A stretch of DNA of 32,000 nt from Candidatus Methanoperedens sp. (lineage in GTDB: Archaea > Halobacteriota > Methanosarcinia > Methanosarcinales > Methanoperedenaceae). The notes below the pieces were generated by a model. The model was not told the origin of the DNA, ran no database searches, and saw only the letters and a program-made list of their open reading frames with translations. The DNA lies in NCBI GenBank assembly GCA_041494705.1, contig JBGQBI010000003.1, positions 296,449 to 328,448 of the forward strand. The letters run 5' to 3'. Positions within the stretch are counted from its first letter, which is position 1. Each line of letters begins with the position of its first letter. The translations under genes were made by a program, and so were the position numbers. Positions 1-32,000 of this stretch are shown piece after piece.

Positions 1-408
1 GGCAGGGAGATGAAAGGCGGAGAGCTCATAATAGAAGGGAACGCCGCTTATTATCTCGGCGCAGGATACCGCGGAGAGACCTGTGGTATGCGCGGCGGAA
101 AGATAACCGTTCTTGGCAATACCCTTGACTTTATGGGAGAGCACATGTGTGGCGGTGAGATTATCGTGAAAGGAAATGCAGGAATATTGCCCGGGCTCAG
201 CAACAACGGAGGGAAAATAGTCATCGAGGGCAATACAAGCCGCCCCGGCAGCGAGATGGCAAAAGGCACAATAATCGTCAATGGAACTGTGGATGAAATG
301 ATGCCTGTTTTCAAGGCCGAAGGCACGGAAGCCGTTGACGGCGTCACGTACAGGAAATATACGGGCGATGTAATAGTCAATGGCAAAGGTGTTTTGTACG
401 TGAAATAA
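1..408 (+). CDS. fwdC: Formylmethanofuran dehydrogenase subunit C-like protein, 3' part (5' end outside window)
   Basis: The frame is open from base 1. It contains iterated G-rich beta-helix units (GGELIIEGNA, GGKITVLGN, GGEIIVKGNAG, GGKIVIEGN, GTIIVNG) typical of FwdC/FmdC and the GXGXG domain family. The stop is at 406-408. Confidence 0.55.
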   Translation, partial: GREMKGGELIIEGNAAYYLGAGYRGETCGMRGGKITVLGNTLDFMGEHMCGGEIIVKGNAGILPGLSNNGGKIVIEGNTSRPGSEMAKGTIIVNGTVDEMMPVFKAEGTEAVDGVTYRKYTGDVIVNGKGVLYVK

Positions 409-421
409 TCATAAAAAAATG

Positions 422-437
422 TTCGTATTAATACGAA
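422..437. terminator. Perfect 16-bp palindrome TTCGTATTAATACGAA just downstream of the fwdC-like stop, following an A7 run
   Basis: Read directly from the sequence; it is its own reverse complement. The role is unproven and could be a hairpin terminator or a dimeric-regulator site. Confidence 0.3.
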
Positions 438-521
438 TTATATGCCATGATTTATTTAAATATAATTAAAAATAATAAACAAAAGGTATTTTAAGTATCA
501 GCAACAAACTATTAACTAAAT

Positions 522-1364
522 ATGATAATGATTACAGCGATTGTAACGATGATGGTTACTGCCATCATTTCTACAGTGGCGCGTTATGTTACATGGCAGA
601 TATCAGTTGTAGGTGACCCCTTCTATAAGTTCATAATCTGGCATATACTATTATTTTCAATTGCACTTGCTATATTTCTGGACAGACGGCAAGGGTTCAA
701 AAAAACAATCGGAATTGCGGGGTATATTGCACAAAAATATAATAAGACAAATAGAGAGGGCAAGATAAATGCAACAATGAATGCATACCATGAGCATGCC
801 CAAAAACCCAAGCTCCAAAAAGTATTGCTGCCAATCGCGATAACGCTATTCATAGCATATATTCTTTCAGCTCATTTGTTATTTTTTGCAATCGTCACTT
901 CAGGTTCGATGGAGCCAACCTTTAAAAAAGGCGACCTCGTATTTATGCAGGATATTTTAATACAGCCAAAAGTCGGGGATATAATAATATTCCCTGACCC
1001 CCAAAAAAATGTGGTTTCGAATAAACCGGTTACGGTAACGCACAGGATTATTGAGATAAATGGGGATACAATAAGAACAAAAGGTGATAATAATCCTAAT
1101 ACAGATAGCTGGAAAATCAATAAAAAAGATGTAATCGGTAAAGCCTTCATTATAGGTTCAAATCCCGCAGTCTTAAAAGATTTGGGTAGATATTTCTTAC
1201 TGGATTTCAGGACAGACCAATACACGGAGGAATACCTTGCTATAGCAAAGACTATCCAGAACATGAGAAGCATGGGGCTGATGATATTCTTCGGATGTCT
1301 TGTAATGTATTTGTTCCTGTCAATAAGAGATTCACGTCCTTCAAGACATTTTAAAAGCAGGTGA
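522..1364 (+). CDS. Signal peptidase I, archaeal/eukaryal S26B (Sec11-like) type
   Basis: Catalytic-core motifs are present: TSGSMEPTFKKGDLVF, GDIIIF, VTHRII and RTKGDNNPNTDSW. There is a hydrophobic helix before the SGSMEP box and a C-terminal TM. The first 85 codons form an unusual hydrophobic extension. An in-frame ATG at 777 would give a conventional single-anchor enzyme. Confidence 0.8.
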   Translation: MIMITAIVTMMVTAIISTVARYVTWQISVVGDPFYKFIIWHILLFSIALAIFLDRRQGFKKTIGIAGYIAQKYNKTNREGKINATMNAYHEHAQKPKLQKVLLPIAITLFIAYILSAHLLFFAIVTSGSMEPTFKKGDLVFMQDILIQPKVGDIIIFPDPQKNVVSNKPVTVTHRIIEINGDTIRTKGDNNPNTDSWKINKKDVIGKAFIIGSNPAVLKDLGRYFLLDFRTDQYTEEYLAIAKTIQNMRSMGLMIFFGCLVMYLFLSIRDSRPSRHFKSR

Positions 1365-1499
1365 AAAAGATAAATCGATTTTTTTTTCATAAAGTATATA
1401 AACTATTCCAATAATTAATTTTAAAAACGATTTTAATCTTGAAGGTCTTGTAATATATAAATTAATAGAAGGCATACAAATTAATAGAAGGGGTCGGAT

Positions 1500-2492
1500 T
1501 TGGCGAATTTAGAAAAAATAATTGAACAATTAATAAGTAAACCCGAGTCATATACTATCCAGAGGGACTCGCTTGATACATATATCAAGGAACATCATAT
1601 GTGTCTCAATCCTTTCGCCGACAAGATTATTGATGATAAGATGTTCATCAATAAAGATGAAATTGTCTGCAACAGGATAATGCGGGCTGCCAGGCACAAC
1701 CAGTCAAGCCTGATGATATTAATGGGCCCTACAGGTTCAGGGAAGAGCGAAAATGCCGACTTTATCGTAAGAAACCTGCCTCCCGAGTTTATTTTCTGGT
1801 ATAACCAGATATATGGCCAGAGCTCGATACAGCTTGCTACATCGATAATCGGCGACCTTGACCCCAACTATCTGGCCCAATTATCCACAGCAGACAGGGA
1901 AATGATTCTTGACATATATGATGATGTCTTAAAGGCGCTTGTTAAAAATAACAAGAAATTATTCTGCATATTCGACCAGGGGGAGCATTTCTCAAAAGAT
2001 GCTTTTGAACTTATCACCAATTCCACCAATCCTTATTATGCAGCAAACAGGGCGTTTACGGGTTTGATCCTCGCAGTTCCACGCTTTGAAAAACATATTG
2101 AAGAATGGACTGAAAGTCTTGATACAATGTTAAGAAGGGCTCTTATACGCGAATATACCAGGCCATTTACAGTGTCCCAGCGACTTGAATATATAATACG
2201 CGCCCTTGTTTCCAGTAAGAAAAAGAGCTATCATGAATTAATGAAAAAACGCGATTTTGACCCTTTCGATGAAGATGCCATTTTATACTTGATTGAAAAG
2301 AGTGAAGGACATCCAAGCACTCTTAACAGTCTATGCTATATCTCACTGGAACTTGTGTCTGCAATTTCACCAGACGCAGTAATAACAGAATCTATTGTTC
2401 AGGAAGCCTGGACTAAATTCCCGAATAAAACAATCCATCACGACGCTATAAACTGGTATAAAGAGAAAGGTCTATACCAGAAGCAAGACTAA
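1500..2492 (+). CDS. P-loop NTPase, ExeA-like AAA ATPase (TTG start)
   Basis: Walker A is GPTGSGKSE and Walker B-like is LFCIFDQGEHF. An NPF-containing N-terminal segment precedes the P-loop, as in ExeA-type ATPases. An AGAAGGGG Shine-Dalgarno-like element lies just upstream. Confidence 0.6.
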   Translation: MANLEKIIEQLISKPESYTIQRDSLDTYIKEHHMCLNPFADKIIDDKMFINKDEIVCNRIMRAARHNQSSLMILMGPTGSGKSENADFIVRNLPPEFIFWYNQIYGQSSIQLATSIIGDLDPNYLAQLSTADREMILDIYDDVLKALVKNNKKLFCIFDQGEHFSKDAFELITNSTNPYYAANRAFTGLILAVPRFEKHIEEWTESLDTMLRRALIREYTRPFTVSQRLEYIIRALVSSKKKSYHELMKKRDFDPFDEDAILYLIEKSEGHPSTLNSLCYISLELVSAISPDAVITESIVQEAWTKFPNKTIHHDAINWYKEKGLYQKQD

Positions 2493-2495
2493 AAG

Positions 2496-3767
2496 ATGCC
2501 AGCAATGGAAAAAAATAATGCACGCTATTCAAGCAAAAGAATTAATATCGATTCATTATTAAAAAAGGAAGATGCTTATATCAGTAAGAAACTGGATTTG
2601 AACAGCCTGCTTGGGGCACCTGAATCCACCCGTACTCGGGTTTTACAGCCTGTTCATGGACAGGATAAGAAGGTCAGGCACATCTCGCCCGGCGAATATA
2701 TAGTCGTAATAAGCATGATCCTTACCTCAATATATCTGCTGGTTACATCATTTTTCCCTCTTGTATACAATATTGTCACATCTTTTGAACCTATAAATTT
2801 CCTGATGAATTTACTATACTTCATTCTGGGAATCGGGAGCCTCGCTGGCGCTTTTTTAGTACTTAAAAAGGGGACGCATCTTGAACATATAGCAAACGAT
2901 ACTTTTGATGAAGTGGTTTATAAACGCCTTGAGCCCGTACTGCGTGATGTGGCCGATGTTCAGGTAGGATTGACCGATGTTCATTCCCAGCTGGAAATGA
3001 TGAACCTGAATCTTGAAAAAATAGGAAAGGTCAAAGAAACGGTAACCCGGGAAATCCACCAGGAAGCTGCGCCGGCCCAGACTTCGATGTACATTAAATA
3101 CATCGTATTAATCAATGTCACGCTTGCCACATTTTTATTCATGCTGCAATACCCGCTGGAATATATTCCCTATGCAGTTACCATAGTGTATATTGTCTGG
3201 TGGGCAGTAATTACTGCCGAATTCAAGCTCTGGAATGTGGAATCGGTATGGATGTGGGTTTTTGGTCCGATTTTAGTACTCCCGGTGTATTCGATTATCA
3301 TGAACGCCTATCTGCGTGATTACCAGATGTTCGGCTCATTGTTCATCGGGCTTGTCATTTATGTTTTCGTATATTATTCATGGTGTTCCAATATGGTACG
3401 GGGCGTGCTCCCTCTTGACCTTCATATAGCCCTCGCGGAATTAAAAAAGAAACTTAAAGAAAAACCTGAAGAAGAAACACCTAAACCCAAGATTACAATG
3501 CCCCGTATTGAATTGAAAATGCCTTTTAAATTTAATTTATACCATCTTGGAATTTCAATGGTAATAGGGTCAATTATTCTATTCGCTTCTGCCTGGTTCG
3601 GTTTTTCTATAGAGCACAATTTAATACCCAATGTCTCGTGGAAAAACTTTGGCTTGAATGAGTTTACGTGGAAACCTCTGTATTCCTATGCCTTAACCCT
3701 CTTGGGTATGCTTTTCCTCGGGCTGGGTTTCAGGATATTGTTGAAATTCCGGAGGAGCCAGGATTGA
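2496..3767 (+). CDS. Polytopic membrane protein of unknown function with a central soluble/coiled segment
   Basis: Multiple long hydrophobic segments flank a charged region (EVVYKRLEPVLRDVADVQVGLTDVHSQLEMMNLNLEKIGK). It starts 4 nt after the ATPase stop, and its stop overlaps the next gene's start (TTGA at 3764-3767). Confidence 0.6.
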   Translation: MPAMEKNNARYSSKRINIDSLLKKEDAYISKKLDLNSLLGAPESTRTRVLQPVHGQDKKVRHISPGEYIVVISMILTSIYLLVTSFFPLVYNIVTSFEPINFLMNLLYFILGIGSLAGAFLVLKKGTHLEHIANDTFDEVVYKRLEPVLRDVADVQVGLTDVHSQLEMMNLNLEKIGKVKETVTREIHQEAAPAQTSMYIKYIVLINVTLATFLFMLQYPLEYIPYAVTIVYIVWWAVITAEFKLWNVESVWMWVFGPILVLPVYSIIMNAYLRDYQMFGSLFIGLVIYVFVYYSWCSNMVRGVLPLDLHIALAELKKKLKEKPEEETPKPKITMPRIELKMPFKFNLYHLGISMVIGSIILFASAWFGFSIEHNLIPNVSWKNFGLNEFTWKPLYSYALTLLGMLFLGLGFRILLKFRRSQD

Positions 3768-5506
3768 AGAGACTCATTATCTTAATCATTTTTTTATTAT
3801 TGTGGCCAGCTGTTTGCGCTGCTGAAAAAATAAATGGTCTGGATGTTGAGTGGGAATCCGGGACATCATATACCCTTAGCTGGACGAATCCCACAGTCAC
3901 CGTAGGAGATTATGTCATACGGGTTTTTGATTTTGACTGGAAGGGAAATGCGGTCATATCAGTTACAAGAAAAGGCGTGACCCAGAACGGAATAATATCC
4001 AACCAGGGTGAAAACTTAGTTATGGATTTTACAGGAAATAGCACCACTTTCCAGGGAATCCTGATTGGTATGGGAGATGTTTCAAATTATGTATCCATCC
4101 CTGGAACCATCCCAATCAACGTTGGAACATTCCCATGCTGCCCTCAGGCCACTATCAGTATTGCGGTCTCAAAAGATCTTACCCAAAAAAAACCGGTATT
4201 GGAGCTTGATATGGAAACGAACTGGGATGGAGGTCTGGGTAGAATATCAGATATGAATTTTGAAATCAAAAATACTGGCGACGCAGATCTTTCCGGGGGC
4301 AATGTTACGATAAATTTAGACGGCTTAATACCCGCCAATGATAGGCAATTATCAGATAATGCATTAACATATAACCCCAAAAAAGGTATAGTAACCAAAG
4401 GATGGAGCACTCCGCTTTTAAGGAATAATTCGGTCTATTTTAATATATCGGTAAAGTCACCAGTCCCGTCGAATAAAACATCCTTTACGATTTCAGGTCA
4501 GAGTTATTTTAAGGATTCAAGCGGTAATCTGTATTCTGCAACGAAGTCTGAAACCGTCTCCCTTACCCCTACTTTCAGTTTAACGAAATCAATAAGCCAG
4601 TATTCGATTCTTGGCGATAGGTCGTATGGGGATATCGATAAATTCTTCGCTCTTAGTAATGTGAGTGTTGTAAATTTAAATGTTGCGAACACGCAAAGCT
4701 ATTCATTAAAATCGGTGACTCTCACGGATACCGTGATGAATGATTTTGATTTAATAAACGATTCCATAGCCCCAACAAAAGATTTTAAATTAATAAATAA
4801 TAATACATTGCAGTGGGTTTTTGACCTTAATTCAAGTGAATCGAGGGAATTTAAATACCATTTAACCGCCCGGAAAATAGGAAGTTTTACAGCGCCTGGT
4901 GCGGTGGCGCAGTGGAATGCATGGGGAGTTACCGGAAAAGCTTCTTCAAACATGCCTGCAACACGGGTATATGGTGTTTATGTGGTAGTGACCAGGAAAA
5001 CTGATAAAACCAATCCAAAGTTGAACGAAAGCCTGAATGTAACAACTACATTGGAGAATATAGGCGACTTTCCTGCGGGATTTAATGCAACGGATATTCT
5101 TCCGAAAAATACCACATTCATTTCAGGAACCACGACCTTCAGCGGTTATTTGTACCCCAAGTCTGAACCTGTTTCTTTCAATTATAATTTGTCCGTTGAT
5201 AAACCGGGTGATCTGGAATTTCCATCACCTGTAATCACTTTCTGGAAAAAAGATTATGATGGGTCATTTGGTGTAATACCCGGCAATAAAATCACGGTCA
5301 TCGGCCCCTCTCTCTTAGCAGTGGCTGCCGCGGCTTCAGGCCAGGCCAATATCTCCCAGGCTCCCACAGCCACCCCCATCCCCAAGAGTTTGCTTGATAT
5401 CATAGATGAGAAGGTTCCCTGGCTTGAGGGCGCTGTCCCGATAATCATGTTAATTGTTGCTATTATTTTAATGCTTATGCTGCATGTTATTAACAGGGAA
5501 TCATGA
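3764..5506 (+). CDS. Secreted, C-terminally membrane-anchored surface (S-layer/adhesin-like) protein rich in N-glycosylation sequons
   Basis: From a TTG start at 3764 the protein begins with a signal peptide, (M)KRLIILIIFLLLWPAVCAAEK. The body is beta-rich with CARDB/DUF11-like segments (e.g. LNVTTTLENIGDFPAGFNATDILP) and carries more than a dozen N-x-S/T sequons. A C-terminal TM helix (AVPIIMLIVAIILMLMLHVI) is present. The ORF-track start at 3668 adds 32 non-signal residues that overlap the upstream gene. Confidence 0.65.
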   Translation: MKRLIILIIFLLLWPAVCAAEKINGLDVEWESGTSYTLSWTNPTVTVGDYVIRVFDFDWKGNAVISVTRKGVTQNGIISNQGENLVMDFTGNSTTFQGILIGMGDVSNYVSIPGTIPINVGTFPCCPQATISIAVSKDLTQKKPVLELDMETNWDGGLGRISDMNFEIKNTGDADLSGGNVTINLDGLIPANDRQLSDNALTYNPKKGIVTKGWSTPLLRNNSVYFNISVKSPVPSNKTSFTISGQSYFKDSSGNLYSATKSETVSLTPTFSLTKSISQYSILGDRSYGDIDKFFALSNVSVVNLNVANTQSYSLKSVTLTDTVMNDFDLINDSIAPTKDFKLINNNTLQWVFDLNSSESREFKYHLTARKIGSFTAPGAVAQWNAWGVTGKASSNMPATRVYGVYVVVTRKTDKTNPKLNESLNVTTTLENIGDFPAGFNATDILPKNTTFISGTTTFSGYLYPKSEPVSFNYNLSVDKPGDLEFPSPVITFWKKDYDGSFGVIPGNKITVIGPSLLAVAAAASGQANISQAPTATPIPKSLLDIIDEKVPWLEGAVPIIMLIVAIILMLMLHVINRES

Positions 5507-6138
5507 AAGCTGAGAATATTATCGGCTTAGCGATTCTGGTGGTATTCGGACTTATTGTGGGCATACTATTCTCTGTTTATTCGCATGATAAGCAACTCAA
5601 TATTAAATCTGGTAAAACGCCAGGATACCCCAATAACACGCAAATCAATGGCGACAAACAGGTCGAGGGTAACACCCAGGTTTCGAACTTTACAGAGCTG
5701 GTTTCAAATGGAAAAAACATTTGCGAAGGATGCCATCTTTCGGGAAAGAAAATCTATCCCCAGGCATACCAGGTAAAACAGCACGTCGAAGGGGGCGCAT
5801 ATTGCCTCGAATGCCATACGATTGACCATAAAGTGCATCCCATGAGCCCGAAAGATAAAAACGTGACCTGTGAAAGCTGTCATGGGGCAGCATCCCCACA
5901 GGTGCCAACTTTTCGCAACGGTACAATATCATGCGCAAATTGCCATGATTACCCTGACCCGCTAAAGCCAAGCAATGGTAATCTTATTGTGATACACCGC
6001 GAGAGAAATGTGGATTGTATAAAATGCCATCTGGATTCAACTGCCTCTTGTCTTAAGTGCCATAATGAAATTAAAAGCGATGATAAATGGACAAAAAGGC
6101 TTAATCATTTCAATACGATTGTGAAGACAGCCCAATGA
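5503..6138 (+). CDS. Membrane-anchored hexaheme c-type cytochrome
   Basis: Six CxxCH motifs are present (CEGCH, CLECH, CESCH, CANCH, CIKCH, CLKCH). There is an N-terminal TM anchor (IIGLAILVVFGLIVGILFSVY). The start overlaps the upstream stop (ATGA at 5503-5506). Confidence 0.85.
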   Translation: MKAENIIGLAILVVFGLIVGILFSVYSHDKQLNIKSGKTPGYPNNTQINGDKQVEGNTQVSNFTELVSNGKNICEGCHLSGKKIYPQAYQVKQHVEGGAYCLECHTIDHKVHPMSPKDKNVTCESCHGAASPQVPTFRNGTISCANCHDYPDPLKPSNGNLIVIHRERNVDCIKCHLDSTASCLKCHNEIKSDDKWTKRLNHFNTIVKTAQ

Positions 6139-6173
6139 TTTGTTGTTGAGAATTTTGATATTTCCCAAAATGC

Positions 6174-6219
6174 TTATATATAATGAACATAATTGTACAT
6201 CAATGTACTAATATGTACA
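6174..6219 (+). promoter_or_regulatory. Putative trp promoter/operator: TATA-like TTATATATAA (6174-6183) followed by three TGTACA-type boxes at 6194, 6204 and 6214
   Basis: TGTACA (6194-6199), TGTACT (6204-6209) and TGTACA (6214-6219) start exactly 10 bp apart, between the TATA-like element and the ATG at 6231. TGTACA is the TRP-box recognised by TrpY in Methanothermobacter. Confidence 0.45.
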
Positions 6220-6230
6220 ATTTGATATCT

Positions 6231-6989
6231 ATGCACCCGATAATCAATGAAATACTGGAATCAACACAAAAAAGAATTCCGCTTATCACGGATTTTCAAA
6301 AAAAGAATATGACAGCGCGGAATTTCCGGGAAAGCATTGAAACTATAAAGATGAAAAACCGGATTCCGGTAATCGCAGAAGTGAAACCTTCATCCCCGAC
6401 AAGATTTATCAGGAATGTAACCCCGGAAGATGCAGCCGGGATTGCAATGCAGATGGAAGCAGGCGGTGCGGCGGCGATATCCGTGCTGACAGAGCCGCAA
6501 TTTTTTAAAGGAAGCCTTGAGAACTTAAAAACCGTCAGGACTGCCGTAAAAATCCCTGTGCTGAGGAAGGATTTTATCATAGATAAAGCCCAGATTCAGG
6601 AAGTAGAGAGCGATTTGCTCCTGTTGATTGCAGGGATTCTCGGCGATAAACTGGCTGATTTTGTGGATGAGACCCTGTCATCAGGGCGCAAACCACTTGT
6701 CGAAGTGCATAATGAAAAAGAACTTGAAAATGCGCTTTCTACAGACGCCGATATCATAGGGATAAACAACAGGGACCTCACCACGATGAAAGTTGACATA
6801 ACAACAACCGAAAAGCTGGCGCCGCTTATCAACGGCAGGATAATTATCAGTGAAAGCGGGATATCGAGCCGCGAGGATGCCGTCCGTATGATAGACGCCG
6901 GAGCCGACGCTATTCTAGTAGGAACATCTATTATGCAGGGAAATATTTACGATAAAACATACGAATTAGTTCATGCACTGGACAGGTAA
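6231..6989 (+). CDS. trpC: Indole-3-glycerol-phosphate synthase
   Basis: TIM-barrel IGPS motifs are present: IPVIAEVKPSSP, AISVLTEPQFF, PVLRKDFIID, LVEVHNE, IIGINNRDL and ISESGI. The longest ORF starts at 6183, but that ATG lies inside the TATA-like element, so 6231 is preferred. Confidence 0.85.
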   Translation: MHPIINEILESTQKRIPLITDFQKKNMTARNFRESIETIKMKNRIPVIAEVKPSSPTRFIRNVTPEDAAGIAMQMEAGGAAAISVLTEPQFFKGSLENLKTVRTAVKIPVLRKDFIIDKAQIQEVESDLLLLIAGILGDKLADFVDETLSSGRKPLVEVHNEKELENALSTDADIIGINNRDLTTMKVDITTTEKLAPLINGRIIISESGISSREDAVRMIDAGADAILVGTSIMQGNIYDKTYELVHALDR

Positions 6990-7004
6990 AAACAGGGAAA
7001 AAAT

Positions 7005-8192
7005 ATGAAACAGGAATTGAAAAAAACCAAATTCGGCAAATACGGCGGGCAGTTCGTACCTGAGGTATTGATGCCTGCCATCGAGGAATTGACAGAACAA
7101 TACGAGAAATACAAAGACGACCCTGTTTTTAATGAGGAACTGGATTATTACCTGCGGGATTTTGCAGGACGCCCTTCTCCATTATATTTCGCAAAGCACC
7201 TCAGCAGGGAATACGGCGTCAGGATTTACTTAAAGCGCGAAGACCTTATCCACGGCGGCGCGCATAAATTGAATAATACTCTCGGGCAGGCTCTCCTGAC
7301 CAGATATATGGGGAAAAAAAGGATAATAGCAGAGACTGGAGCTGGCCAGCACGGCACAGCCTGCGCGATGGCTGGCGCAGCTTTCGGCATCAAGACCGAG
7401 GTTTACATGGGCGCCAGGGATACGGTGCGCCAGCGCATGAATGTTTACAGGATGGAATTAATGGGAGCAAAGGTCATACCAGTTAAAAGCGGCTCGCAGA
7501 CCCTGAAAGATGCTATCAATGAAGCGATGCGTGACTGGGCGGCCAATGTCGAGACTACCCATTACATGATTGGCTCCGTGGTCGGCCCGCACCCTTATCC
7601 CACGATGGTGCGCGATTTCCAGAGCGTCATAGGAAAAGAAGTCCGCACACAGATTATGGAAAAGGAGGGAAGATTCCCTGATTCCATTGTCGCATGCACT
7701 GGCGGAGGCAGCAATGCCATGGGGATTTTTTATCCTTTCATCGAGGATGATGTTGACCTCTTCGCCGTTGAAGCGGGCGGAAGCGGTATGAAAGTTACCG
7801 ATAAGGAAGCACTCCACTCGGCGACCTTGTGCACGGGTGAAGAGGGTATTCTTCACGGGATGCACACGAAGGTTCTCCAGAATAAGTACGGGCAGATACT
7901 CGAATCAAGTTCGATAGCTGCGGGTCTTGATTATGCAGGCGTTGGCCCGGAACTTGCCTATCTGGCGGACATCGGGAGGATTAAACCCCGAAATTCCATG
8001 GACAGTGAAGCGCTCGATGCGTTCCATGACCTTTGCAGGCTTGAAGGCATTATACCGGCGCTTGAATCTTCGCATGCCCTGGCATATGTCAAAAAGGCGG
8101 CATCGTCGGGGGAACTCGGTGATATTGTTGTAATTAATATTTCAGGAAGAGGCGACAAAGACCTTGAGACCGTGATGGGGATGAAAAAATGA
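7005..8192 (+). CDS. trpB: Tryptophan synthase beta chain
   Basis: Motifs present: [27 protein letters not shown] (PLP lysine), [16 protein letters not shown] and SGRGDKD. Confidence 0.95.
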
Positions 8193-8974
8193 AGATGAGC
8201 GATAAGTTCAACGAGCTAAAGAAGAAAAAAGAAGGCGCGTTAATCGCTTACATCTGTGCCGGAGACCCCACGCCTGAAGCTACGAAAGAATACGTAACCG
8301 CGCTTGTAAGGGGCGGCGCCGATATTATTGAACTCGGGCTTCCATTCTCAGACCCTACCGCAGACGGACCCACCATCCAGGCCGGGATTGAGCGCGCGCT
8401 CAACGGCGGTATGACGCCGGATATTTATTTTAAGACTGTCGGTTCCCTTAAGGTTCATATCCCGCTTGTGGTAATGACTTACTACAACCTTATTTTCAAA
8501 AGAGGCCTTGAAAAATTCGTGAAAGACTGCATCGCATCCGGGATTTCAGGTATTATCGTTCCCGACCTTGCAGCTGAAGAATCCGGCGAACTTGCAGGAT
8601 TCTGCAAACAATACGATGTCGACCTCATTTTCCTTGTGGCTCCCACGACCACGGAGTCGAGGATGAAAAGGATACTGGCAGAAGGGACGGGTTTTATCTA
8701 TCTCGTTGCGCGCATGGGTGTTACAGGGGCTCGGAAGGATGTCGCAGCTTCCACGCGCGAACTGGTTGAAAGGGTGAAGACCCAAACTCCGAAAGTAGTC
8801 GGATTCGGGATATCTAACGGCAAACAGGCTTCGGAAATCATACGCACGGGAGCGGACGGGGTAATCGTAGGGTCTGCATTTGTGGATATTATTGCAGGTG
8901 GGAAAGATGTTCCAGGGAGGCTTGAGGCGCTGGCGAGGGAGTTGAAGGATGGGATACGGTCAGCGAGTAAATGA
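8189..8974 (+). CDS. trpA: Tryptophan synthase alpha chain
   Basis: Motifs present: [22 protein letters not shown] and GFGISNG...[10 protein letters not shown]. There is a 4-nt overlap with trpB. Confidence 0.9.
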
Positions 8975-9597
8975 TTGAGGCCGAATCAAAAGCAATATTA
9001 ATCATATCCCGCAACAATAAAAAAACAATGTTTGAAGATATAAAAGAATTCATAAGGGATGCGCTAAGCCCACTTGCAAAAAAGATAACCGAGATAAATC
9101 CAAACACATTAACCCTTTTCGGGCTTTTACTGAGCCTCATTGCAGGATTCTTTTTTGCAAAGCGCGAGGTTTTACCCGCAGGAGCTTTTCTTCTTGCCAG
9201 CGGATTTTTTGACTCACTCGACGGCCTGGTTGCTCGCGAGAACAAAAGAATTACCCGGTTCGGCGGTTTTCTGGATTCCGTATGCGACAGGTTTGGCGAT
9301 GCGGCAGTGATTATAGGGGCGATTTACGGCGGCCTTGCTATTATTTCCCCTTTTCCCGACTGGTTTATCGGCGTACTTGCGATATTTGGTTCGCTGATGG
9401 TGAGCTACACAAGAGCGAGGGCAGAAGCTGCAGGCGCAAGCGCATCAGTTGGCATCGCGGAACGTCCTGTACGAATGATAATCTTGATTGCAGGCGCTTT
9501 TCTTGACATTGTCAACTGGGCGATTCTTTTTGTGGCAATACTTTCCTTCATTACAATCTTCCAGAGAATCGCACATGTCAGAAAGGTACTGAAATAA
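8971..9597 (+). CDS. CDP-alcohol phosphatidyltransferase, probably archaetidylinositol-phosphate synthase-like
   Basis: It carries the signature D-x2-D-G-x2-A-R...G-x3-D-x3-D (FDSLDGLVARENKRITRFGGFLDSVCDRFGD) and several TM helices, and lies next to an inositol-1-phosphate synthase gene. The start overlaps the trpA stop; an internal Met about 19 codons downstream is an alternative start. Confidence 0.7.
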   Translation: MIEAESKAILIISRNNKKTMFEDIKEFIRDALSPLAKKITEINPNTLTLFGLLLSLIAGFFFAKREVLPAGAFLLASGFFDSLDGLVARENKRITRFGGFLDSVCDRFGDAAVIIGAIYGGLAIISPFPDWFIGVLAIFGSLMVSYTRARAEAAGASASVGIAERPVRMIILIAGAFLDIVNWAILFVAILSFITIFQRIAHVRKVLK

Positions 9598-9642
9598 CAA
9601 CTTTTAAGTCAGATAACGATTATCACTGAGAGGGTATTAAAA

Positions 9643-10707
9643 ATGGCAGGCATTAGAATAGCAATCGCAGGTATTGGTAATTGCGCTTCATCTCTTATCC
9701 AGGGTCTTGAATATTATGACCCTGTAAAAAAATCCGATAAACTCGTCCCGGGATTAATGCATAATTCCCTGGGCGGGTATCTCATCTCGGATATAAAACC
9801 TGTTGCTGCTTTTGATATCGACATGCGTAAGGTGGGAACGGACTTATCCGAAGCTATTTTTTCAGAACCCAATTGCACTAAAAAGTTTTCCGATGTACCT
9901 AATCTGGGTGTTGAAGTAATGAAGGGCGAAGTGCTGGATGGCGTTGCGCCTCACATGAAGGAATACTTCAGGGTGGACAAAAAACAGAAACCTGTTGATG
10001 TAGCCTCGGTCCTGAAAAAGACAAAAGCTGACATATTGATCAATTACTTGCCAGTGGGTTCTGAAGAGGCAGTGAAATGGTATGCTTCGCAGGCTCTTGA
10101 AGCAGGATGCGCGTTCATAAACTGCATTCCTGTATTTATCGCATCAGATAAGCAGTGGGCTGACAAATTCAAAAAAGCGAAACTCCCGATAATCGGGGAC
10201 GATATAAAAAGCCTTGTCGGCGCCACGATAGTTCACCGCGCCCTTACCCAGATGATAGTGGACAGGGGTGCAAAAATCGACAGCACGTACCAGTTGAACA
10301 TAGGCGGAAATACGGATTTCCGGAACATGACCGACCAGTCAAGATTAAAGTCCAAGAAAATCTCAAAAACCGAATCAGTCGCTTCGCAAATTCCGTACGA
10401 CGCGTATGTTTATGCAGGCCCGAACGGGTGCATCGACTGCCTGAATGATAACAAGATATGCCACCTGAAAATTGATTTTAAGCTCTTCGGGGATGTCCCG
10501 GCTTATATTGATTTGAAACTCTCGGTGGAGGACAGCCCGAATAGCGCAGGCGTGGTCGTGGATGCCATCCGTGTCGCGAAAATAGCGCTTGACAGGGGCA
10601 TCGGAGGACCGATATTACCCGCATCGGCTTATTTCATGAAGCACCCCCCAGAGCAGATGCGTGATAGCGAGGCGCGGGAGCAGCTTGAGGAGTTTATCAA
10701 GGAATAA
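9643..10707 (+). CDS. ino1: myo-Inositol-1-phosphate synthase
   Basis: The N-terminal Rossmann motif IAIAGIGNCASSLIQGLEYY is characteristic of prokaryotic MIPS, and the length (354 aa) fits. Confidence 0.8.
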   Translation: MAGIRIAIAGIGNCASSLIQGLEYYDPVKKSDKLVPGLMHNSLGGYLISDIKPVAAFDIDMRKVGTDLSEAIFSEPNCTKKFSDVPNLGVEVMKGEVLDGVAPHMKEYFRVDKKQKPVDVASVLKKTKADILINYLPVGSEEAVKWYASQALEAGCAFINCIPVFIASDKQWADKFKKAKLPIIGDDIKSLVGATIVHRALTQMIVDRGAKIDSTYQLNIGGNTDFRNMTDQSRLKSKKISKTESVASQIPYDAYVYAGPNGCIDCLNDNKICHLKIDFKLFGDVPAYIDLKLSVEDSPNSAGVVVDAIRVAKIALDRGIGGPILPASAYFMKHPPEQMRDSEAREQLEEFIKE

Positions 10708-10717
10708 ACGTTTTATT

Positions 10718-12049
10718 TTATTGCCCTATAACCCGCATTTTTGAAACCCTCACCGTCGGCGTAATCACATTCCCCACATTCCGAACATCCATCCCCACGC
10801 CGTCGATAGTCCTTAAAAGCTCGAAGATATTCCCGGAAATCATCATAGACTTGATGGGCGAAGCAATCTCGCCATCCTTTACCAAAAACGAATTTCTCGC
10901 CTCGACTGAGAAATCACCCGAAATTGGATTGGCTGTATGTGCTCCTATTACAGTATTGACAATAACGCCGTCTTTTGTCTCGCCAATCACATCAAAAGAA
11001 GGATGTTCAATTATCAGGTTGCGTATTCCTATCGATGGCGTCGAGGTGTACGAGCCGCGCACCGCATTGCCAGTGCTTTCTCTTTTTTCTTTTCCTGCAG
11101 TGTAGCAATCGTAAAGGAAAGACGACAGAATACCTTTATTCACAACAGCGATTTTCCGGGACGGCGTACCCTCGTCGTCGCACGAGGATGTCCCCAGACC
11201 ACCGGCGAGCGTTCCGTCATCGATAATAGAAAGGTCATCAGCTGCAATGCTGCTATTGATTTTCCCGACCAGCGATGAACGTCCTTTCTGGACATTATCC
11301 GCGTTTAATGAAGTTACAAGTGTATTTTCAAGAATATCTGCAAAAGCTAGGGGCTCAAGAAGCACAACAGTATCACGCGTTTCCGTGTTTATTCCGTTTC
11401 TTGACCGCGAAGCAAGAGTGGAGGCTTTTTCACCGATTTTATAAAAATCAATGTCAAGCTTCCGGGACATGTCAAATTCAGATGCCGTCGAAAGAGGCGT
11501 ATCCTGTGTTGCTGTATCCACGGTCGCCTGGATGGCCGTATCCTCTTCCTGAACCTCAATGCCGTTTGAGTTCAAAACAAGTTTAGTTGAACTCCCGCAT
11601 GAGAAATGCCCCGAAGTGGGCGAAACCGTGGGAACGGATTTTACACCTTCTATCATCATGGAAGCATAATCCATACATGATTCAATTTCAAGAGCCGCAA
11701 GCTTCTTATCAAAAATGCCTGCAACTTTTGCAGGTTTGCTTTTTTGCGGAAGACCTGACCACTGCGGGTCGCTGCCCCTGACTTTAGCGGATTTTACCGC
11801 GAGATTGCAGGCCTCTTCAATGCGCTGCTCATCATTGGTGCTTGAAAAACCCACCGCGCCTTTGACTATAGCCCTTATCCCGATGCCTGAAACCATGCTC
11901 TCTTTGGCGAGGTCGATTACATCCCGGTGTATGTCGATTGAGATAGACTTGCCTTTTACGCAATAAATCTCGGCTTCATCTGCCCCGGCATTTCTTGTGA
12001 GCAATAGTGCCTTATGCGCTATTTCAAAAATATCCTTCATGGGAACCAT
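10718..12049 (-). CDS. PmbA/TldD-family metalloprotease
   Basis: The 443-aa length fits. Family-typical C-terminal segments are present (GNAVRGSYTSTPSIGIRNLIIE, GAHTANPISGDFS, ISGNIFELL). It converges on ino1, with only 10 bp between the two stops. Confidence 0.75.
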   Translation of the reverse strand: MVPMKDIFEIAHKALLLTRNAGADEAEIYCVKGKSISIDIHRDVIDLAKESMVSGIGIRAIVKGAVGFSSTNDEQRIEEACNLAVKSAKVRGSDPQWSGLPQKSKPAKVAGIFDKKLAALEIESCMDYASMMIEGVKSVPTVSPTSGHFSCGSSTKLVLNSNGIEVQEEDTAIQATVDTATQDTPLSTASEFDMSRKLDIDFYKIGEKASTLASRSRNGINTETRDTVVLLEPLAFADILENTLVTSLNADNVQKGRSSLVGKINSSIAADDLSIIDDGTLAGGLGTSSCDDEGTPSRKIAVVNKGILSSFLYDCYTAGKEKRESTGNAVRGSYTSTPSIGIRNLIIEHPSFDVIGETKDGVIVNTVIGAHTANPISGDFSVEARNSFLVKDGEIASPIKSMMISGNIFELLRTIDGVGMDVRNVGNVITPTVRVSKMRVIGQ

Positions 12050-12144
12050 TAATTAAAATTAAAGCATGATAAACTTTGCCCACATTAAATTAAATAAAAC
12101 TTTTGTGCCTCTAAAATATCATAGCGAACTTATGTGCATACCTA

Positions 12145-12804
12145 TTATAAGCTGCATCTTCGAACAACCCCAAAGCCACGGGAAACAGATTTGCCAATAC
12201 CAAGATATTCAGGTATCATGAAGTTTATCTGAAATTCGCCCTTAAAACCAATGAGAGGAATGCCTTTTGAATAAACTTTTATGGGTGATACTTTTGTTCT
12301 TACTTTAATTTGGTTAAGAACGACGTATCCGAGAGACTTGGAAATTGAGAGAAGGTTTCCTGCAAGGATTTGATGTAAAAGTTTCACTTTGTTCTTTGGA
12401 TCGAATTTAATATAGGAATCATAATTTATCTCATTCAAAGCTATCCAGGGAACAATAAACATATACTGCATAAAGCTATCAGAACAACCAAATTCCTGGC
12501 TTTTTTCAATTATCTGACGTTCTTCAATTTTGTAAGTCATCTTACCAAGGATAATATCTTCGATATCCCAGGAAATTTCTTTTAAAATCTCAGCCCCTTC
12601 ATCAATTCCAAGTATTACCGGCGTACCTTCAATTATCTTGTATTGCACTTTCGGATATTGGTAAGAGTTCTTACCATTTTCTGCATGCTGGTGCAGAATA
12701 GGATAGTCTTTGAACCTGTTTCCGATGAAGCCCCGCAGTTTCTCAGGGCTTTCAGTTACAGGGTCTTTGGTTTTCAGTATTAGGGTTAGGGTCTGGATGT
12801 CCAT
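12145..12804 (-). CDS. cas6: Cas6 endoribonuclease, paralogue A (attached to the type III-like module)
   Basis: It has a RAMP G-rich loop (LGIGKSVSRGFGVV) and the N-terminal LRGF...LHQH...YPKVQYK pattern. It is paralogous to the ORF at 23154-23846. Confidence 0.85.
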   Translation of the reverse strand: MDIQTLTLILKTKDPVTESPEKLRGFIGNRFKDYPILHQHAENGKNSYQYPKVQYKIIEGTPVILGIDEGAEILKEISWDIEDIILGKMTYKIEERQIIEKSQEFGCSDSFMQYMFIVPWIALNEINYDSYIKFDPKNKVKLLHQILAGNLLSISKSLGYVVLNQIKVRTKVSPIKVYSKGIPLIGFKGEFQINFMIPEYLGIGKSVSRGFGVVRRCSL

Positions 12805-12868
12805 TTTTTTAGTGTTCTACACTGATTCTATATGGCGCCTAAGTCATATATAGTTAAATTATTATATT

Positions 12869-13666
12869 TCATATTTGTTTTATTTTTATATCTACCTTTC
12901 CAAATCCCTTTGACTTGTAACCACCAATGGTTTTTATGCTTGCAAAGCGGTCAATAATAAACTCCTTGATGATCGGATCTATTGACCGTGGATGTCCTGC
13001 AAGCCATGCATCTCCTCCAGTATAATCTTTAAGATTTCTCGCTTTTCCAAGTTCTCTATCTCTAACAGTGTCTTTAATTATAACTGTCAAGGTACCCATG
13101 AATTTAGCACCGTCAGGCACCAACTGGTATGGTCTATTTGTCCCCTGCTTTACGGTCTGGATTGCCCTATCAATATTTGCCGAATATAGTTCATTAACCG
13201 TTGTTTTGGCATACAAAAACGGCACTTTTACAAATCCCTCAAGTCCGTTTGCGCCAAGGAAATAGCAAACCGGACAAATTTCGTGCAATGCTTTGCATTT
13301 TCTATCGCAGGGATAGTGACAGCCATCTCCTTTGATATCCCCTCCGGTCGGCTGGAATAAGTTATAGAATCTATATAACCCATTCACCACAAGCTGATTT
13401 TCATCAGGAGAAAGCTTTGTTGAAGGTATGCAAGGCTGAAGATTTTTATCCGTCCATTTTTTTTCAGCCCTATTAAAATAGGTATCAATCAGGTATCTCT
13501 CAATCTCACAGCGGTAAGCGCCTTTGAGGGTAGAACCCGGAACAACCGCCTTATTGCCCACAAGGGCTATCGGGTTATCTATTCCCGATAAGGGACTTGC
13601 TATCCCCCCGATTCGAATAGGTTCTAAAGTTGTCAATTCAATTTCAAATTCTTTCTGTTCAATCAT
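12869..13666 (-). CDS. cas7: Cas7-group RAMP, Csm3/Cmr4-like (the only Cas7 of the type III-like module)
   Basis: Motifs present: GIDNPIAL (Asp30, at the position of the Csm3/Cmr4 catalytic Asp), VPGSTLKGAYR, CPVCYFLG, and the C-terminal G-rich loop GGYKSKGFGKV. A GGAGG Shine-Dalgarno lies 10-14 nt upstream, inside the end of the preceding gene. Confidence 0.8.
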   Translation of the reverse strand: MIEQKEFEIELTTLEPIRIGGIASPLSGIDNPIALVGNKAVVPGSTLKGAYRCEIERYLIDTYFNRAEKKWTDKNLQPCIPSTKLSPDENQLVVNGLYRFYNLFQPTGGDIKGDGCHYPCDRKCKALHEICPVCYFLGANGLEGFVKVPFLYAKTTVNELYSANIDRAIQTVKQGTNRPYQLVPDGAKFMGTLTVIIKDTVRDRELGKARNLKDYTGGDAWLAGHPRSIDPIIKEFIIDRFASIKTIGGYKSKGFGKVDIKIKQI

Positions 13667-13670
13667 TTTC

Positions 13671-14690
13671 TCAAACCTCCGTTATACTTATCAAACTTTT
13701 TATTATAAACCGTGCAGTTTTTCTGTCTATAGATGGATATTTTTCAATGATTCCAAGTACATGAAGAAGCGTTTCTGCCTGTTGCCTCGTATCCCTTCTG
13801 TTCTTTCTCTCCAACAAAAATGTCCTGGTCATGGTTAACCCCTCCCTTTCGAGAATATCCCCAACTGTATTCTGAAACTTATTTGATAAATACCCAATTT
13901 TTACATTTTTCTTTATTTCTTCAATGACCTTTGCCGCAATATCTTCCGTTTCTGTATTCATTGTTTTGTCACTCTTTGTTTTTAGTAAAAATCCTGGCGC
14001 TTCAACCATGCTGCCTTCAAACAATGAAAGCACATACTTACCTTCTGTTTCGGATGTCGGTTCAAAAAGATATCCGAAATTTGCGTTTTTCACCTTTTTA
14101 ATTCCAAAAACATCATGCAAAAATCTGGTTGGCTTACCTTCTTCAAGTACATTTTTAATATCCTCTTTTCCAGCTTCAAAATCCGCATCATTAAGCTTAA
14201 AAAGTGGCAATCTGGTATTCAATTCACCCTCTCTGGAATCGGCACATGGATCAGTTCCCTTAAAATTCAATTTGCACTCCCCAAAACCTTTGGATTTCAA
14301 TCCACCCATCCAGAAACTTATCTCTCCTTTCTGGGACCATATCTCTTTCACATCTTCATTTTCTTTAAGATACACCTCGCCTTCCACATTGTAAAGATAT
14401 TCGGTATATATAGGAATAATACTTGTTTCAATTGACCTGTTTCGTGGAGAATAAGTGAGTGTCTTAATGTGATTCTCCCTGAACTCAGTCTCATCCTTAA
14501 AAAGAAAATGTCCACATGCATGGATTTGCTTTGACTTACCGGCATTTTTACTGTTTCCAAATTTCGCCTGAAGCGCACCTGTAATCTGGCTATAAGGAAT
14601 TGTTGTAATAACAGGGCGATACTGTCCCTTTTTAAACCTTTCTCCCAGGATGAGCAGATCAGAACTAAAACCAAACTTAAGGATGTTCAT
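13671..14690 (-). CDS. cas5: Cas5-group RAMP (Csm4/Cmr3-like N-terminal about 145 aa) with an unassigned C-terminal extension of about 190 aa
   Basis: The N-terminus has IPYSQITGALQAKFG and a G-rich loop, GGLKSKGFGECKL, at aa 129-141. The gene sits immediately after cas10, as cmr3 and csm4 do. The rest of the protein has no motif I can name; the last 90 aa or so are helical-looking and basic. Confidence 0.6.
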   Translation of the reverse strand: MNILKFGFSSDLLILGERFKKGQYRPVITTIPYSQITGALQAKFGNSKNAGKSKQIHACGHFLFKDETEFRENHIKTLTYSPRNRSIETSIIPIYTEYLYNVEGEVYLKENEDVKEIWSQKGEISFWMGGLKSKGFGECKLNFKGTDPCADSREGELNTRLPLFKLNDADFEAGKEDIKNVLEEGKPTRFLHDVFGIKKVKNANFGYLFEPTSETEGKYVLSLFEGSMVEAPGFLLKTKSDKTMNTETEDIAAKVIEEIKKNVKIGYLSNKFQNTVGDILEREGLTMTRTFLLERKNRRDTRQQAETLLHVLGIIEKYPSIDRKTARFIIKSLISITEV

Positions 14691-16708
14691 TCTTCATCCC
14701 CCATGATTTTTGCATATGTCAAAATTGTTTTAAAATCAATCTTTTTATCCTGCGCTCTGATTGGCTCAAAAGCATTGTAAACTCTATAATCTCCTCTATC
14801 ATAAACAAGAACCTTTGCCAATTTCTCTGAGGTCTCCGATATCTTGGCAAGCTTATGAAGCTGCTTGGAGGCAGGTATTTTGAAATCTTTTATTAAGACT
14901 TTGAGCTGGTTTAAAGTGAGGTGCATCCCACCCCTTCCAATCAAAATAACATTCACATCATTTTTTGGGTTCTCAAGGATTTTCCAGTGCCTAAAAAAGG
15001 CAAATTTTACATTGGATACTGAAATTGAGAGGGTAACTGGAGATTTTTGTTCCTTTAGCTCGGGGAAGCACTCCATAAATATGTTACTATATATTTCCAG
15101 GATATCTTTTATCTGGCTTATTTTTTCGAGTTTGATACAAAGAAAATCATTAAGGATAGGCTGGAAGTTCTCGGTTTTAAAATATTCTTCTAAATTTTTG
15201 TTGAAATTTTTGAGGAATAAATCATAATCTTTCTGGAATTCAGCAAGAACGGAAAAGCGTAGTTCAATTTTTTCAGAGATTGCACCTTTAAGGGTATTTT
15301 GGATATATTTGTCAAGTAGTGTTTGTAATGTTTCTGCCAGAGATTCAATATCCAGATTAATTTTGATCCAAGCAATTTTGGAATTAGGTTCTTCTTTATA
15401 CCATTGTTCAATTTTAGGAGCAGGTGGCTCTTTTCTAAAATCTCTAATAGAATAGCAACTTTCACAGAGGTGTTCCGTTATTCCGCTTTCTTCATCGTTC
15501 CAATCTTTTTCTGCTGGATGCATTTGACAGATTTCACAAAGCTTATTGATTGTGATTGATAGATTACCATAATAATTGCTTATAGGAAAACGGCTCTCAA
15601 ACTCCAAACGGTCTTTATCTAACTCTTTTAATTTGTTTGTTTTTAAGTTGATATCCGGTATTTTTTCAAGGTTTACCCGTTGTTTTTTGATGCTATTTTC
15701 AAAACGTTGAGATTCTTGTTCTTTAATTATTTTCGGTGTAAGATTTGCATATTCCAGGATCGTATTTGCTCCTTCGATATTAACAATGAAACCTCTTTCT
15801 ATAAAGGGTTTAACAAGTTGTGTAATTGATTCATCTGGAGGGAGTAACGCCAAGAATTGAGTAGAAGTATTAAGGATAATATTATCATTTTGTGAAAATT
15901 TAGATATTTCATTATTTAAAATTTGAAAAATATGTAAATCCTTAACTCTAACAGGATAATGTGGAAATTTAATCTGAACCCTTATGATATTTAAATTCCA
16001 CTTTTTTCTGGCGTCATTTGGACTGTTCGCAGTTTTACCTCCAAAGGAGAGAGTACCTTTAGAGACTTCTTTGGTATTTGCTTCGAAGAATCTAAACAGC
16101 TTTCCAACAAGGTTTGAATGAGTAAAAAGACTGGTAATATTCTTAGGTGGTTCAAAATCTTCTGGTCTCTCCAGCATATTTTTATTAAAATTCTGGAAAT
16201 ATTGCTCTTTATCTTGAACAACATTTGTAAAAGCAACCAATGATTTAAAATCATTCTCAGAAGAAAATAGTTTAATTTCTTCGTTGTAAGGCTTCCACAA
16301 CTTTAAGAGAGTCCTGTTTTCAAATTTAATATCAATTTTTCCAATCTCTTTATTTGTCAAAGTTCTTGAAATAGATGATGCCATATAATCAGCTAAACAT
16401 TGCAAAAAAACTGGATACTCTTTCTTCTTTTCTGCATATTCTGAGATCAAATCCTTTGTTGATTTATCTGGAGGATCATGGTGATATCTAATATTTTTGT
16501 ATGTAAGGGTTTCAGTAAAATTTACTCCAAATAACCTCAGATAGTGTAATTCTTCACCTGTTTCCTTATTTATGCATAAAAAATTGTGGTTCCAATCTAT
16601 TTTTTCAATAGGAATACCAAGTTTTTGCGAAATAAATTGCCTAATCCAATAACTATCCACAAGCTTCCCAATATCATGAAGTTCTGGAATAATTTTATCC
16701 TCAGACAT
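14687..16708 (-). CDS. cas10: Cas10-like large subunit: N-terminal HD nuclease motifs intact, Zn ribbon present, cyclase GGDD motif absent
   Basis: HD-domain motifs are LHDIGK (H11 D12), RYHHD (H76 H77) and LADYMASSISR (D107). The Zn ribbon is CEIC...CESC (C391, C394, C415, C418). Palm2-like strands are IAWIKINLDIESL and TLSISVSNVKF. The expected GGDD position reads PILNDFLCI (aa 517-525), and no GGD string occurs anywhere in the protein. Confidence 0.7.
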   Translation of the reverse strand: MSEDKIIPELHDIGKLVDSYWIRQFISQKLGIPIEKIDWNHNFLCINKETGEELHYLRLFGVNFTETLTYKNIRYHHDPPDKSTKDLISEYAEKKKEYPVFLQCLADYMASSISRTLTNKEIGKIDIKFENRTLLKLWKPYNEEIKLFSSENDFKSLVAFTNVVQDKEQYFQNFNKNMLERPEDFEPPKNITSLFTHSNLVGKLFRFFEANTKEVSKGTLSFGGKTANSPNDARKKWNLNIIRVQIKFPHYPVRVKDLHIFQILNNEISKFSQNDNIILNTSTQFLALLPPDESITQLVKPFIERGFIVNIEGANTILEYANLTPKIIKEQESQRFENSIKKQRVNLEKIPDINLKTNKLKELDKDRLEFESRFPISNYYGNLSITINKLCEICQMHPAEKDWNDEESGITEHLCESCYSIRDFRKEPPAPKIEQWYKEEPNSKIAWIKINLDIESLAETLQTLLDKYIQNTLKGAISEKIELRFSVLAEFQKDYDLFLKNFNKNLEEYFKTENFQPILNDFLCIKLEKISQIKDILEIYSNIFMECFPELKEQKSPVTLSISVSNVKFAFFRHWKILENPKNDVNVILIGRGGMHLTLNQLKVLIKDFKIPASKQLHKLAKISETSEKLAKVLVYDRGDYRVYNAFEPIRAQDKKIDFKTILTYAKIMGDEE

Positions 16709-16872
16709 TTACTCACCCTTTAAGGAAAAATTGCTACAATTAATGACTTAACTCGTACTTATTCTATATAACAGTTCTCATAAATTAATGTTTCAGTTTG
16801 TCTTTTTAAAAACTAGTTTTTTCTGAGAACCAATTGAATAAAGCGATTGTAGATTACAATTTACATAATAAT

Positions 16873-19800
16873 GTTTCAATCCTTGTTTTAGTGGATGTGC
16901 CTCTTGAATTAAAAATCTATTCATGGATGGTGAAGAAGGGTTAATGTTTCAATCCTTGTTTTAGTGGATGTGCCTCTTGAATGCTGAATGGAAACGGCTG
17001 GGGTATCGCAAAAGCGGGAGTAGAGTTTCAATCCTTGTTTTAGTGGATGTGCCTCTTGAATGCAACAGCTTATAGCAGAATATGACAATAAACATAAGTT
17101 TCAATCCTTGTTTTAGTGGATGTGCCTCTTGAATATAACTGTATGTCCTCGATGTCATTCGTGGGCGAGGAGTTTCAATCCTTGTTTTAGTGGATGTGCC
17201 TCTTGAATATTATCAAGAGTTCCTGAAAACGCAAAATATCTGGAAGTTTCAATCCTTGTTTTAGTGGATGTGCCTCTTGAATGTCAGGGAACGGGAAGAA
17301 CGAAAACGGGAAGTTCTGGTTTCAATCCTTGTTTTAGTGGATGTGCCTCTTGAATGAGAAAGAGATTGATGATGATATTTTCGCTATTGGTTTCAATCCT
17401 TGTTTTAGTGGATGTGCCTCTTGAATTCTTGATTGCCCGGATGGATCTATTAATTGAACAGAAGTTTCAATCCTTGTTTTAGTGGATGTGCCTCTTGAAT
17501 TGCAAAAATCTGGTTTGAATTATTCGGCATTACTACGGTTTCAATCCTTGTTTTAGTGGATGTGCCTCTTGAATGAAGAGTTTTGTACAATGCAGCAAGG
17601 GCGTAATGAAGTTTCAATCCTTGTTTTAGTGGATGTGCCTCTTGAATCTTTCAGTTCATCTGTTTTTTCAACTGCTTTGATGTTAGTTTCAATCCTTGTT
17701 TTAGTGGATGTGCCTCTTGAATCCCTCTTCACGGAAGGAAAGGCAGGAGAACTACAGTTTCAATCCTTGTTTTAGTGGATGTGCCTCTTGAATAGTTGAA
17801 AAACCCGTGCCCGCTTGCGAGAATGTCAGTTTCAATCCTTGTTTTAGTGGATGTGCCTCTTGAATATGACAGCTCCAACAATTCCGGATATCTTTGTATG
17901 TTTCAATCCTTGTTTTAGTGGATGTGCCTCTTGAATAATTATCGAAAAAACCTTATACGCCGACGAAACAGGTTTCAATCCTTGTTTTAGTGGATGTGCC
18001 TCTTGAATTATGCTCTGGTGATATCATGGTCTCGAGAGCATATGGTTTCAATCCTTGTTTTAGTGGATGTGCCTCTTGAATGTCTTTCTGTATTCCATCA
18101 AGTCCACGATCCTGAGTTTCAATCCTTGTTTTAGTGGATGTGCCTCTTGAATCTGATCCGTTTTTTTTATTCCCTGGAAGAACACCAGGGTTTCAATCCT
18201 TGTTTTAGTGGATGTGCCTCTTGAATTTTCTATGGTGTGTGCGGTCAGGCCCCTGACCTGACAAGTTTCAATCCTTGTTTTAGTGGATGTGCCTCTTGAA
18301 TCGGGTATGCGGTTTCATAATCACGCCTGAACCTTAGTTTCAATCCTTGTTTTAGTGGATGTGCCTCTTGAATGCCTCGAATCCGCGCAAGGCGTCGGAT
18401 ATCGTGGGTTTCAATCCTTGTTTTAGTGGATGTGCCTCTTGAATTCTTTTTCAGCAACAGGAGGAACACATGCCACAGAGTTTCAATCCTTGTTTTAGTG
18501 GATGTGCCTCTTGAATCCGCCCATATAGCGCAAAACAACCCGCCCATCTGGGTTTCAATCCTTGTTTTAGTGGATGTGCCTCTTGAATTCAAGCGTCTGC
18601 CGCTCACGGACTATGAGAAGGCAGTTTCAATCCTTGTTTTAGTGGATGTGCCTCTTGAATTATATTGCTTTTTTGGTGCGACCACAAGAGATATAGTTTC
18701 AATCCTTGTTTTAGTGGATGTGCCTCTTGAATAATATTTTAGAAAAGCATGTCGGCAGGCATATCAAGTTTCAATCCTTGTTTTAGTGGATGTGCCTCTT
18801 GAATACAATCAAGAAGTCATGTACATTCTCAGTCTACTAGGTTTCAATCCTTGTTTTAGTGGATGTGCCTCTTGAATGAAAAGCAGGAGGAGTGGAAGCC
18901 TATATATATATAAGTTTCAATCCTTGTTTTAGTGGATGTGCCTCTTGAATCCGAGCGCAGCGGAAATTATCTCATTTGAAATAATAGTTTCAATCCTTGT
19001 TTTAGTGGATGTGCCTCTTGAATAATCAGGTGCAGGAGCGCCGTAATCGAATCCTTCATGTTTCAATCCTTGTTTTAGTGGATGTGCCTCTTGAATTACA
19101 CCTTTTTCCCCTTTTGAATTGGTACATTTTTGTTTCAATCCTTGTTTTAGTGGATGTGCCTCTTGAATAGGCTCGATGATAAGAACTCTCCATGCGAAAG
19201 CTGGTTTCAATCCTAGTTTTCGTGGATGTGCCTCTTGAATATCCAAAGTCCGAACATAACTTTCCAAGCTTACAGTTTAAATCCTTGTTTTAGTGGATGT
19301 GCCTCTTGAATATAGCGGGTATATTTATATAGTGTCTAACCAATGTTGTTTCAATCCTTGTTTTAGTGGATGTGCCTCTTGAATGTCCGAAGCGGATCAA
19401 GCGCGTGGACTGTGGCTTCAGTTTCAATCCTTGTTTTAGTGGATGTGCCTCTTGAATTTTCTCAATGGAAGTGCGTACAAGAACAATGTGACGTTTCAAT
19501 CCTTGTTTTAGTGGATGTGCCTCTTGAATCCTTGAGGGTGAGTAGCGAGGCTACCGCATATTATAGTTTCAATCCTTGTTTTAGTGGATGTGCCTCTTGA
19601 ATTCAGGTACATCCCGCCGAAGCTGCACCTGTTCCGCGGTTTCAATCCTTGTTTTAGTGGATGTGCCTCTTGAATCTCCGGCTGCCGGGCAAAGCGGCCA
19701 TTGTTCAAAGTTTCAATCCTTGTTTTAGTGGATGTGCCTCTTGAATCTGGTTCATGAAGGGATACCCGATTTCAAGGAGCTTAGTTTCAATCCTTGTTTT

Positions 19801-20977
19801 AGTGGATGTGCCTCTTGAATGTACATTTATGAATTGGAAGTAATCGTTAAACTTGTTTCAATCCTTGTTTTAGTGGATGTGCCTCTTGAATACGGCGGAG
19901 ATAGCGTCTTCGGAGTACAGTACGAGGTTTCAATCCTTGTTTTAGTGGATGTGCCTCTTGAATCCCATATGATTTTTTCAGACAGTTTCAGCGCAGGTGT
20001 TTCAATCCTTGTTTTAGTGGATGTGCCTCTTGAATTCCTCAATCGAGGAAGTCAGCCGGGCAGAAATGAGTTTCAATCCTTGTTTTAGTGGATGTGCCTC
20101 TTGAATGAAGCGGATCAAGCGCGTGGACTGCGGTTTCGTGAAGTTTCAATCCTTGTTTTAGTGGATGTGCCTCTTGAATGCCCGGCAGCGCGGGAGCCGC
20201 AAGCGCGAACAACAGTTTCAATCCTTGTTTTAGTGGATGTGCCTCTTGAATTTTGTCGTGAAGAAATGGCGGAAGCAATGTGGAGGTTTCAATCCTTGTT
20301 TTAGTGGATGTGCCTCTTGAATTACGCTCATAAATCCTCAGGAGGGATTGATTCAAAGTTTCAATCCTTGTTTTAGTGGATGTGCCTCTTGAATGAAGAG
20401 GCGACCGCGCGGTTGAAGGAGTTCATGAAGTTTCAATCCTTGTTTTAGTGGATGTGCCTCTTGAATACAAGGAATATCAATGTTGATTCCACAGAGAAAA
20501 AAAGTTTCAATCCTTGTTTTAGTGGATGTGCCTCTTGAATCAGGACGGGGTTTGTAGTGTGCAGGCCCTCGAATACCAGGGTTTCAATCCTTGTTTTAGT
20601 GGATGTGCCTCTTGAATGCGCTGAACGCATACAAGGGAAACGGCTTTCTGGAGTTTCAATCCTTGTTTTAGTGGATGTGCCTCTTGAATTTTTGGTACCA
20701 TTCCTTATCCTAGGAACGAGAAAGTTTCAATCCTTGTTTTAGTGGATGTGCCTCTTGAATCATCTGCGATATGGTTGTTTGGTAATCAGACAAATGGTTT
20801 CAATCCTTGTTTTAGTGGATGTGCCTCTTGAATTGTGATCTCGCTTCCGGAACTCGCCTCATCACCGAGTTTCAATCCTTGTTTTAGTGGATGTGCCTCT
20901 TGAATTCCAGGTTCCTATAGGATCGGTGTAGAGAATATTAGTTTCAATCCTTGTTTTAGTGGATGTGCCTCTTGAAT
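16873..20977 (-). CRISPR. CRISPR array with 57 repeats of 37 bp and 56 spacers of 34-42 bp
   Basis: The + strand repeat is GTTTCAATCCTTGTTTTAGTGGATGTGCCTCTTGAAT. Its reverse complement ends in ATTGAAAC, a typical 8-nt 5' tag, which gives - strand transcription with the leader at the high-coordinate end next to cas4. All 57 repeats were located by hand, and the spacer lengths sum correctly to the span. The variant repeats are at 19204-19240 (2 substitutions) and 19275-19311 (1 substitution). Confidence 0.97.
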
Positions 20978-21085
20978 AGCACGAATTTTCGGCTATTTGG
21001 GTCAAAATACGTGTTATTATGGCTTATTTCTTGTGCTCAAAATTCTTGGTGCAAAATTATAGAATGGTTTATAAAGACAAGAAAA
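20978..21085 (-). promoter_or_regulatory. Putative CRISPR leader with palindromic TATA-like box TTTATAAA (21068-21075)
   Basis: This is a 108-bp non-coding segment between the cas4 stop and the first repeat. The orientation is inferred from the repeat polarity and the cas gene direction. Confidence 0.5.
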
Positions 21086-22958
<1,873 letters not shown>

Positions 22959-23106
22959 GTTTATTCCCCCTGAACGCTTTGCGATTTTTGCACCGCAGAG
23001 AACGCAAAGGACGCAAAGATTATGCTTTATATTGTCATGTTGTTTTCGTTTCTTAATATATTAACCGCAGATAAACGCAAAACTTTATGAAAGTTTTATC
23101 AAACGA

Positions 23107-23127
23107 GGGGTATGCTTCGCATACCCC
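23107..23127 (-). terminator. GC-rich hairpin GGGGTATGC-TTC-GCATACCCC downstream of cas6-B
   Basis: A 9-bp perfect stem with a 3-nt loop lies about 27 nt after the cas6-B stop. A second inverted repeat, AAACCGAA/TTCGGTTT (23138-23155), spans the stop codon. Confidence 0.4.
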
Positions 23128-23153
23128 AACACTGCGTAAACCGAAGTTTCGGT

Positions 23154-23846
23154 TTATGAACGCAGATGCCTGATTGCATAAGGCTCCTCTTTTGCCAGAC
23201 CTTTAACAGCCCCGAAGCCTCTTGAAACTGATTTCCCGATGCCAAGATAATCAGGTATGAGGAAGTTGGTACAGAATCCTCCGATGAAGGTCATCACGTT
23301 TACGTCTTTTAACCTGCTTTTCCTGATATTTACATCAACATCGCATTTTATCTTTTCGGGTACCTGATAATCTAAAGATTTTGACACGGAAAGAAGGTTC
23401 CCAATGAGCGTTTTTCTAAGGAATTCATTTCTATCCTCATGACTCTTAAGACCATAGTACTTCATGTAATTCTCCTGGTTGAGCGCAAGCCATGGCGTGG
23501 CGAACTCGTAGGAATGTATCTTTTCCGAAATCCCAAACTCCTGGTTCCTGACAGAGATGCCCTTCTCTACGATCTCATAAACCTCCTCGCCAAGTTTTAT
23601 TTCATCGTATTTATCATAAACCAGTTTTAAAACGTCGGCGCCGTCATTGATTCCGATGACCATGGGCGCGCCGTCTATCATCTTGTACTGCACGAGGGGA
23701 TAGCGATAGATGAGCCTGTCGGCGCTGTGCTGGTGGAGGAGGGAGTATTCGTTGAATTGGGTGGCGAAGAAGCCGCGAAGCTCTGCTGAGGTGCCCTGGA
23801 TGGGGCGGGTGGAAGCGAGGGTGAGGGTGAAGGTTTTGAGGTTCAT
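23154..23846 (-). CDS. cas6: Cas6 endoribonuclease, paralogue B (type I-B side)
   Basis: It has the G-rich loop LGIGKSVSRGFGAV and the LRGFF...LHQH...YPLVQYK pattern. The ATG at 23846 (MNLKTFTLTLAS) is preferred over the GTG at 23858 because the upstream relic copy starts at the homologous ATG. Confidence 0.85.
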   Translation of the reverse strand: MNLKTFTLTLASTRPIQGTSAELRGFFATQFNEYSLLHQHSADRLIYRYPLVQYKMIDGAPMVIGINDGADVLKLVYDKYDEIKLGEEVYEIVEKGISVRNQEFGISEKIHSYEFATPWLALNQENYMKYYGLKSHEDRNEFLRKTLIGNLLSVSKSLDYQVPEKIKCDVDVNIRKSRLKDVNVMTFIGGFCTNFLIPDYLGIGKSVSRGFGAVKGLAKEEPYAIRHLRS

Positions 23847-23935
23847 ATTTTTATGCACTATGTTTTATCACTTTGGTCTGCTACTGCATTGCGGCGCTGG
23901 GGTTGCGACCCCAGACCCCGGTGAGGCGCCGCCGA
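23847..23935. repeat. Copy A of an imperfect direct repeat of about 90 bp flanking the MNT/HEPN cassette
   Basis: Collinear blocks ATGCACTAT, TTATCA, CTTTGGT, TGCAT and GGCGCCGCCG are shared with 24963-25049. Copy A additionally carries the hairpin CTGGGGT-TGCG-ACCCCAG (23897-23914). Confidence 0.6.
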
Positions 23936-24043
23936 TGGCGGGGTTTTCTGTAAGCAGATTGTTACATGTTAACCAGTTTTGAAATTCTAGCGCTGCTATT
24001 TTTGATGCTTATTAATTTGTGAACATTTTCACTTATGAGGTCT

Positions 24044-24475
24044 TCAATCTTTAATTTCTATGTACTTGTCAATGGTCTCTATGAATTCATAAAAATCCTT
24101 CAATTCTATATTTAGATAAGAATATGCCCTTGAATCATCTATATGTCCATATTGATGCACAAGCAAATTTCGAAATCCAACAAGTTCTTCAAGCCTGGTG
24201 GAAAGTGACCCTGTTATCACTCCATTTTCAGCAAGTTTCCTGATACTATCTTTACTATCGGTCGGTATTCCAAATCCTTTTTCAGATATGATCAAATTAC
24301 AGATGTCAAGTAAATTTTCACTTGCCAGTTGGAAAGCGCGTTCACACGCTCTTTTCCTCAGACCGCTGTTCAGGTATTCCTCTTTTTCTTCTGGAAGGTA
24401 TTCCTCAAGTTCTCTCAGGTATTTCTCCAGTTCATCCATCTTTTCTAATATTCTATCTTTATCCAAGAATATCAT
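24044..24475 (-). CDS. HEPN (DUF86) toxin of a HEPN/MNT toxin-antitoxin pair
   Basis: The R-x4-H motif is present in FRNLLVHQYGHID. The protein is 143 aa and overlaps the upstream MNT gene by 4 nt. Confidence 0.8.
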   Translation of the reverse strand: MIFLDKDRILEKMDELEKYLRELEEYLPEEKEEYLNSGLRKRACERAFQLASENLLDICNLIISEKGFGIPTDSKDSIRKLAENGVITGSLSTRLEELVGFRNLLVHQYGHIDDSRAYSYLNIELKDFYEFIETIDKYIEIKD

Positions 24476-24921
24476 CCCAATCTGGCTCTAACACGTTCCA
24501 TAACATGCTTATGATAGTCCTTAGTGAGCCTTTTATATCGTTCATATTCTATATCATTTATCTTTGAAAGTGTTAATATGTAATACATGTCCTGCGTGTA
24601 AAGCACCCTGCCTTCGAGAAATACCCTTTTGCGTATATAAACAGGCAGTTCATCAATGAATGAAATATCGATATTCTCAGGAACTGAATTGTTAATGGAT
24701 ATCCTCTCTTTCAGGGGAATTTCAATATCATGTTTTGGTATGATACATATATCTATGTCGCTCTTTTCTTTTTCAGTTCCTCTGGCTTTTGAACCAAAAA
24801 GGATGATGGAATGAACAAGCCTGGACCTCTTGAGTTTTGAGATTGCCTCGTTTATGTCTTCGTTTGATATATTTTGGTCGTTCCTTTTTGTCACAGGGAC
24901 AATTTGATTTTTCATTATCAT
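24472..24921 (-). CDS. Minimal nucleotidyltransferase (MNT) antitoxin
   Basis: The G-S-x9-11-D-x-D motif is present (ILFGSKARGTEKEKSDIDICII). The protein is 149 aa. Confidence 0.8.
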   Translation of the reverse strand: MIMKNQIVPVTKRNDQNISNEDINEAISKLKRSRLVHSIILFGSKARGTEKEKSDIDICIIPKHDIEIPLKERISINNSVPENIDISFIDELPVYIRKRVFLEGRVLYTQDMYYILTLSKINDIEYERYKRLTKDYHKHVMERVRARLG

Positions 24922-24962
24922 TCTCTCTGCTGTATAATTATTTAAAGACTGGCTCTTCTACA

Positions 24963-25049
24963 TCTATTTTTTTCATGCACTATAGTTATCATTTTTGTTA
25001 ACTTTGGTGTATGTAATTATTGCATGTCTCAGGAAATCCGGCGCCGCCG
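24963..25049. repeat. Copy B of the imperfect direct repeat flanking the MNT/HEPN cassette
   Basis: It carries the same ordered blocks as copy A: ATGCACTAT 24975-24983, GTTATCA 24985-24991, CTTTGGT 25002-25008, TGCAT 25021-25025, GGCGCCGCCG 25040-25049. Confidence 0.6.
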
Positions 25050-25150
25050 CAAAGTCCCTGCGCGCCGTCTGTGATGCCGCGCCGCGCATGGGTGTGGAGG
25101 ATGGGGGGGGCGGGGATGCAGGCGGAGGCGAGGGTGAGGTTGAGGTTCAT
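24998..25150 (-). pseudogene. 5' relic of a cas6 gene (50-codon ORF, only the start is Cas6-like)
   Basis: The - strand ORF begins MNLNLTLASA, compared with MNLKTFTLTLAS in cas6-B. At nucleotide level 25095-25150 aligns with 23795-23846, including the identical GCGAGGGTGAGG and GAGGTTCAT strings. The ATG lies 10 nt after the cas3 stop. The ORF contains a G8 homopolymer (25103-25110), and the Cas6-like sequence is lost after about 25-40 codons. Confidence 0.6.
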
Positions 25151-25160
25151 GGTCCTAGTT

Positions 25161-27896
25161 TTAACAAATTAAATTTCCGCAGCCAGCTTTTTCTCTTTTA
25201 AATCCTGTTTTGCGATCGTAATAAGATTCCAATTCGTAATTATTGATAAAATTAAGTTCTCCGTCTTTAAAATCAGCGGCGTAATTCTTTGGGATACTGA
25301 TCACATAATCATAAAATTGCTTTTTTATTTTTAAAAATTCTTTCCTTCGTTCAAGAGGATCTTTAATATCTCGGATTTCACAATATTTCTGTTTTACTTT
25401 TTTGGCATTATCATCATATACGTTTAACGTACCGTTCTCAACTTTCACAACGAATTCATTAGCTTTACTCCCATTGATAGTTAGTGTTACTTTGGTTTTT
25501 TCAAAGTTAAGTGTTAGCGAAACATAATTATTTTCACTATACAATTTTATGGTTTTATTATCTTCAATTTTTTCTATTTTTGCTGTGTTTACACAGTCAA
25601 TACCAAAATCCCGATTTAAGAGTTCTATGAGTTTTCCGTTGTGGTTTCCCGGAATTTCATCCCAGCTAAACAAAAACTCATCATCTAACTCAACAAAAAT
25701 GTCTATTTTATAAAAGTTGTCATCATCTATTAATTTGAAATCTGATATTGGTTTTCTCTTATTTCTATCAGGAGTTTTATCATAAAAATATAAATCGTAA
25801 AGTGATTCAATAAGTTTTACTTCTGTTCCAGACTTTTCTTTTGCAGATTCAAAATACTTATTTATCAGCTCTAAAAAATCTATTTCGTAGAACTGAGAAG
25901 TGGTATTATCTTCATTATTAAATAAGTTATTAACTAAATGCAATAAAACAGGATCGTATATCTTTGTATATGAGGTTCCATTTTTCAAATTCACTAAATG
26001 CATTTCTGCTTTATCAAATCGTTTATTTCTATTGCATCTTCCTGCGATCTGTATTATAGAATCTAACGGACCTCTATCACGATATACACAATCACAGTCA
26101 ATATCTACTCCCGCTTCAATTAGTTGTGTTGAAACAATTATGACCTTTTGATTGTTTTTTATCGCTTTTCTTGCGTATTCTATTCTTTGCCTTCTTTCTC
26201 TTGGAGTAATATTTGTTGATAAATAGCATTTTTTGAAAGGCAAACCTGATTTTTGGATTTTATCAGTTATTAAATTATAAAACTCTAATGATGAACCAAT
26301 TGTATTAAAAACAAACAGATATGAGTTTTTAGACCAATCATTCAACTCGTTACAGAATTCTATTACTTTTTTCTCGTTGGAATCTATCTTCAAAATTACA
26401 CGGTTTAAATCTTCCGTCTTAAAGTAACTTTCATAATTATCTACAAGTTCTTTGTACTCTCCCTCCTCAAAAATCAATGGCTTAGTAGCGGTCATTAAAA
26501 TAATTGTACAATTAAAATATTCAGTCATCCCAATTAAAACTCTTCTCACTAAATTCCAGTATTCTATAGGAATATTCTGTGCTTCATCTAAAATAATTAT
26601 TGAATTTACAATGTTGTGAAACTTTTTTAAGCTCCTATTCTTGTATCCTATCAAGCTATAAAATAATTGAATAAAAGTCGTAACGATAACTTCAGATTCC
26701 CAAGATTCAATTAAGGCGAGGCTTTCATCCAAATCTTCTTCCTTATCCATATTTTGCGTTTTATAAAAGATTTCTGAAAGATGATGATGCTTTAAAAGAT
26801 ATGGACTCTCATTATTTTTGAAATCGCTAATTTGACTTAAAACTTTATCGAACACATCATAGTTTTGGTCTATAATACTTGTAAAAGGTAGTGAGTAGAT
26901 AATCCTTGGTTCAAATTTTAAATTGAGATCATTTTTTAAGATTTTCCTTAGCTTCAAAGCAGCAGCGAAAGAAGTTAAGGTTTTACCTGTTCCCGTCGGC
27001 GCTGTCAGCGTAAAGATTTTCTGGCTTGCATTTTTAGGATCAGATATATTCGTTATTACTGAGGCTTGAATTTGAGCTCTAATGATGTTAATATTGCTTT
27101 TGTTTTCTTCTTTGATTTCAGGTTTGTTTAAATGTATTTCAACGAGATTATCTAAGAGTTCTTTTCTTTCTATTTTTCTGACACTGCCGGCGTGTTTTTT
27201 ATCTGAATCTATCAAAATAGAATAAAAAAGCTGAACAAGAAAATAATATATTAGGTTTTTATTATCCGTCTCCTCAAAGGAGTGAAAGATTTTAACTAAT
27301 TCTTTAATTTGTGGTTTAATATCATCTGAATATTTTATTTCACCTTTGTATTTCTCGATATTAGAAAATATTTTTTTAGCGGATAGATTGATTTTCTTAA
27401 TTAATAACTCGTATTCATTAATTATTGAATCATAATTAATCCAAATATCCATTAATTGTCTGGATATATTTTTAAATCCGCCATCAAATAATTTTTCTGA
27501 ATCTATATCATTATTAATATCGTCCAAATCCAGATGGTGGCGCTTAACAACAAAATAAGCAATCAATGGAAGAAATTTATAAGGTATTTCATTTTCAAGT
27601 TTTTCTGTTTTTATATATTCATTCACCGCTTCAAATACAAACAATGCAGAAATTAGCCCATGATTTGTTACAGGATCGTTTTTATCACTTAGTCCTTTCA
27701 GCTTTTCCTGGAAAAATGTTGTATATTTTCCAAAATCATGCGAAATACCTATGATATAAGATACATCTGCAAAAGCATTTATATTAAATCCATCAAAATT
27801 TTTTAATTCAATTATTTCTTTACTTCTATCTCCCACAGACTGCAAGTGATCTTTTAAAAGAATCTTTTTGGGGTCTAAGTGAGAATAAAACTCCAT
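25161..27896 (-). CDS. cas3: Cas3 HD nuclease-helicase fusion
   Basis: The N-terminal HD motifs are LKDHLQSVG and ISHDFGKYT. The helicase motifs are TAPTGTGKT (Walker A), IILDEAQN (DEAD-like) and STQLIEAGVDID. The protein is 911 aa. Confidence 0.92.
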   Translation of the reverse strand: MEFYSHLDPKKILLKDHLQSVGDRSKEIIELKNFDGFNINAFADVSYIIGISHDFGKYTTFFQEKLKGLSDKNDPVTNHGLISALFVFEAVNEYIKTEKLENEIPYKFLPLIAYFVVKRHHLDLDDINNDIDSEKLFDGGFKNISRQLMDIWINYDSIINEYELLIKKINLSAKKIFSNIEKYKGEIKYSDDIKPQIKELVKIFHSFEETDNKNLIYYFLVQLFYSILIDSDKKHAGSVRKIERKELLDNLVEIHLNKPEIKEENKSNINIIRAQIQASVITNISDPKNASQKIFTLTAPTGTGKTLTSFAAALKLRKILKNDLNLKFEPRIIYSLPFTSIIDQNYDVFDKVLSQISDFKNNESPYLLKHHHLSEIFYKTQNMDKEEDLDESLALIESWESEVIVTTFIQLFYSLIGYKNRSLKKFHNIVNSIIILDEAQNIPIEYWNLVRRVLIGMTEYFNCTIILMTATKPLIFEEGEYKELVDNYESYFKTEDLNRVILKIDSNEKKVIEFCNELNDWSKNSYLFVFNTIGSSLEFYNLITDKIQKSGLPFKKCYLSTNITPRERRQRIEYARKAIKNNQKVIIVSTQLIEAGVDIDCDCVYRDRGPLDSIIQIAGRCNRNKRFDKAEMHLVNLKNGTSYTKIYDPVLLHLVNNLFNNEDNTTSQFYEIDFLELINKYFESAKEKSGTEVKLIESLYDLYFYDKTPDRNKRKPISDFKLIDDDNFYKIDIFVELDDEFLFSWDEIPGNHNGKLIELLNRDFGIDCVNTAKIEKIEDNKTIKLYSENNYVSLTLNFEKTKVTLTINGSKANEFVVKVENGTLNVYDDNAKKVKQKYCEIRDIKDPLERRKEFLKIKKQFYDYVISIPKNYAADFKDGELNFINNYELESYYDRKTGFKREKAGCGNLIC

Positions 27897-27902
27897 ATTT
27901 CC

Positions 27903-28730
27903 CTACATGAACATTATGTTTTCAATCAGATTGCGCTCTCTTTCAGAATACTTTACGGAAAAACAAGATGCGTCTTCTTTCAATTTTACTTTCATAACGT
28001 CACCTTTAACTTCCATTACATATTCTTCAGGCGGTAAGGGAGTTCTATCACTTAAAAAACCTGTAGGCATTTTTTCTGTATTATATTGTAGATTATTATC
28101 ATCAAAATCAAGTTCCACTTCCCTTAACTTACAGACACTATTCAACTCAACCTTTCGATTTTGATTTCTTGATACAGTACCCTCATCAATGTAATCTATG
28201 GATGCTAAAAATTCAGTTAAGCCCATATAAGGAGGATATACAAATCTCTGCCCCTCTAATCGTTTTTTCAATTCATCATATTTATCTTTAAGTTCCACAT
28301 GATAAAAAAAATATATCCTGTATGTTAACTCTTCACAACTATTTTCTGGAAGCAGAATCTCCAAGGGGATTTGAGTAGGTGCCCCCCTTGTTCCGGTTAC
28401 TAATGCCTCAAAAGAGTATTTACTATGTTTATCTGTTTTTGTTTTAATATAATTAACACTCTGCATCAATTTCCTAACTCTTTTTAGCATTGAAACTGCA
28501 ACGAAACATTTATCACTGCCAAATTTTTCATAGTATGTTTCTTCTTTATTTTTTGTGTGTCTTTCACTCGGCAGTCCCAAAAGCCCTGCAATTAATCCAA
28601 CAACAACCGTTCTTGGTGGAAATAAATAACTTAAAGAGGATGAGTTAGTATAATATTTCCTAAAGTGAGCCATTGGTCCCCTAATGTCAAAAATTAATAC
28701 TTTCTCTGGATTGAAGTCATTAATGGACAT
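27903..28730 (-). CDS. cas5: Cas5 (type I-B)
   Basis: The N-terminus, FDIRGPMAHFRKYYTNSSSLSYLFPPRTVVVGLIAGLLG, is canonical for type I Cas5. The gene lies between cas7 and cas3. Confidence 0.9.
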   Translation of the reverse strand: MSINDFNPEKVLIFDIRGPMAHFRKYYTNSSSLSYLFPPRTVVVGLIAGLLGLPSERHTKNKEETYYEKFGSDKCFVAVSMLKRVRKLMQSVNYIKTKTDKHSKYSFEALVTGTRGAPTQIPLEILLPENSCEELTYRIYFFYHVELKDKYDELKKRLEGQRFVYPPYMGLTEFLASIDYIDEGTVSRNQNRKVELNSVCKLREVELDFDDNNLQYNTEKMPTGFLSDRTPLPPEEYVMEVKGDVMKVKLKEDASCFSVKYSERERNLIENIMFM

Positions 28731-28732
28731 TT

Positions 28733-29806
28733 TCAGCTTTTTGTTGATTTTTTGGTTTCCAGATTCTGGCTCGGCAGTTGTACGATTTGTATCTCTGCAT
28801 TTTTTAGCTTTAACTTCCCATTCTCGTTATTCCAGCCATGAACTCTTAAATCAGCGTTTTTCCAGAAATGGATTTTAGAGATTTTATCCTTACATTCATC
28901 TAACTTTTCACACAGTTTGCTTAGGTCTAATTTATATTCATCTGGTGAGCGTAATTTTGCGGTCTCATCAAAAAGCATTTCTTTACCTTGCTCGTCTATT
29001 ATCTTTACATACCTTCTTAAATCACCAAAGAAAAAATCTGAAGAATTATATTGTATTCGGATATACAATAAGGGGTGTTGCTCAAACTTACTCCTTGAGG
29101 TCGCTTCCAACGGTATCGCATGGATCATTGCATCATCAAATAACTCGATATCCTTGTTTGTAAGGTTCGTAAAATATGCTCTTTTTGCACTGATTATACC
29201 ATGAAACGCAATTAAAGAGTAATCAACACGATAATCTTTGCCCATTGCGCCAGAACCTTTTTCTGATTCTTCCTCTTCGGTTGTTTTTCCAGTTTGAAAA
29301 TGAGATGTTATACCATTTGATTCCATAGGTCCTGTTACCTTGTTTAAAGAATGACCCCAATTAAACTGGATAGGTCCTGTAAATGTAACATTTCCTTTTC
29401 TGTCTTTAAACATTACATCTGGAATAATAGCACCAAACATTCGTACATCAATAGCTTTATCCAAGAACCCATTAATTTGGTTGTCATCAATTTCTATTTT
29501 ATCCTTGTCTTTTACATTCAATATCATAGCCAAACTTTTTTTAGCGTTTACAACAGCCCCTCCACTTTTAGAGACAAATATTATTGTCGTTTCATCTTTT
29601 TTATAATCTCCCAAATAATCTCTGATATATCTTTTCAGCCGTACATCTGATACCAGGTTTATGTTCCTATGATAATCCATTCTCGGCTTATTTTCATCAT
29701 CGGGGTCCCCATTAGGATTGCACATCCGAGCATCATAAATAAACAATATTTCACTGTTATTTTTGGGTTTAACGCCACCGCTCTCTATTTCAGTTTTATC
29801 CGTCAT
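28733..29806 (-). CDS. cas7: Cas7 (type I-B, Csh2/Cst2-like)
   Basis: It carries the signature NPNGDPDDENKPRMD. The protein is 357 aa and lies between cas8b and cas5. Confidence 0.9.
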   Translation of the reverse strand: MTDKTEIESGGVKPKNNSEILFIYDARMCNPNGDPDDENKPRMDYHRNINLVSDVRLKRYIRDYLGDYKKDETTIIFVSKSGGAVVNAKKSLAMILNVKDKDKIEIDDNQINGFLDKAIDVRMFGAIIPDVMFKDRKGNVTFTGPIQFNWGHSLNKVTGPMESNGITSHFQTGKTTEEEESEKGSGAMGKDYRVDYSLIAFHGIISAKRAYFTNLTNKDIELFDDAMIHAIPLEATSRSKFEQHPLLYIRIQYNSSDFFFGDLRRYVKIIDEQGKEMLFDETAKLRSPDEYKLDLSKLCEKLDECKDKISKIHFWKNADLRVHGWNNENGKLKLKNAEIQIVQLPSQNLETKKSTKS

Positions 29807-29807
29807 T

Positions 29808-32000
<2,193 letters not shown>

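Follow-up and report, generated by a model that had tools for sequence, protein, structure and literature searches.

[quoted passage not shown] Closer to the locus studied here is subtype III-F, whose prototype is Tlet_0097-0100 of Thermotoga lettingae in the classification of Makarova et al. 2020, as cited in PMC8036902 and PMC12669027. Published surveys describe III-F as having an HD domain without cyclase motifs or effectors (PMC11229360), in agreement with our locus, and reviews give its target only as "DNA?" (PMC8036902). No III-F biochemistry or structure was found in the literature we searched. In the type III-Dv (III-D2) effector of Synechocystis, one subunit is a Cas7-Cas5-Cas11 fusion (PDB 8s9t-8s9x; PMC11026444). 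There a Cas7 domain is also fused, the other subunits include Cas7-2x, Cas7-insertion and Csx19, and no subunit is repeated; the minor filament consists of one Cas11 domain plus the Cas10 C-terminus, the crRNA length is fixed, and the operon is preceded by accessory genes for Csm6 and Csx1 (PMC11026444). A distant relative of III-F is subtype III-H of Ca. Argoarchaeum ethanivorans, in which the C-terminal domain of Cas10 reportedly gives way to a diverged Cas11, Cas7 lacks the Asp, and there are no adaptation modules (PMC12669027).

We analysed a stretch of 32,000 nt from Candidatus Methanoperedens sp. (the 32-kb window; contig JBGQBI010000003.1), in which a sequence-only reading had pointed out a compact type III-like module. 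The four head-to-tail ORFs that it listed are all real and lie on the minus strand: cas10f (14687..16708, 673 aa, the large subunit), a fused cas5-cas11 ORF (13671-14690, 339 aa), cas7f (12869..13666, 265 aa, the single Csm3-like backbone subunit) and a cas6b paralogue tied to the module (12145..12804, 219 aa, a predicted crRNA processing endoribonuclease). The packing that it described was confirmed as well: neighbouring ORFs overlap by 4 nt at 14687-14690 and are separated by 4 nt at 13667-13670, where a GGAGG lies 9-13 nt ahead of the cas7 ATG, inside the preceding gene. With the last repeat ending at 16873 and the cas10 ATG at 16708, 164 bp do separate the module from the array. As read from the sequence, this interval between the trailer repeat and cas10f (16709..16872, minus strand) has TATA-like, AT-rich stretches (TTATATAG) as well as GGTGA as a ribosome-binding site, and is a putative promoter. 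Over their full length, all four genes gave dN/dS values of 0.06-0.31; for the Cas11 domain alone the value was 0.49 in comparison with L011, one of the related III-F loci (numbered with L) that were compared with the window.

We place the four genes in subtype III-F, which is rare but already classified; they form an ordinary example of it and not a new Cas11-less system, an assignment based on profiles and on homology to 48 loci of the same gene order. We are largely confident that the locus as a whole, with the mechanism proposed below, is the III-F interference module of a Methanoperedens-like archaeon, made up of Cas10f, Cas5f-Cas11f, Cas7f and Cas6b. Profile searches bore out a type III effector module with a single Cas7 and a Cas6, and III-F-specific profiles matched all three effector proteins, so that III-F is indeed its closest subtype. 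The III-B core gene order that had been claimed describes the module less well than the III-F order cas10-cas5-cas11-cas7, in which Cas11 lies between cas5 and cas7, here as a C-terminal domain within the cas5 ORF. The single Csm3-like Cas7 and the Csm4-like Cas5 belong to III-F families. Type III gene content was judged within the 32-kb window, where there is one type III Cas7 gene and, as had been claimed, no extra paralogue. Among the annotated window ORFs scanned, no match to CARF, SAVED or Csm6/Csx1 was obtained, again as claimed, and thus no cOA-dependent ancillary effector accompanies the loss of GGDD. The window genes trpC/trpB/trpA, CDP-alcohol phosphatidyltransferase and inositol-1-phosphate synthase were named from a precomputed Pfam table only.

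The 673-aa protein matched the PADLOC Cas10a|Cas10f profile over its full length (E 5e-96), while Pfam and NCBIfam gave no match and a sequence search of the PDB found no relatives. Its AF2 model (pLDDT 86.6) was placed by Foldseek against the PDB, where the top matches were all Csm1, over the full length. The N-terminal HD nuclease motif is ELHDIGK (H11/D12), in which LHDIGK matches the HD motif of Csm1. In an alignment of 32 Cas10f sequences, H11, D12, K15, H76 and D107 are invariant, together with the four cysteines of a Cys4 zinc finger (C391, C394, C415, C418). At the place of GGDD, Palm2 reads GRGGM (aa 592-596); the family consensus there is GKGEM, the position is not conserved, and the alignment shows no conserved acidic pair there. 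By sequence, the HD nuclease motif of Cas10f is intact and its cyclase palm dead, as the earlier reading had held.

The 265-aa protein matched Cas7_IIIf (PADLOC, E 4e-59) and also Pfam RAMPs. A Cas7f profile search against the PDB retrieved Csm3 and the III-D Cas7, with idNPv aligned to tDNPi, and Asp30 of Cas7f (GIDNPI) is kept at the position of the catalytic aspartate of Csm3. This residue is conserved in the clade of the window, but most III-F relatives have K, E or H in its place, which implies that RNA cleavage may not be a property of the family. The 219-aa protein matched Cas6b_N (E 1e-31) and Cas6b_C (E 9e-36) in Pfam and Cas6 in PADLOC (E 3e-78). It shares 43% identity with the I-B-linked Cas6b (23154-23858), and a cas6b downstream of cas7f is also found in L005, L008, L009 and L011.

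Cas11 is not missing from the module, since it is fused to the C-terminus of Cas5f. Like the 673-aa protein, the 339-aa protein was resolved only by PADLOC cas profiles: Cas5_IIIf matches aa 3-238 (E 7e-41) and the Cas11f profile (CAS-III-F effector_SS) matches aa 253-336 (E 2e-16). The Cas5f (Csm4-like) domain (aa 1-240, 13971..14690, minus strand) is alignable with stand-alone Cas5f proteins of about 200 aa; a short KTKSDKT linker precedes the Cas11f small-subunit domain in the same ORF (aa 244-339, 13671..13961, minus strand). In the close relative L005, a separate 103-aa cas11 ORF (L005:8560-8871) sits between cas5 and cas7, and residues 244-336 of our protein are 72% identical to it; the stop codon and the GGAGG Shine-Dalgarno at the cas5/cas11 junction of L005 are both absent in the window. 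A sequence search of the PDB found no relatives of the 339-aa protein, and its fold, like that of Cas10f, was placed by a fold search of the AF2 model. The model has two domains, with a low-confidence linker (241-246) and a helical bundle formed by helices at residues 239-337, and Foldseek matched it to Cmr3, Csm4 and, as top PDB match, the III-Dv Cas7-Cas5-Cas11 protein. A sequencing or frameshift artefact was rejected as the origin of the fusion, the identical 339-aa protein having been found in four independent assemblies and fused forms in 23 of 119 Cas5f clusters. Fused and split cas5/cas11 forms are interleaved in the Cas5 tree, so that fusion is a recurrent minor event. Our literature search found no report of a III-F cas5-cas11 fusion.

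A complete I-B system is also present, and the module adjoins its array at the trailer end. The array (16873..20977, minus strand) comprises 57 repeats of 37 nt (ATTCAAGAGGCACATCCACTAAAACAAGGATTGAAAC on the minus strand) and 56 spacers; the 57 repeat matches compare with 0 expected by chance, and 54 repeats are identical. The repeat ends in ATTGAAAC, from which an 8-nt 5' tag is predicted. Between the first repeat and cas4 lies a putative leader (20978..21085, minus strand), its role taken from the repeat orientation, and the adaptation module follows (21086..22958, minus strand), with cas1 at 21990-22958, cas2 at 21682-22023 and cas4 at 21086-21685, each matching its NCBIfam model (TIGR00287, TIGR01573 and TIGR00372) over the cut-off. 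PADLOC and NCBIfam matches define a type I-B interference module (23154..32000, minus strand) with cas8b (29808-32000), cas7b (28733-29806), cas5b (27903-28730), cas3 (25161-27896), a MntA/HepT toxin-antitoxin pair (24044-24921) and the cas6b mentioned above. Cas8b, Cas7b, Cas5b, Cas3, Cas6b and Cas1-Cas2-Cas4 are all found with an array (21086-32000 for the genes); the I-B system is a separate one that uses the same array, and is not part of the four-gene module.

Across the related loci, the order cas10f-cas5f-cas11f-cas7f is constant. Many of these loci adjoin arrays, cas6b and cas1-2-4, or sit inside type I-A or I-B operons; modules embedded in such operons were seen at L010, L018, L019, L022, L029, L032 and L039. 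The whole arrangement of I-B genes, cas1-2-4, array, cas10f, cas5-11f, cas7f and cas6b recurs in L011, which comes from another Methanoperedens species. Among 34 surveyed III-F loci, an array was found within 10 kb at 20, Cas1 at 16 and Cas6 at 15, so that, contrary to the earlier reading, association with arrays and cas6 is not unusual in this family. Pairing of III-F with Cas3 alone, as an I-D-like hybrid, was considered and rejected: PADLOC scans of L018 and L032 revealed I-B and I-A Cascade genes that are complete, though divergent, and that single-sequence HMMs had overlooked.

By analogy with Csm and Cmr biology, Cas6b would cut the shared pre-crRNA within the repeat to leave the 8-nt 5' tag AUUGAAAC. 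The tag would be bound by Cas5f beside Cas10f, several copies of Cas7f would coat the guide, and the fused Cas11f domain and the helical C-terminus of Cas10f would make a short minor filament. On binding a complementary transcript, Cas7f (Asp30) would cleave the RNA, and binding would also license the HD domain of Cas10f to cut nearby single-stranded DNA; no cyclic-oligoadenylate signal would be produced. Because the I-B Cas1-Cas2-Cas4 machinery acquires the spacers, III-F is probably a second layer of defence, independent of a PAM, that works with the same guides as I-B.

The sequence-only reading had taken the module for a minimal type III derivative without Cas11, not described before and different from III-F, a view in line with standard annotation: source annotations call these proteins hypothetical, Pfam and NCBIfam match the 673-aa protein not at all and the 339-aa protein only marginally, and no cas11 appears. 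The Cas11f match inside the 339-aa ORF, its identity to a stand-alone cas11 and the helical-bundle domain in the AF2 model leave this view with almost no credit, as do the III-F profile matches of all effector proteins and a gene order identical to that of at least 30 III-F loci. The claim of novelty fails because the proteins, all four of which fall in defined families, fit a defined subtype, with III-F plus cas6b as the gene content, and because cas11 was found. Of the reduced derivative that had been proposed, the HD-positive, cyclase-dead Cas10, the single Cas7 and the Cas6 stood, but the absence of Cas11 did not. A different challenge accepts the fusion and supposes that translation also starts internally at Met244, which would still yield free Cas11 and not fix its copy number at one. 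Met244 is the exact counterpart of the start codon of the separate L005 cas11, and internally translated Cas11 has precedent in cas8 and cas10d of types I-B, I-C and I-D (bioRxiv 10.1101/2020.04.18.045682). Internal initiation is nevertheless unlikely, as the Shine-Dalgarno ahead of the L005 cas11 is lost in the window and fused homologues at a greater distance have L, R or a gap instead of Met244.

The remaining challenge concerns the target: III-F might work in a DNA-targeting, Cascade-like mode through the HD domain of Cas10f, possibly with the neighbouring type I Cas3 as in I-D, and RNA cleavage would then play no role. The "DNA?" of the reviews (PMC8036902) is in line with this, as are the DNA cleavage that the classification authors predict where related HD-positive subtypes have no Cas7 Asp (PMC12669027), the absence of the Asp from most III-F Cas7f proteins and the frequent insertion of III-F genes right between cas3 and the genes of a type I Cascade. 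On the other hand, the Csm3-type Asp is kept under purifying selection in the window clade, the subunits are all Csm-like by profile and fold, and no PAM-reading Cas8-like domain was seen. Moreover, wherever cas3 is adjacent, a full type I Cascade is present too, and there is then no need to assign Cas3 to III-F. We regard purely DNA-targeting action as rather improbable, if slightly less so than internal initiation, and retain the transcript-dependent mechanism.

What appeared as a Cas11-less minimal type III system is thus an annotation artefact of gene fusion, in a subtype defined in 2020: a compact four-gene III-F locus (Cas10f, Cas5-Cas11f, Cas7f, Cas6b) with a cognate 56-spacer array. 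A broader reading, which we put forward only tentatively, is that each complex holds exactly one Cas11 because of the covalent link between Cas5f and Cas11f. If so, the fact that the fusion has been gained and lost repeatedly would mean that III-F is generally a minimal Csm-like complex with a single small subunit seated beside Cas5. Given also how habitually it is inserted into type I-A and I-B operons, III-F would amount to a dedicated "rider" effector that reuses type I guides, a signalling-free and PAM-independent backup that still cuts RNA in this archaeal clade. The locus would be convenient for reconstitution, to learn whether III-F cuts RNA, DNA or both and how many small subunits are needed, and L005 is a natural split-gene comparator for the fused locus.

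Compared with known systems, the locus resembles III-Dv in that a covalent fusion links Cas5 to Cas11, with the N-to-C order unchanged, III-Dv being the best Foldseek match of the 339-aa model. It differs in that the cyclase is dead and only Cas5 and Cas11 are fused, Cas7f being separate and presumably multimeric; the profile search found no Csx19-like or multi-Cas7 gene in the window. With III-H it shares occurrence in related archaea, an HD-positive, cyclase-dead Cas10, a single Cas7 and the lack of a stand-alone cas11 gene. Here, however, Cas11f is carried by Cas5 and does not replace the Cas10 C-terminal domain, Asp30 in GIDNPI is present and conserved in the window clade, cas1-2-4 are adjacent, and Cas10f, its C-terminus included, aligns with the Cas10f of other III-F loci, the Csm1 match being one of the model as a whole; membership in III-H was rejected by comparison with the published description of its defining features. 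The predicted folds pair Cas10f with Csm1, Cas5f with Csm4 and Cas7f with Csm3 of III-A, but the locus differs from canonical III-A and III-B in having no GGDD, one Cas7 without a Csm5-type second copy, no Csm6 and a fused Cas11. With III-F it has in common an HD Cas10 with an inactivated cyclase, a single Csm3-like Cas7, a Csm4-like Cas5, a Cas11, no CARF effector, the order cas10-cas5-cas11-cas7 and subtype-specific profile matches for every subunit. What sets it apart there is that cas5 and cas11 share a single ORF, that cas7 is followed by a cas6b of the module's own, that an array and a I-B system are directly adjacent, and that Cas7f keeps the catalytic-type Asp, which is absent from most III-F relatives.

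PADLOC cas profiles were decisive for naming the products of the four minus-strand genes in the module (window 12145-16708). The 673-aa product of cas10f (14687-16708, minus strand) matched Cas10a/Cas10f over its full length (E 5e-96). The next minus-strand ORF (13671-14690, 339 aa) matched two profiles: Cas5_IIIf over aa 3-238 (E 7e-41) and Cas11f ('CAS-III-F effector_SS') over aa 253-336 (E 2e-16), the latter part lying at 13671-13961. On the same strand follow cas7f (12869-13666, 265 aa; Cas7_IIIf, E 4e-59) and cas6b (12145-12804, 219 aa; Cas6, E 3e-78), the latter also matched by Pfam Cas6b_N and Cas6b_C. Re-reading the sequence upheld the tight packing described in the sequence-only reading, with a 4-nt overlap and a 4-nt gap with GGAGG upstream, as well as the 164 bp between the last CRISPR repeat (16873) and the first ATG (16708). 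Pfam and NCBIfam gave almost no signal for the two largest proteins (673 and 339 aa), which is why their homologues are 'hypothetical' in public sources. AlphaFold2 models support the profile-based identities. For the Cas10f model (pLDDT 86.6), the top matches of the PDB fold search were Csm1 chains only. In the 339-aa model (pLDDT 84.8), a RAMP domain at the N-terminus is followed by a disordered linker (241-246) and then by a bundle of helices at the C-terminus; the model's best PDB match was the subunit of the Synechocystis III-Dv complex in which Cas7, Cas5 and Cas11 are fused (PMC11026444). The closest relatives of the window cas proteins came from Methanoperedens.

A cas11 gene, which had been thought missing, is therefore present: besides the profile match, residues 244-336 of the 339-aa protein are 72% identical to a separate 103-aa ORF in the closely related locus L005. 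The Cas10f of L005 is 68% identical to that of the window, and the genes of this locus, lying downstream of a long array, are cas10f (684 aa), cas5f (244 aa), the 103-aa ORF, cas7f (265 aa), an Mrr-like gene and cas6b. At the L005 junction, GGAGGAGAGG precedes the cas5 stop codon and cas11 starts 6 nt after; in the window the reading frame continues across this junction through a KTKSDKT linker, and the Shine-Dalgarno is absent. The cas5-cas11 fusion in the window is real, since assemblies of four independent datasets contain the identical 339-aa protein, the fused form occurs in 23 of 119 Cas5f clusters, and both domains are under purifying selection against fused orthologues (dN/dS 0.06-0.25; the exception, 0.49, is the Cas11 domain compared with L011, a locus from another Methanoperedens species). 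A neighbour-joining tree built on the Cas5 domain interleaves fused with split forms, so fusion or fission has happened several times. It is a cheap event that recurs, not the marker of a separate lineage. No mention of a cas5-cas11 fusion in III-F was found in the literature searched.

Two size classes of III-F Cas11 were seen when L018:12635-13228 and L032:12574-13083 were compared with window 13671-13961: about 90-120 aa (PADLOC PDLC01224, including the window clade) and about 170-200 aa (PDLC01223). Among split-gene relatives, L005 (9680-11149) and L006 (4099-5568) encode between cas7f and cas6b a protein of 489 aa that bears an Mrr_cat restriction-endonuclease domain; it is a possible ancillary nuclease, and the window lacks it.

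The catalytic residues were read from the alignments. Across 32 Cas10f sequences, E9, H11, D12, K15, H76 and D107 are invariant, the HD motif being ELHDIGK, and so are all four zinc-finger cysteines. At the GGDD position the window has GRGGM and the consensus is GKGEM, with unrelated residues in distant members. The palm is therefore cyclase-dead; the HD motif is conserved. No scanned window ORF matched a CARF, SAVED or Csm6/Csx1 profile, in line with the lack of Csm6/Csx1/CARF genes noted in the sequence-only reading. In Cas7f, Asp30 of GIDNPI (nt about 13577-13579) aligns with the tDNPi/iDsPv motif of the Csm3-type Cas7 catalytic aspartate. The window clade keeps this Asp, but most other III-F Cas7f have Lys, Glu or His in its place, a split suggesting that the subtype may be functionally heterogeneous in RNA cleavage. 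The other keepers were L012, L017, L048 and L054.

The window Cas10f is a mosaic. When 14687-16708 was compared with L009:649-2532 and L011:9998-12166, residues 1-500 were just 16-56% identical to the Methanoperedens orthologues and residues 550-673 were 78-90% identical; downstream, cas5-11f, cas7f and cas6b were 80-95% identical. This pattern suggests that recombination, with a breakpoint within cas10f, swapped the HD/Palm1 half.

The array next to the module contains 57 copies of a 37-nt repeat (0 expected by chance). The minus-strand repeat has ATTGAAAC at its end, and its orientation is therefore that of all the cas genes. The first and last repeats are perfect, which leaves no degenerate trailer repeat beside cas10f; two adjacent mid-array repeats (19204-19311) carry 2 and 1 substitutions. 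Profile searches revealed a complete I-B system upstream of this shared array on the same strand, with the interference genes cas8b, cas7b, cas5b and cas3 and the adaptation genes cas1, cas2 and cas4. Its second cas6b is 43% identical to the III-F-linked one. The same composite layout of I-B, array and III-F recurs in L011. Between cas3 and cas6b of the I-B operon lies a minus-strand MntA/HepT toxin-antitoxin pair (24044-24921), HepT being a HEPN RNase toxin and MntA a nucleotidyltransferase antitoxin. Housekeeping genes occupy the flank at 1-12049; among them are those for a multihaem cytochrome c (5503-6138), a BatD-like protein, trpC/trpB/trpA, CDP-alcohol phosphatidyltransferase, inositol-1-phosphate synthase and TldD/PmbA. 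The genes for tryptophan and lipid synthesis were named from a precomputed Pfam table only. The source contig, JGI 3300053059 Ga0534157_0000001, is a metagenome scaffold of 2.07 Mb with a break inside the array.

Scanning species-representative genomes yielded 48 Cas10f loci, spread over many phyla of archaea and bacteria, with synteny (cas10f-cas5f-cas11f-cas7f) in every locus of sufficient extent. We counted neighbours within 10 kb in 34 loci, namely the window, L005 and the 32 of the 48 in which cas10f, cas5f and cas7f are all present: 20 had a CRISPR array, 15 Cas6, 16 Cas1 and 18 Cas3. III-F genes sit within type I operons in L018 (4937-18126; PADLOC order cas6b-cas8b-cas7b-cas5b-[PD-DExK]-cas10f-cas5f-cas11f-cas7f-cas3-cas4-cas1, then cas2 and an array) and in L032 (7636-19787; PADLOC order cas3'-cas3''-cas10f-cas5f-cas11f-cas7f-cas8a/11a-cas7a-cas5a, then cas6, cas1, cas2, cas4 and an array). 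Together, these counts and operons make array and cas6 association and type I coupling common for III-F in the present sample, and the linkage supposed to be unusual is not. The classification papers describe arrays as absent from most III-F loci, with exceptions detected (PMC12669027); no statement on this operon coupling was found in the accessible papers. Insertion into I-B/I-A operons recurred in L018, L032, L029, L039, L010 and L022, at cas5b/cas3, cas3''/cas8a, cas7b/cas5b or cas6b/cas1.

By analogy with Csm/Cmr and III-Dv, Cas6b would generate crRNAs with a AUUGAAAC tag, on each of which a single Cas10f and a single Cas5f-Cas11f would assemble with several Cas7f. Transcript binding would trigger RNA cleavage by Cas7f and ssDNA cleavage by the HD domain, and no second messenger would be made. 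As the chief alternative, the complex would bind DNA in the manner of Cascade ('DNA?' in PMC8036902). In favour of this mode are the position of III-F genes within type I operons and the fact that most III-F relatives have lost the Cas7 Asp. However, the window Cas7f retains this Asp and the subunits are Csm-like throughout, which argues against it.

No III-F biochemistry or structure was found in the literature searched, and the window module, being compact and linked to an array, is a III-F candidate for a first experimental characterisation. We assign it to III-F from its sequence features, as every defining feature tested was present. The undescribed, Cas11-less derivative proposed earlier thus falls on its own terms: the proteins belong to a defined subtype, and cas11 was found. 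Published features set III-H apart, in which Cas11 replaces the Cas10 C-terminus and Cas7 lacks the Asp; the window module shows neither. III-Dv offers a precedent for a Cas5-Cas11 fusion and, as there, the fused Cas11 would probably restrict the minor filament to a single small subunit together with the Cas10 C-terminus. In III-F the fusion is evolutionarily labile.

Follow-up and report, generated by a model that had tools for sequence, protein, structure and literature searches.

A probable type III-F CRISPR-Cas module with an HD-positive, GGDD-less Cas10 next to a type I-B system in Candidatus Methanoperedens

A 32,000-nucleotide stretch of DNA from Candidatus Methanoperedens sp. (hereafter the window) contains an ORF that most probably encodes Cas10f, the large subunit of a subtype III-F CRISPR-Cas system, with the HD nuclease domain kept, the cyclase lost, no cyclic oligoadenylate (cOA) made and immunity dependent on the HD domain only. 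The ORF is real: it encodes 673 residues on the minus strand (the initial annotation had given no strand), begins with ATG and is called identically in NCBI GCA_041480985.1, with identical gene calls in independent assemblies. Its profile and structure matches place it among Cas10 proteins far beyond chance. The PADLOC Cas10a|Cas10f profile covers the full length of the protein (E 5e-96, aa 4-670); Pfam and NCBIfam yielded no model for it, and a tblastn search against plasmids gave no match. The structural comparison recommended in the initial annotation, a Foldseek search of the PDB with an AF2 model (pLDDT 89.5, pTM 0.88), recovered a Cas10-like fold that spans the whole protein: the matches listed among the top 50 were all Cas10/Csm1 or III-D Cas10 proteins, the best being 9no4_A (E 4.8e-12, probability 1.0). 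The evidence supports neither of the alternatives raised at the outset, a Cas8- or Csf1-type fold and a cyclase site rebuilt from other residues.

Subtype III-F is rare but already catalogued, with cyclase loss as its known hallmark, and the locus does not represent a new kind of system; cyclase loss is by itself no discovery. What cyclase-dead type III systems reveal is type III immunity stripped of second-messenger signalling, for which the window locus provides a compact and complete test case of four genes, a native 57-repeat array and a type I-B partner. It could help to address whether an HD nuclease alone is enough for defence, whether Cas7 keeps target RNA cleavage, and how a shared array is divided between DNA-sensing and RNA-sensing effectors. 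According to Hoikka et al., a cyclase-dead, HD-positive Cas10 is the defining trait of III-F, and PMC8036902 predicts that III-F cleaves DNA. Our literature search found no experimental study of any III-F system.

Organization of the locus

A CRISPR array is bordered on one side by the four-gene operon cas10f / cas5f-cas11f / cas7f / cas6b and on the other by a complete type I-B system (Table 1). All four ORFs are intact and translationally coupled, the cas5f-cas11f start overlapping the cas10f stop (ATGA). The fusion ORF matches two PADLOC profiles, Cas5_IIIf (7e-41, aa 3-238) and Cas11f (2e-16, aa 253-336). The operon contains one Cas7 ORF, for which the next-best model after Cas7_IIIf is Csm3 (1e-14); Cas7_IIIg scores 5e-12 and typeIV_Cas7 3.5e-5. 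In alignments, its D30 is matched by the Asp in the GGIDNPV sequence of T. onnurineus Csm3 and in the ATDNPI sequence of III-D Cas7. The cas6b product of the module is 43% identical to the Cas6b on the I-B side.

Table 1. Features of the III-F module, the CRISPR array and the I-B system in the window
Feature	Coordinates	Strand	Description
cas10f	14687..16708	minus	673 aa; III-F effector large subunit: HD, Palm1, Zn ribbon, degenerate Palm2, short helical D4
HD nuclease domain	16349..16708	minus	aa 1-120; H11, D12, K15, H76, H77, D107, S114, R115; from hhalign and conservation
Palm1 region	15749..16168	minus	aa 181-320; family-invariant NITSLxTH (N190, T192, H197) and R254/D257
Four-Cys zinc ribbon	15449..15547	minus	C391, C394, C415, C418; (near-)invariant in 185 members
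Degenerate Palm2	15011..15379	minus	aa 444-566; N451/D453 at the DxD position; from secondary-structure match and column frequencies
ILND	15146..15157	minus	aa 518-521; b2-b3 hairpin, the GGDD site of canonical Cas10
C-terminal helical domain	14690..14869	minus	aa 614-673; short counterpart of Cas10 D4; from model helices
cas5f-cas11f fusion	13671..14690	minus	339 aa; Cas5 part about aa 1-243, Cas11 part aa 244-339
cas7f	12869..13666	minus	265 aa; PADLOC Cas7_IIIf 4e-59; Asp30 (GIDNP) codon 13577-13579
cas6b paralog of III-F module	12145..12804	minus	219 aa; Pfam Cas6b_N and Cas6b_C, PADLOC Cas6 3e-78
CRISPR array	16873..20977	minus	57 repeats of 37 nt (55 identical); spacers 34-42 nt
Putative leader	20978..21085	minus	between cas4 stop and first repeat; predicted from sequence
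Complete type I-B system	21086..32000	minus	cas4, cas2, cas1, cas6b, hepT/mntA pair, cas3, cas5b, cas7b, cas8b

In the sense of the transcript (minus strand), the repeat ends in ATTGAAAC; we infer the orientation of the array from the 8-nt tag and the direction of the cas genes. The array is shared by the III-F module and the I-B system, and adaptation genes are found only in the I-B set, the module having none of its own. PADLOC identified the I-B components Cas4b (2e-82), Cas2b (1e-41), Cas1b (1.5e-143), Cas3b (1e-196), Cas6b, Cas5b (6e-46), Cas7b (3e-63) and Cas8b (8e-112), the cas8b gene extending past the window edge, and Pfam matches for HepT and a nucleotidyltransferase fall inside the I-B operon. 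The initial annotation had noted that no CARF effector lies nearby; in agreement, Pfam, NCBIfam and PADLOC returned no match to CARF, SAVED or other cOA effectors among the ORFs scanned, which were those of the window except the trp genes and one short ORF at 10-408.

Relationship to III-F and neighbouring subtypes

Subtype III-F reportedly goes back to Makarova et al. 2020, with Tlet_0097-0100 of Thermotoga lettingae as its exemplar, to which the window is tied solely through PADLOC profile names. This exemplar was not recovered by homology searches or a genome scan, and the only Thermotogales relative found is from Thermosipho (37% identity). The window module nevertheless resembles III-F in its intact HD domain without a cyclase motif, its one Cas7, one Cas5 and Cas11f, its lack of CARF or ancillary effectors, its strong matches to all III-F-specific profiles, and its gene order, cas10f-cas5-(cas11)-cas7, which nearly all of 55 related archaeal and bacterial loci share. 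It differs in having its own cas6b, in adjoining the array, and in features of Cas5, Cas11 and Cas7. Cas5 and Cas11 are joined in one ORF, as they are in loci L001, L002 and L004, whereas they are separate genes in L005-L007, L009, L012, L048 and L054. The Cas11 part belongs to the short (87-position) profile type, the 167-position type being found in L015 and L003. Finally, Cas7 keeps a catalytic-type Asp; this position is acidic (D or E) in 16 loci from the window's clade, but Lys in the canonical III-F clade.

A less likely reading is that the window's clade constitutes a distinct, undescribed III-F variant. Cas11 fused to a single-copy Cas5 is difficult to square with a filament of multiple Cas11 copies, unless Met244, a conserved residue inside the fusion ORF (window position 13961), serves as the start of a free Cas11. 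In addition, the cas10 of the window is a mosaic with a breakpoint near aa 483. In such a variant, Cas11 lies inside the cas5 ORF and might also be made free from Met244, Cas7 would have kept RNA cleavage, and the Cas10 head (aa 1-483, comprising HD, Palm1 and Zn ribbon) would recombine separately from the tail that binds the complex, perhaps under selection by anti-CRISPR proteins.

A further reading, which we consider unlikely, is that the module works in a type I-like manner, as I-D does: the crRNA complex would open double-stranded DNA, which the HD domain and the Cas3 helicase-nuclease of the adjacent I-B system would jointly degrade, with no need for transcription. It draws on the nesting of III-F modules in I-B operons. 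L015 has the arrangement cas6b-cas8b-cas7b-cas5b-[PD-DExK-cas10f-cas5f-cas11f-cas7f]-cas3b-cas4-cas1-cas2, its Cas10 matching the Cas10a|Cas10f model at 2e-117 and its neighbours matching Cas5_IIIf, Cas11f and Cas7_IIIf; in L026 cas7b and cas5b flank the module; and type I or adaptation genes accompany at least 12 of the 18 loci with long flanks. (A description of L015 as a standalone III-F system plus Cas3 was rejected, its upstream ORFs being cas6b, cas8b, cas7b and cas5b.) The presence of one Cas7 gene, as in type I, and the Lys that replaces the RNA-cleaving Asp in canonical III-F Cas7 point the same way. However, the GIDNP loop of the window Cas7f is the same as that of Csm3, Asp included, an indication of RNA targets, and Cas7f, Cas5f and Cas11f match type III rather than type I models. 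Moreover, no type I gene was detected in 6 of the 18 loci with long flanks, and type III systems are in any case commonly co-located with type I. The likeness to I-D itself consists in an HD nuclease carried by a large subunit that resembles Cas10 and has an inactive Palm, and in a Cas3-type helicase in the same locus; in contrast to I-D, the window shows no PADLOC match to I-D models, its Cas7, Cas5 and Cas11 are type III-like, and its Cas3 is part of a complete I-B set that includes a Cas8b. Type IV-C/Csf and Cas8-type large subunits are likewise disfavoured by the Foldseek matches listed, all of them Cas10, and by the Cas7_IIIf score, against which that of typeIV_Cas7 is poor.

Assignment to another type III lineage with an inactivated Palm, namely III-H, III-C or III-G, instead of III-F is improbable. 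III-H comes closest: Makarova et al. 2025 (PMC12669027) present it as a distant relative of III-F that is cyclase-dead and HD-positive and occurs in archaea, among them a relative of Methanoperedens, and define it by the substitution of Cas11 for the Cas10 C-terminal domain, which leaves the small subunit without a gene of its own, and by a Cas7 without the catalytic Asp. The window shares with III-H a cyclase-dead, HD-positive Cas10 and a reduced gene set, and PADLOC 2.0 (2023) has no III-H models, so that a III-H locus could default to those of III-F. In the window, however, Cas11f is a separate domain, encoded downstream of cas10 in fusion with Cas5, Cas10 has a helical domain of its own at the C-terminus, and Cas7 keeps Asp30. 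III-G and III-C are opposed by the gap between the Cas7_IIIg and Cas7_IIIf scores and by matches to Cmr-type (III-C) models of 4e-3 or worse, respectively.

HD and Palm domains of Cas10f

Cas10f shares with III-A Csm complexes (such as PDB 6ifn, 9no4 and 9g9a) the Cas10 fold and the domain order HD, Palm1, Zn ribbon, Palm2 and D4; the HD motifs align, and Cas7f and T. onnurineus Csm3 have the same catalytic loop, GIDNP. The window differs from III-A in having one Cas7 gene in place of Csm3 and Csm5, in a Cas10 that is shorter by about 100 aa and whose D4 is reduced (helices 614-670, against 695-772 in the Csm1 model), and in lacking GGDD, the first Asp of DxD and Csm6, with no cOA synthesis predicted.

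Translation of the ORF places the motifs read by eye in the initial annotation exactly where it had put them: LHDIGK (H11, D12), RYHHD (H76, H77) and LADYMASSISR (D107) in the HD domain, the four cysteines of the ribbon (C391/C394/C415/C418), and further downstream IAWIKINLD (N451, D453), PILNDFLCI (aa 517-525) and TLSISVSNVKF (aa 559-569). We assessed their conservation in 185 full-length relatives. H11 and D12 are present in all 179 sequences aligned there, D107 in 184 of 185 and H76 in 158 of 185; H77 is conserved as well. The family profile matches the HD region of a solved Csm1 (PDB 6ifn_A, E 3e-6), and hhalign pairs the Cas10f HD region with a Csm1 alignment (probability 95.7, E 1e-8). 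Near-invariant HD residues that align with those of Csm1 bear out the proposal that the nuclease is retained, as a predicted activity. Each of the four cysteines is kept in 177-185 of the 185 relatives, and Csm1 carries C406/C409/C422/C425 at the equivalent place in the domain order.

The additional observation that Palm1 is degenerate turned out to be uninformative, since in canonical Cas10 only Palm2 carries GGDD. The b-a-b-b-a-b order of Palm1 equals that of the Csm1 model in a comparison of AF2 models, and hhalign gives a weak match to the DISLYDH and LRSRS motifs of Csm1 (E 0.0024). Residues E183, H197, R254 and D257 are conserved to the same degree as those of the HD domain.

For Palm2, we relied on the order of secondary-structure elements in the AF2 models of Cas10f and a canonical, GGDD-bearing Csm1, a comparison at the level of topology. 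Strand b1 spans 444-452 in Cas10f (527-534 in Csm1), where N451 and D453 occupy the places of Csm1 D533 and D535, and is followed in both models by two helices. Strands b2 (515-519; 585-590 in Csm1) and b3 (522-527; 594-600) enclose a hairpin that is one residue shorter in Cas10f and carries N520-D521 in place of G591-G-D-D594; a helix (530-547; 601-618) and strand b4 (558-566; 625-632) complete the domain. The elements thus pair one-to-one, and the motif assignment made by eye holds at the level of topology. A search of the 673-aa protein for GGD or [GASDEK]G[DE][DE] gave no match, as had been claimed. The earlier conclusion that the cyclase is lost likewise fits the models, in which ND replaces GGDD and N451 the first Asp, and none of the 185 members has Gly-Gly in hairpin columns 518-521. 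GGDD-like strings occur elsewhere in 12 members, and none aligns to the hairpin.

Two other placements of Palm2 were discarded. SGED, SGDD or AGED just past b3 in three relatives had prompted a GGDD register at E528-S531; we rejected it because this segment begins helix 530-547 (pLDDT >90), the counterpart of Csm1 helix 601-618. The strings look like helix N-caps. A sequence alignment with 22 Csm1 sequences (Limosilactobacillus plasmid cas10 and relatives), in which only the HD domain aligns significantly, gave Palm2 a probability of 0.25%, and the forced alignment contradicts the secondary structure of the model.

An active Palm2, in which D453, E455 and D521 together with E183, D184, H197, R254 and D257 of Palm1 would support a non-canonical nucleotide reaction or ligand sensing, appears very improbable. 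Position 453 is acidic in 62% of members and 521 (D/E) in 72%, so that Palm2 might just retain a residual metal site, and E183, H197, R254 and D257 of Palm1 are conserved like the residues of the HD domain. On the other hand, the hairpin glycines are missing throughout the family, position 451 is Ser, Asn or Thr in most members, and 453 and 521 vary freely; the Palm1 motifs are common to canonical Csm1 and hence features of Cas10 in general. None of the neighbouring ORFs scanned encodes a sensor or effector, and published surveys report none at III-F loci. That the module is a decaying remnant without function, as its lack of adaptation genes and the public 'hypothetical protein' labels of Cas10f and Cas5-11 might suggest, is hardly credible given four intact, coupled ORFs, catalytic residues strictly conserved across 185 members, recurrent identical gene calls and a flanking array with 55 of 57 repeats identical.

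Proposed mode of action

By analogy with type III-A biology, Cas6b would cut the pre-crRNA and leave an 8-nt AUUGAAAC 5' tag, and Cas5f-Cas11f, multiple Cas7f subunits and a single Cas10f would assemble on the crRNA. The complex would pair with an invader transcript, and target binding would activate the Cas10f HD domain to cut nearby single-stranded DNA. The response would end when the bound RNA is cut by Asp30 of Cas7f at 6-nt steps. As Palm2 has neither the GGDD hairpin nor the first DxD Asp, no cyclic oligoadenylate would be expected, and a CARF or SAVED effector would not be needed, none being present among the ORFs scanned; immunity would depend on the HD nuclease alone. Owing to the shared array, the III-F module, which would sense RNA, could back up the DNA-sensing I-B system. 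Because Cas10f and Cas5-Cas11 carry the 'hypothetical protein' label, their correct names are of some practical value.

Fold and nuclease site of Cas10f

The cas10f gene is a minus-strand ORF of 673 codons with an ATG start, and translation of its coordinates on the plus strand gives stops throughout. NCBI assembly GCA_041480985.1 (contig JBGPBB010000002.1) and a Logan assembly both contain the identical 673-aa gene call. Public sources label the product "hypothetical protein", and neither Pfam nor NCBIfam has a model for it; the PADLOC model Cas10a|Cas10f aligns along the whole protein (E 5e-96). Among 5.8 billion proteins searched, 67 relatives were found in archaea and bacteria, all unnamed or "hypothetical". 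When the profile was run against 1.84 billion cluster representatives, 333 clusters matched with E <= 1e-3, of which 228 reached E <= 1e-30; the family is rare yet well populated.

Against solved structures, the family profile matches via the HD region only (S. thermophilus Csm1 6ifn_A, E 3e-6; III-D Cas10 8bmw_K, E 3e-4). The AlphaFold2 model (50-sequence alignment as input; mean pLDDT 89.5, pTM 0.88) is confident and has a Cas10 fold, as the initial annotation had proposed: all 50 of the Foldseek PDB matches listed are full-length alignments to Cas10/Csm1 or III-D Cas10, with 9no4_A on top (E 4.8e-12, probability 1.0). TM-scores are ~0.5, which is normal when several domains can move relative to one another. 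A Cas8- or Csf1-type large subunit, the alternative named in that annotation, is not supported.

Translation places the HD motifs LHDIGK (H11/D12), RYHHD (H76/H77) and LADYMASSISR (D107), as well as C391, C394, C415 and C418 of the zinc ribbon, exactly where they had been reported. H11, D12, K15, D107, S114, R115 and the four cysteines are invariant in the 50-sequence alignment, and H76 is nearly so. Among 185 full-length members, D107 is found in 184, H76 in 158 and the four cysteines in 177-185; every one of the 179 sequences that align at H11/D12 has both residues. Compared as profiles, the family and 22 aligned sequences of canonical, GGDD-bearing Csm1 match in the HD region (probability 95.7%), with HD paired to HD, YHH to YHH and LADxxASSxSR to IADNIASGxDRR. 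The nuclease site is under strong purifying selection.

The Palm domains and the cyclase site

The segments IAWIKINLD (N451, D453), PILNDFLCI (aa 517-525) and TLSISVSNVKF likewise lie at the residues reported, and Cas10f has no GGD or GGDD-like string. Its modelled Palm2 elements match those of a Csm1 model one to one, with a hairpin one residue shorter, and the Csm1 order is also kept for Palm1, the Zn ribbon and the C-terminal helical domain. From this correspondence, ILND is predicted to sit where Csm1 has its GGDD hairpin, and N451/D453 where it has DxD, in agreement with the assignment previously made by eye.

Palm2 elements in AlphaFold2 models of canonical GGDD-bearing Csm1 and of Cas10f (residues)
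Element	Csm1	Cas10f
b1	527-534 (D533, then D535)	444-452 (N451, then D453)
Helices	to residue 580	454-472 and 485-510
b2	585-590	515-519
Hairpin	GGDD 591-594	N520-D521
b3	594-600	522-527
Helix after b3	601-618	530-547
b4	625-632	558-566

None of the 185 members has Gly-Gly at the hairpin, where column 518 is I/P/V, 519 is L/I, 520 is variable and 521 is D/E in 72%; at the DxD position, column 451 is mostly S/N/T and 453 is D in 62%. GGDD-like strings occur elsewhere in 12 of the 185, none aligning with the hairpin. Three relatives (P0260, P0269, P0272) carry SGED, SGDD or AGED right after Palm2 b3, at Cas10f aa 528-531, with a superficial likeness to a displaced GGDD. We set that reading aside: the position is the N-terminus of a helix confidently predicted in the Cas10f model, so that these strings are probably helix N-caps. 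Palm1 aligns weakly to Csm1 (E 0.0024), NITSLxTH pairing with Csm1 DISLYDH and R254 with the LRSRS motif of Csm1. Its degeneracy, noted earlier, is uninformative, as to our knowledge Palm1 lacks GGDD in every Cas10.

The III-F operon and its relatives

Cas10f overlaps the next gene by ATGA. When 185,579 species genomes were scanned, 55 related loci (L numbers) emerged, nearly all of which, where long enough, keep the order cas10f-cas5-(cas11)-cas7.

Features of the locus, with best model matches
Feature	Position (strand)	Length	Match or content
cas10f	14687-16708 (-)	673 aa
cas5f-cas11f	13671-14690 (-)	339 aa	PADLOC Cas5_IIIf, aa 3-238, E 7e-41; Cas11f, aa 253-336, E 2e-16
cas7f		265 aa	PADLOC Cas7_IIIf, E 4e-59; next-best Csm3, 1e-14
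Cas7f D30 codon	13577-13579		GIDNP loop
cas6b (III-F operon)	12145-12804 (-)	219 aa	Cas6b
Second cas6b	23154-23858 (-)		Cas6b
HepT/MntA-like pair	24044-24921 (-)	143 and 149 aa	HEPN RNase and nucleotidyltransferase, overlapping ORFs
Co-directional cluster	1500-6138 (+)		upstream of trp genes

Two clades are discernible. That of the window has a short Cas11f (PDLC01224) and Asp or Glu at Cas7f position 30 (16 loci), the catalytic-loop Asp position of Csm3; T. onnurineus Csm3 has an identical GIDNP loop. The second (19 loci, including L015 and L003) has Lys there, preceded two residues earlier by Glu, in the motif LTEKKAPVF, and a Cas11f of ~200 aa (PDLC01223). It scores better on the III-F models (Cas10 2e-117, Cas5_IIIf 3e-57, Cas11f 8e-45, Cas7_IIIf 6e-81), and existing III-F profiles therefore cover both clades. 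The difference at position 30 suggests that RNA cleavage may persist in one III-F branch and be lost in the other.

In a review table reproducing the 2020 classification, III-F is marked "DNA?", with Thermotoga lettingae Tlet_0097-0100 as exemplar (PMC8036902); our literature search found no experimental or structural study of the subtype. Its distant relative III-H has, according to the 2025 classification, Cas11 in place of the Cas10 C-terminal domain and a Cas7 without the catalytic Asp (PMC12669027), and both traits are absent here. A retained HD domain with a lost cyclase is a known hallmark of III-F (Hoikka et al.). The earlier interpretation, nuclease kept and cyclase lost, is supported by the conserved HD site and a predicted Palm2 without GGDD hairpin and first Asp. 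Models of CARF, SAVED and other cOA effectors matched none of the scanned window ORFs, in keeping with the reported lack of a CARF effector nearby. By analogy with type III-A, Cas6b-processed crRNAs would load a Cas10f/Cas5-Cas11/Cas7f(n) complex that binds invader transcripts; binding would activate HD-dependent ssDNA cleavage, Cas7f would cut RNA, and no signalling would ensue.

The main rival, a type I-like, Cas3-assisted dsDNA mechanism, draws on the frequent nesting of III-F modules in I-B operons, with type I or adaptation genes in at least 12 of 18 long-flank loci; we consider it improbable. In L015 (4937-17855) the order is cas6b-cas8b-cas7b-cas5b-[PD-DExK-cas10f-cas5f-cas11f-cas7f]-cas3b-cas4-cas1-cas2. 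Such nesting was noted in L015, L026, L003, L019 and L042; the L015 module is inserted between cas5b and cas3b, that of L026 separates cas7b from cas5b, and in L015 a PD-(D/E)xK gene (PADLOC PDC-S02 / PD_DExK) directly precedes cas10f.

Local variations, the array and the remaining window

The locus varies locally in minor ways: Cas5 is fused to Cas11, Cas7 is of the catalytic type, the module has a Cas6b of its own, and cas10 is mosaic. Cas5f and Cas11f share one ORF in the window, L001, L002 and L004, and also in L010, where the fusion may be independent; L005-L007, L009, L012, L048 and L054 encode them as separate genes (~200 and ~95 aa). All four close fused loci keep the junction residue M244 (internal ATG, 13961), which a weak purine-rich "agagtga" precedes. 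Internal initiation is known in some type I large-subunit genes, and free Cas11 might hypothetically also be produced from M244.

Comparison with L002, L004 and L001 places a breakpoint in cas10f at 15256-15265 (codon ~483), within a lower-confidence loop (aa 471-480, pLDDT 73) between two Palm2 helices. Between ~15260 and cas6b (12143), DNA identity is 90.7% with the Ca. Methanoperedens contig L002 and 84.8% with L004; upstream of ~15260, blastn shows no similarity to either. Protein identity for aa 1-483 and 484-673 is ~40% and 74-86% with P0011, and ~93% and ~80% with P0001. Judged from these identities and the breakpoint site, cas10f is mosaic, its HD-Palm1-Zn "head" having probably been exchanged apart from the part travelling with cas5-11, cas7 and cas6.

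Upstream of cas10f lies one CRISPR array; of its 57 repeats, 55 are identical, the end repeats are perfect, and variants occur only at two mid-array positions (19204, 19275). The last bases of the minus-strand repeat, ATTGAAAC, are the usual 8-nt crRNA tag, so the array is probably transcribed in the direction of all cas genes, with its leader beside cas4. Past the leader follows a complete I-B system (Cas4b, Cas2b, Cas1b, a second Cas6b, Cas3b, Cas5b, Cas7b, Cas8b). The two Cas6b paralogs flanking the array share 43% identity, and each effector module seems to have kept a Cas6 of its own for the repeat that they share. The HepT/MntA-like pair, between cas6b and cas3 of the I-B operon, is of toxin-antitoxin type and not a CARF effector.

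The remaining window is housekeeping (PmbA/TldD, inositol-phosphate synthase, trp genes recognized by eye, a multihaem cytochrome). The co-directional cluster encodes an AAA_22 ATPase, a polytopic membrane protein without a family match, a 612-aa BatD/DUF11-like surface protein and a multihaem c-type cytochrome.

Follow-up and report, generated by a model that had tools for sequence, protein, structure and literature searches.

Few CRISPR subtypes have been studied as little as type III-F, for which we found neither structures nor biochemistry in the literature or the PDB. Its reference locus, Tlet_0097-0100 of Thermotoga lettingae, consists of cas10, cas5, cas11 and cas7 (PMC8036902); III-F systems are described as being without cyclase motifs and effectors (PMC11229360), and most III-F loci have been reported without arrays (PMC12669027). 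The nearest experimentally studied architecture is that of the type IV-C1 effector (Pyrococcus abyssi / Thermococcus onnurineus), which has been proposed to descend from III-F and which likewise combines an HD-type Cas10, one Cas5 and a single Cas7 species with Cas11, but encodes Cas11 in a separate gene and carries six copies of it per complex (PMC13676074); the same recent study puts III-F forward as ancestral to type IV. A working Cas5-Cas11 fusion has a precedent in type III-Dv, in which a single tethered Cas11 domain can function (PMC11026444), and in types I-B, I-C and I-D the small subunit is produced from inside cas8 or cas10d (e.g. Haloferax Cas11b; bioRxiv 10.1101/2020.04.18.045682; 10.1101/2024.10.02.616218). 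In the literature on III-F with Cas11 and Cas5, we found no published description of a III-F Cas5-Cas11 fusion.

We analysed a 32,000-nt stretch of DNA ('the window') from a Methanoperedens-like archaeon and describe in it a gene that is very probably a translational fusion of a III-F Cas5 (aa 1-238) and a Cas11 (aa 251-339) through a flexible linker of ~12 residues (Table 1). The 339-aa ORF named in the original prediction exists, lies on the minus strand (read 14690→13674), and belongs to a tight cas10f–cas5–cas7f–cas6b operon adjoined by an array of 57 repeats; its ATG overlaps the cas10f stop codon (ATGA). All four operon genes match III-F profiles (PADLOC; Cas10f 5e-96, Cas5_IIIf 7e-41, Cas11f 2e-16, Cas7_IIIf 4e-59). 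The translation of cas10f contains an HD motif (H11-D12 in LHDIGK) as well as RYHHD, LADYMAS and CxxC...CxxC, and neither GGDD nor GGDE occurs in its 673-aa sequence. The sole RAMP/Cas7 match among the operon's four ORFs is cas7f (Pfam), which Csm3 models score at 1e-14 or weaker vs. 4.4e-59 for Cas7_IIIf. The module is bordered by TldD/PmbA, cas6b and the array, and no CARF or SAVED protein was found among the 20 window ORFs scanned with Pfam. For the fusion ORF, Pfam and NCBIfam returned only a sub-threshold Cas5b match and a spurious Caulimovirus match, and none of the PDB sequence searches, whether with the fusion protein, Cas10 or the Cas5 and Cas11 profiles, retrieved a relative.

The module has in common with canonical III-F an HD-domain Cas10 (Cas10f) without GGDD, a Csm4-like Cas5 (Cas5_IIIf), Cas11f and a single Cas7_IIIf, with no CARF protein or other ancillary effector nearby, and the gene order is the same in 90 related loci. 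Unlike canonical III-F, in which a separate cas11 lies between cas5 and cas7, the window has cas5 and cas11 as one ORF, with the Cas11 domain in the right place but fused to cas5, and its module has its own cas6b and the adjoining array. Given the in-frame cas5-cas11 fusion, we treat the locus as a III-F variant. Two other assignments were considered and rejected: type IV-C, since the type IV model for Cas7 reaches only 3.5e-5 vs. 4e-59 with the III-F model, and type VII, since the large subunit matches Cas10f and is without any Pfam match, hence without a β-CASP or metallo-β-lactamase domain.

Table 1. Features of the III-F module and of the cas5-cas11 gene in the window (positions in nucleotides of the window)
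Feature	Position	Strand	Evidence and remarks
cas6b paralogue, part of III-F module	12145..12804	(-)	Pfam Cas6b_N + Cas6b_C
cas7f	12869..13666	(-)	265 aa; PADLOC Cas7_IIIf 4.4e-59; Pfam RAMPs; sole Cas7 of the module
cas5-cas11 fusion gene	13671..14690	(-)	339 aa + stop; PADLOC Cas5_IIIf 7e-41 and Cas11f 2e-16, both on one ORF
Cas11 (III-F small subunit) domain, aa 251-339	13674..13940	(-)	PADLOC Cas11f; alignment A3; AlphaFold; VIA-align
Inter-domain linker, aa 239-250 (KTKSDKTMNTET)	13941..13976	(-)	predicted disordered; pLDDT <50 at aa 241-247
In-frame ATG (Met244), candidate internal initiation site	13959..13961	(-)	homologous to stand-alone cas11 start codon
AAGAGTGA, weakened remnant of ancestral cas11 Shine-Dalgarno	13969..13976	(-)	junction DNA alignment; 16S-tail duplex energy
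Cas5 (Csm4/Cmr3-class RAMP) domain, aa 1-238	13977..14690	(-)	alignment with stand-alone Cas5 homologues; VIA-align
Helical insertion in Cas5 domain, ~aa 163-195	14106..14204	(-)	alignment A1; model helices 175-184, 189-195
cas10f	14687..16708	(-)	673 aa; PADLOC Cas10a|Cas10f 5e-96 over aa 4-670
CRISPR array	16873..20977	(-)	57 repeats x 37 nt; between III-F module and I-B adaptation/effector genes

The original prediction ended the Cas5 RAMP at about aa 145 and left a C-terminal region of 190 aa unassigned. The two motifs on which it was based are correctly placed (IPYSQITGALQA at aa 31-42; GGLKSKGFGECKL at aa 129-141 of the fusion protein), and the boundary is wrong: the Cas5_IIIf profile match spans aa 3-238 (7e-41), and residues that are invariant or nearly so in the family alignments continue up to aa 235 (L157, R160, P162, F195, G206, Y207, F224, E225, P232, L235). 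The homologues fall into two length classes, one of 311-352 aa that covers the whole protein and one of 190-246 aa that covers only aa 1-~238. Structural alignment of the model (VIA-align) places the boundary alike, with Csm4 of the SsoCsm complex (8bmw_M; Z 11.5, 196 aligned, rmsd 4.3) and Cmr3 (6s6b_H; Z 11.3, 202 aligned, rmsd 3.7) both matching model residues 4-240, and Csm4, Cmr3, Cas5d, Cas5e and type VII Cas5 chains aligning over model residues 1-239 (Z 10-11.5), while Cas7 chains cover just residues 1-150. The stretch at ~aa 163-195 is an insertion within Cas5 that is confined to the Methanoperedens/Methanosarcinales rows of alignment A1. What is additional to Cas5 is only ~90-96 aa behind the ~12-aa linker.

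This additional part is matched by the PADLOC Cas11f profile over aa 253-336 (2.2e-16; positions 5-84 of the 87 in the profile), shares 65% identity over 94 aa with the stand-alone Cas11 of L044, the nearest split relative, and can be aligned with 17 stand-alone Cas11f proteins (alignment A3). The Pfam Csm2 and Cmr5 models do not match it, which assigns the domain specifically to the III-F family. Conservation is similar in the Cas11 part and the Cas5 part (92/79/74% vs. 91/83/74%). The C-terminal segment is helical and rich in Lys/Arg, just as the original prediction had noted. That prediction had proposed modelling the C-terminal region and comparing it with Cas11 folds: AlphaFold gives two confident domains with a low-confidence linker between them for the whole protein and, for the Cas11 region modelled by itself, a six-helix bundle (pLDDT 92). 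Among 48,161 chains compared by VIA-align, Cmr5 ranks first (2oeb_A; Z 6.9, rmsd 3.2, 93 aligned), with further matches to Cmr5 (4gkf_B; Z 6.7), the Cas11 insert of gRAMP (8d9g_B 263-367; Z 5.4), Csm2 (8bmw_A; Z 5.2) and the Cas11 domain of III-Dv (8s9t_A 633-773; Z 4.7); Cas11-family chains make up 8 of the top 12 (2oeb_A, 4gkf_B, 9arw_F, 6s6b_A, 9lq5_G, 2zop_A, 8d9g_B, 8bmw_A). Foldseek with the domain alone gave no match at E ≤ 0.001 (E-values >1), with Csm2 and Cmr5 among the best TM-scores. Note that Z-scores of 5-7 (<8) are not decisive for helical bundles, which can match by arrangement alone, so the case for the fold is made by the enrichment of the best matches in Cas11-family chains together with the sequence evidence.

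To place the fusion among its relatives we used an HMM-based census of 121 related loci plus the window (122), in which 90 loci are split, 21 are fused, and 11 are undetected or truncated. In the split loci a separate cas11 ORF of ~95-105 aa lies directly downstream of cas5, its start overlapping or abutting the cas5 stop, and an HMM of the Cas11 region of the window protein matches these stand-alone genes in the cas11 slot (cas5–cas7) in all 90 (E down to 1e-38). A separate cas11 gene is the ancestral and commonest arrangement; the fusions are spread over three distinct clades, with at least five changes between the fused and the split state. For the closest split proteins (P0016, P0018, P0022) the gene context came from a metagenome scan (L044, L046), and the junction DNA of the split L044 (...GAGGGTGAATAATGTGAGCATGAAC...) can be compared with that of the fused L002 (...AAGGGTGAAAAA, a gap of four positions, AAGATGGAA...). 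As read from this alignment, the fusion is shown to have arisen by loss of the TAA stop and by 4 nt missing at the junction, which brought cas11 into the cas5 frame. Met244 of the window protein aligns with Met1 of the L044 Cas11 and, by the same alignment, is the ancestral Cas11 start codon, with ~96 aa (244-339) from there to the C-terminus.

Two readings would dispense with a Cas5-Cas11 fusion altogether. One, which the original prediction had itself named as what would refute it, denies that the C-terminal region is Cas11 and sees in it either the usual second half of a Cas5 of the Csm4/Cmr3 type or a helical addition of unrelated origin; aa 146-238 are indeed part of the Cas5 fold, so that for half of the 190-aa region the reading is right, and the structural Z-scores of helical bundles are modest. 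For aa 251-339 it is refuted by the Cas11f profile, by the stand-alone genes that occupy the cas11 slot in the 90-locus census, and by the identity to the L044 Cas11; moreover, stand-alone Cas5 homologues end at aa ~238, and the top structural matches are dominated by Cas11-family chains, which together leave this reading with hardly any credibility. The other takes the fusion for an assembly or sequencing artefact that merges what are really two genes, as in most III-F loci, and it could appeal to the fact that, at the junction, the two forms are only a small indel and a single codon apart, which an error could mimic. However, the fused frame is intact across many independent assemblies at 67-92% identity; it occurs in the near-complete genome that holds the window, in L001, L002/L042, L003, L043 and L045, and in ~20 further database proteins (NCBI, JGI, ENA and Logan assemblies; 49-92% identity), and the linkers of fused proteins vary in sequence by substitutions, not by frame errors. 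This recurrence effectively refutes an artefact, which we consider extremely improbable, and the census shows the Cas5-Cas11 fusion to be a recurrent, stable evolutionary solution rather than a one-off. The evidence supports aa 251-339 as a true homologue of the III-F small subunit; the original prediction, which had proposed that the C-terminal part substitutes for a missing Cas11, was thus right that this part supplies Cas11 and mistaken in regarding it as a surrogate. Its observation that the module has no cas11 gene was borne out and extends further, as no second Cas11f, Csm2 or Cmr5 was found in the module or in the rest of the 2.06-Mb, 99.5%-complete genome.

A third reading adds to the fusion and is compatible with it: ribosomes might also start at Met244, so that the gene would yield a free 96-aa Cas11 beside full-length Cas5-Cas11 and thereby the extra small-subunit copies needed by a multi-Cas7 backbone. 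In all 21 fused genes, across the three clades, an in-frame ATG, GTG or TTG is retained at the position of the stand-alone Cas11 start or no more than a few codons away, and all 10 rows of the deep fused clade, most of them Thermoproteota, preserve the start codon while the adjacent linker residues vary. In 13 of the 21 no other ORF window of the same size has a start codon with an equally good Shine-Dalgarno duplex; among these strong sites are AAGAGGAGGGA-N6-GTG (L056/L060/L061) and, in the Thermoproteota clade, GGGGGATGGGGTATG. Shine-Dalgarno energies have a median of -8.5 kcal/mol over the fused genes vs. -10.1 at stand-alone cas11 starts. The IV-C1 stoichiometry (Cas5 x1, Cas11 x6; PMC13676074) and the precedent of Cas11 from inside cas8/cas10d argue in the same direction; as in types I-B, I-C and I-D, the 3' part of another effector gene encodes the small subunit in frame, and the internal start codon found where the domains meet is preceded, in most fused relatives, by a ribosome-binding site. 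The window gene differs from those cases in that the host gene is cas5 and not a large subunit, the system is type III, the ribosome-binding site is weak, and the free product is a candidate. Against the reading, the Shine-Dalgarno has decayed in the window and its nearest relative L001 (AAGAGTGA, -4.5 kcal/mol vs. -8.5 in L002/L003; the counterparts are AAGGGTGA in L002/L003 and GAGGGTGA in the split L044), and about one third of the ORF's other windows of that size do as well, whereas the sites of cas5 and cas7 in this operon are clear (GGGGGAT and GGAGGT, the latter within the 3' end of cas5-cas11). A start codon and ribosome-binding site in the linker are also expected by descent after a recent frame fusion, their presence alone being no proof of use, and III-Dv functions with one fused Cas11 domain. 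A dual-product gene is a tentative reading and less likely than not; in the window gene, internal initiation would be a plausible source of free Cas11.

Returning to the fusion protein, its Cas5 domain would sit at the complex foot alongside the HD-type Cas10f and bind the 8-nt 5' handle of the crRNA there, and the tethered Cas11 domain would take the first position of the helical minor filament, lining the target strand opposite the Cas7f backbone, as the Cas11 domain does in the Cas7-Cas5-Cas11 protein of type III-Dv, whose complex has been solved. As in III-Dv, a single polypeptide carries first Cas5 and then Cas11, connected by a flexible linker, and the III-Dv chain is the top Foldseek match to the whole model, residues 1-339 aligning to chain residues 245-776 (Z ~10) with an rmsd of ~15 Å because the two domains are oriented differently. 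The III-Dv chain differs in its linkers (~20 aa vs. ~12 aa), has no detectable sequence similarity to the window fusion, and has Cas7 also fused in front and fused Cas7 repeats, so that every III-Dv subunit is single-copy; the Cas7 of the window is a free, oligomerising subunit, which makes the Cas7:Cas11 ratio a question. The fusion would fix the supply of Cas5 and Cas11 at 1:1, and extra Cas11 copies would require initiation at the retained internal ATG (Met244). Type III small subunits usually occupy the minor filament in several copies, and IV-C1, the closest characterised relative, has six Cas11 per Cas5 (PMC13676074); this speaks against a strict 1:1, which would account for no more than the first place in the filament.

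With only four genes, a Cas6 of its own among them, this array-linked III-F module is complete, and the joining of its small subunit to Cas5 makes it an attractive minimal system for reconstitution. The junction alignment gives the exact mutational route to the fusion, and the locus parallels the fusion steps that led from III-D to the single-protein III-E effectors. It also raises the question of stoichiometry, that is, whether the complex holds one tethered Cas11 or a tethered copy together with free copies from the internal start. It is conceivable, if on balance doubtful, that the fusions persist as two-in-one genes, in which a tethered Cas11 would nucleate the minor filament at the complex foot and a conserved internal start would provide free Cas11. 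If this is true, it would be the first internally translated Cas11 in type III and the first within cas5, and it would extend the type I rule and represent a natural intermediate on the way from multi-subunit to fused effectors.

The 339-codon gene encodes a Cas5 joined by a flexible linker to a Cas11, and it lies in an otherwise complete III-F operon that adjoins a CRISPR array (table). Homologues of the protein returned by a database search (n = 119) fall into two length classes: 23 are 311-352 aa long and cover the full query, and the remainder, at 190-246 aa, cover only about its first 70%. In the alignment the short homologues stop directly after a conserved ...GYLFEPTS...YVLSLFEGS...P.FLL block (query aa 206-236), and invariant or near-invariant positions extend to L235. 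The AlphaFold model of the protein (pLDDT 88) has a beta-rich domain to aa ~236, falls below pLDDT 50 at aa 241-247, and then forms a helical domain predicted with confidence (aa 244-338). Chains of the Cas5 class align with residues 1-239 of the model, including Csm4 (8bmw_M; Z 11.5, rmsd 4.3, 196 aligned), Cmr3 (6s6b_H; Z 11.3, rmsd 3.7, 202 aligned) and likewise Cas5d, Cas5e and type VII Cas5; Cas7 chains align only to residue ~150. Both motifs quoted in the original prediction are present in the ORF where it had placed them, and its reading of a RAMP compressed into 145 aa was wrong, since the short homologues, the conserved residues to L235 and the Cas5-class alignments define a Cas5 of normal size (238 aa) with only ~96 aa, not 190, beyond it. 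Counted within these 238 aa is a two-helix insertion of ~30 aa, found only in the Methanoperedens/Methanosarcinales clade; III-F Cas5 proteins of bacteria and of other archaea lack it.

We built an HMM from the C-terminal region and ran it on the six-frame ORFs of the window and of 121 related loci (41 genome, 80 metagenome). In 90 loci (E down to 1e-38) the match was a distinct small ORF, usually of 95-105 aa, that overlaps the cas5 stop or starts only a few bases from it; in 21 loci Cas5 and the match shared one ORF, and nothing was detected in 11, which are truncated contigs or loci like L006 (Methanoperedenaceae GB37). From Met244 onward, the protein shares 65% identity over 94 aa with the stand-alone Cas11 of L044, the nearest split relative (the gene contexts of the closest split proteins come from metagenome contigs only), and 17 stand-alone Cas11f proteins align with this segment from one end to the other. 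A domain-only AlphaFold model (pLDDT 92) has six helices; Foldseek returned no significant match for it, and an exhaustive VIA-align comparison over 48,161 chains placed Cas11-family structures at the head of the list: Cmr5 (2oeb_A, Z 6.9; 4gkf_B, 6.7; 9arw_F, 6.5; 6s6b_A, 6.4; 9lq5_G, 5.7; 2zop_A, 5.6), the Cas11 insert of gRAMP (8d9g_B residues 263-367, Z 5.4), Csm2 (8bmw_A, Z 5.2) and, lower, the Cas11 domain of the III-Dv fusion (8s9t_A residues 633-773, Z 4.7). Scores of 4.7-6.9 are not decisive alone for a helical bundle and become so together with the sequence evidence; on both, the extra C-terminal domain is Cas11, and the proposal that this region supplies Cas11 was borne out. No second match to the Cas11 profile, Csm2 or Cmr5 was found in the 2.06-Mb, 99.5%-complete genome.

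In some III-F relatives, L006 among them, cas5 and cas7 are separated by the gene of a ~205-aa protein (L006:5701-6318) that the Cas11 HMM misses or barely detects. Its N- and C-terminal ends resemble Cas11 helices 1 and 5-6, separated by a long charged, coiled-coil-like insertion, and the protein is possibly an enlarged form of Cas11; similar ORFs of ~190-209 aa occur in L028, L035, L036, L039 and L041.

Pfam and NCBIfam scarcely recognise the module proteins. With PADLOC profiles, the 673-aa protein matches Cas10a|Cas10f (5e-96), the 265-aa protein Cas7_IIIf (4e-59), and the fusion has two non-overlapping matches, Cas5_IIIf (aa 3-238, 7e-41) and Cas11f (aa 253-336, 2.2e-16). The Cas10 has a set of HD motifs at its N-terminus together with a CxxC...CxxC knuckle, and GGDD was not found in its 673 aa. 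This agrees with the published description of III-F systems, which retain HD but have neither cyclase motifs nor effectors (PMC11229360). From these matches and the HD-containing, GGDD-lacking Cas10, the module is a III-F effector whose cas11 is fused rather than missing. In Cas7f, the Asp of GIDNP corresponds in position to the Asp with which Csm3 cleaves RNA (putative RNase activity), and a Cys/His-rich cluster at aa ~116-134, CHYPCDRKCKALHEICPVC, around the usual CPVC knuckle is a putative extra zinc site.

Features of the III-F module and its surroundings (window coordinates)
Feature	Position	Strand	Remarks
cas10f	16708-14687	minus	673 aa; upstream of cas5-cas11
cas5-cas11	14690 down to 13674, stop 13673-13671	minus	339 codons; second gene of tightly packed operon
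Two-helix insertion of Cas5	14106-14204	minus	aa ~163-195
Shine-Dalgarno remnant	13976-13969		AAGAGTGA
Met244 ATG	13961-13959		candidate internal start
cas7f	13666-12869	minus	265 aa; downstream of cas5-cas11
cas6b (III-F)	12804-12145	minus	219 aa; last gene of III-F operon
CRISPR array	16873-20977		57 repeats, 37 nt; upstream of III-F operon
cas6b (I-B)	23154-23858
HepT-like HEPN RNase + MNT nucleotidyltransferase	24044-24921	minus	toxin-antitoxin pair; between cas3 and cas6b of I-B operon

The ATG of cas5-cas11 overlaps the cas10f stop as ATGA, and the ribosome-binding site of cas7f, GGAGGT, lies within the last codons of cas5-cas11. Across 12145-32000, the single array sits between the III-F module and a complete type I-B system (cas4, cas2, cas1, a second cas6b, cas3, cas5, cas7, cas8b). 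Each of the two effector modules comes with a separate Cas6b paralogue; arrays are reported absent from most III-F loci (PMC12669027). Further neighbours are an archaetidylinositol phosphate synthase gene and a trp operon; together with the nearest homologues, the neighbouring genes assign the window to a Candidatus Methanoperedens-like archaeon.

When aligned, split and fused relatives share the same DNA sequence at the junction:
L044 (split)	...AAA GAA GAG GGT GAA TAA TGTGAGC ATG AAC GCA CAA ACA GAT GAC...
L002 (fused)	...AAA ATA AAG GGT GAA AAA ---- AAG ATG GAA GAT CAA ACA GAG GAT...
Window (fused)	...AAA ACA AAG AGT GAC AAA ---- ACA ATG AAT ACA GAA ACG GAA GAT...
By this alignment the fusion corresponds to loss of the TAA plus a 4-nt length difference that places cas11 in the cas5 frame. 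The start codon of the ancestral cas11 survives as Met244, and AAGAGTGA is what is left of its Shine-Dalgarno site. In many split loci (L005, L052, L053, L055, L057-L059, L066, L067, L069, L070, L072, L073, L079) cas11 already lies in the cas5 frame (frame_diff 0) with only the stop and one or two codons between, so one substitution in that stop codon, or reading through it, would be enough to give a fused protein. A maximum-likelihood tree built from 106 Cas5 domains shows five or more switches between the fused and the split state; well-supported branches force at least four of these. Fused genes form three well-separated clades: one Methanoperedens-related, with split L044 and L046 nested within; one of L056, L060 and L061; and one deep, of 10 rows, mostly Thermoproteota. 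An assembly artefact is ruled out by the same fused frame across many independent assemblies.

Whether the fused gene of this genome also yields free Cas11 by internal initiation bears on the same codon. An in-frame ATG, GTG or TTG is kept at or near the stand-alone start position in all 21 fused genes, which stem from only some three to five independent lineages, and in 13 it is the best site of the ORF, no start codon in any other window of equal size having as good a 16S-tail duplex. For fused genes the median Shine-Dalgarno energy is -8.5 kcal/mol, and for 76 stand-alone cas11 starts it is -10.1, assuming a GAUCACCUCCU 16S tail for every host. By analogy, the fused genes resemble types I-B, I-C and I-D, in which Cas11 is internally translated (bioRxiv 10.1101/2020.04.18.045682, 10.1101/2024.10.02.616218). 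However, the site is weak in the window and in its fused relative L001 (-4.5 kcal/mol, a value matched in roughly one control window out of three), unlike the cas5 and cas7 starts of the same operon, which have clear ribosome-binding sites, and a frame fusion leaves start codon and Shine-Dalgarno signals behind by descent. We consider internal initiation here rather unlikely.

For the fused Cas5-Cas11 protein itself, established type III architecture suggests that Cas5 and Cas10 would hold the crRNA 5' handle, copies of Cas7 would build the backbone and Cas11 would line the target strand. The direct precedent is III-Dv, whose solved complex contains a Cas7-Cas5-Cas11 fusion, the top Foldseek match of our full model; there the Cas11 domain and the Cas10 C-terminus follow the Cas7 filament, and all subunits are single-copy (PMC11026444). 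In our module, by contrast, Cas7 is a free subunit, which raises the question of Cas11 stoichiometry; IV-C1, the nearest characterised relative of III-F, assembles as Cas10(1)-Cas5(1)-Cas7(7)-Cas11(6) (PMC13676074). In the III-F literature searched, including the 2025 classification update, we found no Cas5-Cas11 fusion described for this subtype. The component families are known and the fusion has its precedent in III-Dv; what is new, and testable, is that the fusion recurs in III-F, together with its exact mutational route and the internal start that it retains.
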